In this document: piece after piece, positions 1-64,000 of the stretch
Numbering within the stretch: the stretch's first letter is position 1
Layout of the letters: each line of letters starts with the position of its first letter
Source of the DNA: Thermoplasmata archaeon
GTDB taxonomy: Archaea; Thermoplasmatota; Thermoplasmata; RBG-16-68-12; JAGMCJ01
Direction of reading: 5' to 3'
NCBI GenBank assembly: GCA_023136265.1
Contig: JAGLRN010000034.1
Coordinates: forward strand, 761-64,760
Length of the DNA stretch: 64,000 bases
Made by a program: the position numbers and the translations under genes
Notes under the pieces: generated by a model
Seen by the model: only the letters and a program-made list of their open reading frames with translations
What the model was told of the DNA's origin: nothing
Database searches by the model: none

Positions 1-493
1 TGAGGGAAAGTCACTAAGAGAAATGTCAGACAATGAAAAGACTGACCATAGGGCAGGAAGGATGGGGTTCATTTTCCAAGCCTACAACCTACTGCCAGTT
101 CTGACAGCGGTCGAGAACGTCGAGTTACCCTTGCTCGTCTCCGCAGTCAATCCCAGGACGGCGAGAGAAAAGGCAATAGGCATCCTTGAGGTGGTCGGGT
201 TAGAAAAGCGCAAGAACCAGAAGCCCGCAGAACTGTCTGGAGGTGAGCAGCAGAGGGTCACGATCGCTCGCTCCTTGGTAAACAATCCCGCTATCGTATG
301 GGCCGACGAGCCCACGGGCAATCTGGATGCCGAGACCTCGGGGCAGATTATGGAGTTGCTCTGCAGAATGAACAAGGAGAACAAACAGACCTTCGTGATC
401 GTTTCGCACGATCCTGCTGTTGGAGAGATGGCGGATAGAGTGCTCAAGATGAGAGATGGCGTTTTCGAGAAGGAATACGTCCCCCTCCGGTAG
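1..493 (+). CDS. ABC transporter ATP-binding protein, C-terminal part (gene starts upstream of window)
   Basis: Reading frame is open to the window start. ABC signature LSGGEQQRV, Walker [13 protein letters not shown] and H-loop VSHD are present, but Walker A is absent, so the 5' end lies outside the window. An FtsX-type permease follows 17 nt downstream (MacB/LolD-like pair). Confidence 0.85.
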
Positions 494-510
494 ATGACGG
501 GTTAGGATAG

Positions 511-3504
511 GTGTGTGGTGATATGACAATGCCAAACCCGATTCTGGTCTCCCTTCTTGCTGTGATTCTCATTGTGATCGGAGTTCTGGCCATTCGAAGG
601 CGGGTACTATTCAAAATGGGTGTGCGGAATTTCATCAGACACAAGACACACTCGATATTGGTCGTCGCAGGCTTGTTGATCGGAACATCGATTATCTCAG
701 GTGCTCTGGTGACCGGTGACTCTATCGACCATTTCATTGTCAAGAGCTCCTACGACGGTCTGGGACTTGTAGACGTAACGGTCTCAACCGACAGAATGGA
801 CTTCTTCAATGAGTCATTCTTTTGGGAGCTGAGAAACGATACCGGAGTCGAAGAACACAGTGACGGGATATCCCCAACAATCCTGACCTTTGTGTCGGTC
901 GAGGATGACGACAGCGGACAGTTCGAACCCGTCATGACCTTTGTGGGCTTCGACCCAAGTCTCGATCGCGATTTCGGACAGTTCACAGAAGCGAACGGCA
1001 ACGAGACCTATGCGTACGACCTCGGAACGGACGAGGTCATTCTGAACGGAAGGGCAGCAGACGTTCTGAACGCCGAACAGGGCGATATGCTGAGGATAAG
1101 CTACAGACCGCTGACGCTTCAAGGTGGGGAAGTCCTCCAGAAACAGTTCGAAACGAAGTACGTCGTCAAGGATGAGGGAAAGGGACAGTATGGTCTGCAG
1201 GCGAACATCTTCGTGAGGCTGGACGTCGCCCAGGAAATGTTCAACGTATCTGGAAGGATCAATCTGATTCGAATCTCCGCCCCGGGCGATGTTGAGGCTG
1301 GTGCGGGAAACAGTGATGAGTTGGTTGCCGCGGTCCAGGACGCTCTGGACTCTTCACCAGACCAAGGATTGAGTGAGCTGAGTGTAGATGCAGTGAAAAA
1401 GGACGCTCTTGAACAAGCAGAGGAAACTGGCGAGATGTTCTCGATATTCCTGATGATCTTCGGTTCATTCAGCATCATTGCCGGTGTGATACTGATCATA
1501 AACATATTCACGATGCTCGCCGAGGAGAGAAAATCAGAACTCGGGATGGCGAGAGCTCTCGGTATGAGGAAGTCGCATCTGATGCAGATGTTCCTCTTTG
1601 AGGGTTCGAGCTACGCGTTCGTGGCCGCTCTGCTGGGAACTCTAGCCGGCCTGTTTCTGGCCGCGACCCTGATATTCGGATTGAATAGTGTATTCGCCAT
1701 CGGCGAGTTCGGAGGCATACCATTCCGCTTTGAAATCGGCAGTCTCATCGACGCTTTCTGCCTCGGGACAATAATCGCCTTCTTGACAATCCTGGTAGCC
1801 TCAGCGCGAATAACGAACATTAACATCGTTCGAGCAATCAGGGACATTGAGGAACCTGTCTTTGATAGGGCCACGATGAAGACAGCGATTCTGGGGGGAG
1901 TCACTCTGGCGCTAGGGCTTGTCGCATTCTTTCTTGGATACGAGAATCTAGTCATCAGGCTTGTTGCGCCTTGTCTGGCCCTCATGGGATTCGCCTTTGT
2001 GCTTAGGCGTTTTGCGAGTGCTTCGATAGCCTTTACAATCTCCGGAATCGCTATCATCGTGTACATACTCCACTCCATTACAACGTTCTTCGAAGGTGAG
2101 ATGGAAGAGATGGCATACCTCTTCATCGTGAGCGGTGTGCTCCTGGTCATCGCTGCAGTCATGATAGTCATATTCAACTCCTCCCTGCTGGTCAGAGGGG
2201 TCAGTGGAAGCCTGGGAAGAATCCGTTCGATGAGACCCATAGTCAAAACCGCCGTCTCTCATCCACTCAACAAGAGATTCAGAACTGGAATGACGGTATC
2301 GATGTTTGCCTTGGTGATCTACACCATCGTATTGTTGTCTGTGTTCTCCAATATCTTCAGTCTGAGCGTTTCCAGCGAGCTCATCAAACAAGGTGGCGGA
2401 TACGAGATTATCGGAACGAGCACGATACCGGTTTCCGACCTGAACAACGTGACAGTGATAGACGCTGAGGGCAATCCAGTGAGAATCGAGTCGCCCACTC
2501 TGGCCAACGATGTTCGAACATTCGAACAGATAGTCGCTACGTACCCGAATGTGACGATAGATGGTGTGCCATTAGGCGGTACGGGGGGTGGCCCGATGGG
2601 GGGTGGCCCGATGGGCTTTGGTCTCGGCAGGGTTCTTGGAGTCGATAATCAGTTCATCCAAAACAATCAATACGTGTTCGCAGAGATGCTCGAAGGTTAC
2701 ACCGACCCTCACGAAGCTTGGGACGCCATCCAGGATAATCACACGAACGTGATCGTTGACCTGAGCATCACATTTGCCGGTGGATCAGGCATGCAGGGCG
2801 GGAACGGGATCACGGTGGGAGACCACTTGACCATTGAGACGGTCAACGGTACGAAGGACTTCCAGATAGTGGGCATCCTTGATCAGATGTTGTTGAATGG
2901 GATATTCATGACGAAGGAGAACGCCCAAGCCTACTTCTCTGATTCATTCACCGTCCACGGAAACAGCGTGTTCATTTTCAGTGTGAAGGACGGAGCTGAT
3001 GCGAAGACAGTCACACTGAATCTCGAGAGGGACTTCAGGGCCATCGGAATGGATACAAGGTTTCTCAAGGAAGATATCGAGTCAATGATGGAGATGCTCA
3101 ATTCCTTCTTCCTGATATTCGAGATATTCCTTGGGTTGGGCCTGATCGTGGGGATTGCCGGTCTGGGCGTCATCACAATTAGGAGTGTTGTTGAGAGGAG
3201 GCAGGAAATCGGGGTGATGAGAGCTATCGGTTTCAGGCGGGGGATGATACTCAAATCCTTTGTGACCGAGATACTGTTCATTGCCACTCTCGGCATCGTC
3301 ATAGGAACCGCTATCGGGCTGACAGTTGCATATGAGATCTTCGCTTCGATGATGGCCGAGGAAGATGTCAGTTTCAGCATACCATGGATGCACCTGCTTA
3401 CTATCACTCTGATAACCTATGTTGCGTCGTTGGCCTGCACGATTGTACCATCGATAAAGGCATCGAGAACTTCACCAGCCGACGCGTTGAGGTATATGGG
3501 GTAG
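511..3504 (+). CDS. ABC transporter permease, FtsX/MacB-like, two FtsX 4-TM modules with large extracytoplasmic domains
   Basis: 997 aa. N-terminal TM anchor and soluble domain, then a TM cluster, then a second soluble domain containing the Gly-rich linker GGTGGGPMGGGPMGFG, then a C-terminal TM cluster with an FtsX-like end. Tightly linked to the upstream ATPase. Confidence 0.8.
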   Translation: MCGDMTMPNPILVSLLAVILIVIGVLAIRRRVLFKMGVRNFIRHKTHSILVVAGLLIGTSIISGALVTGDSIDHFIVKSSYDGLGLVDVTVSTDRMDFFNESFFWELRNDTGVEEHSDGISPTILTFVSVEDDDSGQFEPVMTFVGFDPSLDRDFGQFTEANGNETYAYDLGTDEVILNGRAADVLNAEQGDMLRISYRPLTLQGGEVLQKQFETKYVVKDEGKGQYGLQANIFVRLDVAQEMFNVSGRINLIRISAPGDVEAGAGNSDELVAAVQDALDSSPDQGLSELSVDAVKKDALEQAEETGEMFSIFLMIFGSFSIIAGVILIINIFTMLAEERKSELGMARALGMRKSHLMQMFLFEGSSYAFVAALLGTLAGLFLAATLIFGLNSVFAIGEFGGIPFRFEIGSLIDAFCLGTIIAFLTILVASARITNINIVRAIRDIEEPVFDRATMKTAILGGVTLALGLVAFFLGYENLVIRLVAPCLALMGFAFVLRRFASASIAFTISGIAIIVYILHSITTFFEGEMEEMAYLFIVSGVLLVIAAVMIVIFNSSLLVRGVSGSLGRIRSMRPIVKTAVSHPLNKRFRTGMTVSMFALVIYTIVLLSVFSNIFSLSVSSELIKQGGGYEIIGTSTIPVSDLNNVTVIDAEGNPVRIESPTLANDVRTFEQIVATYPNVTIDGVPLGGTGGGPMGGGPMGFGLGRVLGVDNQFIQNNQYVFAEMLEGYTDPHEAWDAIQDNHTNVIVDLSITFAGGSGMQGGNGITVGDHLTIETVNGTKDFQIVGILDQMLLNGIFMTKENAQAYFSDSFTVHGNSVFIFSVKDGADAKTVTLNLERDFRAIGMDTRFLKEDIESMMEMLNSFFLIFEIFLGLGLIVGIAGLGVITIRSVVERRQEIGVMRAIGFRRGMILKSFVTEILFIATLGIVIGTAIGLTVAYEIFASMMAEEDVSFSIPWMHLLTITLITYVASLACTIVPSIKASRTSPADALRYMG

Positions 3505-3658
3505 TCGACCGCCTCTAGTTACGGAGTGATGAACGCGATCTGTCGGGAAGGAAGGAAAGAGTCAAATGTCCTTTCGATATTGGTCGTTTCGGAATCGGTT
3601 GGAATTATGGCGATGTGCGCTGAGATGACGCTCGCTCTAGATTCGGCAGAGACTAGAG

Positions 3659-4696
3659 ATGAAACCAATGTCCAAGACTAGAATCTCCATGATTACGGGG
3701 CTGAGATGGGTCAAGTACGTGATGAACGTCAGTAATAGTGGAGGAATGGGCACGAATGTTCCTCAAGTCTCGCGGGAACTGAGAAAGCTGGGATACGAAG
3801 TCCTGATCAATCAGCCCGAAAGGGACTTCGACATTCTGCATATCCATAATCCTCTCTTCGCGTCATACTTCTTGGCCTGCAAGACCCGAGGCAAGAAGCC
3901 ATTGGTCATCCATGCTCGACACATACCAGAGCTCGCTAAGGGGGGGATCGTCCTTGGTGAATTCCTCTACCGTCCGTTCAAATGGTATTCCAAGTACTTC
4001 TATGGTCTTGCGGATGTCGTAGTCTGCGCCACCCCCTATGTCAAGAAGGCTCTTGTCAAGGAAGGAATAGAATCTCGTATGGAAGTCGTGCCCAATGGTG
4101 TCAATCGAAGCGTCTTTAGGAGCTCTGAAGAAAGGAGGAGGATGTTCAGGAGGAAGCATGGTTTCGCAGAAGATGATTTCGTCGTTCTCAGTGTAGGGCT
4201 AACGCTCCCGAGGAAGGGCGTCGAAACCTTCATGGCAGTGGCGAGAGCGCTCGAAAGGAAGGAGTCCATGAAATTCCTTTGGGTGGGTTCTTCGGAGCCA
4301 TTCCTTCAAAAGGTGGACCTAGGCGACATCCCCAGAAACGTGCTCTTTCTAGGTCATATCCCTTTTTCTGAGATACCTGCTGCCTACTCTGGGAGCGATG
4401 CATTCTTCTTCCCTACGTACGCTGAGAGTTATGGAAACGCCCTGTTTGAAGCTGCGAGCTGTGGCAAAGCTTTGATTATCAGAGATATCCCGATCTATGA
4501 GGGCCTATTTACGCACGGAGAAAACTGTCTGAAGGGCAAGAGTGTTGAGGATTTCTCTTCGCACGTTTCTGCCATTCATGACCACAAGGGACTGAGGAAT
4601 AATCTCGAGAAGGGCTCTCTGGAGATTGCTAGGGAACATGATATGGGAGAATGCGCAGTGGAACTGGCTCGTGTGTATGATGGTCTTGTGAGCTGA
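3659..4696 (+). CDS. GT-B fold glycosyltransferase (family 4 / group 1-like)
   Basis: 345 aa. C-terminal region ...GHIPFSEIPAAYSGSDAFFFPTYAESYGNALFEAASCGKALI... resembles the GT4 E-x7-E nucleotide-sugar binding region. Confidence 0.6.
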   Translation: MKPMSKTRISMITGLRWVKYVMNVSNSGGMGTNVPQVSRELRKLGYEVLINQPERDFDILHIHNPLFASYFLACKTRGKKPLVIHARHIPELAKGGIVLGEFLYRPFKWYSKYFYGLADVVVCATPYVKKALVKEGIESRMEVVPNGVNRSVFRSSEERRRMFRRKHGFAEDDFVVLSVGLTLPRKGVETFMAVARALERKESMKFLWVGSSEPFLQKVDLGDIPRNVLFLGHIPFSEIPAAYSGSDAFFFPTYAESYGNALFEAASCGKALIIRDIPIYEGLFTHGENCLKGKSVEDFSSHVSAIHDHKGLRNNLEKGSLEIAREHDMGECAVELARVYDGLVS

Positions 4697-4707
4697 GAGG
4701 TTGTAAA

Positions 4708-5307
4708 TTGTTTGTGGAGGGCATCTATGATTTCTTTGGACCTTTCGGTACGGTCGGAGTACTGCTGGCGCTTTTACTCGTTTTCATTATTGATGCAGTT
4801 CTATTTCCTGTTCTGCCCGAACTCTTCGCAGTGATAACTTTCGGATTGTATCCTTCGATGACCTGGGGCGCATTGGTCCTAGCGGTGGCTGTCGTTGGCG
4901 GGGTGACTGGAAATGCCATCTTGTATGCTGTTGCCAAGAAAGCAAAGCTTCCGAGATGGATAACGAATCGAATGAAGAGTTACATGTCGATGCTGATGAT
5001 AAGAGACGAGAGGATCATACTCTTGAATAGGATTGTGCCAGTTGTGCCCTACACTGGTGCCTTCATTGCTGTCTGTGATTGGGATTTCTCAAGGTCGATA
5101 TTCTACGTTGCTTTGGGAGGATTCGTGAAGTATTCCGTCCTGATACTGATATCCGACGTGTTCTTCGTCTTCTACGAAACTGGGATGGCTCGAGTCGTCA
5201 CAATAGTGCTCGTCGTTCTCTTTGTGGGGGCAAGCTTTCTGTTTTCCCATCTATACCGAGGGCGGTTGAGGGAGAAGAACTCCGTGAGCCGAAACAAAGA
5301 CGGATAG
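4708..5307 (+). CDS. DedA/SNARE-associated family integral membrane protein
   Basis: 199 aa with multiple TM segments. DedA-like motifs IDAVLFPVLPELFAVITFGLY and NRIVPVVPYTGAFIAV are present. Confidence 0.55.
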   Translation: MFVEGIYDFFGPFGTVGVLLALLLVFIIDAVLFPVLPELFAVITFGLYPSMTWGALVLAVAVVGGVTGNAILYAVAKKAKLPRWITNRMKSYMSMLMIRDERIILLNRIVPVVPYTGAFIAVCDWDFSRSIFYVALGGFVKYSVLILISDVFFVFYETGMARVVTIVLVVLFVGASFLFSHLYRGRLREKNSVSRNKDG

Positions 5308-5309
5308 GC

Positions 5310-5317
5310 TTTTTTTT
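5310..5317. terminator. oligo-T tract (archaeal-type terminator) between convergent genes
   Basis: T8 run begins 3 nt after the TAG of the 4708..5307 CDS and lies downstream of the convergent gene 5452..7641. Confidence 0.3.
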
Positions 5318-5451
5318 CGCCCTCCTGGGGATTCTCAGGGCGATTGACGAGCTCCGCTCCCTGGAAGAGGGTCCTGAGCGGGACATCGAGAAGGATGCGT
5401 TGATGAGGAAGATCGAGAACGAGAAGAGGTGGCTGAAGTACACGAAAGGGC

Positions 5452-7641
5452 TTAGAAAGCGGATCTGGGCGGATGTCCGTTCGCCGGGAAGCACCTCGCG
5501 CGCACGCCCTTCCTCTCGATATCTATCTCTCCGCCCTCGACCAACTTCTTGACGTGATAGTTAGCTAGTTGCCTGCTTATCCCCATCAGCCTCGCGAGGT
5601 CGCTTATGGACATCCCTGGGGACTCGTTCACCCGCTCGAGTATGTCCTCCTGGATCGCGTGGAGGCCGTTGTCCGGTATCTTCATCCCAACTGGATAGAA
5701 GATCTTCCTGCTCCCCTTCGGCTTGGATACTATCAGGCCCTCCCGCTCGAGGACGTCCAGGTGATAGGTCAGCGTCCCGTTGTTCAGCTGCAGGTTCCGT
5801 TTTATCGCGGTGTAGTGCTCTCCAGGATGCACCTTGATGTAACCGTAGATCTGACCGCGCAGGAAGTGGTCCAGGATGTCCTTGCGCTTGAGCTTGACGT
5901 ACAGAGGAATCAGCAGGAACTTGAAGAGGCCGAACTTGCCCATCTCAGTGTTGAGGAACCCGCCCACGAAGGCGGCCGCGAGGAGTCCGAGCCCCAGCGG
6001 GATAATGATCGGGAACTCCTGAGCGGGAGCTTTCACGGCCACGTGGATTTCGTCGCTGGCCACGTTCCCGTCGTCGTCCTCCACGTGCAGGGTGACAGTG
6101 TAGTTGCCCGCCGCCTCGAACGCGTAGATCACCATCTGACCGGGAAGCTCAACGCTCGCATCGCCCAGCTCGATGACCCACAGGAAACTGGCGGTGTCCC
6201 AGAACCTCGGATCGTTGTCCGAGCAGTTGCCGGCGTCGAGAAGGACGGATTCGCCCACATTAGCCTCCCTGAAACCTCCCGCATCCGCGACGGGTGATGT
6301 TGTGTCGCGCACCGCTATCTTCACCGTGTCCATGTCCGAATTCCCGCCCGAGTCGCTGGCGGCAAGCGTTATCCAGTACGTGCCCGGAGTGTCGAAGACG
6401 TACTCCACGGTGAGCCCTTCGAGCCTGACGGAAGAGCCCTGGTCATCGAACTCCCAGATGAATACTCCCACGTCAAAGAAGTCAGGGCTGTTGTCCGTTG
6501 ACCCGCTCGCATTCAGCGTGAACGAAACGTCCTCGTCCACATCCTCGTTCTCACCCGCGCATGCCGTGGGCGGTGTGAGATCAGTGTCGAACACCAGCTC
6601 CACCCACGCGTTCGTCTCTATCGTCCTTAGAACCTCAGTCTCGTGCTCTCCCTTGCTCGCCGTGATGAAATACGGGTTGTGACTGTTGACCTCGAATTGG
6701 CTCAGCTCCGCCTCCGTTACGACGATATCCTTCACGATTCCGGACTCGTCCGTCCAGGCGGTCTTCTTGGCGCCGAGCCCGCTAGAGAGCAGGACCTCCG
6801 CCACGTGAACGGGCGTGGAGTGGACATCCGTCACCTCGACGGTGACGAACCACTGAATGAACACGCTCGAGAGCACATCCTCGTAGGATATCTTGCCCTC
6901 GTCAATCGTCGTGTTGATCAGTCTGGGATGGGAGTCCTCCATCACGACGAGGTCGATGAACGTGCCTGACACGGTCGAGTTTGCAATGATCGGGGAGGAG
7001 CCAGAAGCGAAGATCGAAATACCATTCCAAGTGACGGAGCTTGATTCGATGAAGGCTTCCGAGTTCTCCAGGTAGATGCCCCATTCGCCAGTCTCCTCTA
7101 CCATGGAGCCCTTCATTTCCACCGAGGAGTTCACGGAATAGATCCCAGCGAACTGGTTGTTGTTGAAATGAACGCTCTCCAGGGAGACAGAGGCCTGCTC
7201 CAGCAGCAAGAGACCGCGGTGTGCGTACTCGACCCTGGCGTTCTTGATGACGTTGTCGTGCCCCGTGAGGATGATGCTCCCCCAATCCCCCGCGTGCTTG
7301 ACAGTCGCGTTCGACGTGAATGTGATGCTCTCTCCCTCGGACGCGTCCGCGAAGAGGCGGCCCTCGACATACAGGCTCGAGTTCTCGTGAAGGAGCACGT
7401 CGACCCCCGGGTCAATGATGAGAACGTCCTCCATGCCCAGGACCGCATCATCAGTCACGATGAAGGGGCTCTCGTTGGCCTCCCAGTGCATGTCCTCGAT
7501 GAGCCCGTGTATGTATGTCGGACCTGCCGAAGCCTCGGGCGAAATAAGAGCTAGGCAGGAAAGAAGCATCACTAACATCAGAGCAATTGCGGAGCCCAGT
7601 CGAGCAATGCCTCTCGCCTCTTTCCTGCCCTTTCTGTTCAA
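5452..7641 (-). CDS. membrane-anchored surface protein: signal peptide, parallel beta-helix (NosD/PbH1-like) and 2 PKD-like domains outside, single TM, cytoplasmic tandem winged-HTH domains
   Basis: 729 aa. N-terminal signal sequence ...LISPEASA. PbH1-like repeats (NATV..., NSTVSG...). Two PKD-like segments (DTPGTYWITLAASDSGGN, FEAAGNYTVTLHVEDDDGN). Hydrophobic TM IIIPLGLGLLAAAFVGGFL. C-terminal ~160 aa carries two wHTH-like segments (ILDHFLRGQIYGYIKVHPGEHYTAIKRNL...LDVLEREGLI and MSISDLARLMGISRQLANYHVKKLVEGGEI). Confidence 0.7.
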   Translation of the reverse strand: MNRKGRKEARGIARLGSAIALMLVMLLSCLALISPEASAGPTYIHGLIEDMHWEANESPFIVTDDAVLGMEDVLIIDPGVDVLLHENSSLYVEGRLFADASEGESITFTSNATVKHAGDWGSIILTGHDNVIKNARVEYAHRGLLLLEQASVSLESVHFNNNQFAGIYSVNSSVEMKGSMVEETGEWGIYLENSEAFIESSSVTWNGISIFASGSSPIIANSTVSGTFIDLVVMEDSHPRLINTTIDEGKISYEDVLSSVFIQWFVTVEVTDVHSTPVHVAEVLLSSGLGAKKTAWTDESGIVKDIVVTEAELSQFEVNSHNPYFITASKGEHETEVLRTIETNAWVELVFDTDLTPPTACAGENEDVDEDVSFTLNASGSTDNSPDFFDVGVFIWEFDDQGSSVRLEGLTVEYVFDTPGTYWITLAASDSGGNSDMDTVKIAVRDTTSPVADAGGFREANVGESVLLDAGNCSDNDPRFWDTASFLWVIELGDASVELPGQMVIYAFEAAGNYTVTLHVEDDDGNVASDEIHVAVKAPAQEFPIIIPLGLGLLAAAFVGGFLNTEMGKFGLFKFLLIPLYVKLKRKDILDHFLRGQIYGYIKVHPGEHYTAIKRNLQLNNGTLTYHLDVLEREGLIVSKPKGSRKIFYPVGMKIPDNGLHAIQEDILERVNESPGMSISDLARLMGISRQLANYHVKKLVEGGEIDIERKGVRARCFPANGHPPRSAF

Positions 7642-7660
7642 TCGTCTCCGTCCTATGGTA

Positions 7661-10324
7661 TCAAAGCACGTAGCGTCTAATAAGGCTGATGGCCGCTATT
7701 ATGAGCGGTATCCCGACGGCCATGGGCAACATCACGTCCCTGATCGGCGGCCAGGGCGGCGCGATCATGCCTCCCTCGTTGTCGACGACCACGTCGACGC
7801 TGACCACGTCGGAATACAGCTCGCCATCATAGGCGCGTGCGTGCACCGTATGGTTTCCATTGCCGTACTCGGTCGTGTCCCAGAGATACGCCCACGTGGA
7901 CCAGCTTCCGTCGCCGGATGTGTCCGTGGCGTTCTGCCACTCACCGTCGTCTATCTTCACCTGGACGAGGTCAACCTCGTCCCCCGGGTCAGGATCGCTG
8001 GCGTACCCGTACACGAGGTACTCCCCGTCCACGGTCTCGTTCTCGACCGGATGGACGACTTCCAACTCGGGTGCGCTGTTGAGGTTGTCAACGCCCACCT
8101 CCACGCAGTCAAGCTCGGAGTGGTGCTCTCCGTCATAAGCGCGGGCGCAAACCGTGTGGTTGCCGTTCTCGTACTCGCCAGTGTTCCACTCGTAGGCCCA
8201 GTGCGACCAGCTTCCGTCGCCCGAGACGTCCACGGCATCCTCCCACTCGTCCTCGTCTATCCTGACCTGAACAAGCTCCACGCCCCCGTCGTCCTCAGCG
8301 ATCCCGTTGACCAGAACGATGCCGCTGAGTAGCGCACCATCATTCGGATAGAGGATCTCGACCTCCGGCGGGTCGTTCACATTGTCCGTGCACGCGATCA
8401 CGGTCGCATTGTCGGACCATAGCTCGCCGTCGTAGGACCTTGCGAGGATCGCGTAGCAGTCGTCATCCCACTCAGGGGTGATCCACTCGTACGCCCACTG
8501 GTACCAGCTGTCGTCCGGCGAGACGTCCTTTGCCATGTGCCACTCGCCGTCGCCGATCTTCACCTGGACCTTGGTTATGCGGTCTCCCTCATCGTTGTCC
8601 CACGCCTTCCCGTGGATGAGATAGAATCCGCTCACTTCCTCGTTGTACTCGGGATGAATGATCGAAACCTCGGGCTTGCTGTTATCGTTCTCTATGATGA
8701 CCTCTCGGACGTCCACTTCGGACCAGCCGCACTCGGAACCGGCCTTTGCCTTAACCCAATGCTCCCCGTTCTCGTAGTCACGGGTGTTCCAGTGGAATGC
8801 CCATGTCCTGTAGTCGGGGCCCCAAGACGTATCGGTCGCCTCGTGCCAATCGCCCTCATCGATCCTCACCAGGACGTGAGAGACGCCGTACCCGGGGTTC
8901 GGGTCATTGGCCGTTCCGTGGATGAGCACTATCCCGCTGAGAACGTCCCCGTTCTCGGGATGCACTATCTCGACGGTCGGGGCATCGCAACCTCCGTTCT
9001 CGACTATGACCTTCACCCAGTCGACATCGGACCAGTACTCACCGTCCCAGCCCTTGGCGTGGATGTAGTGGATGCCATCCTCCCACTGGGTGGTGTCCCA
9101 CTCCCATTTCCAGTACTCGAAGCCTTCCTCCATTCCCATCCAGGTAGCCTCGTGCCAGTCGCCGGTCTCGTCGATCTTCACGAGGACCTCGAGCAGCTCG
9201 TTGTCATCAAAACACTTGATCCAGACGTCCACCCAACCGCTGACGATTTCCTCCCAATCGGGCTCGACTATCTCGCACGTCGGCGGGTCGTTGACGTTGT
9301 CCACGTAGACGTGTATGTCCACGTACTCAGAGTAGTCCTCACCGTCGAAGGCTCTGGCGACGACCGCATGCCATCCGTCCTCGAACTCCGTCGTGTCCCA
9401 CTCGTACTCCCATGTGTGCCAATCACCGTCGGGCGAGACATCCGTGGCGTTGAACCACTCCTCTGTCCCGTCGAACGCAACCTGCACGAGCTCGACCTGG
9501 TCGCCCTCATCAGAGTCCCCAGAGTGGCCCCATACGGTCACAGTCCCGCTGACCTCGGACCAGTCAGGCGGGTGCTCGATGTTCACCCAAGGCGGCGTGT
9601 TCCCCGGCTCCTCGTTGATGACGTAGACGTGAATATCAACAATCTCCGAGTGCTCCTCGCCGTCAAAGGCCCTGACCACGAAGTAGTGCCAGCCGTTCTC
9701 GACCTCGGTCGTGTCCCAGATGTACTCCCAGTTCCACCAGTCGCCGTTCTCCGACGTGTCCGTGCAGTTGAGCCAATGCTCCGTGTTGTCGAAAGCGACC
9801 TCTACCAGCTCGACCTGGTCGCCCTCGTCCGGATCGGACGCGTGACCCCAGATTTCGACTATCCCCCAGACCTCGCTGTAGTCCGCCGGATGCTCCACCC
9901 AGACCTCGGGAGCTGTGTTGTCCTCGTTCAGCACTATGATGCCGAGGTCGTACAGCTCCGAGTGGAACTCCCCGTCGAAAGCTCTCGCGACCATGAAGTG
10001 CTCTCCGTTGAGAACGAGGGTGGTGTCCCACTCGTACGACCAGTGATGCCAGTCTCCCGTGACGTCGTTGGCGGTCTGCCAGTCATCTATGCTGTCTATG
10101 GAGATCTCCACTGTCACGACCTCGACGTCGTCCTCGGACAAACCCTCGATGGTCACGACCCCGTCCACAGTCTGACCGGGGTCGGGGTAGTTAATCACCA
10201 CCACTGGCGGCTCGTTCGCCAGACCAGTGGTGAGTGCACCCATCCCTATGACAAGCGCAAAAACCAGTACAATAGCGGTCCTGAGAAATTGCCCATTACT
10301 TCCTCCAAACCCTTTTGAGTCCAT
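7661..10324 (-). CDS. secreted/cell-surface protein with ~9 tandem Ig-like ~93-aa repeats, N-terminal signal peptide and C-terminal TM anchor
   Basis: 887 aa. Signal peptide ...ALTTGLA. Repeats follow the consensus P.V.I.HP.....VSG.V.I.G.A.D.D.GD.V.LVQV.ID.GEW..A.D.S.DGSW..W.Y.WDT.EYENG.H.V.ARA.DGE..S....V.V.VDN. C-terminal hydrophobic segment MLPMAVGIPLIIAAISLIRRYVL. Its stop lies 20 nt upstream of the next surface-protein gene, so the two likely form an operon. Confidence 0.7.
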   Translation of the reverse strand: MDSKGFGGSNGQFLRTAIVLVFALVIGMGALTTGLANEPPVVVINYPDPGQTVDGVVTIEGLSEDDVEVVTVEISIDSIDDWQTANDVTGDWHHWSYEWDTTLVLNGEHFMVARAFDGEFHSELYDLGIIVLNEDNTAPEVWVEHPADYSEVWGIVEIWGHASDPDEGDQVELVEVAFDNTEHWLNCTDTSENGDWWNWEYIWDTTEVENGWHYFVVRAFDGEEHSEIVDIHVYVINEEPGNTPPWVNIEHPPDWSEVSGTVTVWGHSGDSDEGDQVELVQVAFDGTEEWFNATDVSPDGDWHTWEYEWDTTEFEDGWHAVVARAFDGEDYSEYVDIHVYVDNVNDPPTCEIVEPDWEEIVSGWVDVWIKCFDDNELLEVLVKIDETGDWHEATWMGMEEGFEYWKWEWDTTQWEDGIHYIHAKGWDGEYWSDVDWVKVIVENGGCDAPTVEIVHPENGDVLSGIVLIHGTANDPNPGYGVSHVLVRIDEGDWHEATDTSWGPDYRTWAFHWNTRDYENGEHWVKAKAGSECGWSEVDVREVIIENDNSKPEVSIIHPEYNEEVSGFYLIHGKAWDNDEGDRITKVQVKIGDGEWHMAKDVSPDDSWYQWAYEWITPEWDDDCYAILARSYDGELWSDNATVIACTDNVNDPPEVEILYPNDGALLSGIVLVNGIAEDDGGVELVQVRIDEDEWEDAVDVSGDGSWSHWAYEWNTGEYENGNHTVCARAYDGEHHSELDCVEVGVDNLNSAPELEVVHPVENETVDGEYLVYGYASDPDPGDEVDLVQVKIDDGEWQNATDTSGDGSWSTWAYLWDTTEYGNGNHTVHARAYDGELYSDVVSVDVVVDNEGGMIAPPWPPIRDVMLPMAVGIPLIIAAISLIRRYVL
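7774..10213 (-). repeat. intragenic tandem repeats (~279 bp / ~93 aa period, ~9 copies) encoding Ig-like domains
   Basis: Recurrent D.D.GD.V.LVQV...W.Y.WDT.E.ENG.H motifs appear at regular ~93-aa spacing across the 7661..10324 CDS. Confidence 0.5.
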
Positions 10325-10354
10325 TCTAACTCACCAGGATTTCAAACGTGAGGA

Positions 10355-10368
10355 GGATATAAGTTAAG
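10355..10368 (-). promoter_or_regulatory. putative TATA box for surface-protein operon
   Basis: Minus-strand AACTTATATCC lies ~40-45 nt upstream of the ATG at 10324. Confidence 0.3.
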
Positions 10369-10403
10369 ATTTGAACGACTTTTTCCTCGTATTAAAGGAT
10401 TGC

Positions 10404-10862
10404 TCACCGCCCGCGGTACGCCTTTTCCATCCATTCCGGTTCTCTGACGTCCTTCGCGCTGTCGTGATGTTTGGTGTATGGCTTGATGTCCAGCACTGGA
10501 GAACCGTCAAGGGCGTCCAGGCCTTTCACCCTGAGGACGTTGCCCTCTCTGCTGAGGATCTCCACCGTCTCGAGGCCTATCGGGTTCGGTCTCCTGGGGG
10601 AGCGGGTGGCGAACACGCCGACTAAGGGAAGCGAAGCGTCGCCCATCGGGCGGACCTTGAGGACCTTCCTGTCCTCCTCTGATATCCTGTTGAGCCAGTA
10701 GACGATAATGGCGTGGGAGTGGTGCTCGATCCCGTCAAGACAGTTCTGGAGATTCTCCTTGACAACGATTTCGGAGACGATGTCCCTGTACGCTCCCCCG
10801 GAGACCTTCTCCTTCATCTCGTTCCTCACGAGGCCGACGGGGCGGAGCGTGATGTCGCTCAT
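10404..10862 (-). CDS. trmO: TsaA/TrmO-family tRNA methyltransferase (YaeB-like)
   Basis: 152 aa. Family-typical motifs RPNPIGL, LRVKGLDALDGSPVLDIKPY and HSHAIIVYW. Shares a 4-nt overlap with the downstream ABC-2 permease gene. Confidence 0.7.
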   Translation of the reverse strand: MSDITLRPVGLVRNEMKEKVSGGAYRDIVSEIVVKENLQNCLDGIEHHSHAIIVYWLNRISEEDRKVLKVRPMGDASLPLVGVFATRSPRRPNPIGLETVEILSREGNVLRVKGLDALDGSPVLDIKPYTKHHDSAKDVREPEWMEKAYRGR

Positions 10863-11692
10863 CCGACCATTTCCCTTCGGTTGAATCTGAGGATGGCCAG
10901 CGTCAGGCAGACGATTAGATACCCGAGCATGACAGCTATGCTTACCCAGACGTCAGGATAGAACTCATAGATCGTCATCGTCTGGCCACCACCCACAGTC
11001 ATCTCAAAGGAGCCATCCTGTGGATATGGGACGTTCATGATGTACGAGATTGTCCCTCCCGCGAAAGTGATGAAGAACCACGGCTTCACACCGACGAAGG
11101 AGAGGATGCCCTCTATCATCGGCAGGATGAGCAGAAAGAGGAAGAACGTCAGTACGGTGGAGCCCATAGTGCCCTTCATCACCGAACTTATGAGATATGC
11201 GACGCCCATCGCAGACGAGAGATAGAGGAGAGCTAGGAGGAACGAGTATGCGAACTCCGCATCGATTGCTTTGTAGATTCCACCGACAAAGAGGGCGATG
11301 AGACCGTAGTAGATGCATATCACCAAGATCGAGGCAATCATGCTCGCGCTGAACTTGCCCAAAGCGATTGTCGACCTCTTGACCGGGTTGGGGAATATCA
11401 CGAATCCGGTCTTGTGCTGGAATTCCGACACGAGAGCATCGCTTCCGAAGAATGTCGCGCACAACAGGACGAGGATCCCCGTGAAGCCGAGGTATACCTG
11501 GGAGTACATCCCGAACTCGGGCGGGTAGTCGACACCGTACGCGGGAGGGACGAGAAGGATTAGGAAGAATATTATGAACACAATAGCGAGTATCGCCCAG
11601 AGCCTCCTCCTCCTGAGATGGCTGAAGATCTCATACCTCACGACGGTGACGAGCTGCTCGAAGTCCGTTGGTGCCATGGTCTTATGGTCCAC
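10859..11692 (-). CDS. ABC-2 type transporter permease
   Basis: 277 aa polytopic membrane protein lying immediately downstream (1-nt gap) of an ABC ATPase gene. Confidence 0.65.
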   Translation of the reverse strand: MDHKTMAPTDFEQLVTVVRYEIFSHLRRRRLWAILAIVFIIFFLILLVPPAYGVDYPPEFGMYSQVYLGFTGILVLLCATFFGSDALVSEFQHKTGFVIFPNPVKRSTIALGKFSASMIASILVICIYYGLIALFVGGIYKAIDAEFAYSFLLALLYLSSAMGVAYLISSVMKGTMGSTVLTFFLFLLILPMIEGILSFVGVKPWFFITFAGGTISYIMNVPYPQDGSFEMTVGGGQTMTIYEFYPDVWVSIAVMLGYLIVCLTLAILRFNRREMVG

Positions 11693-11693
11693 G

Positions 11694-12638
11694 CTATCGC
11701 CCTCCCTCTATCATGCTCATGTAGAGGTCTTCGAGCTCCATTCCTGAGGACTTGAACGAAACAACTCCAACGCCTTCGCCCACCAGCTTCGCCAGCACCT
11801 CCGCCCTGTCCTCGTTGCTTCCGTCGAATCGCAGAAGAACGACCTTTGGCTGGACAGCCTCAGCCTCGGCAACGCCTTCGGACGCTCTCAACGTGTCAAG
11901 CTGGCTTTCCGTGAGGTCCTCGACAGTCTGCAGCTCAATCTTCTTCGGGCCCATGAGCTTGCCTATGTTCTCGACTTCGTCGAAGTAGATGAGCCTCCCC
12001 TTATCCACCATGGCGACCCAGTCGCAGACCTCCTGTGCCTCGTACAGAAGATGAGAACTCATGAAAATCGTTCGCTTCTCCTTCTTGAGATCCTTGATTA
12101 TTTCTCGGACCTCGATCATTCCACGCGGGTCGAGCCCGCTTGTTGGCTCGTCCAGTATCAGGACCGTAGGCTCGTGAAGCAAAGCCTGGGCAATTCCGAG
12201 CCTCTGCTTCATGCCCTTGGAGAACTTCCCTATCCTTGTCGTCGCCCACTCTTCCATATGGACCTGTTCCAGGACGCGTTTCGAACGATCTCTGATGTAC
12301 TCCTTATCCATCCCACGAAGTCTTCCGAGGTAGTCCAGCGTCTCGATCGGTGTGAGATAGGGATAGAACTCTGGGATCTCTACAACGGAACCGACGTTCA
12401 TGAGTGCCGCCTTCGGGTTCTCTCGGATGTCAATCCCCTCCACGTAAGCCTTCCCGGCGGTTGATCTTATCAGGTTCGTGAGTATCTTTATCGTGGTCGT
12501 CTTCCCCGCGCCGTTGGGACCTATGAAGCCCACGCACACATCTGGCCCTATCGTCAGAGTCAGCTCGTCCAAGGCGGGGAACCCGTTGTACTTCTTCGTC
12601 AGGCCGACGGTCTTGATGACCTCTCGCATCGCCCACAC
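11694..12638 (-). CDS. ABC transporter ATP-binding protein (ABC-2 exporter type)
   Basis: Walker A GPNGAGKTTTIK, signature FSKGMKQRLGIAQAL, Walker B LILDEPTSGLD and an H-loop are all present. Confidence 0.85.
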   Translation of the reverse strand: MWAMREVIKTVGLTKKYNGFPALDELTLTIGPDVCVGFIGPNGAGKTTTIKILTNLIRSTAGKAYVEGIDIRENPKAALMNVGSVVEIPEFYPYLTPIETLDYLGRLRGMDKEYIRDRSKRVLEQVHMEEWATTRIGKFSKGMKQRLGIAQALLHEPTVLILDEPTSGLDPRGMIEVREIIKDLKKEKRTIFMSSHLLYEAQEVCDWVAMVDKGRLIYFDEVENIGKLMGPKKIELQTVEDLTESQLDTLRASEGVAEAEAVQPKVVLLRFDGSNEDRAEVLAKLVGEGVGVVSFKSSGMELEDLYMSMIEGGR

Positions 12639-12726
12639 AAAAGCGGGGACAGTATTTTAAGCTTGATTTCGCGATCTTCTCGAAAACGTTAAGTCTCGCG
12701 GGGGTTTTCCAGCAAAGGGAGATACG

Positions 12727-13494
12727 ATGGAGGACGACATAAGATTCCATGAGTACAAGAAGTGGGACTTCTCCAATTCCTTGGTACTGACGAGTTTCCC
12801 CACGATCGGGCTCGTCAGCACGATATCCGGGAGTTTTCTCGTGAGAACGCTCAAGATGGAGCTCATGGGCGCGATAGTCTCGAGCAGGCTGCCCCCCGTC
12901 GCGCTAATTCACGAGGGGAAGGTGTCCCCGGCCTTTAGGATATACTCCACGACGCAGAAGTGCGGGCCGGACAACGAGTGCGACCAGCTGACGGTGTTGC
13001 TCTCGGAGTTCATGCCCAGGGCCGGTATCATAGAGCCTCTCGCGGTCAAGGTCCTGAACTGGGCGGTGGAGAAGGACGTGGGCCTTTTCGTTTCGCTGGA
13101 GGGCGTGAACTCGCCCGTCCCCCTCACCGGGGACCCGAAGGTCTTCGGCGTCGGAAGCACGGCCCGGACGCAAGAGCTGGTCAAGGAGTACGGGCTGGAA
13201 CCGCTCAAGGAGGGGATGGTCAGCGGGTTCCCAGGCGTGCTGCTCTATCAGGCGGCGATGAAGGACCAGGATGTTCTGACGCTCCTGTCGGAGACCAGAC
13301 CCGACTTCCCGGACGCGAGGGCGGCCGCGCGGATGCTCGAGGTGCTCGGGAAGATGCTGCCCAACCTGAAGATCGATCCGGAACCCCTGCTGAAGGAAGC
13401 GGAGCTCATCGAGCAGCAGATACTCGAGTCGATAGAGAACGCTAAGCCATCGTCACCGGCGGTTCCCGAGATGCCGTCAACCATGTACGGATAG
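12727..13494 (+). CDS. PAC2-family protein (archaeal proteasome assembly chaperone-like)
   Basis: 255 aa. The N-terminal region LVLTSFPTIGLVSTISGSFLV... matches the PAC2 Gly-rich start (FPGVGLVG-like). Confidence 0.5.
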   Translation: MEDDIRFHEYKKWDFSNSLVLTSFPTIGLVSTISGSFLVRTLKMELMGAIVSSRLPPVALIHEGKVSPAFRIYSTTQKCGPDNECDQLTVLLSEFMPRAGIIEPLAVKVLNWAVEKDVGLFVSLEGVNSPVPLTGDPKVFGVGSTARTQELVKEYGLEPLKEGMVSGFPGVLLYQAAMKDQDVLTLLSETRPDFPDARAAARMLEVLGKMLPNLKIDPEPLLKEAELIEQQILESIENAKPSSPAVPEMPSTMYG

Positions 13495-13519
13495 ACCTGT
13501 CAAGGGTCCGAAGCCAGTC

Positions 13520-13540
13520 CGCAAAGTTATTTATATCGTC
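13520..13540 (+). promoter_or_regulatory. TATA box (TTATTTATAT) with purine-rich BRE-like upstream element, promoter of S3Ae gene
   Basis: gcaaagTTATTTATATcg lies ~35-45 nt upstream of the ATG at 13571. This spacing fits the archaeal TATA-to-TSS distance with a short leader. Confidence 0.45.
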
Positions 13541-13570
13541 CCAATTATGAGTGCGTCCCGGAGAATCTGA

Positions 13571-14449
13571 ATGGCAAAGAAGTCCCGAGCAGCTGCACGG
13601 AAAGTCAAGGACAAATGGAAGTCCAAGACGTGGTACAACATAATTGCGCCCGAGATGTTCGACAGCCGCATCCTCGGCGAGACGCCAGCGGACTCGCCCG
13701 AGAAGCTGATTAATCGCGTGACAGAGGTGACAGTGCAGGACATCACAGGGGACTTCAGCAAGATGCACATCAAGCTCAGGTTCAAGGTCCACGACGTGAG
13801 GGGCGGCGATGCCTACACGTACTTCATCGGTCACGACATGACGAGCGACTACATCCGAAGGCTCACTCGCAGGAAGAAATCGAGAACGGACGGGACGTTC
13901 GACGTGATGACCAAGGATGACAATCTCGTCAGGATCAAGCCCATGGCGATTGCGGAGAGGAGGATCCAGTCCTCGAAGCAGTCAGCCATCAGGAAGAAGA
14001 TGGGGAACATAGTGAAGTCCGAAGCCTCCGGGAAGATCCTCAGCGAGCTGGTCCGGTCGATGATCATGGGAGAGATGTCCAAGAAGATCGCCGTGGCGTG
14101 CAGGAGCATCCAGCCGTTGCAGAGGGTCGAGATCCGCAAGTCCGAACTGATGAGGATATCCAAGCTTCCCGACATCCCGGAGAAGACGCCGGAGGAGGAG
14201 CCTGAGGAGCCTGAGACCCCAGAGGAGACGCCCGAAGGGGCCCCAGAAGAGACTCCGGAAGAACCACCCGAGGAGCCTGAGGCCGCGGAAGAGGCTCCGG
14301 AGACCGCCCCCGAGGAATCCGAGGCAGCGGAAGAGACGCCAGAAGAGGCTCCGGAGGAGCCCGACGTGACGGAAGAGCCGGCGGAAGCCTCCGAGGAAAC
14401 GGTCGAGCCCGCGGAAGAGGTCGAGGAAGAGGAACCCGCCGAGTCCTAG
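13571..14449 (+). CDS. rps3ae: 30S ribosomal protein S3Ae (eS1) with unusual ~85-aa acidic Pro/Glu-rich C-terminal extension
   Basis: N-terminus MAKKSRAAARKVKDKWKSKTWYNIIAPEMF and the core are S3Ae-like. The C-terminus is KTPEEEPEEPETPEETPEGAPEETPEEPPEEPEAAEEAPETAPEESEAAEETPEEAPEEPD... low-complexity. Confidence 0.85.
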   Translation: MAKKSRAAARKVKDKWKSKTWYNIIAPEMFDSRILGETPADSPEKLINRVTEVTVQDITGDFSKMHIKLRFKVHDVRGGDAYTYFIGHDMTSDYIRRLTRRKKSRTDGTFDVMTKDDNLVRIKPMAIAERRIQSSKQSAIRKKMGNIVKSEASGKILSELVRSMIMGEMSKKIAVACRSIQPLQRVEIRKSELMRISKLPDIPEKTPEEEPEEPETPEETPEGAPEETPEEPPEEPEAAEEAPETAPEESEAAEETPEEAPEEPDVTEEPAEASEETVEPAEEVEEEEPAES

Positions 14450-14450
14450 T

Positions 14451-14554
14451 GTCGGGGTGGCTCAGCCTGGTGGAGCGCCAGACTCATAGGGTTCGTTCGA
14501 AGAGCGCTCCTTGGAAATCTGGAGGTCGCGGGTTCAAAGCCCGCCCCCGACACC
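14451..14554 (+). tRNA. tRNA-Met (anticodon CAT), elongator-type, with ~30-nt intron just 3' of the anticodon
   Basis: Acceptor GTCGGGG/CCCCGAC with discriminator A. D arm GCTC..GAGC. Anticodon stem CCAGA/TCTGG with loop CTCATAG. An insertion GGTTCGTTCGAAGAGCGCTCCTTGGAAA sits between the anticodon loop and the 3' stem strand. T arm GCGGG-TTCAAAG-CCCGC. The gene starts 1 nt after the S3Ae stop codon. No CCA is encoded. Confidence 0.8.
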
Positions 14555-14633
14555 TATTCTGAGAAAAGACAGTGGCCGCGCTCTCGTAACTGACTAGATG
14601 CGTTCTCCCGCGTATAGCTCATGCGCCAGACAA

Positions 14634-14915
14634 TCAGTCCTCGACGACCTTGTACACGAAGTCGTTGGGACGGACCCTTTCGGCGACCTTGATGCCCACC
14701 GACTGACCAGTATTGGCCTCCTGGATCGGGTTCCCATCGATCTCCATGGACTCCACGGTCAGAGTGAGGTCGGTCGTCGCACCCTGTATGGCTATCTTGT
14801 CCCCAACCTTCAGGGCGCCCTCCTCGATCTGAATGGCGGCAACCATGGGCTTTGCGAAGTACTTGAACACCCTCCCGACTTTTATCTTCTCCATGTAACC
14901 ATCCGAGAACAACAT
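14634..14915 (-). CDS. small beta-barrel protein resembling EF-Tu/IF2 domain 2 (translation-factor-like)
   Basis: 93 aa. KVGDKIAIQGATTDLTLTVESMEIDGNPIQEANTGQSVGIKV resembles the translation-protein beta-barrel. Function unknown. Confidence 0.4.
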   Translation of the reverse strand: MLFSDGYMEKIKVGRVFKYFAKPMVAAIQIEEGALKVGDKIAIQGATTDLTLTVESMEIDGNPIQEANTGQSVGIKVAERVRPNDFVYKVVED

Positions 14916-14943
14916 CGGTTTGAAAGATAAAAAGCCATCGTTC

Positions 14944-15297
14944 CTAGAGGAGGGACGTGAGCGTCAGGAGGCCCGCCGAGAGCGAGAAGAGACCGCCGAA
15001 GAAGCTTCCCATATCGCCGACCCAGATGAGCACGAACCCCAGCACGATGGCCGAGAGGCCCAGGATGCGCGGGTGCTTATCGAGAAAGACGAGGAACGTC
15101 ATGACGAGGGCGCCGACGAGGTTCATCGCGTAGATGCCGACATCGTAGGGCGTGTTCTTGCACCCGATTATCTCCGCGAAGTAGGTGTCCACGCACATGT
15201 CGCGCAGCCACATCATGAGGACTCCCAGTATGATGCAGAGGACAGCGCCGATCAGAAGGGTTCTCTGGACCAGGTTGAAACGCCTTCGAATGGGCAT
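14944..15297 (-). CDS. hypothetical small integral membrane protein (3-4 TM)
   Basis: 117 aa with hydrophobic segments. No recognisable motif. Confidence 0.4.
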   Translation of the reverse strand: MPIRRRFNLVQRTLLIGAVLCIILGVLMMWLRDMCVDTYFAEIIGCKNTPYDVGIYAMNLVGALVMTFLVFLDKHPRILGLSAIVLGFVLIWVGDMGSFFGGLFSLSAGLLTLTSLL

Positions 15298-15501
15298 TCA
15301 AGGGGCGAATTGCCTCGGACTTCTTAATACTACTCGTGGCACGGAATCGGATGTCTTCGGCTATACAGGTAACCGAAATGACGAGTCGCCCGCACCATGA
15401 GGAGATTGGGTCCCCTCTAAGGGATCTTGTGGATGGTTCAGACGAAGGTCATTCTCGTATGCACCTGAGAGCCTCGGTCAGCAAGACATTTGCGGGGCAA
15501 A

Positions 15502-15510
15502 TCTTTAAAT
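15502..15510 (+). promoter_or_regulatory. putative TATA box (TCTTTAAAT) for Sm-like protein gene
   Basis: Lies ~37 nt upstream of the ATG at 15547. It is too close to the earlier in-frame ATGs, which argues for the 72-aa start. Confidence 0.35.
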
Positions 15511-15546
15511 CGGCGGGCTCATTACATGGCTGGGAAGGGGATTGTC

Positions 15547-15762
15547 ATGGTTTTACCCGTGAAGATACTGGAGAATGCGCTCAACAGGGAGATACTTCTG
15601 GTTTTGAAGGACAGCAGGGTTCTCGAAGGAAAGCTCGTTGGCTTCGACGAGTACATGAACCTCGTGCTGGAGGATACTGAGGAGACGAAGGAGGAGCAGG
15701 TCCGAAGGCTCGGGACAGTCGTTCTCCGTGGGAACAACGTCGTCACGATAAGCCCCAAATGA
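15547..15762 (+). CDS. Sm-like archaeal protein (SmAP/LSm)
   Basis: 72 aa from MVLPVKILENALNREILLVLKDSRVLEGKLVGFDEYMNLVLEDTEE...VVLRGNNVVTISPK. Sm1 and Sm2 motifs are present. The longer 90-aa ORF version is probably not used. Confidence 0.85.
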   Translation: MVLPVKILENALNREILLVLKDSRVLEGKLVGFDEYMNLVLEDTEETKEEQVRRLGTVVLRGNNVVTISPK

Positions 15763-15799
15763 ACAAAGGTTGATAAATCCCGAGAACCTTGTCCGGGCG

Positions 15800-16822
15800 A
15801 TGCAGGCGGTCCTTCTTGTCGGCGGTCTTGGAACGAGGCTCAGGCCTCTGACGTATTCCAGACCGAAGCCTCTCTTGCCTTTGCTGAACCGGCCCATGAT
15901 CTCCTACCTCTTGGACCTGCTTCCCGATTCCGTCGACGAGGTGATTGTGCCGGTGAGCTACATGTCGCGGCGGATGCGGGACTACTTCAATTCCCTCCAC
16001 GACGGCAGGAACTACGTCGTCGTTCACGAGGTCGAGCCCCTCGGGACAGGAGGGGCGTTGGGAAATGTGCGCGATCACCTGACGGATGACTTCCTCGTGT
16101 TCAACGGTGACATCGTCTGCTCGATCGACATCAAGTCCCTCATCGACTTCCACAGGGAGAAAGGAGGGGTCGGGACCATCTCGCTCTGGGAGGTCGAGAA
16201 CCCAGAGGCCTTCGGGATCGTGCAGCTGGACGATGATGACAGGATAACGTTGTTCAAGGAGAAGCCCAGAGGGGACGAGATAGTCTCGCACATGGCGAAC
16301 GCGGGCATCTATATTCTCAATGAGAGCGTCCTGGACGACATACTGTCAGAGAAGGTCGTCTCCATTGAGCGGGATGTGTTCCCGGTGCAGGTCAGGAGGG
16401 GTCTTTACGGTTTCGGCTTCGAGGGATACTGGGTCGACTGCGGGACCACGAAGAACTTCCTGACCGCCAGCGGCACGCTCATGGACTACTTCGGTACGAA
16501 CGTGTCAAAGGAGGCCAGTATTGGCAAGAGCGTCAAGGAGGAGCACCCCCTCGTCATCGGACAAGGGTCGAAGGTCTCTGGCGGGCACATCGGACCGCGA
16601 GTCTGTCTGGGCAAGGACGTGGATGTGAGGGCAGCATCGATATCAGAGAGCGTGATAATGGACTCGACGACGATTGGCAGAGGCGTAAGGGTAGTCTCGT
16701 CCATAATCGGAGAGAACTGCGTGATCCCCGACAAGTGCATCGTCGAGAGGTCCGTGATCGCCGACGACTGCGAGCTGGAGAAGGGCGACGAGATCATAGA
16801 CCAGAAGGTCGGAATGAGATGA
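15800..16822 (+). CDS. sugar-1-phosphate nucleotidyltransferase (GlmU/RmlA-like N-terminal NTP-transferase and C-terminal left-handed beta-helix)
   Basis: MQAVLLVGGLGTRLRPLTYSRPKPLLPL is the nucleotidyltransferase G-x-G-T-R motif. The C-terminal region has hexapeptide repeats (IGRGVRVVSSIIGENCVIPDKCIVERSVIADDCELEKGD). ATGA start/stop overlap with the next gene. Confidence 0.75.
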   Translation: MQAVLLVGGLGTRLRPLTYSRPKPLLPLLNRPMISYLLDLLPDSVDEVIVPVSYMSRRMRDYFNSLHDGRNYVVVHEVEPLGTGGALGNVRDHLTDDFLVFNGDIVCSIDIKSLIDFHREKGGVGTISLWEVENPEAFGIVQLDDDDRITLFKEKPRGDEIVSHMANAGIYILNESVLDDILSEKVVSIERDVFPVQVRRGLYGFGFEGYWVDCGTTKNFLTASGTLMDYFGTNVSKEASIGKSVKEEHPLVIGQGSKVSGGHIGPRVCLGKDVDVRAASISESVIMDSTTIGRGVRVVSSIIGENCVIPDKCIVERSVIADDCELEKGDEIIDQKVGMR

Positions 16823-18189
16823 CCAGGCTCTTCGGGACGAACGGGGTCAGGGGCGTCGTGAACGAGACGATGACCATCGACCTCGCGACCGACCTGAGCA
16901 GGGCCATCGGGACGTTTTTCGGCGGGGGCAAGGTCGCCATCGGCTGCGACACGAGGACGTCAGGGGACATGCTCAAGTCCGCGTCCGTGTCCGGCCTCCT
17001 CTCGGTTGGTTGCTGCGCGGTGGACCTCTCCACGGTGCCATCCCCGACGCTGCAGCTGGAGGTGAAGAACGGCGACTACTCCGGCGGGATCATAATCACC
17101 GCTTCGCATAATCCCCCCGAGTTCAACGGGATGAAGTGCGTCGACTCCGAAGGTATGGAGATGGACAAGGCGGGCGAGGAGGCCATCGAGGCCATCTACT
17201 TCTCGAAGCACTTTCACGAGGTCGGATGGGAGGCCTACAGGAATCATGAGAAGAAGGTCGACGCCGTTGACAACTACATCTCATCCATACTCAAGAACGT
17301 GGACGCGAAATCCGTCAAGCGGGCGGGACTGAAGGTCGTCCTCGACTGCGCGAACGGCGCGGCATGCTTTTCCTCTCCTCGACTGCTCGAACGCTTGGGA
17401 TGCGAGATGGTGCTGCTGAACGAGGTCCCGGACGGCACGTTCCCTGGTCACAATTCGGAGCCGATCCCAGAGAACCTCACCGAGCTGATGGAAGTCGTTA
17501 CGGGTTCGGATGCGGTCCTCGGGATCGCGCACGATGGCGACGCGGACAGGTCCATATTCGTCGACGAGAAGGGCAACTACGTCCCCGGGGACAAGAGCAT
17601 GGCTCTGGTCGCGAAGAGGATAGTGGAGGAGAGGTCTGGCGGGCTCGTCGTCACGCCTGTGAGCTCCTCGAGCTGCGTCGAAGAGGCCGTGACGGGGTCC
17701 GGCGGGGAGATCAGGTACACGGCCGTGGGCTCTCCGATAGTCGCGAGGGTGATGAAGGCGACCGACGCTGTCTTTGGCGGGGAGGAGAACGGCGGGCTGA
17801 TCTTTCCAGAGCACCAGTACTGCAGGGACGGAGGCATGGCCGCGGCGAAGGTCGTTGAGCTTCTCGCCCTGTCCGGAGAGCAGTTATCGAGCCTTCTGCA
17901 GGAGGTGCCCGTTTATCACAACGTGAAGAACAAGGTCCACTGCCCCAACGAGATCAAGTCCGGAGTTCTCGAAAGGCTCTCCCGCGAGCTCGAAGGAAAG
18001 GAGGTCGACACGACCGACGGCCTGAAGGTCCTGTACACGGACGGCTGGGTTCTCTTCAGAGCGTCAGGCACCGAACCGCTCTTCAGGGTGTTCGCGGAAT
18101 CGAAATCGCAGGGAAGGGCGAAGGAACTCGCGGACGAGGGAGTGAGAATCATCGCCGATCTGATCGAGTCTAGAAAGAAAGGCTCATGA
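16819..18189 (+). CDS. glmM: phosphohexomutase (phosphoglucosamine mutase / phosphomannomutase family)
   Basis: MTRLFGTNGVRGVVNE at the N-terminus. Active-site serine loop TASHNPPEFNGMK. Sugar-binding loop GEENGG is also present. Confidence 0.8.
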   Translation: MTRLFGTNGVRGVVNETMTIDLATDLSRAIGTFFGGGKVAIGCDTRTSGDMLKSASVSGLLSVGCCAVDLSTVPSPTLQLEVKNGDYSGGIIITASHNPPEFNGMKCVDSEGMEMDKAGEEAIEAIYFSKHFHEVGWEAYRNHEKKVDAVDNYISSILKNVDAKSVKRAGLKVVLDCANGAACFSSPRLLERLGCEMVLLNEVPDGTFPGHNSEPIPENLTELMEVVTGSDAVLGIAHDGDADRSIFVDEKGNYVPGDKSMALVAKRIVEERSGGLVVTPVSSSSCVEEAVTGSGGEIRYTAVGSPIVARVMKATDAVFGGEENGGLIFPEHQYCRDGGMAAAKVVELLALSGEQLSSLLQEVPVYHNVKNKVHCPNEIKSGVLERLSRELEGKEVDTTDGLKVLYTDGWVLFRASGTEPLFRVFAESKSQGRAKELADEGVRIIADLIESRKKGS

Positions 18190-18976
18190 GCCAGTCGAAG
18201 AAGTTGGAGTGCAGCACGAACCAAGCCAGAACGGCTCCGACGGACACCGTTAGGAGATTGTTGGTCTTCTTCGTGAGCCAGCCTCTCATCTCCAGCGTCG
18301 CCCCGAACACGCTGTCGATCTGACATCCGACAAAACCGATGACAAGCGGGATGATTATCACGAGCGGGTTCATGGGCATCGTGGGCGTGAGGAAGGCAAG
18401 GAAAGCCCAGCCTATTACTGCTGTGTACGCTGACGCCGCCAGCGCGGAGAGATTCCCGAGCCATGATACGCCTCCGTTCGTCCCCGGCGGGACCCTCTTC
18501 AGCGATGTGATGAGATACGTCCTGTCGCTCAGGACGCCGATCTCGCTCGCGAGGGTGTCCGCGGCGGCTACCGCTATGGCCGACACGAAGATGAGGCCAG
18601 TGTGCTCCAGAGGAAAGGGCTCGACCTCCATGCTCTGGGCTATGAACGGCAGAAAGGCGATCGCCGCCGGGATGAGCCCGTTGGCAACGACATTCGCCCC
18701 TCCCCGTTCGCCTCTCACGCCCTCCTGGACGCCCTTCTTCTCCTTCAGCGCGAACTTGTAGCGCGTTGCCGCGAAGCTGGTCAGCAGGAATATCAGAAGG
18801 AGAATGAGCCACGCGGGGTCCCCGAAGACGCCTATGACAAAGCCCACTCCGAAGGCCGTTGCGGCGCCCTCCTTGTTGAGCACGTCCTTGTGGTAGGCAA
18901 GGAAGCTCAGCACCCCGCAGACGATAGTGACCGTAGGAACGACGACTTCGATTGGCCAGTCCAACACGAGTGGCAA
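18170..18976 (-). CDS. DUF92/TMEM19-family integral membrane protein
   Basis: 268 aa polytopic membrane protein with an apparent TTG start. Gly-rich conserved segments (GERGGANVVANG, GTNGGVSWLGNL) are typical of DUF92. Confidence 0.55.
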   Translation of the reverse strand: MPLVLDWPIEVVVPTVTIVCGVLSFLAYHKDVLNKEGAATAFGVGFVIGVFGDPAWLILLLIFLLTSFAATRYKFALKEKKGVQEGVRGERGGANVVANGLIPAAIAFLPFIAQSMEVEPFPLEHTGLIFVSAIAVAAADTLASEIGVLSDRTYLITSLKRVPPGTNGGVSWLGNLSALAASAYTAVIGWAFLAFLTPTMPMNPLVIIIPLVIGFVGCQIDSVFGATLEMRGWLTKKTNNLLTVSVGAVLAWFVLHSNFFDWLMSLSF

Positions 18977-19150
18977 TGAATTTCCGGTGATATAAAAAGA
19001 ATGCGGTCGCCCGGAGCGTGCCTGTTAGGGAGACAGAGCAAAGACCCCATCTCCCATTCACGTGCCCATGGGAGTCAAGCACGTGGAGATCGGGGGAAGC
19101 GCGGTGACGGTCCTGAACGCCGATTTGGAGATTCCCGCGTGGGGACTGTC

Positions 19151-20161
19151 TCAGAACCACTGGTCGAGGCTCTTTTGCCTCATCAACGACCTGCCCTCTC
19201 CCATCTTGCGGAGGGCCTTTCTCACCCGCTCCTCGGAGAAGTCGAACCCGTCCCTGAGATACGCGACCGTCCCGTCCTCGTCCGGCTCCGACCGCTCCAG
19301 GGAGTAGTCCACAGAGACGAGCGGCTCGAGGAAGATATCCCTTACGCGTTGCACGTTCTCAACATCGAACCCCTCCTTCTCGCACACGGTCTCGATGTCC
19401 CCGTGCTTCTTGATCATCTGAAGGGCCCTCTTCGGGCCGATGCCTCGGACGCCCTCGTTGAAATCCGTCCCCACGAGCATCGCCATGTCCACGAGCTGCT
19501 CCCTCGTGACCTCGAGCGCCTCCAAAGCGGAGTCGAGCAGGACAAGCTCGGGTATGGCGGGACCGCCCCCCCGACCCCTTCTACGCCCAGATATGGTGAG
19601 ATTGCGAACCAGTCTGTCTGCGCCGAAGAGGAGCGAGTCAAAGTCCTGGGAGGCCGCCGCCCAGACATCCCTCTTCCTCGTCATGTTGCTCGCCTGGGCC
19701 TCACCCTCACCGGGTGCCTGGATGCACGGGATTCCGAGGAGGCTCAGGAGCTCCTTGGACTGATCCACCATCTCCTTGTTCAATCGGGAGGATTGAGAGG
19801 CCTTTATCCTGGCCTTTTCCAGGTCCCCCGCCGCAAGGGCCTTCTTCCACTCCTTCTCAGCCTCTCTCCTGACGGCACTTCTTGCGGCAATCGTCTCCGA
19901 CTTCAGCTTGGGTGGTTCACCGTCGAAAACGTACACCGGCTTGATGCCCATCTGCAGCAGATTGGCGTTCCTGTACATGAGCCCTGAAAGATGGGACGTC
20001 GTTCTTCCCTTGGAGTCCCTCAAAGGAGTGCCGTCCGGTTGGCGGATTATCGCGAGGAACTGGTATATGGCATTGAAGGCGTCGATGGCGATAGTCCTGC
20101 CCTTGAGCTCCTCCAGTTTGATCTGCTTCGCCGGGACGATGTCCGCTATGTCGACTCCCAT
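19151..20161 (-). CDS. fen: flap endonuclease 1
   Basis: MGVDIADIV...IAIDAFNAIYQFL...KPVYVFDGEPPKLK: XPG N and I domains plus a C-terminal PIP-like region (QKSLDQWF). Confidence 0.9.
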   Translation of the reverse strand: MGVDIADIVPAKQIKLEELKGRTIAIDAFNAIYQFLAIIRQPDGTPLRDSKGRTTSHLSGLMYRNANLLQMGIKPVYVFDGEPPKLKSETIAARSAVRREAEKEWKKALAAGDLEKARIKASQSSRLNKEMVDQSKELLSLLGIPCIQAPGEGEAQASNMTRKRDVWAAASQDFDSLLFGADRLVRNLTISGRRRGRGGGPAIPELVLLDSALEALEVTREQLVDMAMLVGTDFNEGVRGIGPKRALQMIKKHGDIETVCEKEGFDVENVQRVRDIFLEPLVSVDYSLERSEPDEDGTVAYLRDGFDFSEERVRKALRKMGEGRSLMRQKSLDQWF

Positions 20162-20199
20162 CGCTTCCGAATAGGTCGACCGCCTAAAAACACCTAGGG

Positions 20200-20424
20200 T
20201 TAATCCCTCAGCAGAGTCTCTATCCGGCCCAGCTGCTTAGTGTTCTTCGTGGCCAGGTCTCTGTGGATCTTGTGTATCTTGAGCATCTCCTTGGAAAGAC
20301 TGTTCTGGGCCTTCAGGTTGTCCTTGAGGAACCCGATCTCCCTCTCCATCGCTCTCTGATTCTCGACGAGTTGGAGAATCATCTCGCTTAATTCCTTCAG
20401 TTCCAAATCCTTCTTCGAGTGCAT
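20200..20424 (-). CDS. small coiled-coil hypothetical protein
   Basis: 74 aa, charged, helical. Has its own upstream TATA-like element (TTTTTATC ~35 nt upstream). Confidence 0.4.
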   Translation of the reverse strand: MHSKKDLELKELSEMILQLVENQRAMEREIGFLKDNLKAQNSLSKEMLKIHKIHRDLATKNTKQLGRIETLLRD

Positions 20425-20472
20425 CTCATCACCCGCCAGGAAATGGTCTTCGCAGATAAAAACCTTGTCGGT

Positions 20473-20931
20473 TCAGGTTATGGCGTCCACGATGTTCTCG
20501 AGCTCCCTCTCGCAGTAGACGCATCTCAGCCGGACCGGGTTCTTGGAGACGACGGTGAACTCCGTCTCCACGGGCTCCTTGAGATTCGTGATGCAGTTCG
20601 GGTTCCCGCATTTCAGGATACCCTTCGCGACCTCGGGGAGCTCCACCTTGTACTTCTGCTTCACGTTGAAGTTCTGGATGATGTTGATCGTCGCACTAGG
20701 TGCAACAAGGGCAATCTTGTCGACCTCCTTTTCCAGGAGCTCTCTGTCCTCCACCTTGACGATGTCCTTGAGCGTGCTCTTCTTGCTCGTCACGCGCATC
20801 GCCACACTGACGGTCGAGTCGGAGCTCTCATCCGTTATCCCGAGTATCTTGAGGACCTTGAGCGCCATTCCGGCGGGAATGTGGTCGATCACGGTGCCGT
20901 TCTTGATGGGCGTGACCCTCAGCTCCCTCAT
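20473..20931 (-). CDS. pyrI: aspartate carbamoyltransferase regulatory subunit
   Basis: [27 protein letters not shown] and a C-terminal Zn site (CGNPNCITN...CVYCE). Confidence 0.9.
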
Positions 20932-21863
20932 TCGACCGCCCCCAGTATGAGCGCGAGAAGCGCCATCCTCACAGGAACGCCGTTGAACGCCTGCTCGAAG
21001 TACTTGGCGTGGTGCGTGCCGTCGACCGAGGGGTGTATCTCATTGACCCTCGGCAGAGGATGCATCACGATCATATCCTTCTTCGCCTCCTCGAGCAGTC
21101 CAAGGTCCACCTCGTACAGACCGGCCACTCTCTGGTATTCCTGCGGGTCAGGGAACCTCTCCTTCTGGATCCGCGTAACGTAGAGGACGTCGACCTTTCC
21201 GATCACGTCCTTCAGATCGCTCGTCAGCTTGGGCCGGACCCTGCCCACCTTCGCATCATCCACCACTTCCTTGGGCATCTGTAGGGTCGGCGGTGCGACG
21301 AAGTACAGCTTCGCCCCGAAGAGGGAGAGCGCGTAGGAGAGCGAGTGCGCCGTCCTTCCGTACTTGAGGTCGCCGACCAGAGCGACCTTCTGCCCCTCTA
21401 TCTTGCCCTTCTCAGTCCATATCGTGAACAGGTCAAGCATCGTCTGCGTCGGGTGCTGGCCGGCACCGTCCCCGCCGTTTATGATGGGCTTCGCGGAGAA
21501 TTTCGCAGCGAGCCTGGCGGCTCCCATGTGGTGGTGTCTCAGGACAGTCACATCCGCGTAGGACTCGGCCATCTTTATCGTGTCCGCTAGGGTCTCGCCC
21601 TTCTTCAGAGAGCTAACCTCCGGGTCTGCCATGCCGATGGCCCTGCCACCCAGCCTGCTCATGGCGCTCTCAAAAGAGAGGCGGGTCCGAGTGCTTGGTT
21701 CGAAGAAGATTGTGGCGAGGACCTTGCCCCTCAGGGACTCGTTCCTCTTCTTGCCCTTTGCCGCGGGGACCATCTTCTTCGCGACCTTCAGTATGTGCAT
21801 GGTTTCCTGCTTGGAAAAGTCCTTGATGGATAGTATGTCCCTGCCCTTGAACTGCATGCTCAT
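20928..21863 (-). CDS. pyrB: aspartate carbamoyltransferase catalytic subunit
   Basis: STRTRLSFE carbamoyl-phosphate binding motif, HPLP and TLDLF-like motifs. 4-nt overlap with pyrI. Confidence 0.9.
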
Positions 21864-21911
21864 CCTTGTTCAGAATGAATCGATGAATAATAAAGCTACC
21901 GAGGGTTGAGA

Positions 21912-22103
21912 TCACTTCTTCCCGAGAAAAGCGTAGGTCATCCACTCCTTCTTGTCCTTCATGCTCAACCACGCTCTTGTCAGATCGGGGACCTGCTTCG
22001 CTCTCTCCACGGCCAGGGATGCTATCGTCCTGGCCGCTATCGCGTCCACGTCCACTCCTAGGACGCTCTTGAGCAGGTATTTAACCCTTTCCCTCTTGTC
22101 CAT
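21912..22103 (-). CDS. hypothetical small protein
   Basis: 63 aa ORF preceded by an A/T-rich TATA-like element (TTTTTTTAAATA ~20-35 nt upstream). No recognisable domain. Confidence 0.3.
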   Translation of the reverse strand: MDKRERVKYLLKSVLGVDVDAIAARTIASLAVERAKQVPDLTRAWLSMKDKKEWMTYAFLGKK

Positions 22104-22255
22104 TCCAATAATAATATGCCCCGTTCAGGTATTTAAAAAAAGGGGGAAGGCCCAGGTCCTTTCGGGCCCGGTCCTTGTGGAGGAGGGGGTGAGCGCAAAT
22201 AAAGGGGTAGGCAATTCCGGTTTCCCAGAACTGCCCGTGGGTTGTGGAGGAGGGG

Positions 22256-22603
22256 TTATCTTGATAGGACGTCGACGGCTTTCCAGTCGCCTCCGAAGTC
22301 CTTGGTGACGCCTGAGGCCAGCTGGAACCTGACTCGAAGCCTACCATTCTCGAAGAATATGTAGGCGTTCTTGAGTTGGGAAAGATAGAGGCTGATCCGC
22401 TTTCCTCTCTGCGTGAGGGCCCTTTCTACACACGTTATCAGTCCGGCTCTCTCCAGCATGTGGATTCTTCGGTATGTCGCAGCGATCGGTATCCCGTACT
22501 CCCTGCTGAGTTCAATCGCGCTCTTGGGTTTCTTGAACGTAGCAACAAGGATCCTTGCTGCGTATTCGTCGGTAATCAGTCGTGATGCTTCCAAAGGATC
22601 CAT
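22256..22603 (-). CDS. small winged-HTH (ArsR/TrmB-like) regulator, paralog 1 of a four-member family in this window
   Basis: 115 aa. HTH core ELSREYGIPIAATYRRIHMLERAGLITCVE. Conserved C-terminal beta segment LKNAYIFFENGRLRVRFQL. ~70% identical to the 30662..31006 product. Confidence 0.6.
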   Translation of the reverse strand: MDPLEASRLITDEYAARILVATFKKPKSAIELSREYGIPIAATYRRIHMLERAGLITCVERALTQRGKRISLYLSQLKNAYIFFENGRLRVRFQLASGVTKDFGGDWKAVDVLSR

Positions 22604-22696
22604 CTTCTTTCCTCCTGACCTCTATATTCCAATCCTTCGCGACCATATATATAACGCAACGGGACGAGTATCATGGCTGATTCTCAAATGTAATAA

Positions 22697-23266
22697 TCAA
22701 TCGCCTATGACATCCGCGTTCCTCTCCAGAAGGGCCAGTTCCTTCGGTTCAAAAGCCCGCGGGTCTATCGAGACGAGGAACAGAGCCTTCTTCTGCATCA
22801 CGATCTCGTTCACGTACTCTATGAACTTCAAGACCCTCGGGAAGTCGTTGTTAATCATCAGGTACTCGAGCCCATCGAGGAGAATGGCTGCCTTGCTCCC
22901 CTTGTCCATGAAGCTGCCTATGAGGTTCGTGAGGCTCCCGAGGTTGTGGGGATCGACATAGTCCCTGCCGAGCGTGGTGGAGAGCCAGATCACCTTCATC
23001 CCGTCCCGCCCGCGCTTCCTAGGTATGTGATCTGGATGCCTCCTTGTGATGTAAAGGCCCGCGTAGCCATCATCCATCAGCTCGGTGAGGTACTCGAGGG
23101 CCCTCTCGTGCCTCTTCTCACGGAGGAAGTAGGAGTGCCCCTCTTTGAGAACATCCTTCCCTCTGCCCAGAAACAGGTCTCGGAAGAGCTCGTCCGTCGT
23201 GTTGTCTATGCTCAACATTAGTAGGGGCAGCATTCCCAACCAATCCTCGTTTGGATTACCTCTCAC
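22697..23266 (-). CDS. DUF835-like protein (degenerate RecA/KaiC-fold, no P-loop)
   Basis: 189 aa. ...DGYAGLYITRRHPDHI occupies the place of a Walker A; ...AAILLDGLEYL...ALFLVSIDP layout. Upstream of wHTH paralog 1 on the same strand. Confidence 0.5.
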   Translation of the reverse strand: MRGNPNEDWLGMLPLLMLSIDNTTDELFRDLFLGRGKDVLKEGHSYFLREKRHERALEYLTELMDDGYAGLYITRRHPDHIPRKRGRDGMKVIWLSTTLGRDYVDPHNLGSLTNLIGSFMDKGSKAAILLDGLEYLMINNDFPRVLKFIEYVNEIVMQKKALFLVSIDPRAFEPKELALLERNADVIGD

Positions 23267-23377
23267 AGGTTCTTATACATTCTGCAATCAATATCAGGAA
23301 TGATACTCTGGTCACATCCTGGACCTGGGCCGTGAGCATGCGAAAACGCTAAATCAAAGCCGACTGATACATCCTCA

Positions 23378-24715
23378 ATGATGCTCACCGCCTTGGAGAA
23401 GCCGACGGGCACCTTGAGGATCCTCGCGTACGTCTATCAGAACGATCGCGGAACGATCTCGGATTTCTACAGGAAGATCGGGATAAACCAGGAATCCGCC
23501 TATTCCTCTCTCAGGAATCTCCTGCAGCTCGGCCTAATCTACGAGAAGGAGGAGGGCAAGTTCCCCTTCAGGAAGTTTTACTTGCTCACAACCACGGGGG
23601 ACCAGATCGCGAAGAAGCTGTCGTCCATAGAGGAAACGCTGAACGACACCGTATATGGCTACTATCGCAAGCTCGAGGAGCTGGAGACAGCGCCCGAGGC
23701 CCCGGAGAACCTCGCTGCCCGGCTCGAGATGATGCTCAAGATACAGGATGTCTGCTTCGCGACCGGTGAGTGGGATTCCTGCATGGAGTACTGCGGGAGG
23801 TCACTGGACCTAGCTCGGAGATTGGACGACAAGCCCGCCCAGCTCAAGGTCTTCAGGGACACCGGATGGATTCACGAGAGGAGAAGTGACTGGGACGAGG
23901 CCAGGAAGAACTTCGAGAGCGCTCTTGAAATGGCGAAGGAGACGGGCGATATGTCCGCCAAGGCTAGCATATTCTATGACCTGGGAGCCATCCACGAGAG
24001 GAATGGGGAGTACCGCCGAGCATTGGAGTTCTTCGACAAGTCGAGGCAAGCCTCCCATGACGCCAAGAATGACTGGAATCTGGCAAGAGCTCTGTACGCC
24101 TTCGGGCGGGTGGAGGCCCAGAGGGGTAACTACAAGAAGTCCATCGGGTACATGGAGAAGTCCATCGGGATGCTCGAGGAGATCGGGGACCTGAGCGAGC
24201 TTGCCAAGGTCTGCACCGGAATGGGGGCCACATGGTTCTATCTGGACGACATGGACAAGACCATCGAGTGTCACGAGAAGTGCATACGGACTGCCGAGAA
24301 GCTGGGGGATGCGACGGGAATCGGATACGGTCTGTCCAACGCGGCCGAAGCCTACGCGCTGAAAGGCGACACGAAGACGGCGCTCATATACCTCGAGAGG
24401 GCGCTCCGTATCTTCGAGAAGCTCAACGAGAGGATGATGATATCCTCCGTGTACTCCCACTACGGTCAGACCCACCGACTCAGAAAGGAATGGAAGAAGT
24501 CGGAGGAGTACTTCGGCAAGAGCATTGCCATCCTGGAAGAGCTCAACCTGCCGTACAACATGGCCGATGCCCACCACAAGTTCGGTGTCATGTACAAGGA
24601 GAAGGGTGAGCGGGACAACGCCCTTGATCACCTCTCCACGGCGTACGAGATATTCGAGAAGATTGGAAGCAAGAGCATGATGGAGAAGGTCGCCGATCTG
24701 CGAAAGGACCTCTAG
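23378..24715 (+). CDS. winged-HTH + TPR-repeat protein (putative regulator/scaffold)
   Basis: 445 aa. N-terminal ~90 aa is wHTH-like (ISDFYRKIGINQESAYSSLRNLLQLGLI). Then at least 6 TPR-like repeats (e.g. ASIFYDLGAIHERNGEYRRALEFFDKS, ARALYAFGRVEAQRGNYKKSIGYMEKS). Confidence 0.6.
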   Translation: MMLTALEKPTGTLRILAYVYQNDRGTISDFYRKIGINQESAYSSLRNLLQLGLIYEKEEGKFPFRKFYLLTTTGDQIAKKLSSIEETLNDTVYGYYRKLEELETAPEAPENLAARLEMMLKIQDVCFATGEWDSCMEYCGRSLDLARRLDDKPAQLKVFRDTGWIHERRSDWDEARKNFESALEMAKETGDMSAKASIFYDLGAIHERNGEYRRALEFFDKSRQASHDAKNDWNLARALYAFGRVEAQRGNYKKSIGYMEKSIGMLEEIGDLSELAKVCTGMGATWFYLDDMDKTIECHEKCIRTAEKLGDATGIGYGLSNAAEAYALKGDTKTALIYLERALRIFEKLNERMMISSVYSHYGQTHRLRKEWKKSEEYFGKSIAILEELNLPYNMADAHHKFGVMYKEKGERDNALDHLSTAYEIFEKIGSKSMMEKVADLRKDL

Positions 24716-25195
24716 CTAGACCAGCTCCGCCTGGAGCCAGGCCTGGGGCCAATCCTGGAAGTCCAGCGGCACTATGGTCTGCCCGTACTGAGGCCAATCT
24801 TGATCGCTCAGCTCGATGATGAGATCGTCCCAGTCCTGAGGCCAGTCCTGATGGAGGACGAGAACATAGTCGTCATCTCCCTGCCACGCGTCATGGACCA
24901 AGGGCATCAGAACCTCCAATTCTTGCGATGCCTTTCGCAGCAGGCCTTTAGCGGCCCTGGTTCCGTCTGGCAACTCAAAGACGGGGATGTGTATGACATT
25001 CGGATCCGACGTCGATAAACCGATAGTGACGTAGTCCTCGTGAACTTCCTGGACCACTATCCCGGCGTTTCCGTTCTCGAAGTGGCCAACGGGGGCAGCC
25101 GTCCAGATCCCGCCGGAAGCCGTGGGCTGAAACGCTAGAACAAGCGATAGGATAACGAAAGCAGTTGCTAGCTCCCTCTTCCTTGCCCACATCAT
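24716..25195 (-). CDS. small secreted protein with four QDWPQ-type repeats
   Basis: 159 aa. Signal peptide MMWARKRELATAFVILSLVLAFQPTASG. C-terminal repeats ...HQDWPQDWDD...DQDWPQYGQ...FQDWPQAWLQ. Confidence 0.45.
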   Translation of the reverse strand: MMWARKRELATAFVILSLVLAFQPTASGGIWTAAPVGHFENGNAGIVVQEVHEDYVTIGLSTSDPNVIHIPVFELPDGTRAAKGLLRKASQELEVLMPLVHDAWQGDDDYVLVLHQDWPQDWDDLIIELSDQDWPQYGQTIVPLDFQDWPQAWLQAELV

Positions 25196-25798
25196 CTCTT
25201 TCTATGTTTGAGGCGGTATTTATAAATATCGAGGCATGGACATGAGTTCCCCTGCTCTGACGCACCATCCTGCTTGTCAGAGTGGCCCAACTTCGGTCGC
25301 GCGAGAGGATCACAAGGGGGACTGGACACATGTCGTATCCTACCGTTTTCCTTCCCTGCTAATATTCCGTATACTGAAAAACGATAACCTTTTATAATGG
25401 GCGCCAGATTCATGGATGTTGCGGCTTCACGGGAGGTTTAGGTCTTCAGGAAGAAGTCGCAAGATATGAGAGGGGTCCAGTTGATACCTCGCACGATGAG
25501 AACACGGCCAATAAGCTTGCAATCCTCGGGAGAGTCGGTGACGACTCCTTCGATCGCTCCCGCGAAAACACCCGCTTTTTTGGACGCAGAGGGTCGAAGA
25601 CCCTACCAATTTGGTGGGAGTGGATCGGATTTGGGCGCCTTTACCCTCCAATCTGTGTGTTTGATCCCCGCCCTGACTGGTGATTGCATCCCCAGGATGG
25701 CCGACTAGATCTCACCCAAACTGGACCCCTCAGTTCTTTGTTTCCTTCGGGACGTGTCTAGCAAACGTTTATTTCTCGCGAGAGTTTAACCTCGCACG

Positions 25799-26521
25799 AT
25801 GACGGCCCGTCTGGGGATTATCACGGGTTCTGAGATGGAGATTTCCCGGATACTCGAAGGGACTAGGGAGGAAAGGGTCGGCACGCCCTTTGGCGATCCA
25901 TCTTCAGCCGTTCAGATGGGTCTGATCGAGGGGAAGGAGGTCGTTTTTCTATACCGACACGGAGAAGGGCACAGGCATCCCCCGCATAAAGTGAACCATC
26001 GTGCGAACATACAGGCCCTCTCGGACGCGGGCGTCACGAGGGTCATCGGGGCTTCTTCAGTCGGCAGCCTGAGGCAGGACATTCGACCCATGGATTTCGT
26101 CATCCCTTCGGACTTCGTGAGCTTTTGGAACATACCCACATTCCACGACGAGGAAGTCGTTCACGTCACTCCCGTTCTCGATCCAGAGCTCAGGAGGGAT
26201 CTCGTCACGTGCATAGGGGATTTGGGCTACACCGTCCATGACGGCGGCGTCTACGTCCAAACGACGGGGCCCAGGCTCGAGACGAAGGCGGAAGTCAACA
26301 TCTTCAAGGAGTTGGGAGACCTGGTGGGCATGACGATGGCGTCCGAGGCCACCCTGGCGGTAGAGAAGGGAATCGCCTACGCGAGCATATGCTGCGTTGA
26401 CAACTACTGCCATGGTTTGGCGGACGAGGTTTTCTCCTACGACGTTATCCTTGGGAATCAGAGGAGAAACGCCGAGAGGTTGTTCAACATCATCACGAGG
26501 GTCATTGAGGTGCTTGCTTGA
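25799..26521 (+). CDS. mtnP: 5'-methylthioadenosine / purine nucleoside phosphorylase (PNP/MTAP family)
   Basis: HGEGHRHPPHKVNHRANIQAL is the MTAP-type phosphate-binding motif. 240 aa. 4-nt overlap with the next gene. Confidence 0.8.
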   Translation: MTARLGIITGSEMEISRILEGTREERVGTPFGDPSSAVQMGLIEGKEVVFLYRHGEGHRHPPHKVNHRANIQALSDAGVTRVIGASSVGSLRQDIRPMDFVIPSDFVSFWNIPTFHDEEVVHVTPVLDPELRRDLVTCIGDLGYTVHDGGVYVQTTGPRLETKAEVNIFKELGDLVGMTMASEATLAVEKGIAYASICCVDNYCHGLADEVFSYDVILGNQRRNAERLFNIITRVIEVLA

Positions 26522-27774
26522 GCATTCTCATCAAGGACGCCCTTCTCGATGGCGAGTGCAGGAACATACGCGTGGAAGGAAACAGAATCGCCTCCATCGA
26601 TTCGAAGGAGGGTGCGGACACGGTAGTCGACGGGAAGGGAAAGGCCGCCATCCCCGGGCTGGTGAACACCCACACGCACGCGGCCATGAGCCTTTTTCGC
26701 GGATACGCCGATGACATGCTCCTCCAGGACTGGCTGAACAACAGAATCTGGCCCCTCGAACGGAACCTGAAACCTGAGCACATATACTGGGGAACCAAGC
26801 TCGCATGCCTTGAGATGATTAAGTCTGGCACGACGTGCTTCAATGACATGTACTTCTTCATGCAGGAGACCGCCAGGGCCGCTGAGGAGATGGGCATCAG
26901 GGCCGTCCTGAGCGAAGGGTTCACGGACCTGTTGAATCCCGACGTGGGAAAGGAGAAGTTCCAAAGCTCCATCTCCCTCGTTGAATCGATCCGGTCGATG
27001 AAGAACGATAGGATTGTCCCCGCCCTTGGACCTCACGCGATATACACGGTGTCTCCTGAGAGCCTTCAGATGATCTCTGAATACGCGGAGAAGGAGGACC
27101 TTCTGGTCCACTTTCACCTGTCCGAGACGGAGGATGAGGTGAGCGCGTGTGTCGAGAGGCATGGCAAGAGGCCAGTTGAATTCCTTGAGGAAATCGGATT
27201 CCTGAACCCCCGTCTGGTTGCCGCCCACTGCATCTGGCTGAACAAGAAGGAGATCGAGCTCCTCAGGAAGCACGATGTCAAGGTGTCCCACAATCCCGTT
27301 TCGAACATGAAGCTCGCGGTTGGGAAAGCCATACCATACAGGGAGATGAAGGAAGCGGGGCTTCTCCTCTCTCTGGGGACCGACGGCTGCGCGTCGAACA
27401 ACACGCTGGACATGCTCGAGACGGTGAAGTTCGCGGCGCTCTATCAGAAGGCGTACACGGGCGACCCGACAGTCCTCCCCGCCGAAGAGGCGGTTGCCCT
27501 GGCGACGGAGAACGGTGCCAGAGCGCTTGGCATCGACGCAGGGGAGATAGCTCCTGGAAAGCTGGCGGACATCGTCCTGATTGACTTGAGGGCGCCACAG
27601 CTCCATCCTGGCCACAACCTGGTGTCGGACCTGGCGTACGCTGCGAACGGATCGTGTGTTGACACGGTGATCTGCGATGGGAAGATACTGATGCAGGACA
27701 GGAAGGTCGAGGGAGAGGATGAGATACTCGAAAGGGCCAGCGAGGCGGCTCTGGACCTGGTTGGGAATGAATAG
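26518..27774 (+). CDS. mtaD: amidohydrolase, 5-methylthioadenosine/S-adenosylhomocysteine deaminase-like
   Basis: Metal-binding HTHAAM near the N-terminus, HLSE and the DGCASNN motif of the MtaD/guanine-deaminase subfamily. Confidence 0.8.
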   Translation: MSILIKDALLDGECRNIRVEGNRIASIDSKEGADTVVDGKGKAAIPGLVNTHTHAAMSLFRGYADDMLLQDWLNNRIWPLERNLKPEHIYWGTKLACLEMIKSGTTCFNDMYFFMQETARAAEEMGIRAVLSEGFTDLLNPDVGKEKFQSSISLVESIRSMKNDRIVPALGPHAIYTVSPESLQMISEYAEKEDLLVHFHLSETEDEVSACVERHGKRPVEFLEEIGFLNPRLVAAHCIWLNKKEIELLRKHDVKVSHNPVSNMKLAVGKAIPYREMKEAGLLLSLGTDGCASNNTLDMLETVKFAALYQKAYTGDPTVLPAEEAVALATENGARALGIDAGEIAPGKLADIVLIDLRAPQLHPGHNLVSDLAYAANGSCVDTVICDGKILMQDRKVEGEDEILERASEAALDLVGNE

Positions 27775-27785
27775 GAAGAGATCGC

Positions 27786-28346
27786 ATGCTGGAGAAGCTG
27801 AAGAAATCCATGGACGAGTGCCCGGTCGTGAAGTTCGGTGACTACGAGTACTTCGTACACCCCATTACGGATGGCATTCCGCTCGGGGACCCTGAGGTCC
27901 TGGAAGAGGTGACGGAGGCCATAATCAGCGTGGCGGACCTCGACTGCGACAAGATAATCACTGCGGAATCGATGGGTTTCCCCTTGGCAGCATCGCTCTC
28001 TCTGGCCACGGGCATCCCCTACGTCTTCATCAGGAAGAGGGAATATGGGCTCCCAGGTGAGACTTCAGTGAAGCAGCTCACTGGATACTCGGGCTCGGAC
28101 ATGTTCATCAACTCCATTGACGAAGGAGACAGGGTCGTCTTCGTCGACGACGTCCTGAGCACGGGCGGGACCATAAGGGCGATATTCCAGGCGTTGAGAA
28201 CTCTCAAGGCGGTTCTGGTCGACGTTGTGATTGTGTTCAACAAGAACCCGAACAAGGAGAAACTGGAGAAGGAACTGGGTACGAGAATCCAAACACTTCT
28301 CGACGTTCGTGTTGTGGACGGAAAGGTCGTGTGTACTCAGGGCTAA
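27786..28346 (+). CDS. type I phosphoribosyltransferase, hypoxanthine/guanine PRTase-like (purine salvage)
   Basis: PRPP-binding motif VVFVDDVLSTGGT. 186 aa, the archaeal HGPRT size. Lies in an operon with the MTAP and MtaD genes. Confidence 0.6.
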   Translation: MLEKLKKSMDECPVVKFGDYEYFVHPITDGIPLGDPEVLEEVTEAIISVADLDCDKIITAESMGFPLAASLSLATGIPYVFIRKREYGLPGETSVKQLTGYSGSDMFINSIDEGDRVVFVDDVLSTGGTIRAIFQALRTLKAVLVDVVIVFNKNPNKEKLEKELGTRIQTLLDVRVVDGKVVCTQG

Positions 28347-28396
28347 GATTCCCCCCTGGAAATGCCTTTCTGTGCATTTGCCAGTTCGCGCTGAGC

Positions 28397-28436
28397 TTAT
28401 CAGTTGTGATAATCAGTGCGAAATCCACTTAATAGT
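28397..28436 (+). promoter_or_regulatory. perfect inverted repeat TTATCA-N4-TGATAA followed by TATA-like ACTTAATAGT upstream of the DUF835-like/KaiC-like operon
   Basis: The inverted repeat occupies 28397-28412 and the TATA-like box 28427-28436. The likely start ATG is at 28470. Confidence 0.3.
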
Positions 28437-28469
28437 GGGGCTCAATTCTTTTCACTAGGCTGGGTCCTA

Positions 28470-29165
28470 ATGGTATACGAAACTGAAGTAATCGCCATGA
28501 GGGACGTGATATCCCAAATGATGAAGACCTCGCAGAATAGGCTCTTAGTGAACACTGACAGGGTCTACTTGGCGAAAACCAACCTCATCACGCTCAAGTC
28601 CCTTCTCGAGGAGGTGGGGCCCAGAGGGATCTTCTTGTCTATCAACCGACCCTACCACTACATGGCCCATCTGCTGAGGATCCACAAGGTCGACTACGAA
28701 GAGATGCTCTTCATCGACGCCATCTCCAAGATATCGGGGGAGAGGAAGATGGAGTGGAAGCAGACCACGTTCTTGGACAGCCCATTCCAGATTCCCAAGA
28801 TATTCGAGGACCTGCAGCTGATTGGTAAGACCTTGGACGGCTCCACAGCCATCATCAAGATCATCGAGGGCGACTTCGTTATGATAGACGACATCTCGGC
28901 GATCTTCCACTATAACGAGCTGGGAACCGGAAAGCGCTTCCTGAAGGAGTTCCTCGATGCTGTCGCCTCCAACCCGAAGTCATTCACTGCGTTCGCGATT
29001 GACCGGGAGACCCAGAGGGATACTTACGAGTTCCTGGCCGACCACTCCGACAGGTTGGTGGACATGGGCAACGCAGCCTTCATGGAGGTTCCCAAGGAGT
29101 TCCAGGAAGGGCACACCCCCATGCTACCGCCGTCAGAGGGCAAGAGAGGGATGGTCCATGAATGA
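28470..29165 (+). CDS. DUF835-like degenerate RecA/KaiC-fold protein (no Walker A)
   Basis: Start chosen at MVYETEV... (28470) on promoter spacing. ...PRGIFLSINRPYHYMAHLL... replaces the P-loop. 8-nt overlap with the downstream KaiC-like gene. Confidence 0.5.
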   Translation: MVYETEVIAMRDVISQMMKTSQNRLLVNTDRVYLAKTNLITLKSLLEEVGPRGIFLSINRPYHYMAHLLRIHKVDYEEMLFIDAISKISGERKMEWKQTTFLDSPFQIPKIFEDLQLIGKTLDGSTAIIKIIEGDFVMIDDISAIFHYNELGTGKRFLKEFLDAVASNPKSFTAFAIDRETQRDTYEFLADHSDRLVDMGNAAFMEVPKEFQEGHTPMLPPSEGKRGMVHE

Positions 29166-29841
29166 TGCGATCATAAGGCGGTCCAGCGGAACGCCCGGCC
29201 TGGATGAGATGATATCTGGAGGTTTCCCCTTCCCCTCGGTTCTCCTCGTTGCTGGGAGTGCCGGGACGGGAAAGACGACCTTCGCTCAGAAGTTCCTTTT
29301 CGAGGGTGCCAAGAACGGAGAGCAGTGCATATTCTTCACGACGCTCAGCGAGCCCACCCAGTGGATGTTGAGGTTCTCCTCCCAGTTCGAGTTCGTCGAT
29401 CCAGAGTACTTCGGCAGGGAGATAGTATACATCGACATAGGACACGACATAAGGGAGAGGGGCTCCCATGAGATCCTCGACGTCCTGGATGAGAAGATCG
29501 CCGAGATCATGCCACAGAGGATAGTCATCGATCCGATTACCATCGTTTGCGACTTCATAGAGGACAACTACAGGACATTCTTGTTCGATCTAGTCACTAG
29601 GCTGAAGAACTGGGATTGCGTGACGGTCCTGACGGGCGAGGTCGCTCCCGGTCAGCTTTATCCGCCGGAGATCGCCCACGCCGTGGACGGGATAGTCCTG
29701 CTCATGTACTCGCACGAAGGTGACGAGAGACGCAAGTACATCGAGGTCCTCAAGATGAGGGGAACGAACCATGTCACCGGAAAGCAGTCAATAGACATCA
29801 CAACCGAAGAGGGCATAGTCGTTCTCAAATCGAAGTTCTAG
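29158..29841 (+). CDS. KaiC-like single-domain RecA-superfamily ATPase
   Basis: Walker A AGSAGTGKTTFAQKFL. Walker B-like ...RIVIDPITI. 227 aa, the KaiC/RadA-paralog size. Confidence 0.75.
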   Translation: MNDAIIRRSSGTPGLDEMISGGFPFPSVLLVAGSAGTGKTTFAQKFLFEGAKNGEQCIFFTTLSEPTQWMLRFSSQFEFVDPEYFGREIVYIDIGHDIRERGSHEILDVLDEKIAEIMPQRIVIDPITIVCDFIEDNYRTFLFDLVTRLKNWDCVTVLTGEVAPGQLYPPEIAHAVDGIVLLMYSHEGDERRKYIEVLKMRGTNHVTGKQSIDITTEEGIVVLKSKF

Positions 29842-30008
29842 TAGGCCCGGAGAGCGGGCCAGAGCGTCATTATCGCACGTGATAATGGGAAAACAAGATG
29901 CTTATACTCTGCGCCTGCTGTTTCAAAGAGCCAACAGATAACGATGACCCCTCCTCCGAGGAAGGACGAGGCCCCATTTTCTTGGGATCTTTGCTTTCCT
30001 CACCCCCC

Positions 30009-30017
30009 TTTTTTTAT
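30009..30017 (+). terminator. oligo-T tract downstream of KaiC-like operon
   Basis: CCCCCCTTTTTTTATT lies ~170 nt after the stop at 29841. Confidence 0.25.
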
Positions 30018-30250
30018 TCGTGTAATGGGTGAGGATGGGCTAGGGAACTATTCGAGATCCTTCTTCCTCGTGTCCTTGAAAACGATGACGTTGAGGCTTA
30101 TGACCTCTTTTTCTTCGTCCTCCTCCTTTGGAAAAATCACGCTTTTGCCGTTGGGAAGGATTTTGTGGAATCTTAGCTTCATCTTATCAGTAAATCGTAG
30201 AGAGCCGGTTTATTTAAACTCAGTCTCACGGTTATCGAGAGTGATTCTCA

Positions 30251-30589
30251 TTACAGAATCTCAATCGTCTCCCAATCCTGCGTCACTGCCTGCTCATCCA
30301 GTGTGAGGACGAACCTCAGCCGGATGTCGTTGTCCTCAATGTGAATGTGCCCCTTGTTGAGATTGGCCTCGAAGAGCCTCACTACTCTTCCTCGCCGTGT
30401 GACGATTCTCTTCCTCACCGACAGAAGTCCTGCCCTCATGAGCAGGTTCAGCTTCCTGTAGCACGAGGCGATTGGAATCGAGTACTTCCCGCAGAGCTCG
30501 TACGCGGATTTCGGTGAGAGAAACGTCGCAACAAGGATGTGCTTCACATCATCATCGCGCAACAGTTTCAGCTTCTGATGGATGTTCAT
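30251..30589 (-). CDS. small winged-HTH regulator, paralog 2 (most divergent)
   Basis: Start set at MNIHQKLKLLRDDDVKHILVATF. This aligns residue for residue with the N-termini of paralogs 1 and 3. HTH YELCGKYSIPIASCYRKLNLLMRAGLL. C-terminal RLRF motif. Has its own TATA-like element (TTGATAAAAAG) in the 72-nt spacer. Confidence 0.5.
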   Translation of the reverse strand: MNIHQKLKLLRDDDVKHILVATFLSPKSAYELCGKYSIPIASCYRKLNLLMRAGLLSVRKRIVTRRGRVVRLFEANLNKGHIHIEDNDIRLRFVLTLDEQAVTQDWETIEIL

Positions 30590-30661
30590 CAGAGAACGTA
30601 TTAGTGTGACAAATAATGGCACTTTCGACCTTTTTATCAAAAGAGAGTATCAGAAGAGATA

Positions 30662-31006
30662 CTACTCCTTGGAATCGACGCCCGTCCAGTCCCCGCCGAA
30701 GTCCTTGATCACACCGGTGGTCAAGTGGAAGCGGACCCTGAGCCTTCCGCCTTCAAAGAAAACGTAAGCGTTCTTGAGCCTCGAGGTGTAGAGGTTCTTC
30801 CTCTTCCCCTTCTGCGTCAAAATGCGCTCTACGCACTCCACGAGCCCTATCTCCTCAAGGGCCCTGATCTTTCGATAGCAAGCAGCAATCGGTATCCCGT
30901 ACTTCCTGCTTATCTCTTGGGCGCTCAGTCTTCTCTTGAAAGTTGCCAAGAGGATCTTCGCCGTGTATTCATCCGTCAGCAGTTGAGAGGCTTCTAGCGG
31001 TGTCAT
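30662..31006 (-). CDS. small winged-HTH regulator, paralog 3
   Basis: 114 aa. MTPLEASQLLTDEYTAKILLATF...YGIPIAACYRKIRALEEIGLVECVE...GRLRVRFHL. ~70% identical to paralog 1. Confidence 0.6.
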   Translation of the reverse strand: MTPLEASQLLTDEYTAKILLATFKRRLSAQEISRKYGIPIAACYRKIRALEEIGLVECVERILTQKGKRKNLYTSRLKNAYVFFEGGRLRVRFHLTTGVIKDFGGDWTGVDSKE

Positions 31007-31134
31007 TCTAAACCCTCCCTGATACCCCCATGACGAGAAGTTCTCAGGTTATGGTTGTAGTTCGTATCACTTTCTGTATTTAAAGGCTTCCCTTAAGCTA
31101 TCAGCAAGGAGAACACAATTATCAGGATTGATAG

Positions 31135-31488
31135 CTACCTGGTTGGGATGGGGATCTTGATCCACGTGTTGTTGATGTCCTCGTCGTGGTTGAACTCAAG
31201 TCTGATTCTGAAATGCCCTTCCTGGAACATGATGCAGGCGCTCTTGAGCTGTGACTTGTAGAGCTTCATGTTCTTTCCCTTGGAGGTCGTGACGATCTTC
31301 TCGACCTCGATCAATCCAGCGTCCTCGAGGTCATGCATCTTGCGGTAGCAAGCGGCTATGGGGATATCGTACTTGTCGCTGATTTCCTGAACTGACCGCG
31401 GGTAGAAGTACGTCGCAACAAGAATCCTCTCTGCGTAGTCATTAGTCAGTAGTCTAGAGATTGCCTTCTCCCGCATTGCGATACTCAT
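31135..31488 (-). CDS. small winged-HTH regulator, paralog 4
   Basis: 117 aa. ...YAERILVATY...YDIPIAACYRKMHDLEDAGLIEVE...FRIRLEF. Directly downstream of the two-domain KaiC-like gene. Confidence 0.55.
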   Translation of the reverse strand: MSIAMREKAISRLLTNDYAERILVATYFYPRSVQEISDKYDIPIAACYRKMHDLEDAGLIEVEKIVTTSKGKNMKLYKSQLKSACIMFQEGHFRIRLEFNHDEDINNTWIKIPIPTR

Positions 31489-31557
31489 TCTCTACTTGAT
31501 TTAAGCACATTTCTATGCAATTATCAACGATGATACCCATACACCCGTTTCAGGCGG

Positions 31558-33072
31558 CTAGATTATCGGTGTGAGCATGGCCTTTGGACAGCCACTCGAG
31601 TGATCGAAGGAAATGGCATGGAGCTCGGTGTAGGGCTTCTCGCCGAAGAGAACAACGGAACCGTCTATGTTCTCGATCTTCAGATGGGTGTGGGCAAGAT
31701 TCGCGAGCGGTGCGGTGGAAGAAGTCGTTGACGTAACAATCCCTATGAAGATGTCCTTCGCCTTCCTGATCGACGACATGTGACCGGCCATATCCTCTAT
31801 CACTTGGTGACCGAAGACCGCCTCCAGGGTATCGAATCCCATCAGGGACAGGATCGGACGCTCCGCCTGCGAGAGATGATACTCGATGTTGCTCAATTTC
31901 AGCTCGTTGTCGATATCAGAACCCTCCATAGGGAGTGCTATCTTGGAATCCTCGACAGACGTTGTGGCGGACGGCTCGAACACGCGCATGCATCTCTCGA
32001 GCGCCTCCTGGCCGACAAAAGGCATGATTTCGTCCCTAACGATCTCCGAGGAGGCTTTCTTCTCGGGGACGAACGCAACTCCCCTGCCGAGTGAGATGAA
32101 ATTCGATAGGAGCGCGGTCTTGATGAGGTCGGTGTACAGCGTGTCGACATTCCCGCCTACCTCCAGAGCGACTATCGTACCCTTCTTGAATCCGCCTATC
32201 AGAGCGTCGAGTTGCTCGCTTCCCGTCGAGATCCAGTTCTCCGATATGTCCGGTATGGGTACCCAACTCGACTTCTCTTCCGGTATCTCAATCTTCTCGA
32301 AGCCGAAGGTCTTGATCCTCCCCCCGTCCAGAGTGTAGGCGCACTTGTGCTGCCTGATCTCGGTGCCGCGAAGCTTCTCGATCTTCATAATCCTCAAGCG
32401 TCTGCCCTCGTGTTCCTCGCTCGTGAACGTGATGACCCCGTCCCCAAGATAATCGAGCCGCGTCTCCCCAGGGCTCTCCAGCACATACAGGACATCGGAC
32501 GAGGAAGTCTCGACCAGGTCCTTCTGGAGTGTGTTCATTAGCTTCGAGGGGTGGATCCCGTATCTCTCCGCCAGCGCGTTGATGCTGTCTATCAGTATGA
32601 GGCTCTTCTCCGGGAGCGTGTCCTCGACCACATCATATGCCCTGTCGATCTCGGGGAGGTCCGATCCAAGGTCCAGGATGAGGCTGGTCTCCGTGACCTC
32701 GCCCTCGCTTATCTTGTCGTAAATGCTGCTCTCGTCCTCCTCGCCCATCTCTATCCTGCCCTCGAGCTTCTTGAGCTCCGTTCTGTCGACCTTGCCTTCC
32801 TCCTCCTCAGGCCTTTGGTCGAACCTTGTCGGGGCGATCCGCTTCTTGAACTCGACCCTGTCCTTGAGCCAAGGGAACTGGTTGTACAGGGAATGGTCGC
32901 TTACCCTGATCGACATGTAGTAGGAGTTCTCGACACTCCCCAGTTCCTCTGTCAGTTGCAGGGCGAACGTCGTCTTGCCCGTTCCCGCACTGCCCTTGAC
33001 TATCAGGGAATGTCCACCTGGCCCTTTGAAGAAATCCAGCAGCGCATTGGGAATACCCTTCTCTTCCTTCAT
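31558..33072 (-). CDS. two-domain KaiC-like RecA-superfamily ATPase (active N-domain, degenerate C-domain)
   Basis: 504 aa. Walker A GSAGTGKTTFALQ in domain 1, followed by a charged insert. Domain 2 (GGFKKGTIVALEVGGNVDTLYTDL) lacks a P-loop. Confidence 0.75.
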   Translation of the reverse strand: MKEEKGIPNALLDFFKGPGGHSLIVKGSAGTGKTTFALQLTEELGSVENSYYMSIRVSDHSLYNQFPWLKDRVEFKKRIAPTRFDQRPEEEEGKVDRTELKKLEGRIEMGEEDESSIYDKISEGEVTETSLILDLGSDLPEIDRAYDVVEDTLPEKSLILIDSINALAERYGIHPSKLMNTLQKDLVETSSSDVLYVLESPGETRLDYLGDGVITFTSEEHEGRRLRIMKIEKLRGTEIRQHKCAYTLDGGRIKTFGFEKIEIPEEKSSWVPIPDISENWISTGSEQLDALIGGFKKGTIVALEVGGNVDTLYTDLIKTALLSNFISLGRGVAFVPEKKASSEIVRDEIMPFVGQEALERCMRVFEPSATTSVEDSKIALPMEGSDIDNELKLSNIEYHLSQAERPILSLMGFDTLEAVFGHQVIEDMAGHMSSIRKAKDIFIGIVTSTTSSTAPLANLAHTHLKIENIDGSVVLFGEKPYTELHAISFDHSSGCPKAMLTPII

Positions 33073-33205
33073 TTGACACCCTACGTCAGTAAGGGCAACT
33101 CCCTTTTAGATGTTTTTCTCCTCGTTATCAGGAGTGAGAACGTCCGGCTGACGGAGATGATCGGTTACGGAGGCCTCTCTTGGGCACGCCGCCCGCCGAA
33201 AATGC

Positions 33206-34201
33206 TCACTTCCCGATGGCCTTGAAAGCCTCCCGCGCAACGTTCACGTCGTTCTGATGGAAGAGGAGACCCACTGCCTCGGCCTCCGTGCACCACTTGT
33301 ACTTATCGAACCTGGATTCGGGCTCTGGTTTTCCCTCGGGAGCACGCGCGAGGAAGTAGGTGACCTTCTTCCGGTAGTTGACGTCGTCCTGGGGCCAGTA
33401 ATAGGAGTACTCGACCTCACATAGCTCCCGCTCGATTTTTGTCGACCCGAGCCCCGTCTCCTCCTCCATCTCTCTCATGGCAGCGCGTTCCGGGGTCTCG
33501 CCCATCTCGATGTGACCTTTCGGAAGGCACCAGAGTTTCTCGCTCCTTTTGCGGATGAGAAGGATCCTTCCCCTCCTGTGGATGACGCCTCCAGCGGTCT
33601 TGACGGAGATATCTCTATTCCCCTTCCTGGCGGGCCTGCTGATAATCCTCACCTCCTCGGATTCTGCAAACTCCTTCGCCCTTTTCAGGTCTGACGTCAG
33701 GTGCTTCAGCAGCCGTCTGTTGTAGAGGACCGCCGCGGGGTGGTAGGTCGAGATTAGTGGCCTTCCCTCGTATTCCCTGGTTTCGAGCCGAGCCTCGGAC
33801 ACCTTCACGGACTTGCCGGCTAGGACGCTGTGCGCGAACGATCCTAGCGCCACGACTGCATAGGGGTCCACCGCATCGATGTACGCTTCCAGATGGGGTC
33901 GGCATTTCTCTATCTCGTCCTTTCTGGGGTTCCGATTCCCCGGCGGACGGCACCGAAGCACGCTCGTGATGAAAACGCCATCCCGCATCAGACCCGCCTT
34001 CTTGAGCGATTCGTTCAGGATCTTTCCCGCCGCTCCGACGAAGGGGCGACCTTGCTTGTCCTCCTCCCTTCCAGGGGCCTCCCCTACAAGGAATATGCGC
34101 GCGTTCCTGTCTCCCTCACCTGGAACCGCCCTCTCGCGTGTCTTCCACAGCCTGCACCTCCTGCATCGCCTTACCCGCCTCGCGAGTTCTTCCAGACTCA
34201 T
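33206..34201 (-). CDS. fusion protein: family-4 uracil-DNA glycosylase (4Fe-4S type) + NUDIX hydrolase
   Basis: N-terminal half has C-x2-C...GEAPG..E...G.PFVG.AG...R.DGVFITSVLRCRPPGNRNP...C and the HPAAVLY motif of UDG family 4. C-terminal half carries the NUDIX box GHIEMGETPERAAMREMEEETG. Confidence 0.75.
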   Translation of the reverse strand: MSLEELARRVRRCRRCRLWKTRERAVPGEGDRNARIFLVGEAPGREEDKQGRPFVGAAGKILNESLKKAGLMRDGVFITSVLRCRPPGNRNPRKDEIEKCRPHLEAYIDAVDPYAVVALGSFAHSVLAGKSVKVSEARLETREYEGRPLISTYHPAAVLYNRRLLKHLTSDLKRAKEFAESEEVRIISRPARKGNRDISVKTAGGVIHRRGRILLIRKRSEKLWCLPKGHIEMGETPERAAMREMEEETGLGSTKIERELCEVEYSYYWPQDDVNYRKKVTYFLARAPEGKPEPESRFDKYKWCTEAEAVGLLFHQNDVNVAREAFKAIGK

Positions 34202-34210
34202 CCCAGGCCT

Positions 34211-34675
34211 CTAGATCTCCACGTCCCTGACAACTTCCTTCTTGAGAACGATGTCAAGCACGCCGTTTCGCAGAGTCCATTTCATGTCGCTCCCATGGAC
34301 GGTCGTGGGCAGGTCCACTTCCGCGTAGTACTTCCTCTCTCCTCCCACTCGGACTATCAGCTTGGATCCCTTCGCCTCGACCTCCACATCATCTTCCGAA
34401 GCTCCCGGAAGTTCCATCGTGACGAAGATCTCGCCCTTTCCCTGAATCACGTCCGTGAGCGGCTGCCTCTCTCCCAGGCCCTTTCCCTCTTCGAGATACC
34501 TGGTGTTGCCGAAATCCGAGATCTTTGTCTTGCCGTCGGGACCTGTTCGCAAGGAGAACCCATACATGAAGGACTCGTCCCTCAGCGAATCGATCTGAGA
34601 TAGCGAGAGCTGCCTGAACATCCTTCGCATGAGACGACGCATCATCGCGAATTCGTCTTCTGGCTCCTCGTCCAT
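34211..34675 (-). CDS. small heat-shock protein (Hsp20/alpha-crystallin family)
   Basis: Alpha-crystallin domain GEIFVTMELPGASEDDVEVEAKGSKLIVRVG...GVLDIVLKK. 154 aa. Confidence 0.75.
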   Translation of the reverse strand: MDEEPEDEFAMMRRLMRRMFRQLSLSQIDSLRDESFMYGFSLRTGPDGKTKISDFGNTRYLEEGKGLGERQPLTDVIQGKGEIFVTMELPGASEDDVEVEAKGSKLIVRVGGERKYYAEVDLPTTVHGSDMKWTLRNGVLDIVLKKEVVRDVEI

Positions 34676-34676
34676 T

Positions 34677-34880
34677 CTATCTTTCTACCAGGAACGAGAC
34701 CTTCACATTCGCCCTGAACTCAACGATTTCGTCGTCCCTTACTTTGGCGGAGAACTTGACCACATCGATGCCGCTGATGCCTCTCGTGGTCTTCTTCGCA
34801 TCGCTGAAGGCGTTGAGGATAGCGTCCTCGAAGCTCTTGTTTGAGCAGCCAACAAGCTCGACTACTTTTGCAGTTGTCAT
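34677..34880 (-). CDS. dodecin-family flavin-binding protein
   Basis: 67 aa. VVELVGCSNKSFEDA...ISGIDVVKFSAKVRDDEIVEFRANVKVSF matches the dodecin beta-alpha-beta-beta pattern. Confidence 0.65.
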   Translation of the reverse strand: MTTAKVVELVGCSNKSFEDAILNAFSDAKKTTRGISGIDVVKFSAKVRDDEIVEFRANVKVSFLVER

Positions 34881-34921
34881 TTAACCTCCCCAGTTCAGAA
34901 TCGCGTCGTGGTATAAGGTTC

Positions 34922-36655
34922 TTAGGTCTTGAACCACGCCAGGAGTTCTTTGGCGGGCAGGGTGTTCAGAACGTCCTCTGGCTCAAGCCAGGCTCGCCTG
35001 GCGGTGCCGACACCGAACTTCATGAAGTCCATTTGCCCCAACGTGTGCGCGTCCGTCCCGAGAACGAGCTTGACTCCCCGCTCCTTTGCCAATCTCGCGT
35101 CCCTGTCGTTCAGATCGAGCCTGTCGATCCACGAGTTGATCTCGAGAGCCGTGCTCGTCTCCAGGGCAGCATCCAGTATTTTGTCTATGTCCAGTTCGTA
35201 GGGCTCCCTTTTGCCGATGAGCCTCCCAGTGGGATGCGAGATGAAATCGACGTGCTCGTTCTCCATGGCCGTCACTATCCTCTCTGTCATCCTCTCCTTT
35301 TCCATCTTGAACTGGGAGTGCACCGCGCCGATCACTATGTCCAGCTCCTTGAGTATCTCGTCATCGTAGTCCAGTTCCCCGCTCACCTTGATGTTCACCT
35401 CGTTGCTCGAGAATATCCTGAAGCTCTTCTCCCTCCCGTTCAGTTCCTTGATCATGTCGACCTGCTCGAGCAGGACATCATCATCGAGTCCGCCGGCGAT
35501 CTTTATTCCCCTTGAGTGATCGGCAATGCCGACGTAGGAGTAGCCAAGCGTCTTGGACTCCTCCACCATCCTCTCGATGGATTCCGTTCCGTCGCTCCAC
35601 TCGGTGTGGACGTGGAGGTCTCCTTTGACGTCGTCGAGTCGTATCAACTTGGGCAAACAGTCCGACTGGGCAGCTTCGATTTCCCCTCTATCCTCTCTCA
35701 GCTCGGGTGCGATAAAGTCCATCCCCAGTGCTTCATAGACGCCCTCCTCAGTCTCTCCCGCAATCCGCTTCTCTCCCTCGAAGAGACCGTACTCGTTCAG
35801 CTTCCAGTCCTTGGTCTGGGCGATTCTCCTCAGACGGATATTGTGGTCCTTGGACCCGGTGAAGTACTGCAGCGCGGAACCGAAGCCCTGGGCGTCAACG
35901 ACACGGAGGTCCGTTTGCAGTCTTACGGTCGTCTGAAGCTCAACATTCCTTCTCTCCACAATCACGCTCGTCTTCGTGGGCCCGCTCACGATGACCTCTT
36001 CAACACCCGGGAGTGCGGTAAACGCTTTCATCACTTCCTCTGGCTCGTCCGATGCCACCAGAATGTCGAGGTCACCCACCGTTTCCCGCATCCTCCGAGC
36101 CGAGCCCGCCACGGATATCCTGCCGATGTGGCACTTTGTCTTCAGCACTTCGATCAGCTCTTCAGCAAGCGGGAGACCCAATCCCAGGAGTACCCTCTTC
36201 CCCGCTCCGGAGAAGGTGCGGAGACTGTTGAGTATGTTCTCCTCGCTCTTTTCGCTAAACCCTCTGAGCTTCCTGATTCTACCCTTCCTGGCGGCCTGCT
36301 CAAGTTCCTCGATGCTCGTCACTCCGAGTTGCTGGTACAAGGTCTTCACAGTTTTCGGGCCAACGCCAGGGATGTCAAGGAGCTCCAGAAGACCTGGCGG
36401 GAATTCGGCCTTGAGCCTCTCCAGGTAAGTTATCTTCCCGGTCTTGACATATTCCTCTATCTTCTTGGCTAGGGCCTTCCCGATTCCCGGGAGCTCTAGT
36501 AGCTCCCCCCTATCAGCGATTCCCGCAATGTCCTCCTTGAGCCCTTCCACGACTCTCGCGGCCCGCTGGTACGCCCGGGCCTTGAAAGGCTGGTCCTTCA
36601 CATCCTCGAGGTCGCCAATCTGGACGAGGATTGCCGCGAGCTCCTTGTTCTTCAC
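34922..36655 (-). CDS. polX: DNA polymerase X family protein with C-terminal PHP phosphoesterase domain
   Basis: N-terminal HhH/8-kDa region (AYQRAARVVEGLKEDIAGI), Pol-beta-like NT fold (GSARRMRETVGDLDILV), and a PHP domain with HVHTEWSDG...HSRG...H motifs. Confidence 0.85.
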   Translation of the reverse strand: MKNKELAAILVQIGDLEDVKDQPFKARAYQRAARVVEGLKEDIAGIADRGELLELPGIGKALAKKIEEYVKTGKITYLERLKAEFPPGLLELLDIPGVGPKTVKTLYQQLGVTSIEELEQAARKGRIRKLRGFSEKSEENILNSLRTFSGAGKRVLLGLGLPLAEELIEVLKTKCHIGRISVAGSARRMRETVGDLDILVASDEPEEVMKAFTALPGVEEVIVSGPTKTSVIVERRNVELQTTVRLQTDLRVVDAQGFGSALQYFTGSKDHNIRLRRIAQTKDWKLNEYGLFEGEKRIAGETEEGVYEALGMDFIAPELREDRGEIEAAQSDCLPKLIRLDDVKGDLHVHTEWSDGTESIERMVEESKTLGYSYVGIADHSRGIKIAGGLDDDVLLEQVDMIKELNGREKSFRIFSSNEVNIKVSGELDYDDEILKELDIVIGAVHSQFKMEKERMTERIVTAMENEHVDFISHPTGRLIGKREPYELDIDKILDAALETSTALEINSWIDRLDLNDRDARLAKERGVKLVLGTDAHTLGQMDFMKFGVGTARRAWLEPEDVLNTLPAKELLAWFKT

Positions 36656-36744
36656 ACGAATCTCAAATGAAACGGGTCATAAAAACCTTCTCGCGATTCA
36701 TCCATCTGCCCCGAAGAAGGGCCCAGGAACCAACCGAGCGCGAT

Positions 36745-36945
36745 CTATTCCTCGAAACCGAAGCCCATTTCCGGCTCACGGCATATGAGGAGGGATCTCG
36801 GCAGGTCATCGAAATCCTTGAATCGGAGAGTCAGAATCTCGTACTTCCCATCAGGAGTCATTCTTGTTGTCTTCATCTTGCTCCCTTTGCCTCGAACTTT
36901 TTCGATTCGTTTTCCAGGGTTTAAATGTTGCGTCCAGCCTATCAT
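36745..36945 (-). CDS. hypothetical small protein (possibly a shorter 43-aa product from the internal Met)
   Basis: ORF in the 400-nt gap between polX and the DUF47 gene. A TTTAAA element lies ~50 nt upstream of the internal MKTTR start. No homology recognised. Confidence 0.2.
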   Translation of the reverse strand: MIGWTQHLNPGKRIEKVRGKGSKMKTTRMTPDGKYEILTLRFKDFDDLPRSLLICREPEMGFGFEE

Positions 36946-37055
36946 GACTGATTCTCTGGCAGGTGATTGTGCACTCAGGTATTCGTCCGGCTCAAGTGAG
37001 CAAAAGCCTGGGCTGGGACCGGGGATACGAAGACCCGTCCGATGTCGAATTTCGG

Positions 37056-37727
37056 CTATACTCCGGACACGACCATTATGAAGAGCATCTCGGCCGCTGC
37101 CGCGCAGGAATCCGAGGCGTTCTCCAGCGCTGTGAGGAAGTCGTTCAGCACGACCACGGCCTTCGGGTCGTCGACCGCTCTGAGCATCTCCTTCTTGAGG
37201 TCATAGTAGAGTACATCCACTTGCCTCTCGAACCGGTCGATCTCCTTACGTCCCCTGAGAACACGCGCGTCGCTCACCCCTAGGGCTTCCAAGCTCTGCC
37301 TGAGAACTCTCCCGCTATCGACGTTGAGCTTGGTCACTTCCTTGAACCTCATCCACAGGATGGGTTTGATGCGAGCCCTGGTCTCTATGAGGATCTCCAG
37401 GTTTCGCGAACCTGCCTTAGCCCAGTCCGCGGCCGAATCCACTCTTCTTATCAGCCGCATCAGGTCTCCTCTCGCGGAAGGGTCCATGTCCCCTTTCGAG
37501 ATCTCCTCGAAGATATCGTCCTCTATGCTGTCCGCTGCCGTCTCGTTTATGTCCAGACGTTTGATGGCCTCCATGGCCTGGGGTTTCTTGCCTGCCATCA
37601 TTCCAGCAATGGCATTGTCCAGCTCAACGAGCGCATCTTCGACCTTCTTCGCATGCTCCCGGGTCTGTTGCATCGCTCTGGATCCTCTTCTCTTTCGGAA
37701 CCAGCCGAGCATTCCGCTTTCACTCAA
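37056..37727 (-). CDS. DUF47 / PhoU-like family protein (putative transport regulator)
   Basis: 223 aa all-helical protein with the DUF47 layout (TIGR00153-like). 8-nt overlap with the upstream ABC ATPase gene. Confidence 0.6.
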   Translation of the reverse strand: MSESGMLGWFRKRRGSRAMQQTREHAKKVEDALVELDNAIAGMMAGKKPQAMEAIKRLDINETAADSIEDDIFEEISKGDMDPSARGDLMRLIRRVDSAADWAKAGSRNLEILIETRARIKPILWMRFKEVTKLNVDSGRVLRQSLEALGVSDARVLRGRKEIDRFERQVDVLYYDLKKEMLRAVDDPKAVVVLNDFLTALENASDSCAAAAEMLFIMVVSGV

Positions 37728-38820
37728 GTTTTATCACCTCCGAAAGGCCCTCCCTCGGTGCCGGGAAGGTAAGGATGTTCGTCTCATCGAAAGAGACGGC
37801 CACCTGCTCACCCTCCTTGAACTCCTCTCCCGTGAAGCTGTCCACGAAGACGTGGTCATCGCTTGCGAGGAGCACTTCGTACCTCAGGTAGGACCCCATG
37901 AACCTAATGCTCTCGATTCTTCCGGGGATCGCATTTCCAAGTCTTGTTCCCCTCAACTCCTCAACTCTCAGATTCTCCGGCCTCATCGCCAGGATTATCG
38001 CGGCACCCATCCGGAAGTCGCGATTGCTCAGCGTCAAGTACTCCTGATTCCTCAGCTCTATGATCGCCCAGTAGTCTCTGAGCTTGTTAATCGCTCCCTG
38101 GAGGAAGTTCATCTCGCCCACGAAATTCGCCGTGAAGATGCTCTTCGGGTTGTTGTAGAGGTTCTCCGGGGAGTCGATTTCCACTATCCTCCCCGCCCTC
38201 ATCACAACTATTCTGTCGGAGACGGAGCTCGCTTCCTCCTGATCGTGCGTGACGTGGACCGCTGTCAGGCCGAGGTCCTTGACGAGTCTTCTGAGCTCGT
38301 ATCTGAGGTCGACTCTGACCCTGGCATCCAACGCTGACATTGGCTCGTCCAGAATCAACAGCTTCGCCTGCGATGCCAACGCCCTCGCAAGGCCAGCCTT
38401 CTGTTGTGTGCCCGTGCTCAGCTCTCCTGGAAAGAACTTCTTGCGGTCCAGCAGGTCGACGAGGTCCAGAACCTCCTGGGCGATCTTGTCCCTCTCCTCG
38501 ACCGGGAAGTCCTTCACGATTGGTGCATATGTTGCGTTCGAGAGGACCGTCATATGGGGAAAGAGGGCGATGTTCTGGAACACGTAGCCTAGGTCCCTGT
38601 CCTCCACGGGGACCTCGTTCATTCTCTTCCCGTCTATGAGAATCTCTCCCTCCGTCGGCTCCCAGATCCCTGAGATGATTTTGACGAGCGTCGTCTTTCC
38701 GCAACCGCTGGGTCCGAGGAGGGTGACGTATTCCTTGTCCTCGATCGTGAGGTTCACGTCCTTCACGGCAACGATCTCGCCGAACCGCTTCGTAATCCCC
38801 TTGAGCTCGATCCGAGGCAC
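37720..38820 (-). CDS. ABC importer ATP-binding protein A with C-terminal TOBE-like domain
   Basis: Walker A GPSGCGKTT, Q-loop, signature LSTGTQQKAGLARAL, Walker B LILDEPMSALD. Probable GTG start at 38820 preceded by GGAGGTGGAG, overlapping the TAG of the upstream gene. The ORF track extends to 38877. Confidence 0.8.
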   Translation of the reverse strand: MPRIELKGITKRFGEIVAVKDVNLTIEDKEYVTLLGPSGCGKTTLVKIISGIWEPTEGEILIDGKRMNEVPVEDRDLGYVFQNIALFPHMTVLSNATYAPIVKDFPVEERDKIAQEVLDLVDLLDRKKFFPGELSTGTQQKAGLARALASQAKLLILDEPMSALDARVRVDLRYELRRLVKDLGLTAVHVTHDQEEASSVSDRIVVMRAGRIVEIDSPENLYNNPKSIFTANFVGEMNFLQGAINKLRDYWAIIELRNQEYLTLSNRDFRMGAAIILAMRPENLRVEELRGTRLGNAIPGRIESIRFMGSYLRYEVLLASDDHVFVDSFTGEEFKEGEQVAVSFDETNILTFPAPREGLSEVIKLE

Positions 38821-39929
38821 TACTCCACCTCCAGTTCTTCCTTCAAACCCTTCTCGGGTATGGGAAAGATGATGCACTTCGATGGTTCCAGGTGTGCCGT
38901 TACCTCCATGCCCTTGCGGAATTTGACGCCGATGGACGATGGCATCTTGACATGAAGCATCTTTCCACCGTCCGTCTCAATCACTATGCTCACCAGCCTG
39001 CCGAGGAAGAGCCTCCTCACGACTTTGGCGGGAATGTGGTTCTGCCCCTCCACGACCCCGTCGAGCAGCCTGACATTCTCCGTCTTTATTCCAACACAAG
39101 CCTCCGAGCCCCGTGGCAGGTCCGTCGGGCGGGCACGGAGGACGTATTCCTCCCCCTCGAGCTCACTGTGGTCCTCGCTCACAGAGTGCACAGTGCCCTC
39201 GAAGAAGTTGGCCTCGCCGACGAAATGGCAGATGAAAGGTCTCGCGGGATTATCATATATCTCCTCAGGTCTATCCAGTTGCTCTATCCTTCCCTTTCTC
39301 AGCACGGCAACCTTGTCCGCCATCGTCATCGCGATTTCCTGGTCATGGGTGACGTGCAGGGCGGTGATACCGAGGTCGGAGGTCAAACGCGCGAGCTCGT
39401 ACCTGAGCTCGATCCTCAGGCGGGCGTCGAGGGCCCGCAGTGGCTCATCCAACAGCAGGATTTTGACGTCGGTCGCCAGCGCCCGGGCGAGCGCATTCCT
39501 CTGCTTCATCCCGCCGCTTAGCTCGTCGGGGCGGGCGGTTCTCCTGTCGTAGAGCCTGACGAGGTTCAGCATCTCCCGGGCGAGCATATCGCATTTCGAC
39601 TCATCCCAGTCCTTGACTGTGGGGCCGAACTTCGTGTTATCCCAGACCGTCATGTGGCGGAACAGTGCATATGTCTGAGATAGGTAGACCATTCCCCTGT
39701 CCTCTGGCGGGAGGTTGTCCACCCGCTCGCCGTCCACGAATATCTTCCCGCTGTCAGGAGGCGTTAGGCCGGCAATCATCTTCAGGAGCGTCGTCTTTCC
39801 GGCTCCCGTCGGTCCGAGGATTACGATGTACTCTCCGTCCTTGACTTCGAGACTGATGTCATCCGCAGCGACTATGCCGTCGAACCTCTTGCTGAGACCT
39901 TCGAGCCTTATCGAGGGAATTCTAGGCAC
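38820..39929 (-). CDS. ABC importer ATP-binding protein B with C-terminal TOBE-like domain
   Basis: Walker A GPTGAGKTT, signature LSGGMKQRNALARAL, Walker B LLLDEPLRALD. Paralogous to ATPase A. Confidence 0.8.
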   Translation of the reverse strand: MPRIPSIRLEGLSKRFDGIVAADDISLEVKDGEYIVILGPTGAGKTTLLKMIAGLTPPDSGKIFVDGERVDNLPPEDRGMVYLSQTYALFRHMTVWDNTKFGPTVKDWDESKCDMLAREMLNLVRLYDRRTARPDELSGGMKQRNALARALATDVKILLLDEPLRALDARLRIELRYELARLTSDLGITALHVTHDQEIAMTMADKVAVLRKGRIEQLDRPEEIYDNPARPFICHFVGEANFFEGTVHSVSEDHSELEGEEYVLRARPTDLPRGSEACVGIKTENVRLLDGVVEGQNHIPAKVVRRLFLGRLVSIVIETDGGKMLHVKMPSSIGVKFRKGMEVTAHLEPSKCIIFPIPEKGLKEELEVE

Positions 39930-42216
39930 CTCCTCTCGTTGTCAACCTTCTCATGACGAGGACGATTATGAACGAGACCATTATCAATAGAATGCTGGCA
40001 AGCCCCGCCTGGTAGTAGCTTCCCGTCCTGATGAGTTCCACGATGTAGACCGGGGCGGTGATCGCTTTGGGGGATACCGCCAGCGTCGCACCTGTCTCTC
40101 CCAAGCTCCTGGTGAAGGTCATTATCGCACCAGCTAGGACTGAGGCCTTCATCATGGGGAACATCACCCGCTTGAAGACTTGCAGGGGTTTCGCACCGAG
40201 CGTTCTCGCGGTATCTTCGTATGTCGTGTCCAAACTCTCAAGGGCTCCGACCACATTTCTGACCACAAAGGGATAGGTGAAGGCCACATGGGCCATTATG
40301 ATGAGAAAGACGTCAGCAGTGACCGGCAGGAAGGGCTGGGTCGTCCAGAAGAGTCCAAGGGAGAAACCCAACGCGGCGGTCGGAACGATGAACGGTATGT
40401 TCACCAGAACATCGAGGATGCCCGCCGCCTTTTTCTTGCGTGAGCGTGCGATGAGAATCCCCATCGGGATCCCGAGAAGAAGGACTATCGTGGTCACCAC
40501 GCCCGCGATCGCGAACGAGAGGCCAAGGCTGCTCCAGAACGCTCCCCAATCTGCCGTCTGAGAGGGCTCTGCGGTCGCCACGAAGCCGAAGATGAAGAAC
40601 GCCGGGATCAGGACCACGAACGTGAGGAAGAAGAAGGCCCCTGCGTCCTTCAGTTTGGGGAAGGCCCCCTTGCTCAGTTTCTTCTCCAGATTCGTCCAGA
40701 CCTTTCTCATCGGCAGCTTGACCCTCGTGACGATTATCTTGACGATGATGAGCAGGATAATCGAGAGGACGATGAGCACAATGCTCACGAAGGCGAGGGC
40801 GGGAACGAGAGCGTCATTGAAGAGCGAGGCCGACTTCATCGTTCCGATCAGAGCCGTGGCATTGTATTCCCTGCTTTGGATCGTCGATAGTGCCGCCATG
40901 ACACCGCCCGTTTCGCTCAGCGTCTTCGCCAGGCAGAGTATGGCGCCTGTCACGATGCCGGACCTGAAGAGGGGCAAAGTGACGGTCCTCGCGGCAGTCA
41001 GTCTGCTCGCACCGCAGGCCCTCGCTGCCACCTCGTAGTTGATGTCGATCTCCTCGAGTATGGCCGCAAGGGACCGGACCATGTACGGGAAGGAGAATAC
41101 GATCTGTAGGAGGAGGAGCAGGACGAAGGCGGAGTTTGTGAAGCTTATCGCACCCCAGGGCTTGTCTATTCCCGGCGTTATCCCCCAGAAGAGGGCAGCC
41201 GAGAATCCCATGGCAGCCGTCGGGATTGCGAGCGGCATGTCAATCAGAGTGTTAACGTACGACTTCCCCCTGAACTCCTTCCTCACGAGGACCCAGGCGA
41301 TCGGGAGACCCACAGCGAGATCGATGAGGGTCGCGATTATGGCAACGACGAAGGACAGCGTCAGCGCCCCGGTGATCTGGGAGAGCACCTCCCTTGAGAA
41401 CGATCTCGTGAGGACCATTGGTGCTGGCGACGAATCGTCCACGGGGTCATCCACTCCGACGCCGATCCCTTTGAGATTGGAGCCCGTCCACAGGCCAGAG
41501 TCCTCGACAACCCTGACCCTGAAGTAGTGCACCTCATTGAGAGCGACGGTGACGACGGTGGAGTTCTCGGTATGGTTTGTTATCGTGTCCACGAGCGTGG
41601 CGCTTCCAGGAACGAATTGCGAATCATTGGACGCGTACACTTCGTAGCTGTCGAAGTCGTCGTCCTCGGAGACGGTCCAATTGACCGTGACGTTGTCCCC
41701 CTGAACCCAGAGCGAGAGGAGCTCGACAGGCTCCGGGGATGTGTACTGGGCGTCCATGTTGTCCGAGAGCTGGTTCGAGTCCGTCCACAGCCCGCTCGAG
41801 TCGACAACGCGTATCCTGGCATAGTACCGGTCACCGGCCGGTATCCCCGAGACCATGGTGAAGGTGCTCGACCTTGCCTTCTCGAGGCTGACATCTCCTC
41901 CCTTGGTGTCTATGGTCAGAACGAGCGTTGAGCTGTTGGGAGCGAATCCGCTTGTCGTTGAGAAGTGCACCTCGTATCCGACAAAGTCCTGATCGTTGTT
42001 CTTCTCCCAGTAGAGGTTCGTGGTCTTCTTGTTCCCGAACACTTGGGTCTGGATATCGTCCCATCCCGTGAAGGCGTAGGACATGACGTAGAGCGTGGGC
42101 AGTAGAACGATCAAGAGAAAGAAGAGAATGATGAAGGCGTACCAGGCCTTGGAGACTGACCGCCCTGAAACGAAGTTCAGTGCTCTCCTCCCCAAGTTCA
42201 TAGTTCCAACCTTCAC
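39922..42216 (-). CDS. fused two-domain ABC importer permease with N-terminal extracytoplasmic tandem FN3-like domains
   Basis: 764 aa. TM1 is followed by two ~100-aa beta-sandwich segments (YEVHFSTTSGF...YARIRVVDSSGLW; YEVYASNDSQF...YFRVRVVEDSGLW). Then two permease modules, each with an EAA loop (ILEEIDINYEVAARACGAS...; ALESLDTTYEDTARTLGAK...). Confidence 0.75.
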   Translation of the reverse strand: MKVGTMNLGRRALNFVSGRSVSKAWYAFIILFFLLIVLLPTLYVMSYAFTGWDDIQTQVFGNKKTTNLYWEKNNDQDFVGYEVHFSTTSGFAPNSSTLVLTIDTKGGDVSLEKARSSTFTMVSGIPAGDRYYARIRVVDSSGLWTDSNQLSDNMDAQYTSPEPVELLSLWVQGDNVTVNWTVSEDDDFDSYEVYASNDSQFVPGSATLVDTITNHTENSTVVTVALNEVHYFRVRVVEDSGLWTGSNLKGIGVGVDDPVDDSSPAPMVLTRSFSREVLSQITGALTLSFVVAIIATLIDLAVGLPIAWVLVRKEFRGKSYVNTLIDMPLAIPTAAMGFSAALFWGITPGIDKPWGAISFTNSAFVLLLLLQIVFSFPYMVRSLAAILEEIDINYEVAARACGASRLTAARTVTLPLFRSGIVTGAILCLAKTLSETGGVMAALSTIQSREYNATALIGTMKSASLFNDALVPALAFVSIVLIVLSIILLIIVKIIVTRVKLPMRKVWTNLEKKLSKGAFPKLKDAGAFFFLTFVVLIPAFFIFGFVATAEPSQTADWGAFWSSLGLSFAIAGVVTTIVLLLGIPMGILIARSRKKKAAGILDVLVNIPFIVPTAALGFSLGLFWTTQPFLPVTADVFLIIMAHVAFTYPFVVRNVVGALESLDTTYEDTARTLGAKPLQVFKRVMFPMMKASVLAGAIMTFTRSLGETGATLAVSPKAITAPVYIVELIRTGSYYQAGLASILLIMVSFIIVLVMRRLTTRGGA

Positions 42217-42302
42217 AAGTTGGCCTAAGCCTTTGGGGGATATTCTCCTTCGATAGTTATACTTTCACCCTCTCGGAACCGTCGCCCCGGCGATCTGAGA
42301 AA

Positions 42303-42314
42303 GTCAATATATAC
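42303..42314 (+). promoter_or_regulatory. TATA box (AATATATAC) for oxidoreductase operon
   Basis: Lies ~39 nt upstream of ATG 42353, which is preceded by the strong SD GAGGAGGAGG. Confidence 0.4.
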
Positions 42315-42352
42315 GATGTCACATCACCCTCTTGCTTGAGGAGGAGGATGAA

Positions 42353-44017
42353 ATGGTTCAGGATCTTCTAACAGTGATTGTGGGTGGGGAAGCAGGTCAC
42401 GGCGTCAAGAAGAGCGGCAATGTGATATCCATACTGATGAATGAACTCGGCAGGTACGTCTTCGAGATGGACGACTATCCATCCCTGATTAGGGGAGGTC
42501 ACAACTTCTCGGTTGTCTCCTCTTCGACATCTCCGGTGTACAGCCACTATATGTCAGCCGACATCATCGTCTGCTTGGACGAGAGGAGCGTCGACATGCA
42601 CAAGGATAGGCTGAAGGACGGAGGCTCTCTCGTCTACAATGCGGACACCGTCACATTGGATTCCGGAAGTGGCCTTCCGATGAAGACGTGGATCAAGGAC
42701 ATCAAGGGCATTCCTCTAATGGCGGGAACAATCGGGGTCGCGGCCGTGTCCGCCCTTTGCGGCGTCGAGTTCTCCTTCCTTGAGAGGATTTTCAGGGCAA
42801 ACTATCCGCGCGGTCTGGAAGCCAACGTCGAGCTGGCAAGGATTGTCTACGAGCGGATGAAGGACGACGAGGGCAAGTTCGAGCTGACTACGGCGGAAAC
42901 CCCGCCGGGTCATCTGCTGGCGGGGAACGAGGCGATTGCGCTTGGTGCCGCAGCGGCGGGTCTAGATGTCTACATCGCATATCCCATGACACCCGCTTCG
43001 ACCGTCCTTCACTATCTGGCTGCTTTTAGCAAGAAGCTGGGGATGGCCGTCGTTCATCCCGAGACCGAGATCGCGGTCATCAACATGGCGTTGGGATCCG
43101 CGTATGCAGGGGCTAGGACGGCGGTCGGGTCGAGCGGGGGAGGCTTTGCCCTGATGCACGAGGCCTTCAGCTTAGCGGGGATGAGCGAGACACCTCTCAT
43201 GGTCATCCTAGCGTCACGTCCGGGGCCGTCGACGGGTGTGCCGACCTACACTGGTCAGGGGGATCTGGACTTCGCGCTCAATGTGGGTCACGGTGAGTTC
43301 CCGAGAATCGTCCTGTCGCCATCAGGAACGAACCAGGCTTTCGAGAAGGCCGCCGAGCTGCTCAACCTCGTCTGGAAGTTCCAGGTTCCTGGGATACTGC
43401 TCACCGAGAAGCATCTGGGAGAGAGCTGGATGACGACAAGCATCGACCCGGAGAGCGTGGAGATCACAGAACCGAGCCTCTACGGTGGCCCGCTCGAGCA
43501 ATACGGGCGGTACGAGAAGACCGATTCGGGCATCTCTCCGATGCTCTTCCCGCCCGCGAAGGGGACCGTTGTCAAGGCAAGCAGCTACGAGCATGACCAG
43601 AAGGGCATCACCACCGAAGAGGCTGAGAAGATCATGGAGATGCAGGAGAAGCGGTACGTGAAGGAGAAGGCGATCAGAGAGGAGATGCGAAACCTCCTGA
43701 CAGTTGCCACGCACGGCGAAGGAAGCAAGTCCCTGGTAACGTACGGTTCAACGACATTGTCCGCTCTGGAGGCGGTGAAGAACGTGGACGACGTGAGAGT
43801 CGTTCAGGTAATCTTTCTCAGGCCGTTCCCGGACTGGGCGCTTCAGGAGGCGCTCTCAGGTTCCGACGTCATCGTCGCGGAGCTCAGCATTTCCGGTCAG
43901 TTCGAGAACCTCCTCCGCTCAAAAGGCTTCGACGTTTCAGCTCATATAAGGCAGTATGACGGGCGGGCATTCGACCCGCCTGAACTCGCAGCGCGCGTAC
44001 GGGAGGTAACTCAATGA
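42353..44017 (+). CDS. 2-oxoacid:ferredoxin oxidoreductase alpha subunit (fused gamma-alpha type, two-subunit OFOR)
   Basis: The N-terminal gamma-like domain (VGGEAGHGVKKSGN) is followed by an alpha domain (pyruvate flavodoxin/ferredoxin oxidoreductase-like). The ATG at 42353 is preferred over the TTG at 42332. Confidence 0.8.
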   Translation: MVQDLLTVIVGGEAGHGVKKSGNVISILMNELGRYVFEMDDYPSLIRGGHNFSVVSSSTSPVYSHYMSADIIVCLDERSVDMHKDRLKDGGSLVYNADTVTLDSGSGLPMKTWIKDIKGIPLMAGTIGVAAVSALCGVEFSFLERIFRANYPRGLEANVELARIVYERMKDDEGKFELTTAETPPGHLLAGNEAIALGAAAAGLDVYIAYPMTPASTVLHYLAAFSKKLGMAVVHPETEIAVINMALGSAYAGARTAVGSSGGGFALMHEAFSLAGMSETPLMVILASRPGPSTGVPTYTGQGDLDFALNVGHGEFPRIVLSPSGTNQAFEKAAELLNLVWKFQVPGILLTEKHLGESWMTTSIDPESVEITEPSLYGGPLEQYGRYEKTDSGISPMLFPPAKGTVVKASSYEHDQKGITTEEAEKIMEMQEKRYVKEKAIREEMRNLLTVATHGEGSKSLVTYGSTTLSALEAVKNVDDVRVVQVIFLRPFPDWALQEALSGSDVIVAELSISGQFENLLRSKGFDVSAHIRQYDGRAFDPPELAARVREVTQ

Positions 44018-44856
44018 ACCTGGAAACCTACGCCGAGAACACTTGGTGCAAGGGGTGCGGGAACTTCGGCCTTCTGAACTCCTTCAAGGACGCAGTCAAC
44101 GAACTCGTCGAGGAGGGAGCGCTCAAGGCGGAGAACATGGTCATCAGCTCAGGAATCGGGTGTCATGGTAAGACTGTGGACTACCTCAACCTCAACAGCT
44201 TCTATTCCCTCCACGGAAGGGCGATCTCGTGCGTTTCCGGAATGAAGATCGCCAATCCGAATCTAACCGTGGTCGCGTTCCAAGGGGACGGCGACGCGTT
44301 CGGAGAGGGGATAGCTCACGTGGTCTTCTCCGCCAAGAGGAACATAGACGCCATGCTTCTCGTCCACGACAACATGGTCTATGGGCTGACGACGGGCCAG
44401 TTCACACCCACCAGCGACAAAGGCTTCAAGGGGAAGAGCACTCCCAGAGGAAGCATAGAGGAGCCGATGAACCCGCTCGCGCTTATACTGGCCTCGGGCG
44501 GGACGTTCGTGGCGAGGGGCTTCGTCGGGAAGAGGAAGCACTTGGTGGGACTGTTCAAGAAGGCGCTCCTCCACAAGGGGTTCTCTTTTGTGAACGTGCT
44601 TCAGCCATGCGTGACATTCAACAACACGTATTCGCACTTCAGGGAGAACACGTACATCCTTGAGGATGAGGGTCACGACCCGGCGGATTTCCAGGCGGCT
44701 TGGGAAAAGGCCCTGGAGACCAAAAGGATCCCAATAGGCCTCTTCTACCAGGTCGAGAAGCCCACCTTCACGGACCTGCTCCTTGAAGATCTCGTCCCGG
44801 CTGAGCGAAGAAAACCCCCTTCGACCGCCATATCGGAGATTATCAGTGAGAGATAG
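44014..44856 (+). CDS. 2-oxoacid:ferredoxin oxidoreductase beta subunit (TPP-binding)
   Basis: N-terminal CKGCGNFG and the TPP motif GDGDAFGEGIAH. ATGA overlap with the alpha gene. Confidence 0.8.
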   Translation: MNLETYAENTWCKGCGNFGLLNSFKDAVNELVEEGALKAENMVISSGIGCHGKTVDYLNLNSFYSLHGRAISCVSGMKIANPNLTVVAFQGDGDAFGEGIAHVVFSAKRNIDAMLLVHDNMVYGLTTGQFTPTSDKGFKGKSTPRGSIEEPMNPLALILASGGTFVARGFVGKRKHLVGLFKKALLHKGFSFVNVLQPCVTFNNTYSHFRENTYILEDEGHDPADFQAAWEKALETKRIPIGLFYQVEKPTFTDLLLEDLVPAERRKPPSTAISEIISER

Positions 44857-44868
44857 GCCGAGACCCGC

Positions 44869-45351
44869 TCACCCGATCTCTGCCAAGGCTCTATGGATCT
44901 CCTCGTAGTCAGGTTCGACACCCTGGTCGTCCGTGACCCATTTGTAGCGCACGGTTCCTTGCTCGTCCACGATGAAGATGGACCTCTTGGCAGCCGTGTA
45001 CCCGCTCATTCCCGCGAAGTCCTCCAAAGAAACGCCGTAAGTTTCGGTGGCCTCCCTCTTGTAATCGCTCAGTAGCGGGAAGTTGATTGCGTTCCTCTCC
45101 GCGAAGCCCGCGTTCGTGAAGGGGTCGTTGACGCTGATCCCCACGACTCCCGAGTCCAGTTCCTCCAGTCTCGTGATGGAGTCCCTGAACGCGCACATCT
45201 CCTTCGTGCAGACGGATGTGAACGCGCCCGGATAGAAGGCAACCACCAGATTCTTGCCGAGGAACTCGTCAAGTGTGCGAGCTTTCCTTTCCGTGTCGAA
45301 CAAGGAGAAGCCGGGGGCCTTGTCTCCAACTTCTGGTCCGTTCATGGTCAT
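44869..45351 (-). CDS. bcp: peroxiredoxin, Bcp/AhpC-TSA family
   Basis: VGDKAPGFSL...VVAFYPGAFTSVCTKEMCAF contains the peroxidatic Cys in T-x-x-C. Start set at MTMNGPEV rather than the longer ORF. Confidence 0.75.
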   Translation of the reverse strand: MTMNGPEVGDKAPGFSLFDTERKARTLDEFLGKNLVVAFYPGAFTSVCTKEMCAFRDSITRLEELDSGVVGISVNDPFTNAGFAERNAINFPLLSDYKREATETYGVSLEDFAGMSGYTAAKRSIFIVDEQGTVRYKWVTDDQGVEPDYEEIHRALAEIG

Positions 45352-45511
45352 CAGCGGGAGAAAGCAGGTCCCGTATTTGCGCCTTTCGTGGGCCACTCCA
45401 CCAATCTATAAATATCGTTAGCTGGTTCGTTTTCACGAGGCCCTTGAATGCCGAGTCTGGACGTCTCAGAGAACGCCGTGGTCATACTGAGAAGGCGGTG
45501 ATGTCACGAGA

Positions 45512-46324
45512 ATGCTGATAGTCACATCGGAGATCGACAAGGCCTCGATGAACATCCTTGAGCATCTTCTCAAGATCGGCAGGTGGCGCAAGTTCGGTGA
45601 GTTCGAAGGCAATCCCGCTAGGGAGTATGGAAACAGGCGGCTGGTCACGATCCACGATGAGTTCCTTTTTCGGGACGGCCTCGATGAAGAGATACGGGAG
45701 AGCTTGGGAATCGACTTCGATGTGATGGTGTTCGCGTCCCGCCACAAGAGCGAGAGCGGTCTCAAGTCGCTCACGGTCCATCCCCTGGGCAACTACGACA
45801 AGGCGGAGTTCGGCGGGCATCCCAGGACGCTCGTTTCGACGTCCCCAGACATAATGACGATGGCTCTGAGACTACTCAAGAACAGGAGCGCGGGCCTTGA
45901 CACCCCCGTTTCTTTCGAGGTGACGCATCACGGTCCGCACGTGAACACGCCCGCGTTCAACATCGAGATCGGGAGCGAAGAGAGAGCGTGGGTCGAGGAA
46001 GCGCCTGCCGAGGCGATAGCGTCGGTTATTATGTCCGTGGAGGAGCAGAGGCTTCCTGTGGCAGTCGGGATTGGCGGCGGACACTATGCGCCTAGGATCA
46101 CGGACGTCGCGCTTGAGAAGAACGTCTCCTTCGGCCACATGGTTCCGACGTACGCCCTGGACCATCTCGATGGGACCATGCTCAAGCAGGTCATCGAACT
46201 GAGTCCCGATGCCAGGTACGTCTACTTCCACAGGAAGGCAATGAGCAAGCCCAGAGCGAGAGAGTTGTCTCAGCTCTGCGAGCGGAGCGGTCTCAGAACG
46301 GTCAGAACCAGGGATCTGGACTGA
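45512..46324 (+). CDS. dtdA: D-aminoacyl-tRNA deacylase, archaeal type (DTD2)
   Basis: MLIVTSEIDKASMNIL..., FASRHKSESG, EVTHHGPH, GIGGGHYAP and SFGHMVPTYAL match the archaeal DtdA family along its full length. Confidence 0.8.
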   Translation: MLIVTSEIDKASMNILEHLLKIGRWRKFGEFEGNPAREYGNRRLVTIHDEFLFRDGLDEEIRESLGIDFDVMVFASRHKSESGLKSLTVHPLGNYDKAEFGGHPRTLVSTSPDIMTMALRLLKNRSAGLDTPVSFEVTHHGPHVNTPAFNIEIGSEERAWVEEAPAEAIASVIMSVEEQRLPVAVGIGGGHYAPRITDVALEKNVSFGHMVPTYALDHLDGTMLKQVIELSPDARYVYFHRKAMSKPRARELSQLCERSGLRTVRTRDLD

Positions 46325-46419
46325 CTCTCACGGTCTTCCTTGCACGGCCTCCTGACGAACGACCTAACAGAGCAAAAACTATAATCCCCTGAGCACATAC
46401 ACGGGTAGAGGGGAGACGT

Positions 46420-47094
46420 TTGCTTAAAGAGTGCAGATCTCATGGTTTCTTCCGCGGGGAAATCTGCCCCAACTGTGGTGACAAATCGAAATTCCTGCTC
46501 GACGACAGGGAGCTGGAGCTGCTGGGAAGAACGATGGCGGGCATCCTGAGACACTTCCCGGAGCGCTACGGCCTGGATATGGACGAACAAGGTTGGGTCG
46601 ACCTCAGGGACTTCGTGACCGCCGTTCAGATCAGGCACAAGAAGTTCAGGTTCCTCAAACCGCATCACGTGCTCGGAATCATCGATACGGACCCCAAGGG
46701 GAGATATCAGTTCCTGGAGGGAAAGATAAGGGCCACATACGCCCACTCGTGTGACGTGGATCTGGATCTGCCGACGGATGACATCCCGGAGATACTGTAC
46801 TTCCCGACGACGGAGGAGGAGTGCAGTATACTCCTTGAGATCGGGCTGAAACCCTCGGACAGGAAGATGGTTCATTTGAGCGGGACTCTTCCCTCGGCGA
46901 TGGAGGCTGGTCGGGTGAGGGTCAATGACCCGGTGATCCTCGAGGTGGATGCGGAGAAGGCCACGGACGAAGGAGTGGAAATAGGCAAGGCCGGAAAGAC
47001 GGTCTACACGACCAAGGACGTCCCGCCAGATTACCTGAGAAGGCTCTCCCCGGAAGAGATCGAAGAAGGGATGGAGCTGGAAGTCAACGAATGA
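46420..47094 (+). CDS. kptA: RNA 2'-phosphotransferase (Tpt1/KptA family) with N-terminal Cys-rich extension
   Basis: LLGRTMAGILRHFPERYGLDMDEQGWVDLRDFV matches the Tpt1 motif L..LRH.P...GL..D..GWV. N-terminal CPNC... Confidence 0.7.
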   Translation: MLKECRSHGFFRGEICPNCGDKSKFLLDDRELELLGRTMAGILRHFPERYGLDMDEQGWVDLRDFVTAVQIRHKKFRFLKPHHVLGIIDTDPKGRYQFLEGKIRATYAHSCDVDLDLPTDDIPEILYFPTTEEECSILLEIGLKPSDRKMVHLSGTLPSAMEAGRVRVNDPVILEVDAEKATDEGVEIGKAGKTVYTTKDVPPDYLRRLSPEEIEEGMELEVNE

Positions 47095-47171
47095 GACTGT
47101 CCCCGTTGCTGATAATCCGTTCCAAAGGTTTTATTGCCTACATTCTTATTACACTCTAACTCAGTAGGCAG

Positions 47172-47858
47172 GTGATTAGGATGGGTACCACTGGTTTTAA
47201 TCAGCTTGGGAACAAGGCTTTGCAGGAGCATTGGCTGAGGAGATTCGTTGCTATCATAATAGACAACATCATCGTATGGATACCTCTTTTCATACTCAGC
47301 TTCTTTCCGTTCTTTTGGTTCTTCGGAATCTGGGGATGGGGATTGCTGGGCCAGTCCGTCTTCTTCTTCCTTTACTGCGTTGTCCTCGAGATCGCTATGG
47401 GCGCAACGATCGGGAAGAAACTCATGAGCCTGCATGTCGTCGGCATACAGGAGCAGCGGACGCCGATGATGGTCATCGTGAGGAACGTCTCAAAGATATT
47501 CGGCGTACTGCTGTTCATCGATTGGCTCGTCGGCATGCTCACGCCTGGAGATCCGAGGCAGAAGTACACCGACAGGATGATTGGCTGCACCGTTGCGAGG
47601 ACGGATGAAAAGGCCTACATGGAGGAGCAGTTCAGGGTGGCTCAGTATTACCGACCACCTCCCGCCCACGGATACCAGCCTTACCAGCAGCAACCCCAAC
47701 AGCAACCATATCAGCAGCCGCCCGCGGCAGGCGGGGGCTGGGGTGAGCAGCCGGAACAAACCGGACCACAGCCCAAATACTGTCAGAGCTGCGGCGGTCC
47801 GCTGAATGTCAGGCCCGACGGCAGATTGCAGTGCCCCAGTTGCGGCGCGATGTACTAG
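47172..47858 (+). CDS. RDD-family membrane protein with Pro/Gln-rich linker and C-terminal zinc ribbon
   Basis: RDD-like TM core (RRFVAIIIDNIIVWIP...). Low-complexity YQPYQQQPQQQPYQQPPAAGGG stretch. Terminal CQSCGG...CPSCG. Confidence 0.55.
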   Translation: MIRMGTTGFNQLGNKALQEHWLRRFVAIIIDNIIVWIPLFILSFFPFFWFFGIWGWGLLGQSVFFFLYCVVLEIAMGATIGKKLMSLHVVGIQEQRTPMMVIVRNVSKIFGVLLFIDWLVGMLTPGDPRQKYTDRMIGCTVARTDEKAYMEEQFRVAQYYRPPPAHGYQPYQQQPQQQPYQQPPAAGGGWGEQPEQTGPQPKYCQSCGGPLNVRPDGRLQCPSCGAMY

Positions 47859-49015
47859 GTGATTATCTTCTCGAGGTCATCGGTCTCGAGGGCTCTTCTG
47901 ATTTCCATCGCTACCCTACGACCAGTGCTAACTCTCGACCGCCAAAGCGTGTTTCCGTAGGGGTGGCCCACCGACATGTGGACATTCGTCCCGCCGCCGA
48001 TCCTTGGCGAGACGTCGTATATGAAGAAGTTCATGTCCTTGTCCACGCACGTCTGCAGTGTGAACGGGCCTATCATCCCTGGTGGGGAGTACTCCTGCGT
48101 CCCCTTCACGTAGATCTCTGCCAGCGGGAAGATTTTCCTGAGAAGCGATTCGCGCAGCGTGGCCGAGTTGTGCCCGCAGACTGTGTATTCCGGCGTTTTC
48201 TGTTCCTCGAGGAGGGACATCTGCTGTGCGGCAGGCAAGCGGACGTGCCCGTCGAGGGACGACTCGAATCTCCAGTCGATGCCGAGCAGCTCGATCGGCT
48301 CCTCGTCTTTTTCCAGGGGTGAGTAAAAGAAGTCGAAGTTGAAGACAGGTCCGATGATGTACTTCTCTATCCTGGCGTTCTGCAGGTCCTCCTGCGTGAT
48401 AACGTCGTTCTTGAGAAGCTCCTCCGACTTCTCCTGGTACTCCGCGTAGCTCGCGGCTGTGAAGAAGCCCCTCTCCAGTCTCTTGACCTTGTGCTTCAAC
48501 TTGATGAGTGCGAGGGAATCGATCTCCTCCGGCGATTCGATCTTCTCCGGAGCGGGAAGGCTGACCTTCTCAAGGAGCCAGTAGTAGTCCTCCTCCACGT
48601 CACCTCTCTCCTCTGACCTGAGGAGATTGCGACTCCCCATCATCGGGATGGCGAAATCGTCCTCCACCGCGTCCATGCCAGCATAGGAGAAGAACGAGCG
48701 GTTCGGGATGAATATGACGTTGTTCTTGGCCAGCCACTCCATGCGCTCGGGCCTGACGGCGTCCTTGAACTTGTCGAGAACGAGGGCCTCGTCCACCACG
48801 CCTCTGATCACGTTCCCGTTGGCATCTCGCTTCGACTTGAAGTAGCGGGTGTACGGTTCCTCTCTGCCCTTCTCGCAGACAGCCACGGTCGGAAAACCTT
48901 CCTCGATCGCGCCATCGTAAACGTCCAGGCCCGAATGCGAGGCGATGCATCCGATCTTTATCTTGCTCTTGTCATAACCTCTGAGAACTTCGAAAACCTT
49001 CTCCCTTTCTATCAA
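47855..49015 (-). CDS. purP: 5-formaminoimidazole-4-carboxamide-1-(beta)-D-ribofuranosyl 5'-monophosphate synthetase (archaeal purine biosynthesis)
   Basis: IKIGCIASHSGLDVYDGAIEEGFPTVAVCEKGRE, ...PPGMIGPF... and ...SPRIGGGTN... match PurP (ATP-grasp) throughout. Confidence 0.85.
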   Translation of the reverse strand: MIEREKVFEVLRGYDKSKIKIGCIASHSGLDVYDGAIEEGFPTVAVCEKGREEPYTRYFKSKRDANGNVIRGVVDEALVLDKFKDAVRPERMEWLAKNNVIFIPNRSFFSYAGMDAVEDDFAIPMMGSRNLLRSEERGDVEEDYYWLLEKVSLPAPEKIESPEEIDSLALIKLKHKVKRLERGFFTAASYAEYQEKSEELLKNDVITQEDLQNARIEKYIIGPVFNFDFFYSPLEKDEEPIELLGIDWRFESSLDGHVRLPAAQQMSLLEEQKTPEYTVCGHNSATLRESLLRKIFPLAEIYVKGTQEYSPPGMIGPFTLQTCVDKDMNFFIYDVSPRIGGGTNVHMSVGHPYGNTLWRSRVSTGRRVAMEIRRALETDDLEKIIT

Positions 49016-49084
49016 CTCCCCACCTCTTTGGCGGCAAGGGTGTTAGCGTATTTAGAGCTATTTATGGGCAGGAATCGTAAAGTA

Positions 49085-49104
49085 TATTAGTATATTCGAA
49101 TATG
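49085..49104. promoter_or_regulatory. A/T-rich divergent promoter region with perfect palindrome TATTCGAATA
   Basis: Lies between divergent purP (start 49015, minus strand) and the DsrE-like gene (ATG 49123). Palindrome at 49093-49102. Confidence 0.25.
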
Positions 49105-49122
49105 CGTATAGAGAGTGATATC

Positions 49123-49539
49123 ATGGCGAACAAGATGACCCTGATAGTATTCTCCGGCACCGTCGACAAGCTCATGCCTGTCGGGATACTCGCAAGCGGT
49201 GCTGTGGCAATGGGGATGGAGGTGGAGATCTATCTGACCTTCTGGGGACTTCAGGCCTTCAGGCAGGGTGCTCCCCAGCAAGTGACGAAGATGAGCGCGG
49301 AATACGAGGACATGGCTCCCATGATGATGCAGCTCATGAAGGAGAAGAACATGCCTTCCTGGTACGACACCCTCAAGCAGGCAAAGGAGCTCGGGACCAT
49401 CAGGATACACGCATGCGCGGCCACCATGGACCTGATGGGAATGACGAAGGAGGACCTCGACCCGATGGTTGACGACATCGTCGGCGTGGCGGAGTACGTC
49501 GAGTTCGCGAGGGAGTCCGAGATAACGCTGTTCATGTAG
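49123..49539 (+). CDS. DsrE/DsrF-like sulfur-relay family protein
   Basis: 138 aa from MANKMTLIVFSGTVDKLMPVGILASGAVAMGMEVEIYLTFWGL... resembles DsrE/peroxiredoxin-like (COG2210-type) proteins. A conserved Cys lies in IHACAAT. Confidence 0.55.
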   Translation: MANKMTLIVFSGTVDKLMPVGILASGAVAMGMEVEIYLTFWGLQAFRQGAPQQVTKMSAEYEDMAPMMMQLMKEKNMPSWYDTLKQAKELGTIRIHACAATMDLMGMTKEDLDPMVDDIVGVAEYVEFARESEITLFM

Positions 49540-49553
49540 CTGGAGGGTTAGGT

Positions 49554-49787
49554 CTGTACGAAATCGACAGGACGGTTGACGCGAGGGACACTTTCTGCCC
49601 GGGACCCTTGATGGAACTGATACGAGCGGTGAAAGAGGGAGAGGTCGGAGAGGTCATCGCCGTGTGGTCCAAGGACGCCGGCTCGCAAAGAGACATTCCT
49701 CTGTGGATTGAGAAGGCAGGTCACGAGCTTCTTGCAGTCAACGAGAAGGAAGAGTACAACGAGTTCGTGATCAAGAAGCTCAGATAG
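49554..49787 (+). CDS. TusA-like sulfurtransferase (start codon unresolved: no in-frame ATG/GTG/TTG upstream of the conserved Cys motif)
   Basis: Translation LYEIDRTVDARDTFCPGPLMELIRAVKEGEVGEVIAVWSKDAGSQRDIPLWIEKAGHELLAVNEKEEYNEFVIKKLR carries the TusA CPxP motif and the DIP..W...GH pattern. Not in the ORF track because its first canonical start is internal. Confidence 0.45.
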   Translation: MYEIDRTVDARDTFCPGPLMELIRAVKEGEVGEVIAVWSKDAGSQRDIPLWIEKAGHELLAVNEKEEYNEFVIKKLR

Positions 49788-49812
49788 ACCCGCGGATACC
49801 GAGGCGGAAAAA

Positions 49813-50943
49813 ATGAAGAACGTTGTCGTTCTTGGTGGCGGAGTCGGAGGAAGCGTCGTCGCCAATCACCTTGCTAAGAAGGCTAAGCGCGGGGACTGCA
49901 AGATCACCGTTGTAGATGAAGACGGCAAGCACGTGTACCAGCCGGGGTTCCTCTACGTCACCCTCGGGAAGCAGAACCCCGCCAAGCTCGTGAGAGACGA
50001 GAGAACGCTTCTCAAGAGAAGCGTGGACCTGGTCACGTCGAGGGCCGAGAGGATCGACCCCGGGGAAAGAACGGTCCATCTTGCAGGCGGCAAGAAGCTC
50101 GACTATGATTACCTTGTGATCGCGACAGGCTCGACTCTGCATCCTGAGCAGGTCCCTGGCTTCGAAGGTGCCCACCACTTCTACAGCCTGGAGGGCTCGA
50201 TAGACCTCAGGAACGCCCTGATGAAGTTCAACGGCGGGGATGTCGTAATCGCCGTTGGAGGCGTTCCTTACAAGTGCCCTCCCGCCCCTGCGGAGTCCGC
50301 GTGCCTCTTGGACTACTACTTCACAAAGAGGAGGATGAGGGAGAAGGTCAACCTGAAGTTCCTGTCTCCTCTCGGGCGCGTCTTTCCCCTGGAGTCCTTG
50401 GATCCCTTGGTCACTGAGGTCTTCAAGCAGAAGAACGTCGAGGCCACGATCTTCTTCAATATCGAGTCGATAGATCCGAAGTCCAAGAAGGTGGAATCGC
50501 TCGAGGGCGAGACGGTCAACTACGACCTCCTGATAGCCATCCCACCTCACAGCGGGGCGGATGTGGTGATCGACTCTGGATTAGGAGACAGAGGCGGATG
50601 GATTCCAACCGACAGGCACTCGCTTCTCGCGAAGGGGCACGGCGACATCTACGCGGTCGGTGACGCAACCGACATACCCATCTCAAAGGCAGGCGCGACC
50701 GCTCACTACGAGGGCTTGGTCGTCGGCGACAACATCGCCGCCAGGCTGAACGGACAATCACCGCCAGACAACTACGATGGCAAGGTCACGTGCTTCTGTG
50801 ATGCAGGCTTCCACAGAGGGATAATGATGACCTTCGATTACGAGAACCCGCCAGTGCCTCCCCCGCTGAATCGAAGACACTACCTCGGAAAGATGATGAT
50901 AAATAGGCTCTACTGGATGCTCATCCCGAAGGCGAGGGTCTAG
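49813..50943 (+). CDS. FAD-dependent pyridine nucleotide-disulfide oxidoreductase, sulfide:quinone oxidoreductase-like
   Basis: N-terminal FAD fold VVVLGGGVGG. Cys in VPYKCPPAPAE (SQR-type KCxGAP-like). Second Cys pair near CFCDAGF. Confidence 0.6.
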   Translation: MKNVVVLGGGVGGSVVANHLAKKAKRGDCKITVVDEDGKHVYQPGFLYVTLGKQNPAKLVRDERTLLKRSVDLVTSRAERIDPGERTVHLAGGKKLDYDYLVIATGSTLHPEQVPGFEGAHHFYSLEGSIDLRNALMKFNGGDVVIAVGGVPYKCPPAPAESACLLDYYFTKRRMREKVNLKFLSPLGRVFPLESLDPLVTEVFKQKNVEATIFFNIESIDPKSKKVESLEGETVNYDLLIAIPPHSGADVVIDSGLGDRGGWIPTDRHSLLAKGHGDIYAVGDATDIPISKAGATAHYEGLVVGDNIAARLNGQSPPDNYDGKVTCFCDAGFHRGIMMTFDYENPPVPPPLNRRHYLGKMMINRLYWMLIPKARV

Positions 50944-51270
50944 ATGCCGCTCAACGATGAGAGGATTTACACACTACAGGCAAGTCTATGCAAGGCTCTC
51001 TCGAATCCGGTGAGGCTGATGATAATCGACATTCTCAAGGAAGGCGAGACGAGCGTCAGCGACCTCCAAGAGAAACTGGGAAGGCAGCAGTCCAACCTGT
51101 CGCAGCATCTGGCGGTTCTTCGAGGGAATGGGATCGTTAAGAATCGCAGAGAAGGCACGACGATGCTGTACTCTCTGACAAGCCCGAAGATAGTCGAAGC
51201 CTGCTCTCTGGTCAGACAGATTCTAAGGGAGCAGAGCGAAGAGTTCGGGAAGCTGATGAAGGGTCCGTAG
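50944..51270 (+). CDS. ArsR/SmtB-family transcriptional regulator
   Basis: LCKALSNPVRLMIIDILKEGETSVSDLQEKLGRQQSNLSQHLAVLRGNGIV is the ArsR-type HTH. The start ATG directly abuts the stop of the preceding gene. Confidence 0.7.
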   Translation: MPLNDERIYTLQASLCKALSNPVRLMIIDILKEGETSVSDLQEKLGRQQSNLSQHLAVLRGNGIVKNRREGTTMLYSLTSPKIVEACSLVRQILREQSEEFGKLMKGP

Positions 51271-51322
51271 TCCATCCGCGCTCAATCACGGCACGCGCAG
51301 TGACGCCATAAGGGGAAGTGCA

Positions 51323-51424
51323 TAGCCCCGGGCAGATTCGAACTGCCGTCAAGAGGTCCAGAACCTCTTATGATTTGCCGGCTGAGGCATCGAGCCTGGC
51401 CTTTGACCGCTACACTACGGGGCT
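51323..51424 (-). tRNA. tRNA-Gln (anticodon CTG) with ~33-nt non-canonical intron in the D-loop region
   Basis: Acceptor AGCCCCG/CGGGGCT (A1:U72) with discriminator A. Anticodon arm AGAGG-TTCTGGA-CCTCT. T arm GGCAG-TTCGAAT-CTGCC. Relative to the intronless copy at 53283..53353, ~33 nt (TCAAAGGCCAGGCTCGATGCCTCAGCCGGCAAAT) are inserted after D-loop AGCGG. TATA-like AAATATAC lies ~40 nt upstream. Confidence 0.6.
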
Positions 51425-51512
51425 GCAGTAGGCACTTCTCAAAAGGGCACTCCCCTGCACAAATATACTTCGCAGATGAGAGACCGAGGGAAGCATATGG
51501 CCGTGCGGTCGA

Positions 51513-53198
51513 TCACTTCGCCTGCTGTCGCTTCTGGATCTTGGCCCAAGTATCCCGCAATTGCACGGTCCGGTTGAGGACCAGCTTCTGTTTGGTAGAG
51601 TCAGGGTCGACGCAGAAATAGCCCAGGCGCTCGAACTGGAACAGGTCGAAAGGTTCGAGATTCCCCACGGCGGGCTCCACCTTGCACGAGCGGAGCACCT
51701 CTAACGAGTCGGGGTTCACGAAAGTCTTGAAGTCGGTGTCCTTCTGGCCCAGAGGGTCTGGCACGGTGAACGGTCGGTCGTACAGGCGGACCTCCGCGTC
51801 GATGGCGTGCACAGCTGACACCCAGTGTAGCGTGGACCTCACTTTCCGCCCGTCCGGGGCATCACCACCGCAGGTTTCCGGGTCCACGGTGCACCTCAGC
51901 TCCACGACCTCGCCGTTCTCCTTGACGGGCTCTTTGCACGTGACCAAGTAGGCGTTCCTGAACCGGACCTCCCTGCCCGGAGCCAGTCGGTAGAACTTCT
52001 TCGGCGGATTCTCCATGAAGTCGTCCCGTTCGATGTACGCGACCCGGGAGAACGGCACCTTCCTCGTGCCCGCTTCGGGCTCCTCCGGGTTCCTCATGAG
52101 CTCCATCTCCTCCACCTTGTCCTCGGGATAGTTCTCGAGCACGACCTTGAGCGGGCGAAGGACGCCCATGAACCGAGGAGCGGTCATGTTCAGGTCCTCT
52201 CGGATGCAATGCTCTAGGAACTCGAAATCCACGGTGCTGTGGACCTTGGCAACACCTATGCGCTTGCAGAAGCTCCTTATGGCGGCCGGGGGATAGCCAC
52301 GCCTCCTCATCCCGCTTATTGTGGGGAGCCGGGGGTCGTCCCATCCGTTCACGTATCCGTCCTCCACAAGCTCGAGCAGCTTCCGCTTGCTCATGACCGT
52401 GTGGGTGAGGTTCAGGCGGGCGAACTCGATCTGTTGCGGGTGATACGCGCCAAGCTCGTCTAGGTACCAGTCGTAGAGCGGGCGATGGTCTTCGAACTCA
52501 AGGGTGCAGATTGAGTGCGTGATGCCCTCGATGGAATCCTCAAGGCCGTGCGCCCAGTCGTACGTGGGGTAGATGCACCACTTGTCGCCAGTGTTGTGAT
52601 GGGTCGCGTGCAGTATCCTGTACATGACAGGGTCCCTCATGTTCATGTTCCGGTGGGACATGTCAATCCTGGCCCGGAGCACCTTCTCGCCATCCGCGAA
52701 CTCGCCTGCCTTCATGCGCTCCAGCAAGTCGAGGTTCTCCTCCGCGGATTTGTCTCTGTGGGGGCTCTCCTTGCCCGGGGTGGTGAGCGTGCCTCGATAC
52801 TCGCTGATCTTCTCCGCCGACAGGTCGTCCACGTACGCCTTCCCATCCTTCACAAGCTGCACCGCGTACTCGTACATCTGGTCGAAGTAGTCCGAGGCGA
52901 AGTACAGCCGGTCCCCCCAGTCGAACCCGAGCCACTTGACATCCTCGATGATGGCTTTCACGTACTTGTCCTCCTCCTTCATCGGGTTCGTGTCATCGAA
53001 CCGCAGATTGCACAATCCCCCGTACTCCTCGGCGATGCCGAAGTTGAGGCAGATGGACTTCGCGTGTCCGATGTGCAAGTAGCCGTTGGGTTCAGGCGGG
53101 AAGCGAGTATGCACTCTACCTTCATGCTTGCCGGTTCTGTTGTCCTCGTCGATCATCTGGCGGATGAAGTCGCGAGCGGGAGGCTCACCGGAACCCAT
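51513..53198 (-). CDS. glnS: glutaminyl-tRNA synthetase, bacterial/eukaryotic type
   Basis: HIGH region [46 protein letters not shown]-type VMSKRK, and C-terminal ...[12 protein letters not shown]. Collinear with, and highly similar to, E. coli GlnRS as I recall it. 561 aa. Confidence 0.85.
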
Positions 53199-53282
53199 GA
53201 TTCATCACCTTTGCTGTCCCCGTCGTGGGAACTCCTTAATCGGGAGTGGTGTAGTTATATGTATTGGGATTGGAGCGGGAGA

Positions 53283-53353
53283 TAGCCCCGACCGGATTTG
53301 AACCGGTGCCAAGAGGTCCAGAGCCTCTTATGCTGCCGCTACACCACGGGGCT
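53283..53353 (-). tRNA. tRNA-Gln (anticodon CTG), intronless
   Basis: Acceptor AGCCCCG/CGGGGCT, D stem GUGU/GCAU, anticodon arm AGAGG-CTCTGGA-CCTCT, T arm ACCGG-TTCAAAT-CCGGT, discriminator A. 71 nt, no encoded CCA. Confidence 0.75.
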
Positions 53354-53380
53354 AGTGCGCAGAAATAAGCCACGATTGGC

Positions 53381-53388
53381 TATAAATC
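53381..53388 (-). promoter_or_regulatory. TATA box for tRNA-Gln
   Basis: Minus-strand GATTTATAG lies 28-35 nt upstream of the tRNA 5' end, the classic archaeal spacing. Confidence 0.4.
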
Positions 53389-53426
53389 GTTTCCCTCGTG
53401 TCTCCCGGAAACGTTTTGGCGGTTCT

Positions 53427-55079
53427 CTACAGCGAGGAGACCTCTTCGAGCCGCCCGAGGACGAAGTCCCTGTCCAAAACGGAGAGGAACGGAGCCGCTC
53501 TGGGCCCCCTCTCCTTCCCTAGGAAGACAAGGTACAGGGACACGAAGAACCTCCTCGTCTTCACGGGAAGCTCACCGCTCTTCGTCAAGCGCGTCATCGC
53601 ATTCTTCAGCTCCTCCTCGGTCCAGTGAATGTCGGAGAGTGATTCGCGGAACTTCCCGAGGGCCTCTCTGTCCGTGCGTTCGAGCTTGTCCTCTATCGAG
53701 CGGATGTCTTTCAAGACGTCGATTCTAAGATCCTCTGGGGCGTGTGTCTTTGTCCAATTCTTCGAGAGCATCAGCCTTTTGGCCACCTGCTTCCTCTCAT
53801 CGTCGCTCAGCTCGGTTGCGAGGACGCCGGTGTCCCGAAGTCTTTTGATGGCCCAATCGACCGGTTCCTCGGTAGGCCCTGTCTGGGCTAGGAGGGAGGC
53901 ATGTCTGTATGGGATTCGGAATGGCACGGACGAGGGAGCCTCTTCAAGTCGTGAAAGCCCGTAGGCTCTTGCCCCGTCGTCGTCTTCGTCCTCGAAGAAC
54001 ATCCTCTCCGCCTCATCGTATCGATCGTGATAGCTGTCCACCTTGGACAGGTCCAGGACGATCCTCTTTGACGTACTGTTGAACAGGAAGACGTATCTCA
54101 GGACCTCTGGCTCCCCAACCTCGAGCCATTCCTTCGGAGTGAACCCGAGGAATCCTGAGCTGCTCATGTCGCCCAAGTCCTTGCCCTGGCTCTGCATCCC
54201 CACCCACTCGTAGGGTATCCCATACGGAGGGAGCATATCCATGACCTCACGGGCGATCTCCTTGCAGCTGTCCCTCGAACCCCCCGGAGTGGCGTGGTCC
54301 TTCCCGAAGGCCTCGATGTCGACTTCCAGGAGCCTCCACAGGGCGGGCCACTCGAGCCGCCAGTTCAGCTTCCCTTCCTCCAGTCTGGACACACCGTCGT
54401 GGCCTTCCCTGCATCTGTAGTGAACGTCTCCATCCTCTGTCATTCTCGTGGTCTCGGCCGTCCCGATCGTGTTGCACTCCGTGCAGAACGCATCGAAGGG
54501 TATCCAGCCCTCGGGGTACTTCCTCTCCCCCCTGTACTTGTTTATCAGCGGCCTCACGTCTTCGCTCTTCCTAACCAGTTCGAGGACGATTTCGCGCATC
54601 TCCTCCTTGCCGTAGACATCTCCGGTCCTCTCCAGTTCCACACCGGGTGCGAACTCTTCCATGCTGCCGCCAAAATCCTCCCAGTAGTGCTCGACCCATG
54701 AGGAGTGACATCCGGAAGGGTCAGGGACATCCTTCAGCCGCCAGCTGACGTAGTCCCTTCCCTCGTCTCCAGGGAACTGAGAGAGCTGCCCCTCCGTTCC
54801 TTTCCACGGGTCCTGCGTGTAGAGCACGAGGTACTGCGTGACGTCCTTGCCCGCCGCCCTCAGCTCTCTCGATACCGAGTTCGTGAGGACCACTTCGCCC
54901 CTGAGCCTGCCGACGTGCTGGAGCCCACTCACGGAGAGACCCGCTGAGCTATGAACGACATCCTTTCCTCGAAGGAACTCTTCGATCTGGGGGAGAAGAA
55001 CATCAAGCCAGTGCATGATTTCACGCAATCGTGCGAGCCCTGACCAGCGCCCTGAGAGGGACTCCGAGGATCTCGTCAT
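53427..55079 (-). CDS. lysK: lysyl-tRNA synthetase, class I (archaeal type)
   Basis: MHWLDVLL..., SGLQHVGRLRGEV (HIGH-like), DPSGCHSSWVEHY, KDHATPGGS, and C-terminal FLGKERGPRAAPFLSVLDRDFV all match LysK. Confidence 0.85.
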   Translation of the reverse strand: MTRSSESLSGRWSGLARLREIMHWLDVLLPQIEEFLRGKDVVHSSAGLSVSGLQHVGRLRGEVVLTNSVSRELRAAGKDVTQYLVLYTQDPWKGTEGQLSQFPGDEGRDYVSWRLKDVPDPSGCHSSWVEHYWEDFGGSMEEFAPGVELERTGDVYGKEEMREIVLELVRKSEDVRPLINKYRGERKYPEGWIPFDAFCTECNTIGTAETTRMTEDGDVHYRCREGHDGVSRLEEGKLNWRLEWPALWRLLEVDIEAFGKDHATPGGSRDSCKEIAREVMDMLPPYGIPYEWVGMQSQGKDLGDMSSSGFLGFTPKEWLEVGEPEVLRYVFLFNSTSKRIVLDLSKVDSYHDRYDEAERMFFEDEDDDGARAYGLSRLEEAPSSVPFRIPYRHASLLAQTGPTEEPVDWAIKRLRDTGVLATELSDDERKQVAKRLMLSKNWTKTHAPEDLRIDVLKDIRSIEDKLERTDREALGKFRESLSDIHWTEEELKNAMTRLTKSGELPVKTRRFFVSLYLVFLGKERGPRAAPFLSVLDRDFVLGRLEEVSSL

Positions 55080-55617
55080 TGGCTGTCTTGTTCACGAAGA
55101 CCACGGACAGGACCGGCGTTCCGCCAGCATCCTGTATGTCGTCTATGGTGCACCTTATGGTGTCGCCAGAGCTCAAGACATCGTCAACTATCACGACCTT
55201 CTTCCCGCTCGGGTCTGCGTAGTTCGAACTGAAGGCCCCGCCGCCTCGTTCCCTCTCCTGACTGGGCCTGTAGACTATGAGCTCCCGCTCAAGGTCCTCC
55301 GATATAATCGTGGCGTAGGGAATGCCGTTGATCGCAATGCCCGCAACGGAATCGAAGTCCCCATCGCTTTTCTCCATCTCCTCGAGGATGATATCAGCCA
55401 TGGCCGCGGACACGAAACCGAGCCTGCCGGCGTAAACACCAACGGATCTCCATCCGATCTTAACGTCCTTGGGGGGCTCTCCTCCCTTCATCCCTCTCGT
55501 CAGAAGCCACGTCACGGTGTTGACAGAAAGGTGGAGCTCGTCCCCAATCTCCTTCTCATTGAAGCCCTTTTTCTTGTACTCAAGGGCTTTCTTCACTAGG
55601 TCATCCAGGCTCTTCAT
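55021..55617 (-). CDS. PRTase-domain protein with N-terminal HTH (PyrE-like / GfcR-like putative regulator)
   Basis: N-terminal HTH (GFNEKEIGDELHLSVNTVTWLL) plus the PRPP motif KVVIVDDVLSSGDT. 198 aa. Overlaps the lysK start by ~59 nt. Confidence 0.6.
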   Translation of the reverse strand: MKSLDDLVKKALEYKKKGFNEKEIGDELHLSVNTVTWLLTRGMKGGEPPKDVKIGWRSVGVYAGRLGFVSAAMADIILEEMEKSDGDFDSVAGIAINGIPYATIISEDLERELIVYRPSQERERGGGAFSSNYADPSGKKVVIVDDVLSSGDTIRCTIDDIQDAGGTPVLSVVFVNKTANDEILGVPLRALVRARTIA

Positions 55618-55670
55618 GACTCTCCCTCACTCTTTGAACCTGAATTTGATACTCGGTAATAAAGATACGC

Positions 55671-57305
55671 TCAAAGCCCCAATTCCTTCAGTTGCCTGTC
55701 GAACTCCATCCGAAGGAACTTGACTGGAATGCTTCCCGCGTAGAGGATCGTGTCGTGAAAGAATTTCTCCGAGTATTCCGTGCCCATTCTCTCCTTGATT
55801 TCATCCCTCAGCTCCAAGATCAGGTGCTTGCCCAGGAGATAGCACAGTTGGTAACCTTGGTGTTGTGTGTATCTCTTCACCTCTGCCAGTGCGAAAGGCT
55901 CCTCCATTCCGACCTCGTCCATCAAGAACTTCACAGCCTCATCGAAACTCATCTTGCCTGTGCTGAGATCGATATCCACGATGATCCTAGCGGCCCGCCA
56001 GATGAGATCGATGGACTGCATGAATCTGGCCTCTGGACTGTCCTGATAGCCGTGCTCCTTCATCATCTCCTCGCAGTAGTGGGCCCACCCTTCAACTGTC
56101 TCAGTTGCTCCAATGATCGTTCTCACGATTGAGGGGTTGGCGTTTGCGCAGACGAGCTGAAGGTGATGGCCCGGATACGCTTCGTGGACCGACGTGTTCC
56201 CGATCACCGCGTAGTTGTGTTCTTTGAGCATCTCGGTTCTCTCCTCGACCGGCGTAACGAGATAGACGCCCTGTTGCTCCCGTTCGAACTTCCCGGGTGA
56301 TGAATACGCCGCGTTTGGGATCAGGTGCCTCAGGAAAGCTGGCGTTTCGATGACCTTGAGAGTTTCGGAGCTCGGCATCGTCGCTATGTTCCTGTCCACG
56401 ACAAATTTCCTCACCTGCTCGATCGACTCCCTGTAGAGCCCCATGGCCTCCTCGAAGTCCTTCGGGTGGTCTGCCTTGACGAGTTCCTTCACCTCGTCGA
56501 GGGTCGCGTCGGGTCTGATCTCCTTCGCTATCTCCTCGACCTTCCGCTTTTCCTCTTCGAGGTATCTCTTGCCGAGGGAGTATATTTCCTCGACAGGCAT
56601 CTCAATGCTTGACATTTCCAGGAGCCTCTGGAACTTCTCCGAACCGATGGCGAAGTTCTCTCTCGCGTCCGGAAGGAGCTCCTTCATCCAGGAAGCGTAG
56701 CCCTGCACCGATTCCACGGTGGTCGCAATGGCCTCCTTCAGCGCCCCAAGGTTGTTCTTGTCCAGCACCTCCTCTCCCGTTGAGGAAATGAGACTGAAGA
56801 ACCCGGGGAGGCGCTCTGCCGATTCAATCTCGTTCTCCGTCCATATTCTCACCGGATCGAGTATGCGGCTCTTGCATTGCTCCAGGTATCTGGGGGCTGC
56901 CTTGAGTCTGTTCGTGATATTCTTGAGCCGGACTGCAATCGGCGCGAAATCACGCATATAAAGGACCATGACGTGGCTCCCGATCTCGCCGGCTCCCGAA
57001 GGCGAGGACTCCCAGAACCTGAGCTCATCCAGCTGGAAGATGCCAAGGTCGAAGTTCGCCAACGCCATGAGCCTGTCCGTCCTGAAGACCTCGGAAAGCG
57101 CGCCCTCATCGAGCGACTGGAGGGCCTCCCTGAACTCCTTCAACTTCTTGATATGCCCGAGCATCGTCTCCCGCCGCCCGTCAGGCATGAGACTGTCGTA
57201 CTCGTGGAGACCGAGACTCGTTCCCCATGATGGATACATATCAAGCAAATGATCGATGACCTGTTGCACGATAACCTCCTGCTCCCTATCTGCATCTGAT
57301 TTCAC
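55671..57305 (-). CDS. DUF885-family protein (putative metallopeptidase-like, HExxPGHH motif)
   Basis: 544 aa. VHEAYPGHHLQ motif. Helical N-terminal half. 4-nt overlap with the upstream pyrK gene. Confidence 0.6.
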   Translation of the reverse strand: MKSDADREQEVIVQQVIDHLLDMYPSWGTSLGLHEYDSLMPDGRRETMLGHIKKLKEFREALQSLDEGALSEVFRTDRLMALANFDLGIFQLDELRFWESSPSGAGEIGSHVMVLYMRDFAPIAVRLKNITNRLKAAPRYLEQCKSRILDPVRIWTENEIESAERLPGFFSLISSTGEEVLDKNNLGALKEAIATTVESVQGYASWMKELLPDARENFAIGSEKFQRLLEMSSIEMPVEEIYSLGKRYLEEEKRKVEEIAKEIRPDATLDEVKELVKADHPKDFEEAMGLYRESIEQVRKFVVDRNIATMPSSETLKVIETPAFLRHLIPNAAYSSPGKFEREQQGVYLVTPVEERTEMLKEHNYAVIGNTSVHEAYPGHHLQLVCANANPSIVRTIIGATETVEGWAHYCEEMMKEHGYQDSPEARFMQSIDLIWRAARIIVDIDLSTGKMSFDEAVKFLMDEVGMEEPFALAEVKRYTQHQGYQLCYLLGKHLILELRDEIKERMGTEYSEKFFHDTILYAGSIPVKFLRMEFDRQLKELGL

Positions 57306-58084
57306 GAAATCACCTCCTTGCTTCCGTCTGCTGACCGCCTGAAAACTCCGAAATCCTCAATCTCGATGACGTCCTTGCCGTCGAACACGGGACCATCCAC
57401 GCAGACGTGCAGTCCCCCAAATGAACAGGAATCACATATTCCCATTCCACACCTCATGAACCTCTCCAGCGAGACTTGAACGGGAATCCCCTTCTCCAGG
57501 CAGGCGGTCACTATGGTCTTCATCATTCTCTCGGGCCCACAGGTGAGGACCCTATCGAAGGAACCGTCCTGGAGGACCTGCAACGCGAGGTCGGACGCGA
57601 ATCCCTTGTATTCCTTGCTCCCGTCATCCGTCGATATCCTCACGTCCGCGCCAAGACTTATCGCCCTGTCCACAAAGATCAGCTCTGACGCGGTCTTTGC
57701 CCCGATTACGATTGTTGATCTGGTCTTGTTCTCCACCGCGACCTCAAGTGCTGGCATGAGAGATGCAGCTCCAGTTCCGCCCGATACAAAGAGGATGCTT
57801 TCGCCCTCGATTCTGTAGTCCCTGCCGAAGGGTCCTCGAATACCGAGCTTGTCGCCTATCCTTGCATCATGAAGGGCCGCAGTGGCCTCACCCACGTTGT
57901 GAACGGTCACGCCCTTCAGATCCCCGATGTATGAGAAGCTCATCGGAACCTCGTCCAACCCAGGTATCCAGACCATCACGAACTGTCCGGGTCTCGCCAA
58001 GCTCTCGTCCTGGAAGCGGATGGTCACAGTGTGGGAGCACTCCACATCCGTTCTGTCGACCCTCACGATCCTAGTTCCCGTCAT
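57302..58084 (-). CDS. pyrK: dihydroorotate dehydrogenase electron-transfer subunit
   Basis: FAD/NAD-binding ferredoxin-reductase fold (RPGQFVMVWIPG, ILFVSGGTGAASL) and a C-terminal 2Fe-2S Cys cluster (CGMGICDSCS). Confidence 0.85.
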   Translation of the reverse strand: MTGTRIVRVDRTDVECSHTVTIRFQDESLARPGQFVMVWIPGLDEVPMSFSYIGDLKGVTVHNVGEATAALHDARIGDKLGIRGPFGRDYRIEGESILFVSGGTGAASLMPALEVAVENKTRSTIVIGAKTASELIFVDRAISLGADVRISTDDGSKEYKGFASDLALQVLQDGSFDRVLTCGPERMMKTIVTACLEKGIPVQVSLERFMRCGMGICDSCSFGGLHVCVDGPVFDGKDVIEIEDFGVFRRSADGSKEVIS

Positions 58085-58985
58085 GAGCTATCCCAACAAC
58101 ATCTCCAACCGATTCGTACCCGTACTCGTCCAAGAACTGCCCAATCTCCTCCACGACTCTCCCGAAGGCCTCGATCCCTCGGTAGTACGCGGCGCTTCCT
58201 ATCTGAACTGCCGTGGCACCCGCCATGAGGTATTCGAGCGCATCCTTCCCCGTGAGAATCCCGCCGACGCCTATGATGGGGATGTCGACGTTCTCATAGA
58301 GCTCGTAGACGCATCTCACGCCTATTGGCTTTATCGCAGGGCCGCTAAGGCCTCCAAATCTGTTCGAAAGGAAGGGTCTGCCAGTTTCTGGGCAAATGGC
58401 CATTGCCTTCACAGTGTTGATCGCGACTATTCCATCCCCGCGCGAGTTCGCCACCGCCAGGGCGGCATCCACGATGTCCGTGACGTTCGGAGTGATTTTG
58501 GCGAAAACTGGTACATGGACGGACTTCTTCACCGCGGAGACCACGGATCCCACGGTCTCAGGGTCCTTTCCCAGCTCCGCCCCGACGTTGCGGGCATGGG
58601 GGCAGCTGAGGTTGAGCTCTATCGCCGACACTCCCGCCTCCTCCATGAGACTGGCGATCTCGCTCATCTCCCCCTCGCTCTTTCCGAAAACGCTTCCGAT
58701 CACGGGCACTTCCGCCTGTGCTGTCACCTTGAGCTCGTCCACGTAGGCTGCGATGCCAGGGTTTGCCAGCCCCACCGCATTGATGATCCCCGCCTCCAGT
58801 TCCACGACTGTCGGATTGGGATAACCTTCCCTTGGCTCTGCGCCTATCGATTTGGTGACGACGGCACCAGCTCCTGCCTCGGCGACTCGGACGAGTGAGC
58901 TCCCCGTTTCCCCGAGAATACCAGAAGCGAGCATGACCGGATTCCTCAGTCTCAGGCCCGCGATTTCCACGCTCAGCTCGGCCAT
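58071..58985 (-). CDS. pyrD: dihydroorotate dehydrogenase catalytic subunit (class 1B)
   Basis: LRNPVMLASGILG, NAVGLANPG and the FMN-binding GGI..G.DA motif. Overlaps pyrK. Confidence 0.85.
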   Translation of the reverse strand: MAELSVEIAGLRLRNPVMLASGILGETGSSLVRVAEAGAGAVVTKSIGAEPREGYPNPTVVELEAGIINAVGLANPGIAAYVDELKVTAQAEVPVIGSVFGKSEGEMSEIASLMEEAGVSAIELNLSCPHARNVGAELGKDPETVGSVVSAVKKSVHVPVFAKITPNVTDIVDAALAVANSRGDGIVAINTVKAMAICPETGRPFLSNRFGGLSGPAIKPIGVRCVYELYENVDIPIIGVGGILTGKDALEYLMAGATAVQIGSAAYYRGIEAFGRVVEEIGQFLDEYGYESVGDVVGIAHDGN

Positions 58986-59107
58986 CGAACGGGCATAACC
59001 CCTATCAGCGTTAAAAGGCTTTTCCGAGTGCGCTCAGCAAATCTCTCTGGACACAAATGGTATAGTCATTTGGTAGATGGTACATAATCGGGTGATTTTC
59101 CGGCAAC

Positions 59108-59117
59108 GCTTAAATAC
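59108..59117 (+). promoter_or_regulatory. putative TATA box (TTAAATAC) for giant surface-protein gene
   Basis: Lies ~60 nt upstream of the first in-frame ATG (59177). The frame is opened by the TAA at 59111. Confidence 0.3.
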
Positions 59118-59176
59118 CCAGTAGGTCAATTGAAAGCAAAGACTCCAGCATACCGTCCAGAGTGAAACCTGTAAGA

Positions 59177-62100
59177 ATGCGGTTTTTCTTCGGAAGGGGG
59201 GAAGGAGTACAAAACGACGCAGAGGAGTGGGTCAATTTGACGAAATGGACTGCTATTCTACAGCAGACAAAGAGAGCCAGGTCTATATCGATAGTTGTTG
59301 TTCTTATTCTTGGCACTCTGGTAATGGCTGCACAACCGCAAGAGGAAGGTCAGGGCGAGTTGCCTACATGGCCGAATGAGACCGATTGGGTGAACTACAC
59401 CTTTGATGGAGAGAGGATCCGTGATTGGGAGGACAAACCCTACGAGACAGATCCCACACATGGTCCCGCTGATGTCAATCCAGACGCGGTGGATATTGCA
59501 TCTGGTGTTGACGCTACCGGCGGGGGTCCCGAGAACAACCCAGGTGATTACACGTCTGTCCAGTACTACTACTATGATGAGTATGGTGACAGCGATAACT
59601 TCACAAACATCGAAGACGACTGGATGTTTCTCAGGATGCGAGTCGCTGGTGATCCCAAGCACGGTGGGAAATACGCCTATAAGGCCTACCACTGGGACAT
59701 CCTCTTCGAGTTCGACTATGACGAGTGGAAGGAGCTTGTCGTCGACCTCAACGGAGGTAACGGATACTATAAGTTCGGCACAGTAGGAACCTATTACAAC
59801 AATTCGCTCACGCACCGTTATGATCCAGACAACGATTGGATATGGCGAGCGGAGGCCAGTGGGAACTTGAACAATTACACCCGAGTCACGGACATCAATT
59901 ATAGCAACGGAGATCCAGATGATGATCAATGGTGGATCGAGTACATGATACCGGTCACAGCCTTCAAGGCCGACAACGATACCCAGCTTCTAGGGAAGGA
60001 TACGTACTTCCTCCTGTTCTTCAGCACCTCTGCGTCGCTGACGAATCCTCTGCAGAAGGACTGGATGGGAGAGTTCGTGTTCGGGGAGCCGGCAAACCTG
60101 ACGGTTGCGAAGGTCGCTCAGGAGGAGATAGTCTCCCCGGGTGACACGATCCACTATACTATGTATTATAACAACACGGGAGACTTCCTATCGAAGTACG
60201 TCTGGGTGAACGACACGATTCCTGGGGGAACGACGTACGAGAGCGCCTATCCTGCTCCGGCTTCAATCGATGGGAGCGTTGTCAGATGGTTCTTCGAGGA
60301 TGTTCTTCCTGGGAACTACTCCATCCTGTTGAACGTGACGGTCGGTGCTGACATAGGTGACGGCACGATACTCACGAACTACGTCTATCTCAACTTCACG
60401 GACTCGACCGGTGGATACGTGGGCGAGGTCTGGGACAGCGTGGATGTCCTCGTAACGGGACCCACAATGGAATTCTCAAAGGCCGTCAGCATTGAGTATG
60501 CGGATCCTGGTGATACAATAACCTACACGCTCACATATTCGAACACTGGAGCGGGGACCGCCACAGACGTCACGATAGTAGACACGATCCCGCCAGAGAC
60601 CACATTCGTGGACTCAACTCCAATGTACGATGAAGTGGACGGAGACACGTACACGTGGTACATCGGGACTGTTCCGGGATATACTACTGGATATGTCTAC
60701 ATCGATGTCACAGTGGACGCCTACACTGAGAACGGAACGCTCCTCGTCAACTACGCCACCATGGACTTCGATGACGTGAACGGCAATCCGCAGGATCAGC
60801 TAGACGACTACGCAAACGTCACCGTGACCGCTCCACTCATGACTGTATCGAAGGTCGCTGATGTGGAGTATGCTGACCCAGGCGACACGATTGTTTACAC
60901 GATAACGTATGAGAACACACTGACTGGAACCGCTACGGACGTTGTCGTCGAGGATATCATACCGAGCTACACCACGCTCGTTGAGACCAATCCGATGTAC
61001 GACGACTTCGATGGAACCACAATCACGTGGCTGCTCGGAGAAGTCCCTGGAGTCTCAGGCGGAACGATTACTGTGACGGTGACAGTCGACGCCTTCACGC
61101 CAGATGAGACCGTTCTTACCAACCTTGTGATGCTCAACTACGATGACGCTAATGGCAACCCCTATCCGATGGAGAGCGACACGGCAACGGTCGTCGTGAC
61201 GGCGCCAATCATGTCGTTTTCGAAGGAAGCCGACGCAGATTACGCGGATCCGGGGGACACAATCACCTATTGGCTCAACTACTCGAACTATGGAACGGGG
61301 CTTGCGACGGATGTTACAGTCGTGGATGTGATACCCTCAGACACGACGTTCATCTCGTCCGATCCTTCGTACACATCGCATGATGGTGACACGTACACAT
61401 GGTTAGTGGGAGACGTCTCCTCCGGAGGTTCAGGCACGATAACCGTCGTGGTTCAAGTGGACGCCGGAACAGCAGACGGCACCGAACTCACCAACTACGC
61501 AACCCTGGACTACGACGACGCGAACGGGAACTCGCAGCCTCAGCTGGACGATAGTACGACTACCTTCGTCACCGCCCCAGTCATGACCGTGACCAAGACG
61601 GCCAATGTCGACTTCGCTGATCCGGGAGACCAGATAGTCTATTGGGTTTTCTATGAGAACACCGGGACCGGATGGGCGACGAATGTGGTGATACAGGACA
61701 CCATTCCCGAGCATGTAACATTCATCAGTTCCGACCCAGCGTATACGAGTGTCGATGGCAGGACCTACACGTGGGAGATTGGCGATGTTGGTCCAGGTTC
61801 CAGTGACACCATCACCATCACCGTCGAGGTCGACGCGGGAACGTCTGATGAGATCGTACTCACGAACTACGTGCTCCTCCAGTACCAGGACAACAATGGA
61901 AACGATATGCCCGATGAGGAGGACAGCGAAACGGTCACCGTGACCGCCCCTGTGATGACGTTCAGCAAGACCGCCGACGTCGACTACGCAGACCCAAGTG
62001 ACGAGATTACATACACTTTGAGCTATCAGAATGTCGGGACTGGCGTGGCAACGGATGTCGTCGTCACGGATACAATCCCAGAGCATACGTCCTATGTGAG

Positions 62101-64000
62101 CTCCAGTCCGACCTATGACCAGGTGAGTGATCGCACCTACACCTGGAACGTCGGGACCGTTCAGCCCGGTGCGGGAGGTTCGATAACCCTTGTCGTCGAG
62201 GTCGATGCTGGAACTGCTGACGAAACAGTGCTCACGAACGCGGGCACACTGGACTACGACGATGCGAATGGGAACCCCCTGCCTCAACTAACCGATACCG
62301 CCGAAACCACAGTCACCTCGCCGATAATGTCACTCTCCAAGGAGGCTGACGTGGAGTACGCCGACCCAGGGGACAGCATTGTCTACACGATATCCTACTA
62401 CAACCATGGCACCGGTGTCGCCACCGATGTGACAATCGTGGATACGATTCCATCCGATACCACCTTCCAGAGCGCATCCCCTTCACCGGACAACGAGAAC
62501 GGCGATGTTCTGACTTGGTATGTGGGAATCGTGGATGCCGACTCAGGCGGAACGATAACAGTCACAGTGACTGTTGATGCGTTCACACCCGATGAGACAG
62601 TTCTCAACAACACCGTTACACTTGACTATGACGACGCAAACGGGAATCCCTACGACCAGCTCTCAGACTACGCGGTGACGTTCACAACGGCCCCAATCAT
62701 GACCGTGACTAAGGTGGCCGACGTGGAATACGCCGATCCTAGCGATACCATCATGTACACTATCACGTACACGAACTCCGGGACCGGATCTGCCACCAAC
62801 GTCGTCATCGAGGACACGATACCGCCAGAGACCACGTTCCAGAATTCCAATCCCACTTACACATCCAAGAGCGGAGACACATACACGTGGGATATCGGGA
62901 CAGTCGGTCCAGGCGTTACCGGACATGTCTACATCAACGTGACAGTGGATGCTGGAACCCCAGATCAGACCGTGATGACCAACTTCGTCGTTCTGAACTA
63001 TGACGACAACAACAGCAATGAGCAGCCGGAAGAGGACGACAGTGTGGACGTGACAGTCACTGCACCCGTCATGACCATAAGCAAGGTGGCGGATGTGGCC
63101 ACGGCGGATCCCGGTGATTACATAGAGTACACAATTACGTATGAGAACACAGGGACAGGCGATGCCACCGACGTGACGATAGTGGACACGATTCCGGCGG
63201 AGACCACCTTCATCGATTCGGATCCCGACTACACGTCTCAGAACGGGGACACCTACACATGGGAGGTCGGCGATGTCGGAGCTGGTGATAGCGGGACCAT
63301 TTCGGTCACCGTTCAGGTCGATGTCGGAACAGCTGACGGCACGGTCTTGACCAACACGGTCGTTATGAACTATGACGATGCCAATGGAAACCCGATTCCG
63401 GAGGAGTCTGATAGCGTAGACGTCACCGTCACGGCTCCGATAATGACAATCAGCAAGTGTGCGGATGTCAGTACCGCCGACCCAGGCGATTCCATTACGT
63501 ACACGATAAAGTACAAGAACACTGGAAGCGGACAGGCCACAGGTGTTGTAGTCACAGACACAATACCTGCTGATACCACATTCAGCAGCTCAAATCCAAC
63601 CTACGACGAGGTGAGTGGAGACACATACACCTGGAACATCGGCGTTGTTGGCGCGTACAGCAGCGGAACGATAACTGTCGTTGTCACCGTCGATATCGGA
63701 ACTCCTGATGGTACTGTCCTCACGAACAGCGTGACGTTGGACTACGACGATGCCAATGGGAACCCATACCCGCAGGAAAGCGACTCCGTGGATGTTACTG
63801 TAACGGCTCCGATAGTGTCGTTCAGTAAGTCCGTCGACAAGAGCCAGGCGAATCCTGATGACACGCTCGTCTACACGCTCTCATATGAGAACACCGGAAC
63901 TGGCTGGACAACCGGCATTGTCGTGAATGACACGATACCGGCCGACACGACTTTCGTTAGTTCCGACCCGAACTTCGACTTCAACAGCGGGGACTTCTAC
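59177..64000 (+). CDS. giant cell-surface protein with at least 11 tandem DUF11 (conserved repeat) domains; 3' end beyond window
   Basis: Frame is open from 59114 to the window end. Signal-anchor ...KRARSISIVVVLILGTLVMAA (alternative TTG start at 59237). Repeats of ~123 aa follow the consensus APIMT.SK.ADVEYADPGDTI.YT.TY.NTGTG.ATDV.IVDTIP..TTF..S.P.Y......DTYTW.IG.V.PG.SGTITV.V.VDAGT.D.TVLTN...LDYDDANGNP. Confidence 0.75.
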   Translation, partial: MRFFFGRGEGVQNDAEEWVNLTKWTAILQQTKRARSISIVVVLILGTLVMAAQPQEEGQGELPTWPNETDWVNYTFDGERIRDWEDKPYETDPTHGPADVNPDAVDIASGVDATGGGPENNPGDYTSVQYYYYDEYGDSDNFTNIEDDWMFLRMRVAGDPKHGGKYAYKAYHWDILFEFDYDEWKELVVDLNGGNGYYKFGTVGTYYNNSLTHRYDPDNDWIWRAEASGNLNNYTRVTDINYSNGDPDDDQWWIEYMIPVTAFKADNDTQLLGKDTYFLLFFSTSASLTNPLQKDWMGEFVFGEPANLTVAKVAQEEIVSPGDTIHYTMYYNNTGDFLSKYVWVNDTIPGGTTYESAYPAPASIDGSVVRWFFEDVLPGNYSILLNVTVGADIGDGTILTNYVYLNFTDSTGGYVGEVWDSVDVLVTGPTMEFSKAVSIEYADPGDTITYTLTYSNTGAGTATDVTIVDTIPPETTFVDSTPMYDEVDGDTYTWYIGTVPGYTTGYVYIDVTVDAYTENGTLLVNYATMDFDDVNGNPQDQLDDYANVTVTAPLMTVSKVADVEYADPGDTIVYTITYENTLTGTATDVVVEDIIPSYTTLVETNPMYDDFDGTTITWLLGEVPGVSGGTITVTVTVDAFTPDETVLTNLVMLNYDDANGNPYPMESDTATVVVTAPIMSFSKEADADYADPGDTITYWLNYSNYGTGLATDVTVVDVIPSDTTFISSDPSYTSHDGDTYTWLVGDVSSGGSGTITVVVQVDAGTADGTELTNYATLDYDDANGNSQPQLDDSTTTFVTAPVMTVTKTANVDFADPGDQIVYWVFYENTGTGWATNVVIQDTIPEHVTFISSDPAYTSVDGRTYTWEIGDVGPGSSDTITITVEVDAGTSDEIVLTNYVLLQYQDNNGNDMPDEEDSETVTVTAPVMTFSKTADVDYADPSDEITYTLSYQNVGTGVATDVVVTDTIPEHTSYVSSSPTYDQVSDRTYTWNVGTVQPGAGGSITLVVEVDAGTADETVLTNAGTLDYDDANGNPLPQLTDTAETTVTSPIMSLSKEADVEYADPGDSIVYTISYYNHGTGVATDVTIVDTIPSDTTFQSASPSPDNENGDVLTWYVGIVDADSGGTITVTVTVDAFTPDETVLNNTVTLDYDDANGNPYDQLSDYAVTFTTAPIMTVTKVADVEYADPSDTIMYTITYTNSGTGSATNVVIEDTIPPETTFQNSNPTYTSKSGDTYTWDIGTVGPGVTGHVYINVTVDAGTPDQTVMTNFVVLNYDDNNSNEQPEEDDSVDVTVTAPVMTISKVADVATADPGDYIEYTITYENTGTGDATDVTIVDTIPAETTFIDSDPDYTSQNGDTYTWEVGDVGAGDSGTISVTVQVDVGTADGTVLTNTVVMNYDDANGNPIPEESDSVDVTVTAPIMTISKCADVSTADPGDSITYTIKYKNTGSGQATGVVVTDTIPADTTFSSSNPTYDEVSGDTYTWNIGVVGAYSSGTITVVVTVDIGTPDGTVLTNSVTLDYDDANGNPYPQESDSVDVTVTAPIVSFSKSVDKSQANPDDTLVYTLSYENTGTGWTTGIVVNDTIPADTTFVSSDPNFDFNSGDFY
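60093..64000 (+). repeat. in-frame tandem repeat array, ~370-bp period, >=11 copies (DUF11 domain repeats)
   Basis: ADPGD[TS]I.YT motifs recur near 60130, 60500, 60870, 61240, 61620, 61990, 62360, 62730, 63100, 63470 and 63840. Confidence 0.6.

Follow-up and report, generated by a model that had tools for sequence, protein, structure and literature searches.

The haloarchaeal regulators GvpD and GvpE are among the described systems closest to the locus analysed here. The UAS of GvpE is 20 nt long, consists of two 8-nt parts with 4 nt between them and lies adjacent to the BRE (PMC4390858), and the P-loop ATPase GvpD lowers GvpE levels (PMC4390858, PMC2241852). The site bound by TrmBL1/Tgr is TATCAC-N5-GTGATA, and these factors act as activators if it is located upstream of BRE/TATA (PMC4158304). 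DUF835 figures as 'iKaiC' in the list of archaeal signalling domains (PMC5847659, Galperin et al. 2018, citing Makarova, Galperin & Koonin 2017); its label as an inactivated KaiC-like signalling domain has so far been a computational one. It is a large family of 3378 clusters at 50% identity, essentially archaeal according to the literature and the named matches, and Thermoplasmata, the host group here, is among the lineages listed for REC-DUF835 proteins (PMC5847659).

The window is a 64,000-nt stretch of a contig from a Thermoplasmata archaeon, in which a DUF835 gene is followed on the same strand, 93 bp away, by a winged-helix gene, wHTH1 (Table 1). The gene pair itself is ordinary, and public MAG annotations already name both genes correctly. 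On balance, and with slightly better than even confidence, we favour the view that each is a separate member of a single KaiC/iKaiC regulon, controlled by wHTH proteins and similar to GvpD/GvpE.

Table 1. Features of the DUF835-wHTH1 locus by position in the window; TATA boxes were read from the sequence.
Feature	Position	Strand	Remarks
small63, pyrB, pyrI	20473..22103	-	constant downstream neighbours of wHTH1
wHTH1 3' element	22160..22257	-	invariant CCCCTCCTCCACAACCCA, then hairpin and T-run; second copy in window
wHTH1	22256..22603	-	115-aa ArsR/TrmB-like winged-helix protein with C-terminal β-sheet extension
wHTH1 SD	22611-22615		GGAGG; downstream of TATA box; conserved in orthologous spacers
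wHTH1 TATA box	22643..22655	-	GTTATATATATGG; conserved in orthologous spacers
Operator before wHTH1	22666..22685		GAGAATCA-GCCA-TGATACTC; 12 nt past DUF835 stop codon
DUF835 gene	22697..23233	-	stand-alone 178-aa inactivated KaiC/RecA-fold protein
DUF835 TATA-like box	23269..23280	-	ATGTATAAGAAC; 8 nt downstream of operator, ~40 nt before ATG
Operator before DUF835	23289..23308		GAGTATCA-TTCC-TGATATTG; perfect core; intergenic region common with divergent TPR-wHTH gene
TPR-wHTH protein, 445 aa	23378..24715	+	N-terminal wHTH and TPR repeats; divergent from DUF835
MTAP-like phosphorylase, MTA/adenosine-type deaminase, archaeal Hpt operon	25799..28346	+	NCBIfam matches
Operator before u249-KaiC operon	28395..28414		perfect core
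u249 and active KaiC-like ATPase	28416..29841	+	likely starts 28467 (u249) and 29158 (KaiC, overlaps u249 stop)
Small gene, 44 aa	30048..30182	-	MKLRFHKILPNGKSV...; missing from default ORF list
Operator before 44-aa gene	30230-30249		gene also has TATA box
wHTH4, wHTH2, wHTH3 in tandem	30251..31488	-	paralogs of wHTH1
Operator before wHTH4	30645-30664
Operator before wHTH2	31117-31136
Operator before wHTH3	31519-31538
GvpD-like two-domain KaiC-family ATPase, 504 aa	31558..33072	-	P-loop N-domain, degenerate C-domain (hhalign to KaiC)
Core operator in GvpD-like gene promoter	33126-33139

The earlier note had assigned the upstream gene to DUF835, and the Pfam scan bears this out: PF05763 scores 123.7 bits against a gathering threshold of 33.1 (E 5.9e-36) and is matched over profile positions 3-134 of 136. 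The GTG at 23266 given as start in the ORF list is probably not the true one; homologues begin at the ATG at 23233 (MLPLLML...), which gives 178 aa. The product is a KaiC/RecA-fold domain that has lost both the P-loop ('REKR') and the catalytic-Glu loop, that is, a RecA/KaiC-like α/β fold of the 'iKaiC' kind. In the AF2 model, β1 (33-38), a loop, α1 (43-54) and β2 (58-63) follow in that order; the Walker A motif GxxxxGK[ST] after β1 is absent, and the protein reads 'FLREKRHERA' there, having lost 4 residues compared with KaiC. A usable KaiC alignment, which came only from a fold search and a deeper profile and is statistically weak (E 0.003, probability 11%), sets GSAGTGKT opposite 'RE----KR', KaiC β2 'CIFFTTLSEP' opposite GLYITRRHP and the KaiC Walker B 'RIVIDPIT' opposite 'AILLDGLEY'. 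The earlier note was right to describe a RecA-fold module without a P-loop, and wrong to place GLYITRRHPDHI at the Walker A position. With a shallow DUF835 profile, no link to KaiC was found by hhalign against a single KaiC sequence, a PDB sequence search or global hhalign.

The catalytic Glu loop after β2, (S/T)xEE, is replaced by an invariant TRxHPxH, and the aspartate of the Walker-B-like 'LLDG' is kept. The protein does not carry the full set of an active KaiC/RecA-superfamily ATPase, namely Walker A and catalytic glutamate(s) plus Walker B aspartate. A strongly conserved crest (WLSTTLG, DPHNL, DGxEYL, NN..R) lies at the C-terminal ends of the β-strands. Unlike the usual DUF835, which sits at the C-terminus of a 7TM, PAS or REC sensor, this one stands alone, with 26 low-confidence N-terminal residues and no membrane or sensor module ahead of the domain; stand-alone forms of 150-190 aa are common among the family clusters. 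It differs from DUF835 at large in its tight orthologous group, extra invariant residues and conserved promoter operator. Its identity is 6-15% both to single-domain archaeal KaiC-like ATPases (PH0284, FlaH/ArlH, SSO2452) and to inactive RecA-fold subunits (Elp4/5/6, RAD51 paralogs, Psy3-Csm2); PH0284, FlaH and SSO2452 retain Walker A, unlike DUF835. No DUF835-wHTH fusion exists among the 10 multidomain DUF835 proteins examined, whose fusion partners are 7TM, Ras/Roc, Zn-ribbon and HGTP_anticodon-like domains. To our knowledge, no oligomer or partner of DUF835 has been described.

The wHTH1 product is a winged-helix protein resembling TrmB/ArsR and has three paralogs in the window (wHTH2 to wHTH4). 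It scores just below or below the Pfam thresholds (HTH_20, 25.2 versus 27; TrmB, 16.4 versus 25.6), and paralog 2 passes that of HTH_20 at 30.0. It has the winged-helix fold with a recognition helix, and this helix (IPIAACYRxI..LE) is the most conserved segment over all wHTH paralog types. Two KaiC-family proteins that do have Walker A motifs are encoded nearby. The KaiC-like ATPase of the u249-KaiC operon matches KaiC in Pfam with an E-value of 5e-43 and has Walker A GSAGTGKT. The 504-aa protein matches GvpD_P-loop (60.5 bits, E 2.5e-16) and GvpD_bR2 (44 bits, E 2.4e-11), so that it has the P-loop domain and basic region 2 of a GvpD, a combination not found in DUF835. The claim that DUF835 is the second P-loop-less case in the window stands for DUF835 itself; the supposed first case, the 504-aa protein, has an intact N-terminal Walker A GSAGTGKT, and its C-terminal half alone is degenerate.

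What joins these genes is a predicted operator, a 20-bp palindrome of the form 8-N4-8 with the core TATCA-N4-TGATA. It is found ahead of DUF835, all four wHTH genes, the 44-aa gene, the u249-KaiC operon and the gene for the GvpD-like ATPase, and the top hit of an inverted-repeat search is the DUF835 operator paired with the wHTH1 operator. Wherever a TATA box is readable, the palindrome is upstream of it at a distance of 3-14 nt; the site of wHTH2 is further upstream, and some sites abut the BRE. The full pattern with up to 3 mismatches occurs 8 times in the window against 0.72 expected, and the core with up to 1 mismatch 10 times against 0.77 expected, 7 of these in promoters of KaiC-family/wHTH genes; none of 100 shuffles reached either count. 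A PWM scan of the window gave 11 distinct sites versus ~1.3 in shuffles. The PWM was seeded from promoter sites, which makes its locus-wide count partly circular. Independent evidence comes from the single-seed and core-pattern scans and from site classes outside the seed (wHTH5, KaiC, GvpD-like, L072).

Related loci carry the same site. In 521 kb there are 113 PWM matches, none inside a recognised gene, and the downstream gene is DUF835 for 48, wHTH1 for 35, wHTH5 for 8, wHTH2 for 5, wHTH3 for 2 and a KaiC gene for 2. In the distant lineage L072, a GvpD-like promoter adjoining two wHTH genes contains a pair of these palindromes. In a soil clade the site drifts to the less symmetric TCTCA-N4-CGATA, and paralog-B DUF835 genes are without it. 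The earlier note's broader picture of a multi-copy KaiC-like and wHTH system in this region is supported by the shared palindromic operator, a kind of evidence that the note did not have.

The narrower picture, a dedicated operon of just DUF835 and wHTH1 (a sensor/adaptor with its own transcription factor) as one of several repeated 'RecA-fold + wHTH' cassettes, appears improbable. The two genes are on the same strand and only 93 bp apart, and they remain adjacent in the six closest relatives. A second clade likewise has a wHTH gene after DUF835, but there the order DUF835-wHTH1 persists only with a further, divergent wHTH gene ('wHTH5') between them; in L007 DUF835 has wHTH5 after it and neither wHTH1 nor pyrBI. 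The GvpD-like gene similarly has wHTH3 and wHTH2 after it in several genomes. Against this, a wHTH gene is downstream of DUF835 in only 12 of the 62 species-level loci compared, all from genomes of one class; 38 have an ArcS-like gene there instead, and 9 a convergent DUF835 paralog. Orthologues of wHTH1 (81-88% identity) are found without any DUF835 upstream, always with pyrB-pyrI next, and the sequence of wHTH1 changes far more slowly than that of DUF835 (87-89% versus 52-58% identity in the same genomes). The spacer itself carries the operator, TATA box and SD of wHTH1, which are kept regardless of whether DUF835, wHTH5 or a thioredoxin/small ORF comes before, the operator staying ~62-66 nt upstream of the ATG in every context, loci without DUF835 included. 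Conservation of these elements argues for an independent wHTH1 transcript. Each gene has its own predicted promoter, and the two are probably not one operon. The idea of DUF835 plus wHTH1 as a conserved pair and a repeated module is a weak one.

A different partner for DUF835 is offered by the MTAP-deaminase-Hpt salvage operon, with which it might mainly act, for instance as a regulator or partner that binds a metabolite, the wHTH1 adjacency being incidental. This operon is the commonest neighbour of DUF835: MTAP is directly divergent in 37 of the 62 loci, despite only 45-56% protein identity, and is no more than a few kb away in others (8 by inspection). An invariant polar crest (TRxHPxH, STT, DPHN, DGxE, NN) suggests that DUF835 has a ligand pocket. 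We nevertheless consider such a role doubtful. In most MTAP-linked DUF835 orthologues the operator sits at the same upstream position, at a roughly fixed distance from DUF835 and a variable one from MTAP (69-164 nt and more); the lineage of the window has two genes inserted between DUF835 and MTAP, and DUF835 is without a DNA-binding domain. The divergent 445-aa neighbour of DUF835 (Pfam TPR_12, E 3e-43; weak N-terminal TrmB/HxlR matches) is limited in the synteny comparison to the closest relatives (L001-L006), and it was dropped as a candidate operator binder, the gene being absent from most genomes with the site.

That there is no functional link at all, the gene order being inherited and the palindrome belonging to an unrelated global regulator or to promoters in general, would fit the synteny expected within a single class and the fact that nothing direct assigns the motif to the wHTH family, but is quite unlikely given that the motif is confined to a few KaiC-family and wHTH genes forming a coherent group, is found ahead of each wHTH paralog in all genomes examined (a signature of autoregulation) and is absent from the neighbouring housekeeping promoters of MTAP, pyrB and small63.

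In the regulon that we favour, the wHTH paralogs are the candidate binders and would bind the palindrome as dimers, autoregulating their own genes and controlling those of the KaiC family, DUF835 included. Activation is the likelier mode of control, although activation and repression cannot be told apart from position alone, since some sites abut the BRE. The KaiC-like/GvpD-like ATPases would determine how active or stable the wHTH factors are, much as GvpD acts on GvpE, and DUF835 may be a non-catalytic partner or sensor subunit feeding back on these ATPases. The DUF835-wHTH1 adjacency would then mark the point where two members of the same regulon meet.

The resemblance to haloarchaeal GvpD/GvpE lies in a GvpD-like P-loop/bR2 protein, 8 kb from DUF835 and adjoining small transcription-factor genes, and in an operator of the same format and position as the GvpE UAS (20 nt, 8-4-8, beside BRE/TATA) carried by the regulatory genes. 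The operator sequence is a different one, and its binding and any activation are here predictions. Unlike that system, the candidate DNA binders are wHTH proteins and not leucine-zipper-like as GvpE is, DUF835 is without the P-loop that GvpD needs for function, and no gas-vesicle structural genes came to light in the examined parts of the window. With the Thermococcales TrmB glycolytic motif (PMC4158304) the operator shares TATCA/TGATA half-sites before BRE/TATA, the pentamers being spaced by 4 nt here and by 7 nt there. The wHTH paralogs give weak TrmB Pfam matches, and autoregulation is known in the TrmB family; unlike TrmB regulators, they are 115 aa long, without a sugar-binding effector domain, and their predicted targets are not genes of sugar metabolism but those of the KaiC family and of the wHTH proteins.

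A more specific version is speculative and, taken whole, unlikely: Thermoplasmata would possess a self-contained switch, both post-translational and transcriptional, that parallels GvpD/GvpE but is unrelated to gas vesicles. In this switch, autoregulated TrmB-like wHTH factors would act on TATCA-N4-TGATA sites by BRE/TATA, KaiC-like/GvpD-like ATPases would govern how active or stable these factors are, and the ATPase-dead DUF835 would tune the ATPases. The conserved divergent link to the MTAP-deaminase-Hpt operon suggests that DUF835 might sense a by-product of SAM/MTA or purine salvage. Such a switch would provide a concrete case on which the proposed archaeal 'KaiC hub' can be tested and would give DUF835 its first function. 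The locus offers a compact, conserved circuit with a short gene list, an exact predicted operator, a promoter geometry and candidate binders, on which the idea of KaiC-like ATPases as archaeal signalling hubs can be tested.

Three smaller observations concern the remaining parts of the locus. The region downstream of wHTH1 (21864-22256) is without the operator, and the idea that wHTH1 controls pyrBI through the same site was dropped for this reason; no known RNA was matched by Rfam in 19000-38000. The u249 protein has no Pfam or NCBIfam match and is possibly a divergent iKaiC, as one weak hhalign result against the deep DUF835 profile (E 1e-3) would suggest. The 44-aa gene has counterparts of 38-65% identity in eight other loci.

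The interval 22256-23266 contains two minus-strand ORFs. The upstream one, listed as 22697-23266, matches Pfam DUF835 (PF05763) with an E-value of 5.9e-36 and 123.7 bits (curated cutoff 33.1), covering nearly the entire profile; this bears out the gene calls and the DUF835 label of the earlier note, a label that public annotation already carries. Searching a collection of 5.8 billion proteins returned 254 relatives, the closest of which (97-77% identity, about 178 aa) are labelled 'DUF835 domain-containing protein' and come from Thermoplasmata/Thermoplasmatota MAGs; the best DNA-level relatives of the window, whose source is uncultured, are likewise Thermoplasmata MAGs. Because these closest proteins all start at the position equivalent to the internal ATG at 23233 (MLPLLML...), the gene is assigned the shorter span given in the table.

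The AlphaFold2 model of the DUF835 protein (34 homologues; mean pLDDT 81, pTM 0.77) is of low confidence at residues 1-26 only, and its comparators, namely RAD51 paralogs, KaiC (13.6) and the inactive RecA-fold subunits Elp4/5/6, confirm a RecA/KaiC fold at the level of a predicted structure. The sequence lacks a GxxxxGK[ST] motif, so a RecA-fold module without a P-loop, as first described, holds. The position that had been given for the missing Walker A is one β-α unit off: the model runs β1 (33-38), short loop, α1 (43-54), β2 (58-63). A profile of 191 DUF835 domains aligned with a small KaiC alignment over 148 columns (pairwise E 0.003, statistically weak taken alone and consistent with the model topology) sets DUF835 'RE----KR' against KaiC GSAGTGKT, 'GLYITRRHP' against β2 'CIFFTTLSEP' and 'AILLDGLEY' against Walker B 'RIVIDPIT'. 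In this reading the P-loop would have been deleted, and the invariant TRxHPxH would replace the post-β2 loop bearing the catalytic glutamates of KaiC. The orthologous group shares 33 invariant positions, including WLSTTLG, Y.DPHNL, DG.E, NN..R and D157, and from RecA-fold topology we infer that these residues lie on the C-terminal edge of the sheet. In active RecA-fold relatives this edge holds the nucleotide site and subunit interface. Such a placement suggests a conserved interface or ligand pocket in DUF835 rather than a decaying gene.

Gene order was compared over 62 loci encoding DUF835 relatives, found by scanning one genome per GTDB species, onto which the window proteins and some locus-derived proteins were mapped. 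Immediately 3' of DUF835 lies an ArcS-like gene (about 595 aa) in 38 loci, a convergent DUF835 paralog in nine (with an HTH-STAND-TPR protein after it), the winged-helix gene wHTH1 in six (the six closest relatives, with the window's arrangement) and wHTH5, a divergent family member of 103-106 aa, in another six; five of the wHTH5 loci continue with wHTH1 and pyrBI, and L007 has neither. On the other side, 37 of the 62 loci have an MTAP-like gene as direct divergent neighbour, and in additional loci (eight, counted on gene maps) it is no more than a few kb away; in the window's lineage an insertion of a TPR-wHTH gene and a 159-aa gene separates the two. Contexts of wHTH1 were also gathered through the wHTH1 protein itself. 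In two metagenomic contig groups (wHTH1 identity 81-83%) DUF835 is absent, the upstream genes being thioredoxin and a small ORF, and pyrB-pyrI lies downstream of wHTH1 in every locus with enough sequence, DUF835 present or not, either directly, usually after a 63-74-aa ORF, or once after two extra inserted genes (window 20473-22603, minus strand; L063-L071). Given these contexts, the DUF835-wHTH1 adjacency is the junction of two blocks, Hpt<-deaminase<-MTAP / DUF835-> and wHTH1->(small ORF)->pyrB->pyrI, each stabler than the junction.

A 20-bp palindrome, termed the operator, recurs in the window. A single-seed scan with the wHTH1 copy (GAGAATCA-N4-TGATACTC, at most 3 mismatches) gave 8 matches, which fall on 5 sites (0.72 matches expected), a number reached by none of 100 shuffles; the core TATCA-N4-TGATA, with at most one mismatch, occurs at 10 sites against 0.77 expected (0/100 shuffles reached 10); and a PWM scan found 11 distinct sites against about 1.3 matches per shuffle. 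In promoters with a recognisable TATA-like box (wHTH1, DUF835, wHTH3, wHTH4 and u249, an ORF ahead of KaiC), the operator precedes the box by 3-14 nt and the start codon by about 50-70 nt; the wHTH2 site is further upstream. Independently, a general repeat finder returned the two operators bracketing DUF835 as its top inverted repeat.

Coordinates of genes, elements and operator sites in the window
Feature	Position	Strand	Remarks
3' element of wHTH1	22160-22257	-	two tandem units
wHTH1	22256-22603	-	115 aa
DUF835 gene	22697-23233	-	178 aa
TPR-wHTH gene	23378-24715		divergent to DUF835
159-aa ORF	24716-25195	-	
MTAP-like phosphorylase, amidohydrolase (MTA/adenosine-deaminase type), archaeal hypoxanthine/guanine phosphoribosyltransferase (Hpt) operon	25799-28346	+	
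u249	28416-29165	+	249 aa; likely start 28467; overlaps KaiC start (29158) by 8 nt
Single-domain KaiC	~29158-29841	+	predicted active type; Walker A GSAGTGKT
44-aa ORF	30048-30182	-	
wHTH4	30251-30640	-	38% identity to wHTH1
wHTH2	30662-31006	-	69% identity to wHTH1
wHTH3	31135-31488	-	45% identity to wHTH1
GvpD-like gene	31558-33072	-	504 aa; GvpD_P-loop and GvpD_bR2 matches
PolX-type gene	34922-36655	-	
66-aa ORF	36745-36945	-	
Core site	22669		wHTH1 promoter
Core site	23292		DUF835 promoter, perfect core
Core site	28398		u249-KaiC promoter, perfect core
Core site	29871		spacer between convergent KaiC and wHTH4
Core site	30648		wHTH4 promoter
Core site	31120		upstream of wHTH2, perfect core
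Core site	31522		wHTH3 promoter, perfect core
Core site	33126		GvpD-like promoter
Core site	36940		upstream of 66-aa ORF and PolX
Core site	54019		
Operator	30230-30249		before TATA box and conserved 44-aa gene; from fuller scans (single-seed, PWM)
Operator copy GAGAATCAGTCATGATAGGC	36937-36956		outside KaiC/wHTH cluster

Across 521 kb of related loci the PWM gave 113 matches, a count that is partly circular since the matrix was built from such promoter sites, and none fell inside a recognised gene. They lie upstream of DUF835 (48), wHTH1 (35), wHTH5 (8), wHTH2 (5), wHTH3 (2) and the KaiC gene (2); two assigned to MTAP are DUF835 sites in short spacers, the one assigned to TPR-wHTH is likewise a DUF835 site, and ten lie elsewhere, mostly ahead of the 44-aa gene. 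The single-seed scan agrees, with 52 matches, all in these promoter regions. In a soil-derived clade the operator drifts to (G/A)AGTYTCA-N4-CGATAGTC with its position unchanged. The distant lineage L072 has a wHTH member (64% identity) with two neighbours, another wHTH gene and a divergent GvpD-like gene; the promoter of the latter bears two near-perfect palindromes, AATTATCACGAATGATAATT and GATAATCATCGATGATAAGC. The operator is missing from the second paralog class of DUF835 genes, in which a convergent DUF835b is present. An enriched, positionally conserved palindrome thus precedes DUF835, the wHTH paralogs and KaiC-family genes. The adjacency of DUF835 and MTAP, the most conserved one, suggests that DUF835 is linked primarily to this salvage operon; however, the operator tracks DUF835 and not MTAP, its distance to the former being roughly constant and to the latter variable.

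The 93-bp spacer between DUF835 and wHTH1 reads, on the coding strand, TGA-...TTGAGAATCAGCCATGATACTC-GTCCCGTTGC-GTTATATATATGG-(27 nt)-GGAGG-AAAGAAG-ATG, that is, the palindrome, a canonical archaeal TATA box 10 nt on, and finally a Shine-Dalgarno sequence. The order 'TTGAGAATCA...GATAMTC', TATA box, GGAGG is repeated upstream of wHTH1 orthologues regardless of the gene before them, be it DUF835, wHTH5 or a small unrelated ORF; its conservation in every context is indirect but good evidence that wHTH1 has a regulated promoter of its own. The window scans found no operator in front of pyrB or of small63, the small ORF between wHTH1 and pyrB. A dedicated DUF835-wHTH1 operon is disfavoured by this internal promoter, by the independent occurrence of wHTH1 and by the presence of a wHTH gene after DUF835 in just 12 of the 62 loci; conservation of the gene pair, a check named in the earlier note, thus extends to those 12, other genes following in most. 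Pure synteny with an unrelated regulator is disfavoured as well, the motif being carried by a narrow, coherent gene set. On sequence evidence, DUF835 and wHTH1 are probably tied by a shared operator rather than by an operon, and the locus would on that ground count as a new, well-delimited case among the KaiC-like/iKaiC and wHTH signalling systems predicted for archaea. It matters chiefly because that hypothesis becomes testable.

The wHTH1 product has a Pfam HTH_20 match near threshold and weak TrmB, IclR and HTH_24 matches; its model (pLDDT 91) starts with four helices, the recognition helix among them, and continues with a β-wing and three more β-strands. The recognition helix, IPIAACYR(R/K)I..LE, is the most conserved segment over all paralog types. 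The protein is unusually conserved, with 87-89% identity where DUF835 has 52-58% and PyrB 68-70% in the same genomes. Position 43 is Thr in the window (IPIAATYRRI; codon 22475-22477) and Cys (IPIAACYRRI) in at least 90% of family members.

Paralogs wHTH4, wHTH2 and wHTH3 stand in tandem downstream of the GvpD-like gene, around which no gas-vesicle genes were noticed in this genome region. The order GvpD-like->wHTH3->wHTH2 recurs in L009 and partially in L024, L028 and L057, where locus ends cut off the GvpD-like gene, and a GvpD-like gene adjoins wHTH genes in L072 too. The u249 product has no Pfam or NCBIfam match; its segments 'GIFLSINRPYHY' and 'FVMIDDISAIF' resemble the β2 and Walker-B segments of DUF835, and hhalign against a deep DUF835 profile gives an E-value of 1e-3 over 155 columns. 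This ORF possibly encodes a second inactivated KaiC-like protein, one that has diverged strongly and is coupled to KaiC in translation.

We propose that the wHTH paralogs bind the palindrome, given the site before every paralog gene, the shared recognition helix, the TrmB-like wHTH and half-sites identical to those of TrmBL1/Tgr (TATCAC-N5-GTGATA; PMC4158304). The operator position before BRE/TATA would favour activation, as for TrmBL1/Tgr and GvpE. The GvpE UAS is 20 nt long, with two 8-nt parts 4 nt apart, lies adjacent to the BRE and acts at the regulatory genes' own promoter, and GvpD, a P-loop ATPase, reduces the amount of GvpE (PMC4390858, PMC2241852); GvpD/GvpE is the closest worked example for the proposed circuit. 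Since DUF835 lacks a catalytic site, it could be a partner or sensor of the KaiC-like or GvpD-like ATPases, which would act on the wHTH factors. As an inactivated KaiC-like ('iKaiC') domain, DUF835 already figures among the output domains of archaeal response regulators (PMC5847659), in a paper citing a proposal that makes KaiC-like ATPases hubs of archaeal signalling.

Several genomes (L009-L013, L022, L023, L034, L055, L056) encode another DUF835 paralog, equal in size, after which come a convergent DUF835-like gene of 160-172 aa and a wHTH-STAND-ATPase-TPR protein of approximately 900 aa; with the window's own divergent TPR-wHTH gene, DUF835 repeatedly adjoins wHTH-TPR proteins. The 159-aa ORF, inserted together with that gene and restricted to the closest relatives, has an N-terminal signal-like hydrophobic segment, QDWPQ-type repeats and no Pfam match. 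The MTAP-deaminase-Hpt operon fits a route from MTA or 5'-deoxyadenosine through an inosine analogue and hypoxanthine to IMP.

The wHTH1 stop is directly followed by an invariant C-rich 18-mer, CCCCTCCTCCACAACCCA, after which come a hairpin and a T-run. Of 71 loci, 17, distant ones included, have the 13-mer CCCTCCTCCACAA 2-13 nt past the stop, while the hairpin sequence varies, with a double change in only one stem pair; allowing one mismatch, the 13-mer occurs four times in the window against 0.12 expected. The element has no Rfam match. Given its resemblance to an anti-Shine-Dalgarno sequence, it may act as a regulatory element of the 3' UTR, or else represent a small RNA derived from the 3' UTR together with a terminator.

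The good operator copy at 36937-36956 neighbours the 66-aa ORF, without detectable homologue in the compared loci, the PolX-type gene and a PhoU_div (DUF47) gene. The 44-aa ORF (MKLRFHKILPNGKSVIFPKEEDEEKEV...), below the default ORF-list length, has its own operator and TTTAAATA box. Counterparts with 38-65% identity occupy the corresponding position behind the wHTH cluster in eight other loci, and the ORF is probably a genuine small gene belonging to the proposed regulon.

Follow-up and report, generated by a model that had tools for sequence, protein, structure and literature searches.

In the GvpD/GvpE system, an activator works through a bipartite upstream activating sequence (UAS) next to the BRE, expression is autoregulated, and GvpD brings about a P-loop-dependent breakdown of the activator (PMC4390858). 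Comparative genomics (in work cited in PMC5847659) has led to the proposal that KaiC-like ATPases, together with inactivated relatives, are the main archaea-specific signalling hubs; DUF835 is classed as an inactivated KaiC in archaeal signalling (PMC5847659), and CirA has been described as an archaeal KaiC-like ATPase (PMC10983859). Here we analyze a locus of a Thermoplasmata archaeon with features of these systems, within a 64-kb window (the whole stretch of DNA that was analyzed, 64,000 nt). It centers on two genes of the + strand: gene A (28470..29165), which encodes a 231-aa inactivated KaiC-like (iKaiC) protein with a RecA fold and a remote relationship to DUF835 and DUF7504, and gene B (29158..29841), which encodes a 227-aa single-domain KaiC-family ATPase. 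We consider it probable that A and B form a translationally coupled KaiC signalling pair within a small, self-regulated winged helix-turn-helix (wHTH) regulon built like GvpD/GvpE. To our knowledge, almost nothing is known of the partners, outputs and cis-elements of archaeal KaiC-like hubs. The locus offers a complete, compact test case, with roughly ten target promoters of fixed geometry that carry a defined DNA motif, four candidate regulators with a single common recognition helix, and an active/inactive KaiC gene pair that is strictly conserved in MAGs of Thermoplasmata and Methanomassiliicoccales from numerous environments.

The promoter of A and B carries a perfect inverted repeat, TTATCAGTTGTGATAA (28397..28412; TTATCA-GTTG-TGATAA), in which 6-nt arms flank a non-palindromic 4-nt spacer. 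A TATA-like box, CTTAATAG (28428..28435, + strand), lies 15 nt downstream and is preceded by a BRE-like CGAAAT; here and below, TATA boxes, BREs and transcription starts were assigned by eye from the sequence. The original prediction had picked out this repeat ahead of a TATA-like box and proposed looking for it elsewhere, and both points held up: the repeat is not unique, recurs upstream of wHTH and KaiC-like genes, and is conserved in related loci. The 64-kb window contains two exact copies of TTATC-N6-GATAA where 0.02 are expected, and seven of TATC-N6-GATA where 0.45 are expected, a count reached by none of 100 shuffles. Six of these seven stand at promoters of the module gene set; the remaining copy, at 54019, was set aside as a chance match within a 550-aa ORF. 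Upstream of A, the palindrome is exact in 21 of 51 loci (background 0.5%) and present with at most one mismatch in 39 of 51 (background 2.4%). It sits at about -72 from the start of A in loci L001-L007, where the arms are fixed and the spacer sequence is free to vary. Of 39 non-redundant orthologous A promoters, 30 have 11-15 nt between the palindrome and the best TATA-like 8-mer. L054, a locus without A and B, has no match with one mismatch or fewer anywhere, including beside its upstream PRTase gene. Over-representation, a fixed position relative to the core promoter and conservation of the arms but not of the spacer mark the palindrome as a conserved cis-element and a predicted transcription-factor site. 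A terminator reading was rejected: the stem is AT-rich and only 6 bp long, there is no T-run, and the element recurs at a fixed distance before TATA boxes. Also rejected was a GTG at 28416 as the start of A, with which the TATA box would fall inside the extension; all homologs begin MVYETEV.

Counting degenerate but orthologously conserved copies, about ten promoters in the window are marked, and they drive A and B, a GvpD-like ATPase, a DUF835 protein, four wHTH paralogs, two ORFs of about 44 aa and a candidate small RNA. The gap from site to TATA box is 13-15 nt at eight of the ten. Because a match with one mismatch is not by itself significant in 64 kb, the four degenerate sites among the ten were accepted on position together with orthologous conservation; orthologous promoters in L058 and L060 keep all sites, and exact sites also occur in L062, a 68%-GC relative. 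Downstream of B, a second exact palindrome, TTATCGCACGTGATAA (29870..29885), lies 15 nt upstream of CTTATACT (29901-29908) and is conserved in L002-L007. The candidate small RNA (29932..30018, + strand) has GAUGACCCCUCCUCC as a single-stranded 5' segment, then a stem of 18 bp and a U7 tail. Its nucleotide block is conserved and its reading frames are not; RNAalifold returned 18 pairs, four with compensatory changes, and the single-sequence fold has a z of -2.3. No Rfam family was found across 28200-33300, which includes this block, and a target search with the seed of the RNA gave no significant complement within the window. The overlapping 120-aa ORF at 29944..30306 was discarded as a gene, its frames not being conserved among orthologs.

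The remaining sites precede genes of the - strand. A 44-aa ORF, MKLRFHKILPNGKSV... (30048..30182), is conserved at the protein level with in-frame indels in L002-L007 and is called by gene callers in L058, L060 and L062; its promoter has the degenerate palindrome TTATCGAGAGTGATTC (30232..30247; TTATCG-N4-TGATTA in orthologs), 13 nt upstream of TTTAAATA. The degenerate copy CTATCATGACTGATTC (36939..36954) is 13 nt upstream of TTTAAACC, and the orthologous place in L058 has the exact CTATCACCTCTGATAA; at 36745..36876 lies a 43-aa ORF, MKTTRMTPDGKYEILTLRF..., with a 43-aa gene called at the equivalent place in L058 and L060 and no detectable relationship to the 44-aa ORF. The DUF835 protein (22697..23233, 178 aa; PF05763 at 5.9e-36), a second iKaiC with orthologs in L058, L060 and L062, has ATATCAGGAATGATAC (23291..23306) 13 nt upstream of TATAAGAA, a site shared with a divergent wHTH-TPR gene, identical in L058 and L060 and exact in L062. 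The GvpD-like ATPase (31558..33072, 504 aa) has the degenerate TTATCAGGAGTGAGAA (33125..33140) 14 nt upstream of TCTAAAAG, and its L062 ortholog the exact TTATCAAAGGTGATAA. Originally described as a generic two-domain KaiC, this protein is more specifically GvpD-like: a P-loop domain (PF07088, 2.5e-16, 60.5 bits against a cut-off of 24) is followed by GvpD_bR2 (PF20440, 2.4e-11, 44.0 against 27.9), which places it in the GvpD family.

The four wHTH paralogs share an invariant IPIAxxYR recognition helix. Paralog 1 (30251..30589, 112 aa from an internal ATG; 111-112 aa by gene callers in L058 and L060) is preceded by GTATCTCTTCTGATAC (30647..30662), about 8 nt from GATAAAAA and conserved in L058 and L060. 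Paralog 2 (30662..31006), the most conserved of the four (63-97% identity among the 120 Thermoplasmata relatives listed), matches HTH_20 at 5e-7 and resembles Csa3-type wHTH proteins at 7e-8; it has two upstream sites (31098..31134), a distal TTATCAGGATTGATAG (31119-31134) and a proximal degenerate CTATCAGCAAGGAGAA (31098-31113) abutting CTTAAGG, a double arrangement conserved in L058 and L060. Paralog 3 (31135..31488) probably starts, leaderless, at 31476, since its TATA box (31498-31505) is too near the ATG at 31488; the palindrome TTATCAACGATGATAC (31521..31536) stands 15 nt upstream of CTTAAATC. The promoter of paralog 4 (22256..22603) has the degenerate GTATCATGGCTGATTC (22668..22683), conserved in L058 and L060, 13 nt upstream of TTATATAT.

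On the reading we favor, the element (T/G)TATC-N6-GATAA, placed 13-15 bp before TATA, with a purine-rich BRE-like element some 5-6 bp away, would be bound by the co-encoded wHTH paralogs, the highly conserved paralog 2 type being the best candidate. At this distance it would most likely serve as a UAS, and the closer sites at the promoters of paralogs 1 and 2 would leave room for autorepression. Less probable, yet deserving consideration, is that the palindrome is a repressor operator through which the wHTH proteins autorepress the whole module until the KaiC-type ATPases relieve repression. Many small archaeal wHTH proteins of the ArsR, TrmB and Phr types are repressors, and the best PDB match of paralog 2 is the ArsR-family entry 2p4w. 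Sites lie 0-8 nt from the TATA-like box at the promoters of paralogs 1 and 2, the spacing of 13-15 bp elsewhere is also compatible with a repressor, and a dimer bound 5-6 bp from the BRE could block TFB. Repressors usually overlap the TATA box, the BRE or the start site, however, and eight of the ten promoters have the site entirely upstream of BRE/TATA at the fixed 13-15-nt gap. In archaea, such upstream placement is typical of activators; GvpE, for one, needs its UAS near the BRE (PMC4390858). By analogy with GvpD/GvpE, wHTH activity or stability may in turn be under feedback from B with A, the GvpD-like ATPase and the DUF835 protein, all of the KaiC superfamily.

The original prediction had described A as a degenerate, P-loop-less RecA-fold protein akin to DUF835, and a structure model together with profile comparison bore this out. 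A confident model of A is structurally similar to solved RecA-superfamily structures, and the aligned positions hold neither a P-loop nor a catalytic Glu, as expected of an inactivated ATPase. The segment first assigned to the Walker A position, INRPYHY (GIFLSINRPYHY), was misplaced. Profile alignment of A with B, alignment with DUF835 and predicted secondary structure put it at strand 2 and the next helix, opposite the LSEP segment of B (CIFFTTLSEPTQW), where the catalytic glutamate lies; the Walker A position is instead NTDRVYLAKT (residues 28-37), which aligns with AGSAGTGKT of B. This segment is variable across the A family, K36 and T37 included, while an invariant R60-P61 replaces the catalytic Glu-Pro (N-R-P in A, S-E-P in B). 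Hhalign of A against B gave a probability of only about 1%, yet was collinear over 146 columns; we took from it only the register, on which the alignment with DUF835 and the predicted secondary structure concur. The A family displays replaced KaiC positions, with Walker A gone and the catalytic Glu turned into an invariant Arg.

Standard models do not reach this family. A and 13 close homologs matched no Pfam model even at an E of 10, DUF835 (PF05763) among them, and scans of A and its close homologs against NCBIfam and PADLOC found nothing. At the profile level the relationship emerges: the A3 profile aligns with the window's DUF835 protein at an E of 2.3e-5 (hhalign probability 76%, 114 columns), including the G-strand-RxP signature, and distant A-family members match DUF7504, DUF835 and, only from position 45-80 on (the Walker A part being absent), the KaiC model. 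Against the PDB, a narrow A profile returned a single spurious dehaloperoxidase match, and a wider profile reached FlaH. The family comprises 787 cluster representatives at E<=1e-3 with no Pfam model covering it, and five longer members, each read individually, have membrane-type N-termini. On sequence grounds, A is a fast-evolving RecA-fold paralog without a nucleotide site, from the DUF835/DUF7504 iKaiC branch, and marks out a hitherto unmodelled iKaiC family that bridges KaiC, DUF7504 and DUF835.

B was correctly recognized as an intact KaiC-like ATPase with AGSAGTGKT. It matches Pfam KaiC (PF06745) at 4.7e-43, with 147.6 bits (cut-off 26.6) over residues 10-225, which cover profile positions 3-229, and its alignments to KaiC CI and CII give 1e-24 and 1e-21. 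Walker A (GSAGTGKT, G33-T40), E65, the Walker B aspartate (D125, in VIDP) and K199/R201 are invariant in 12 orthologs, as expected of KaiC apart from its second glutamate. Because just one of KaiC's two catalytic glutamates is present (S64-E65), activity is inferred, and B is predicted to be a catalytically competent single-domain KaiC-family NTPase. It is not a circadian KaiC proper (TIGR02655 / NF006799): it has a single domain and scores 86-97 bits against cut-offs of 408-546. It falls under the cut-off of every NCBIfam equivalog (best TIGR03880, 109 bits against 249), and no KaiA or KaiB family matched among the part of the window's proteins that was scanned. PADLOC defense-system models gave nothing for A or the DUF835 protein and short P-loop matches only for B and the GvpD-like ATPase.

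A and B overlap by 8 nt (ATGAATGA), and, in keeping with the coupling originally suggested, their close spacing is conserved. Fifty loci were fetched; leaving out L029, which ends inside A, the two genes are adjacent in all 49 loci that reach far enough downstream. These range from the Thermoplasmata clade of the window itself to Methanomassiliicoccales and a MAG of Aciduliprofundum. In nearly every one, the stop of A and the start of B either share 8, 4 or 1 nt or lie no more than 5 nt apart, and the 3' end of A contains a Shine-Dalgarno-like GGAGG or GGGGTGA. By these sequence features, A and B are a translationally coupled two-gene operon. Identity among orthologs is 54-67% for B where it is 23-33% for A. 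The pair adjoins wHTH genes, or wHTH and GvpD-like genes, in separate lineages (L007, L010, L015, L034, L047 and L062); most Methanomassiliicoccales loci have A and B with the motif but lack wHTH and GvpD-like genes over the nearest 6 kb. We infer that the two proteins interact physically, A being a partner or modulator of B, perhaps an input or adaptor subunit. The description of the pair as a split KaiC holds as an analogy but lacks support in an evolutionary sense: A is a member of the DUF835/DUF7504 branch, and no naturally fused A-B protein turned up. Nor did the suggestion of an inactive KaiC domain in the C-terminal half of the fused protein at 31558..33072, with A as its counterpart, gain much: that half gave weak matches only, and hhalign showed no significant similarity to the profile of A or of B.

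An active and an inactive RecA paralog side by side could also be a recombination or repair mediator pair of the Rad55-Rad57, RadB or aRadC kind rather than a signalling device, a reading we regard as improbable. One source names B a 'RAD55 family ATPase', B matches SSO2452 (2w0m) at 2e-18, UDG-NUDIX and PolX genes lie just outside the module, and inactive RecA-fold partners (Elp456, RAD51 paralogs) are among the fold matches of A. However, the best matches of B are to KaiC proper and not to RadA/RadB (NCBIfam E about 0.04), and in Methanomassiliicoccales the repair-gene neighborhood is lost, the flanks there being Tmk and H+-PPase. The cis-element of A and B is common to wHTH regulators, the GvpD-like ATPase and the DUF835 protein, and A-family domains are fused elsewhere to membrane-type N-termini, which fits signalling. 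No sequence-level relationship links A-B to Rad55-Rad57, RAD51 paralog complexes or Elp4/5/6, and no repair context is kept across lineages. That A and B are merely co-transcribed, with A acting alone (as a binder of a wHTH regulator or of a ligand, for instance), seems very improbable indeed: P0080, a far DUF7504-type relative of A, stands without a KaiC neighbor (one neighborhood inspected) and the window's DUF835 gene is paired with a wHTH gene and not with an ATPase, yet the adjacency of A and B and their start/stop overlaps have been retained despite order-level divergence and changing neighborhoods.

Beyond the coupled signalling pair that we favor, a more speculative and rather unlikely extension would make the gene set of about 15 kb a closed transcription-plus-ATPase feedback circuit, an archaeal timer, hourglass or bistable switch running on KaiC chemistry outside cyanobacteria. 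A single palindrome would control all of its parts: four wHTH paralogs with a common recognition helix, four KaiC-superfamily proteins (one active single-domain, one GvpD-like and two inactive), a pair of micro-proteins and an anti-SD-like sRNA. If so, the pace of ATP hydrolysis or autophosphorylation by B would be set by the inactive subunit A within a mixed ring.

Among known proteins, the nearest kin of B are KaiC and the archaeal single-domain KaiC-like ATPases (PH0284, PH0186, SSO2452, FlaH/ArlH and CirA). B can be aligned end to end with CI and CII and shares Walker A, Walker B, one catalytic Glu and an LKxRGT-H arginine-finger segment; it differs in having a single domain and S-E where KaiC has E-E. 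Like the iKaiC domains (DUF835 PF05763, DUF7504 PF24336 and MEDS), A has a RecA/KaiC fold without a P-loop, and with DUF835 it shares the G-hydrophobic-strand-R-x-P signature (GIFLSINRP in A, GLYITRRHP in DUF835) and a Walker-B-like hhhhDD strand. In contrast to them, A retains the N-terminal strand-1/helix-1 unit and is strictly paired with a dedicated KaiC gene, as its far relative P0080 is not. With GvpD/GvpE the module shares a GvpD-family P-loop ATPase encoded beside transcription regulators, and a bipartite element immediately before BRE/TATA, its halves set apart by 4 nt of irrelevant sequence (PMC4390858). In both, the regulator and ATPase genes themselves carry the element, which implies autoregulation. 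The window's proteins that were scanned, a part of the total, include four wHTH paralogs and no bZIP-like GvpE homolog, and no Gvp family other than GvpD was matched among them, the neighbors being wHTH paralogs, KaiC and small ORFs. The element is a true palindrome (6-N4-6) here and two direct 8-mers there, and the module described here adds a single-domain KaiC, two iKaiC proteins, small ORFs and a candidate sRNA.

Gene A (28470..29165, 231 aa, starting MVYETEV) and gene B (29158..29841, 227 aa) overlap by 8 nt (ATGAATGA), just as the original prediction had it. Public Thermoplasmata MAGs hold both exact sequences, annotating A as 'hypothetical protein' and B as 'KaiA-binding protein', 'circadian clock protein KaiC' or 'RAD55 family ATPase'. 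B is a member of the KaiC superfamily but not a circadian KaiC: Pfam KaiC (PF06745) matches it at 4.7e-43 over the full domain, and KaiC CI (1e-24) and CII (1e-21) both align with it end to end, but it has a single domain and scores under the cut-off of every equivalog in an NCBIfam scan. Across 12 orthologs there is no variation in Walker A (GSAGTGKT), E65, Walker B (VIDP) or the LKMRGTNH segment that contains K199/R201; in B, S64-E65 stands in place of KaiC's two glutamates. B had been described as an intact KaiC-like ATPase, which these matches bear out, and it is predicted to be catalytically active.

A is more elusive. It and its close homologs match no model in Pfam, NCBIfam or PADLOC, even at an E-value of 10, and a word-indexed search against 5.8 billion proteins returned just 14 relatives, every one from a Thermoplasmata-type archaeon. 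Exhaustive profile searching gave 787 cluster representatives of the family at E<=1e-3. Among ten members scanned, most of the distant ones score on DUF7504 (PF24336), DUF835 (PF05763), DUF7090 and the KaiC model, the KaiC matches starting at model position 45-80, so that the Walker A part is missing. The family profile also matches FlaH (2.5e-4) and the window's own DUF835 protein (E 2.3e-5, probability 76%). On the strength of these two matches A does show fold similarity to RecA-like domains, and the label 'DUF835-like' holds as a statement of remote homology, though not of Pfam membership. Some family members are longer (P0098, P0117, P0140 and P0153), with a conserved N-terminal region that carries hydrophobic membrane-type segments ahead of the A-like inactivated-KaiC (iKaiC) domain; P0053 and P0065 combine an A-like domain with AAA_16, TPR and DUF835.

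The motif INRPYHY had been placed where Walker A of A would be, and this assignment failed. A 146-column collinear A/B profile alignment, the DUF835 alignment and predicted secondary structure agree on a register that puts the motif at the catalytic-Glu position of B; the A-versus-B profile comparison is statistically weak (probability ~1%) and was used for register only. A LLVNTDRVYLAKTNL (25-39) lies over B VLLVAGSAGTGKTTF (strand 1 and P-loop), GIFLSINRPYHYMAHLL over CIFFTTLSEPTQWMLRF (strand 2 and catalytic Glu), MLFIDA over IVYIDI, and DFVMIDDISAIF over RIVIDPITIV (Walker B). E65-P66 of B corresponds to an invariant R60-P61 in A. The true Walker A position of A is degenerate and unconserved (AKT, GKT or VRM among homologs), and the LKxRG arginine-finger segment is missing.

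A profile scan with one genome per species yielded 50 loci (Thermoplasmata, Methanomassiliicoccales and one Aciduliprofundum MAG), and a B ortholog directly follows A in 49/49 that reach far enough downstream (L029 ends inside A). A evolves much faster, with identities among loci of only 23-33% against 54-67% for B. Nearly all loci show either an A/B overlap of 8, 4 or 1 nt or a gap of <=5 nt between the A stop and the B start, and an SD-like GGAGG or GGGGTGA lies within the final part of A, at its 3' end. In archaea, genes that overlap in this way are known to be translationally coupled. Gaps of +32 between the genes were only apparent, reflecting wrongly chosen TTG starts.

The surrounding genes vary from lineage to lineage. 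Winged-helix (wHTH) genes and a GvpD-like ATPase gene adjoin A-B in the clade of the window, as also in L007, L010, L047 and L062; in L015 and L034 wHTH genes adjoin it, the fetched stretch showing no GvpD-like gene. A 2.3-Mb relative (L054; 8352-8726 and 7814-8002) has GvpD-like, wHTH and wHTH2 genes in the same synteny and a Na+/H+ exchanger in place of A-B. It carries TGATAA half-sites only, one abutting CTTAAATA. In Methanomassiliicoccales (L008-L053) the order is Tmk, a divergent, uncharacterised 235-aa gene, A-B, often PHO4-PhoU_div-PPK2, then H+-PPase, which could reflect a link to phosphate/pyrophosphate metabolism or merely inherited gene order.

Upstream of A lies the predicted perfect inverted repeat (TTATCAGTTGTGATAA, 28397-28412), its 6-nt arms flanking a non-palindromic spacer. 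A TATA-like box (CTTAATAG, 28428-28435) follows 15 nt downstream, preceded by a purine-rich CGAAAT and 34 nt from the ATG. Searching the window for the motif recovered it at wHTH and KaiC-like genes. There are two exact copies of TTATC-N6-GATAA (0.02 expected) and five at <=1 mismatch (0.76 expected), all five within 28.4-33.1 kb, and the core TATC-N6-GATA occurs seven times (23292, 28398, 29871, 30648, 31120, 31522 and 54019) against 0.45 expected, a count reached in 0/100 shuffles. The copy at 54019-54032, inside the coding region of a 550-aa ORF (53427..55079, minus strand), is probably due to chance.

When the sites were read alongside their orthologs, ten promoters emerged, driving wHTH4 (22668-83), a DUF835 protein (23291-306; PF05763, 5.9e-36), A-B (28397-412), a plus-strand non-coding transcript (29870-85), a 44-aa ORF (30232-47), wHTH1 (30647-62), wHTH2 (31119-34, with a proximal degenerate copy at 31098-31113), wHTH3 (31521-36), the GvpD-like ATPase (33125-40) and a 43-aa ORF (36939-54). 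At eight of these promoters a TATA-like octamer (CTTAATAG, CTTATACT, CTTAAATC, TCTAAAAG, TTTAAATA, TATAAGAA, TTATATAT or TTTAAACC) begins 13-15 nt past the end of the 16-mer, with a purine-rich BRE-like (A/C)GAAA in between. If transcription starts ~23 nt after the box, the palindrome would be centred near -54. At the wHTH1 (30647-30662) and wHTH2 (31098-31113) promoters a copy lies only 0-8 nt from the box, as against 13-15 nt elsewhere, a geometry that could serve autorepression of the regulators.

Degenerate copies make up four of the ten sites. Single-mismatch matches alone do not reach significance in 64 kb, and we accepted these four only because their position, spacing and sequence are kept in two related loci, L058 and L060. 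A third, L062, retains, at 68% GC, exact AT-rich palindromes ahead of the genes for DUF835, A and the GvpD-like protein. With all loci taken together, the exact core is present upstream of A in 21/51 (background 0.5%) and a copy with <=1 mismatch in 39/51 (background 2.4%), these copies sitting at -59 to -74 relative to the ATG. Among 39 non-redundant A promoters the six central positions are free to vary between fixed arms, and the TATA gap is 11-15 nt in 30. The repeat is therefore neither unique nor unconserved.

The non-coding transcript is a candidate sRNA of ~85 nt (29932-30018, plus strand) with its own palindrome and TATA upstream. It has a conserved single-stranded, anti-Shine-Dalgarno-like 5' end (GAUGACCCCUCCUCC), an 18-bp stem in which 4 pairs show compensatory changes among 7 orthologs, and a tail of U7; no Rfam family matches it, and the window offers no convincing target. 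It is absent from L062, where 20 nt separate B from the small ORF. A conserved hairpin (CCTCACCCC...GGGTGAGG, 29998-30037), flanking a T-run between the convergent sRNA and 44-aa ORF, may be a bidirectional terminator. The 44-aa (30048-30182) and 43-aa (36745-36876) ORFs, both on the minus strand behind motif copies, are conserved at the protein level in relatives, where gene finders call both; no mutual relationship is detectable between them. L054 has an uncalled ortholog of the 44-aa ORF after wHTH2.

The four wHTH paralogs align collinearly, from residue 1, when corrected starts are used for wHTH1 and wHTH3, probably the internal ATGs at 30589 (rather than 30640) and 31476 (rather than 31488). 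A TATA box lies a mere 10 nt ahead of the annotated wHTH3 ATG, implying a leaderless mRNA. An IPIAxxYR segment, presumably the recognition helix, is invariant in all four. The most conserved paralog is wHTH2 (63-97% identity over 120 Thermoplasmata relatives among the matches listed), and because its conservation is as high as that of the motif, it appears the best candidate to bind the palindrome; the wHTH domain of Csa3-type regulators resembles it. The DUF835 protein and wHTH4 form a second small operon (22256-23306, minus strand) behind the same palindrome. A divergent 445-aa wHTH-TPR gene (23378-24715, plus strand) has the intergenic region in common and may be under the same control. After the operon comes a conserved 63-aa ORF (21912..22103, minus strand).

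The feature is real, conserved and richer than originally reported. As far as we checked, four aspects are undescribed: the iKaiC family of A, unrecognised by any Pfam or NCBIfam model; the obligate pairing of that family with a single KaiC subfamily; a palindromic element of fixed promoter geometry; and the closed gene set that this element defines. A had also been likened, with B, to the active-plus-inactive domain pair of the fused GvpD-like protein. 'Split KaiC' stands as an analogy to that active-plus-degenerate architecture, but the affinities of A are with DUF835/DUF7504 and not with a second KaiC domain. The C-terminal half of the GvpD-like protein may itself be a degenerate KaiC domain, judging from a KaiC-model match over residues 207-312 and non-significant alignments to the A and B profiles.

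In the GvpD/GvpE system, the activator works via a bipartite element adjoining the BRE, at its own promoter included, and the P-loop ATPase GvpD causes the activator to be broken down, an effect that depends on its Walker motif (PMC4390858). The layout of the window's module parallels this combination of activator, BRE-adjacent bipartite element and P-loop ATPase, and on that parallel we propose that wHTH proteins would activate the module from the palindrome, with the sites nearer the box at the promoters of wHTH1 and wHTH2 permitting autorepression; that KaiC-superfamily proteins would feed back on the wHTH regulators; and that A would be a non-catalytic partner modulating B. Less probable rival readings would take the palindrome for a repressor operator, make A-B a Rad55/57-like repair pair, or have A act independently of B. 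DUF835 has been classed as an iKaiC domain that occurs in response-regulator fusions (PMC5847659), which, like the fusions of A-like domains to membrane-type N-termini, fits a signalling or partner role. Neighbourhoods of KaiC, inactivated KaiC and wHTH genes have been predicted, in general terms, to be archaeal signalling hubs (work cited in PMC5847659), and the A-B locus renders that hypothesis tractable by experiment.

Follow-up and report, generated by a model that had tools for sequence, protein, structure and literature searches.

The closest described system to the locus analysed here is the gas-vesicle switch GvpD-GvpE of Halobacterium salinarum and Haloferax mediterranei. There, gvpD and gvpE lie side by side and share a transcript. 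GvpD binds GvpE and reduces its amount, which requires the P-loop of GvpD, and the GvpE-responsive element abuts the BRE in gas-vesicle promoters (PMC4390858). GvpE itself scores as a PadR-type winged-helix-turn-helix (wHTH) protein (31.5 bits; cut-off, 27).

GvpD-type proteins resemble KaiC-like ATPases, which in archaea have reportedly been proposed as signalling hubs by Makarova and colleagues in 2017. Few predicted archaeal regulators are as abundant as the KaiC-like ATPases, most of which have no known partner or target; for most of them no second component is predictable (PMC4858521).

In this study, we analysed a 64,000-nucleotide stretch of DNA from a Thermoplasmata archaeon (hereafter, the window). 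The original prediction on this DNA was that a KaiC-like ATPase gene and a set of small wHTH genes form a regulatory module not recognised as characterised, and in the literature searched we indeed found no description of such an ATPase-wHTH arrangement.

Results

The ATPase is a distant member of the GvpD family

The ATPase gene (31558..33072, minus strand) encodes a two-domain RecA/KaiC-like protein of 504 residues, which was assigned to the GvpD family by Pfam, BLAST and AF2/Foldseek. As had been seen in the sequence, the P-loop is intact in domain 1 only: domain 1 (the N-domain) possesses Walker A (GSAGTGKTT) and Walker B, and domain 2 has ALEVGGNVDTLY at the Walker A position, so that GKT/S is missing and the P-loop is lost. 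There are at least 531 homologues, mostly from Thermoplasmata, and GxAGTGKTT is invariant across 20 of the homologues. The AF2 model (pLDDT 75) has a two-domain KaiC as its top PDB match, over both domains (Foldseek E 3e-21). Thus, the KaiC likeness given in the original prediction stands. However, the protein is specifically a GvpD-family member rather than a generic KaiC, and the GvpD-GvpE analogue had gone unmentioned. Both GvpD domains were found in the right order, PF07088 (GvpD_P-loop) at residues 13-230 with 60.5 bits (cut-off, 24) and PF20440 (GvpD_bR2) at residues 270-503 with 44 bits (cut-off, 27.9). Because true GvpD scores 346 and 459 bits on the same two models, the ATPase is a distant member of the family. 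Halobacterium GvpD is colinear with residues 7-504 of the ATPase at 24% identity (E 4e-32; tblastn and BLASTP).

Several regions of the ATPase are distinctive. In domain 1, RVSD appears in place of the canonical catalytic Glu-Glu of KaiC-type domains. Therefore, ATP hydrolysis by the ATPase is uncertain. The basic regions bR1 and bR2 of GvpD are arginine-rich (494RRR496 in Hfx. mediterranei). In the ATPase, the arginine-rich stretch GRRLRIMKIEKLRGTEIRQHK is conserved and the C-terminal region has only SSIR(K/R), with no RRR. Furthermore, residues ~67-126 of the ATPase form an acidic insert, which is predicted to be disordered and contains KVDRTELKKLEGRIEMGEE. An acidic segment of ~35 residues, recognisable by LEG(R/K/Q)xExGxE, was found in 58 of 58 loci with an adjacent wHTH gene but in only 1 of 28 other loci, and in this sole exception a nearby wHTH gene is encoded on the opposite strand. 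The segment is missing from true GvpD.

Four winged-helix proteins form one family

The ATPase gene is followed on the minus strand by three small genes, which we call A (31135..31476), B (30662..31006; 114 residues) and C (30251..30589; 112 residues). A and B are conserved in these positions and C is a lineage-specific third tandem copy. The fourth copy, D (22256..22603, minus strand; 115 residues), is present where it had been reported. For A, the original prediction used the ATG at 31488 (31135..31488; 117 residues), and with its start codons the gaps following the ATPase gene, A and B are 69, 128 and 72 nt, respectively. Because all orthologues begin with ATGCG(A/G) and independent gene callers give 113 residues, the second ATG, at 31476, is most likely the start of A.

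A profile built from the four copies recovers one coherent family rather than unrelated families. The family comprises ~400 clusters at 50% identity, is almost entirely confined to Thermoplasmata and, in a Pfam scan, has no model of its own. On HTH_20, B scores 30.0 bits (cut-off, 27); A, D and C score 26.4, 25.2 and 14.5 bits, respectively, which is below the cut-off although all three are clearly homologous to B. The TrmB score of A is 23.8 bits. Of the motifs originally listed, IL(V/L)AT(F/Y), Y(G/D/S)IPIA(A/S)(C/T)YR(K/R) and, at the C-terminus, the strand R(V/I/L)R(F/L) are shared, but C fits LK(N/S)AY poorly. In the AF2 model of B (pLDDT 83), four helices and a wing (H-H-H-H-beta-beta) are followed by three extra C-terminal strands. 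The top PDB match is Phr (2p4w), and the ArsR-type PH1932, SmtB and CzrA were also matched, from archaea and bacteria. The four ~113-residue proteins are ArsR/Phr-like winged-helix factors with a C-terminal beta extension.

The original prediction held that paralogues 1 and 3 are ~70% identical, which would suggest recent duplication. With the copies numbered in the order of transcription, this has to be revised. The identities are 38% for A-C, 42% for A-B and 35% for B-C, and the only pair at ~68% is B-D. Orthologues of B are 76-97% identical, and in many genomes B and D fall into reciprocally monophyletic clades. Thus, the split between B and D is old, not recent. Only C is lineage-specific, its orthologues being found only in close relatives (P0126, P0161, P0226, P0240, L046 and L132-L137).

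The gene order is conserved in about 70 loci

The order ATPase-A-B was found in 67 loci, to which the window adds ATPase-A-B-C; ~70 independent loci from Thermoplasmata or Methanomassiliicoccales conserve it. At that stage of the survey, the window was the sole "ABC" among the ~70 loci with this order and the others were "AB". When loci were collected with B as the seed, the ATPase gene lay upstream in 56 of 60 and copy A was present in 68 of 70. When the ATPase was the seed in a scan of genomes, a gene of the wHTH family was found within 6 kb in all 17 clade-1 loci, mostly at less than 200 nt. Because the arrangement recurs in ~70 independent loci, it is far beyond chance. Thus, as originally predicted, an ATPase of the KaiC superfamily and a group of related wHTH proteins are coupled in evolution, and the wHTH homologues co-occur with the ATPase elsewhere. 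Beyond this clade, GvpD-like genes of Nitrososphaerota are bordered by two paralogous wHTH genes of the HTH_45 type. Together with the PadR-type GvpE, this shows that ATPase genes of the GvpD family are repeatedly paired with small wHTH genes.

The last gene of the cassette (30048..30182, minus strand) encodes a microprotein of 44 residues, MKLRFHKILPNGKSVIFPKEEDEEKEVISLNVIVFKDTRKKDLE. In 52 of 79 loci, a homologue (MRIRFHKILNEGRSVRYEK...DLNIIVMKE) is encoded no more than 450 nt from B, and the differences among the homologues are enriched at third codon positions. The family comprises 94 protein clusters, every one of which is named "hypothetical" and has no Pfam match. The microprotein gene, the operator sites described below and the acidic segment of the ATPase did not figure in the original prediction.

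The ATPase carries the name "GvpD" in Pfam and NCBI and is colinear with true GvpD, as would be expected if the cassette were an orthologue of the gas-vesicle regulators and controlled gas-vesicle genes elsewhere in the genome. However, the identity to GvpD is 24% and the partner is not GvpE: no homology of the wHTH family to GvpE was detected beyond the generic fold (hhalign probability 1.7%). A gas-vesicle gvpD sits in a gvp cluster beside gvpE and diverges from gvpA (compare the pNRC200 locus, L131). No gvp gene was found in the window or in related loci, and neither the 64 kb of the window nor the flanking DNA of ~140 loci contained a gvp structural gene. Moreover, the cassette is found in Methanomassiliicoccales and Thermoplasmata from soil, sediment and gut, groups that are not known for gas vesicles. 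We therefore regard control of gas-vesicle genes as very improbable.

The cassette lies in a housekeeping block

In the original prediction, the region from 22 to 33 kb was an island. It is instead a syntenic housekeeping block, composed of UDG ... PRTase, amidohydrolase, PNP ... pyrBI and FEN1. Copy D, 8 kb from the cassette, belongs to an old orthologous group upstream of pyrB-pyrI, and its synteny with pyrBI was observed in L126-L130 and L138-L141. The DUF835 and second KaiC-like genes that had been noticed nearby were both identified. The DUF835 gene (22697..23266, minus strand; PF05763, 123.7 bits, cut-off 33.1, E 6e-36) lies immediately upstream of D, and its product has weak FlaH/ArlH matches. 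In L126, a DUF835 gene is followed by two wHTH genes of the family; in L129, L138, L140 and L142, D does not adjoin DUF835. A link to DUF835 is thus not a general property of D. In the window, the DUF835 gene and D possibly form another pair of a KaiC-related protein and a wHTH factor.

The second KaiC gene is part of a lineage-specific insertion on the plus strand (28407..29841). Here, the operator TGATAATCA (28407..28415) lies 12-13 nt before a TATA-like CTTAATAG (28428..28435), followed by a gene of unknown type for 231 residues (28470..29165), which overlaps the single-domain KaiC gene (29158..29841; PF06745, E 1e-42) by 8 nt. This gene pair was called in L132-L137 and is absent from the syntenic locus L126.

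This insertion, the lineage-specific copy C and weak PADLOC matches to Csa3/CARF wHTH domains would fit a recent local amplification of wHTH genes or a mobile or defence island, without conserved function as a set. However, the PADLOC matches span the generic HTH only, and neither Pfam nor PADLOC found an integrase, transposase or defence protein in the block. Across ~70 loci the positions of A and B are fixed, B and D form reciprocally monophyletic clades and the housekeeping flanks are in conserved synteny. In addition, ATPase identities of 50-55% among the ~70 loci argue against one recently spread element. We therefore give this explanation hardly any weight.

Palindromic sites precede the promoters

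A palindromic putative operator, TGA(T/G)AATCA, is ~350-fold enriched in the spacer between A and B: we counted 82 TGAKAATCA sites in 11.3 kb of A-B spacer versus 11 in 537 kb elsewhere. The site is present in 46 of 55 non-redundant loci, the starts of the two sites are 32 bp apart in 31 of the 35 loci that have two, and in orthologous A-B spacers the proximal copy ends a fixed 10 nt before the TATA box. Outside the cassette, operator sites are almost absent in the ~0.5 Mb of available flanks. In the 64 kb window, there are seven exact sites (1.3 expected); D, the microprotein gene and the second KaiC operon each have one of them at the promoter. The variant TGATAATTG occurs twice in the window (0.21 expected), upstream of A and of B; the A and B promoters of the window carry only this variant, and the B promoter of the window is remodelled. 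The palindrome spans 9 bp, which is little for a wHTH dimer.

The promoters on the minus strand are arranged as follows. In the promoter of A (31498..31526), TGATAATTG (31526..31518) precedes a TATA-like CTTAAATC (31505..31498). About 21 nt separate it from the ATG at 31476, implying that the A mRNA is leaderless. In the promoter of B (31077..31124), TGATAATTG (31124..31116) precedes the strong TATA box TTTAAATA (31084..31077), in agreement with the TATA-like element originally ascribed to this gene. GATAGCTTAAGG (31102..31091) is a remnant of the ancestral BRE/TATA, and a Shine-Dalgarno sequence, GGGAGGG, precedes the start ATG at 31006. The microprotein promoter (30211..30250) has the operator TGAGAATCA (30250..30242) and the TATA box TTTAAATA (30218..30211) 28 nt before the ATG at 30182, and L046 has the identical layout. 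In the promoter of D (22645..22686), the operator TGAGAATCA (22686..22678) is followed by a degenerate copy, TGATACTCG (22673..22665), which stops 10 nt short of the TATA box TTATATATAT (22654..22645). Operator-like sites were also found at D-type promoters of three other lineages: L126 (TGATAATCA, and AGATAATCG with 10 nt between it and the following TATA box), L129 and L138 (TGAGAATCA). Because every cassette gene is preceded by a BRE/TATA promoter of its own, co-transcription as one operon is unlikely, and the separate promoters weaken the operon argument.

The ATPase promoter, in the intergenic region 33073..33205, carries an operator half-site, CTGATAA (33125..33131, minus strand), shortly before an A-rich stretch that resembles a TATA box. 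Among 46 non-redundant orthologous ATPase promoters, 17 have TGATAA in the same place, ~8-10 nt upstream of a TATA-like AAAGTATT. These half-sites are also what would be expected if the wHTH proteins were ordinary local regulators of their own promoters and of the ATPase gene, while the ATPase acted elsewhere, for example in DNA repair or on another signalling target. RecA-superfamily ATPases frequently serve DNA metabolism, and the neighbours include UDG-Nudix, Hsp20 and PolX; UDG adjoins the cassette in L126 too, but is not kept in most loci. A paralogous GvpD-like clade from the same class has no linked wHTH gene. In contrast, the only characterised member of the family, GvpD, targets a factor encoded beside it, and the linkage involves three unrelated wHTH families (PadR-like GvpE, the cassette family and HTH_45). 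Moreover, the clade-specific acidic segment tracks the presence of the wHTH gene. On balance, we judge an ATPase acting elsewhere to be unlikely, although clearly less so than the two explanations rejected above.

Discussion

We propose, as the probable explanation, that the locus is a conserved Thermoplasmata cassette of autoregulated wHTH factors, whose activity or stability would be controlled by the ATPase as GvpD controls GvpE. Its parts are the GvpD-family ATPase, the ancient paralogues A and B and the 44-residue microprotein, with C as an extra copy here and D beside pyrBI. Each gene would be expressed from its own BRE/TATA promoter preceded by the family-specific palindrome TGA(T/G)AATCA, to which the wHTH proteins most likely bind. 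The bound factors may then auto- and cross-regulate the cassette, copy D and, here, the neighbouring KaiC operon. Because the site lies just upstream of the BRE, like the GvpE-responsive element, activation seems somewhat likelier than repression. The ATPase may bind the wHTH factors in a nucleotide-dependent manner and inactivate or destabilise them, and its clade-specific acidic loop is a candidate docking element. That the ATPase controls the factors is suggested by gene linkage and the GvpD precedent.

A wider reading is tentative and, taken as a whole, doubtful. GvpD-family ATPases may be general archaeal ATP-dependent machines that switch off transcription factors, each clade having its own small winged-helix substrates: GvpE in haloarchaea, A/B in Thermoplasmata and the HTH_45 pairs in Nitrososphaerota. 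In the Thermoplasmata version, the acidic segment might be a DNA-mimicking capture loop, the microprotein a third component, and D might couple the system to pyrBI.

The cassette consists of defined and widely conserved parts (an ATPase, two factors, a microprotein and a precise DNA site). Therefore, direct biochemical tests are possible. It suggests that the GvpD-GvpE mechanism, studied so far only in a few haloarchaeal gas-vesicle clusters, may be one instance of a broader principle, and it brings to light a new unnamed wHTH family with a candidate recognition sequence and a new unnamed microprotein family.

Comparison with known systems

With the cyanobacterial circadian KaiC, the ATPase shares the double RecA-like architecture, and KaiC is the best structural match to its model. 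However, the identity is ~15%, domain 2 has no Walker A and RVSD apparently replaces EE in domain 1. An assignment as circadian KaiC was rejected, since the protein does not have two Walker A/B domains with catalytic glutamates. No KaiA or KaiB gene was noticed on reading the ORFs of the window, and nothing in the ATPase points to phosphorylation sites or oscillation.

The archaeal single-domain KaiC-like ATPases (ArlH/FlaH, CirA and the arCOG01171 group) belong to the same superfamily and are proposed to regulate via a "second component"; one gene of this type (29158..29841) adjoins the cassette and has the common operator. The cassette ATPase is instead of the two-domain GvpD type, and its cassette defines a specific candidate partner family.

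The wHTH proteins resemble Phr, the Pyrococcus heat-shock regulator, and ArsR/SmtB: the first ~75 residues adopt a common fold (Foldseek E 5e-5; hmmsearch E 0.002), and the HTH_20 signature is shared. In contrast, their C-terminus is three beta strands where Phr has a coiled coil, their DNA element is a 9-bp palindrome where ArsR/SmtB operators are classically of the 12-2-12 type, and they form an almost exclusively Thermoplasmata family outside existing Pfam models.

GvpD-GvpE differs from the cassette in several respects. The ATPases are only 24% identical, and that of the window has the ~60-residue acidic insert that GvpD lacks. The cassette partners are two to four ~113-residue ArsR/Phr-like paralogues with a beta extension, there is an additional microprotein gene, and each gene has its own promoter in place of one gvpDE transcript. 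The phylum is different and the neighbourhood is without gas-vesicle genes. Because no homology between the wHTH family and GvpE is detectable beyond the generic fold, the analogy is functional, not orthologous. Nevertheless, both ATPases possess the two Pfam domains, are colinear over their full length and have a P-loop in the first domain only. In both systems, the gene for a small DNA-binding factor directly follows the ATPase gene, this factor is a winged-helix protein, and its known or putative element abuts or lies just upstream of the BRE. By this analogy, the cassette resembles a generalised form of the GvpD-GvpE switch of gas-vesicle clusters.

The ATPase and small winged-helix genes form a conserved cluster

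All ORFs named in the original prediction are present in the window. The 504-aa ATPase (31558..33072, minus strand) possesses an intact Walker A motif (GSAGTGKTT) and a Walker B motif in its first half, and the equivalent position in its second half is without a P-loop. It is followed on the same strand by three small winged-helix (wHTH) genes, A (31135..31488), B (30662..31006) and C (30251..30589); the fourth copy, D, is located at 22256..22603 (minus strand). The sequence motifs claimed for the four copies were found, as were the DUF835 gene (22697..23266), the single-domain KaiC gene (29158..29841) and the strong TATA box before B (TTTAAATA, 31084..31077). The intergenic gaps are 69, 128 and 72 nt when the originally assigned start codons are used. 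A probably starts at ATG 31476, because all A orthologues begin with ATGCG(A/G), approximately 22 nt past a TATA-like sequence, and 113 aa is the length predicted by independent gene callers.

Three of the original proposals had to be revised. Paralogs 1 and 3 were described as approximately 70% identical; in transcription order, these are A and C, the identity of which is only 38%. Because B and D share 67.5% and the other pairs 35–44% (A-B, 42%; A-D, 44%; B-C, 35%; C-D, 40%), the described pair corresponds to B and D. A recent duplication was also proposed. In a neighbor-joining tree, A, B, C and D form separate clades, and the duplication of B and D is ancient because both of their clades are populated by many genomes. 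C is confined to close relatives of the window. Finally, the region was regarded as an island, and the whole of it is a syntenic housekeeping block, the order of which is matched in a homologous locus (L126): UDG, ATPase, A, B, PRTase, amidohydrolase, PNP, DUF835, a fifth wHTH paralogue, D, pyrB, pyrI and FEN1. The window has the same order except for C and an inserted pair of genes encoding a 231-aa protein and the single-domain KaiC.

We surveyed homologous loci by an ATPase-seeded genome scan (45 loci) and a B-seeded metagenome scan (80 loci), and scored gene order with one HMM per component. The ATPase, A-type and B-type genes lie on one strand in 67 loci; in the window, the order is ATPase-A-B-C. 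Among the B-seeded loci with enough upstream sequence, A was found in 68 of 70 and the ATPase in 56 of 60. Thus, the wHTH family does co-occur with KaiC-like genes elsewhere, and its four copies group together in profile searches, the two points on which the original prediction had been staked. In the genome scan, every clade-1 ATPase locus has a member of the wHTH family no more than 6 kb away, and in most the distance is at most 200 nt. In L052, a search for the ATPase in the approximately 620 nt available upstream of A was negative, as was that for A and the ATPase in the 1.1–1.4 kb upstream of B in L097 and L102. In a few loci (L005, 11978-13495; L074, 4502-6001; L049), an insertion of approximately 1.5 kb parts A from B. 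We rejected a reading of the cluster as a defence system, as PADLOC yielded nothing beyond weak matches to Csa3-type HTH domains.

The promoters share a palindromic site

The A-B spacers contain a palindrome, TGA(T/G)AATCA, which the original prediction did not mention. In 55 non-redundant A-B spacers, it occurs 82 times in 11.3 kb, versus 11 times in the remaining 537 kb of locus sequence. At least one palindrome is present in 46 of the 55 spacers and at least two in 35; in 31 of these 35, the start-to-start distance is 32 bp. The end of the proximal palindrome is exactly 10 nt upstream of the TATA box (consensus, TGATAATCAnGCGCGATAGCTTAAATATCC).

The window contains seven exact sites versus 1.3 expected, and three are at promoters: before D (22686..22678, minus strand), before a microprotein gene (30250..30242, minus strand) and before the 231-aa/KaiC pair (28407..28415, plus strand), where a perfect TGATAATCA precedes a TATA-like box by 12–13 nt. 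The A and B promoters carry a variant, TGATAATTG, found nowhere else in the 64 kb. The ATPase promoter and 17 of 46 promoters of its orthologues have a half-site, TGATAA. D-type promoters of other lineages also carry the palindromic site. We used this 9-mer analysis because a count of the generic CTGATAA (13 found versus 3.9 expected) is too unspecific.

A second conserved element, TATCA-N(5-12)-GAGAACC, differs from the palindrome. It occurs upstream of the A promoter (in the spacer between the ATPase gene and A) and upstream of the microprotein promoter (in the region downstream of B) in many loci (for example, L007, L008 and L089), and may be the site of the other paralogue.

A conserved microprotein gene lies downstream of the last wHTH gene

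Another component missing from the original prediction is a conserved gene of 43–45 codons (MRIRFHKILNEGRSVRYEK...DLNIIVMKE) downstream of the last wHTH gene. In the window, it encodes 44 aa (30048..30182, minus strand; MKLRFHKILPNGKSV...) and is equipped with an operator and a TATA box of its own. A strict pattern still located the gene in 52 of 79 loci, at most 450 nt from B. Nucleotide differences by codon position are 2028:1704:3072, heaped at the third. The family comprises 94 clusters, all "hypothetical" or unnamed, and a Pfam search gave no match. Derivation from the C-terminal strands of the wHTH proteins, with which it has "R.RFH" in common, was rejected (hhalign probability, 1.3%).

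The wHTH proteins are a distinct ArsR-type family

The small proteins match ArsR/HTH_20-type winged-helix domains in Pfam. The model of B (pLDDT 83) consists of four helices and a two-strand wing, plus three additional strands. Among solved structures, the closest are Phr (2p4w, the Pyrococcus heat-shock regulator), PH1932 and SmtB/CzrA-type repressors, and the match is limited to the first approximately 75 residues. The family profile collected at least 751 sequences at 90% clustering, or 406 clusters at 50% identity (E <= 1e-10), and Pfam has no dedicated family for them. The proteins are ArsR-type by fold, yet a family of their own. The JGI name "ribosomal protein S25" given to members is unsupported by Pfam, and homology to GvpE was tested and is non-significant. 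Two apparent fusions (P0258, 444 aa; P0121, an A-B chimera) were left out of the analyses, as they seem to be artefacts of a wrong reading frame or of assembly.

A fifth, more divergent paralogue type (99–106 aa) lies directly upstream of D-type genes (L126, 7572-7892; L140, 3091-3390; L142, 3071-3385). That of L126 matches the family with an hhalign probability of 99.1%, and follows DUF835 with its own TGATAATCA and TATA box.

Genes neighboring D and the inserted KaiC pair

In at least five lineages with differing upstream context, D is consistently placed just before pyrB-pyrI (window, 20473..22603, minus strand; L126, L128, L129, L138-L141), often with a small conserved ORF between them (window, 21912..22103, MDKRERVKYLLKSVLGVDVDAI...; 68–79 aa elsewhere). 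D may regulate the pyrimidine biosynthesis genes. Directly past the D stop codon is an invariant motif, CCCCTCCTCCACAA(CCCA), of which the window has two copies (22175..22186 and 22242..22253, minus strand); elsewhere, the motif region is at 8352-8420 in L126, 3864-3925 in L138 and 3852-3912 in L140. The motif resembles an anti-Shine-Dalgarno sequence, and a variable GC hairpin and a T-run come after each copy. Motif and hairpin may terminate or attenuate transcription between D and pyrB; an Rfam search of this spacer gave no match.

L126 does not have the 231-aa/KaiC pair (28407..29841 including the operator, plus strand; the genes overlap by 8 nt), a lineage-specific insertion. Searches with the 231-aa protein (28470..29165) against Pfam, NCBIfam and PADLOC gave no match, and it is not significantly similar to the ATPase or DUF835. 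Divergent from the DUF835 gene, across a common spacer with TGATAC half-sites, is a gene (23378..24715, plus strand) for a 445-aa protein with an N-terminal wHTH, showing weak TrmB and HxlR matches, and a long TPR array.

The ATPase is related to GvpD

By sequence criteria, the ATPase is more than merely KaiC-like: it belongs to the GvpD family as a distant member. It scores 60.5 bits with Pfam GvpD_P-loop and 44 bits with GvpD_bR2, passing both models, and its residues 7-504 align colinearly with GvpD of Halobacterium plasmids, which has been studied experimentally (24% identity, E 4e-32). The AF2 model (pLDDT 75) has two RecA-like domains; two-domain KaiC is the best structural match (E 3e-21), and the structure search found no nearer solved structure. 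The canonical catalytic EE of KaiC-type domains is apparently replaced by RVSD. The ATPase is not a circadian KaiC, because domain 2 is without a P-loop and no Kai partners were noticed among the window ORFs. Neither is it, judging by its context, a gas-vesicle regulator, because no gvp genes are present in the window or related loci. Its homologues number more than 500, nearly all from Thermoplasmata or Thermoplasmatota MAGs.

Relative to GvpD, the ATPase possesses an acidic, predicted-disordered insert of approximately 60 residues, which holds a conserved motif, KVDRTELKKLEGRIEMGEE. Every ATPase encoded next to wHTH genes contains an acidic segment, LEG(R/K/Q)xExGxE...(F/L)D(L/I)G: 45 matched the strict regular expression, which under-counted, and 13 missed loci had the motif on inspection. 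The segment is absent from Nitrososphaerota and Baldrarchaeota homologues, from true GvpD and from clade 2. The latter is a second, paralogous Thermoplasmata GvpD-like clade (L016-L032, for example L024, 7303-11527; 33–35% identity), which is encoded directly after alaS, with no wHTH genes linked to it.

Comparison with the GvpD-GvpE system

The gvpD and gvpE genes are adjacent and co-transcribed, and GvpE activates promoters via an element abutting the BRE (PMC4390858). GvpD binds GvpE and lowers its amount, for which the P-loop and basic regions are needed (PMC4390858). We found that GvpE of Halobacterium pNRC200 (L131, 3930-4511) scores above the Pfam PadR cut-off over residues 94-152 (31.5 bits versus 27). 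GvpE is usually described as leucine-zipper-like. Furthermore, in Nitrososphaerota, two paralogous winged-helix genes of the HTH_45 type (approximately 100 aa) flank GvpD-like ATPase genes in convergent orientation (L038, 1696-2478; L041, 11409-11735; L045, 4676-5441). This arrangement parallels that of Thermoplasmata with an unrelated wHTH family. The combination of a GvpD-type ATPase and small wHTH proteins therefore recurs with three different wHTH families, which argues for functional coupling of the proteins and against mere co-regulation.

From the GvpD-GvpE precedent and this recurrence, we propose the following mechanism. A, B and D would bind the TGA(T/G)AATCA sites and auto- and cross-regulate the cassette of ATPase, wHTH and microprotein genes, a step for which the support is indirect but strong. 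Where the sites lie favors activation, and repression is also possible; at 9 bp, however, the palindrome is short for a wHTH dimer. The ATPase may remove or inactivate the wHTH factors in an ATP-dependent manner, with its acidic loop as a candidate docking surface, and the microprotein might be an additional modulator. The papers searched yielded no link between GvpD and Thermoplasmata and no description of the cassette. The cassette is conserved and well defined, and makes the targets of archaeal KaiC-like ATPases directly testable. Taken together, our analysis suggests that the cassette is an ATPase/transcription-factor pair of the GvpD-GvpE type, the central mechanistic step of which we infer.
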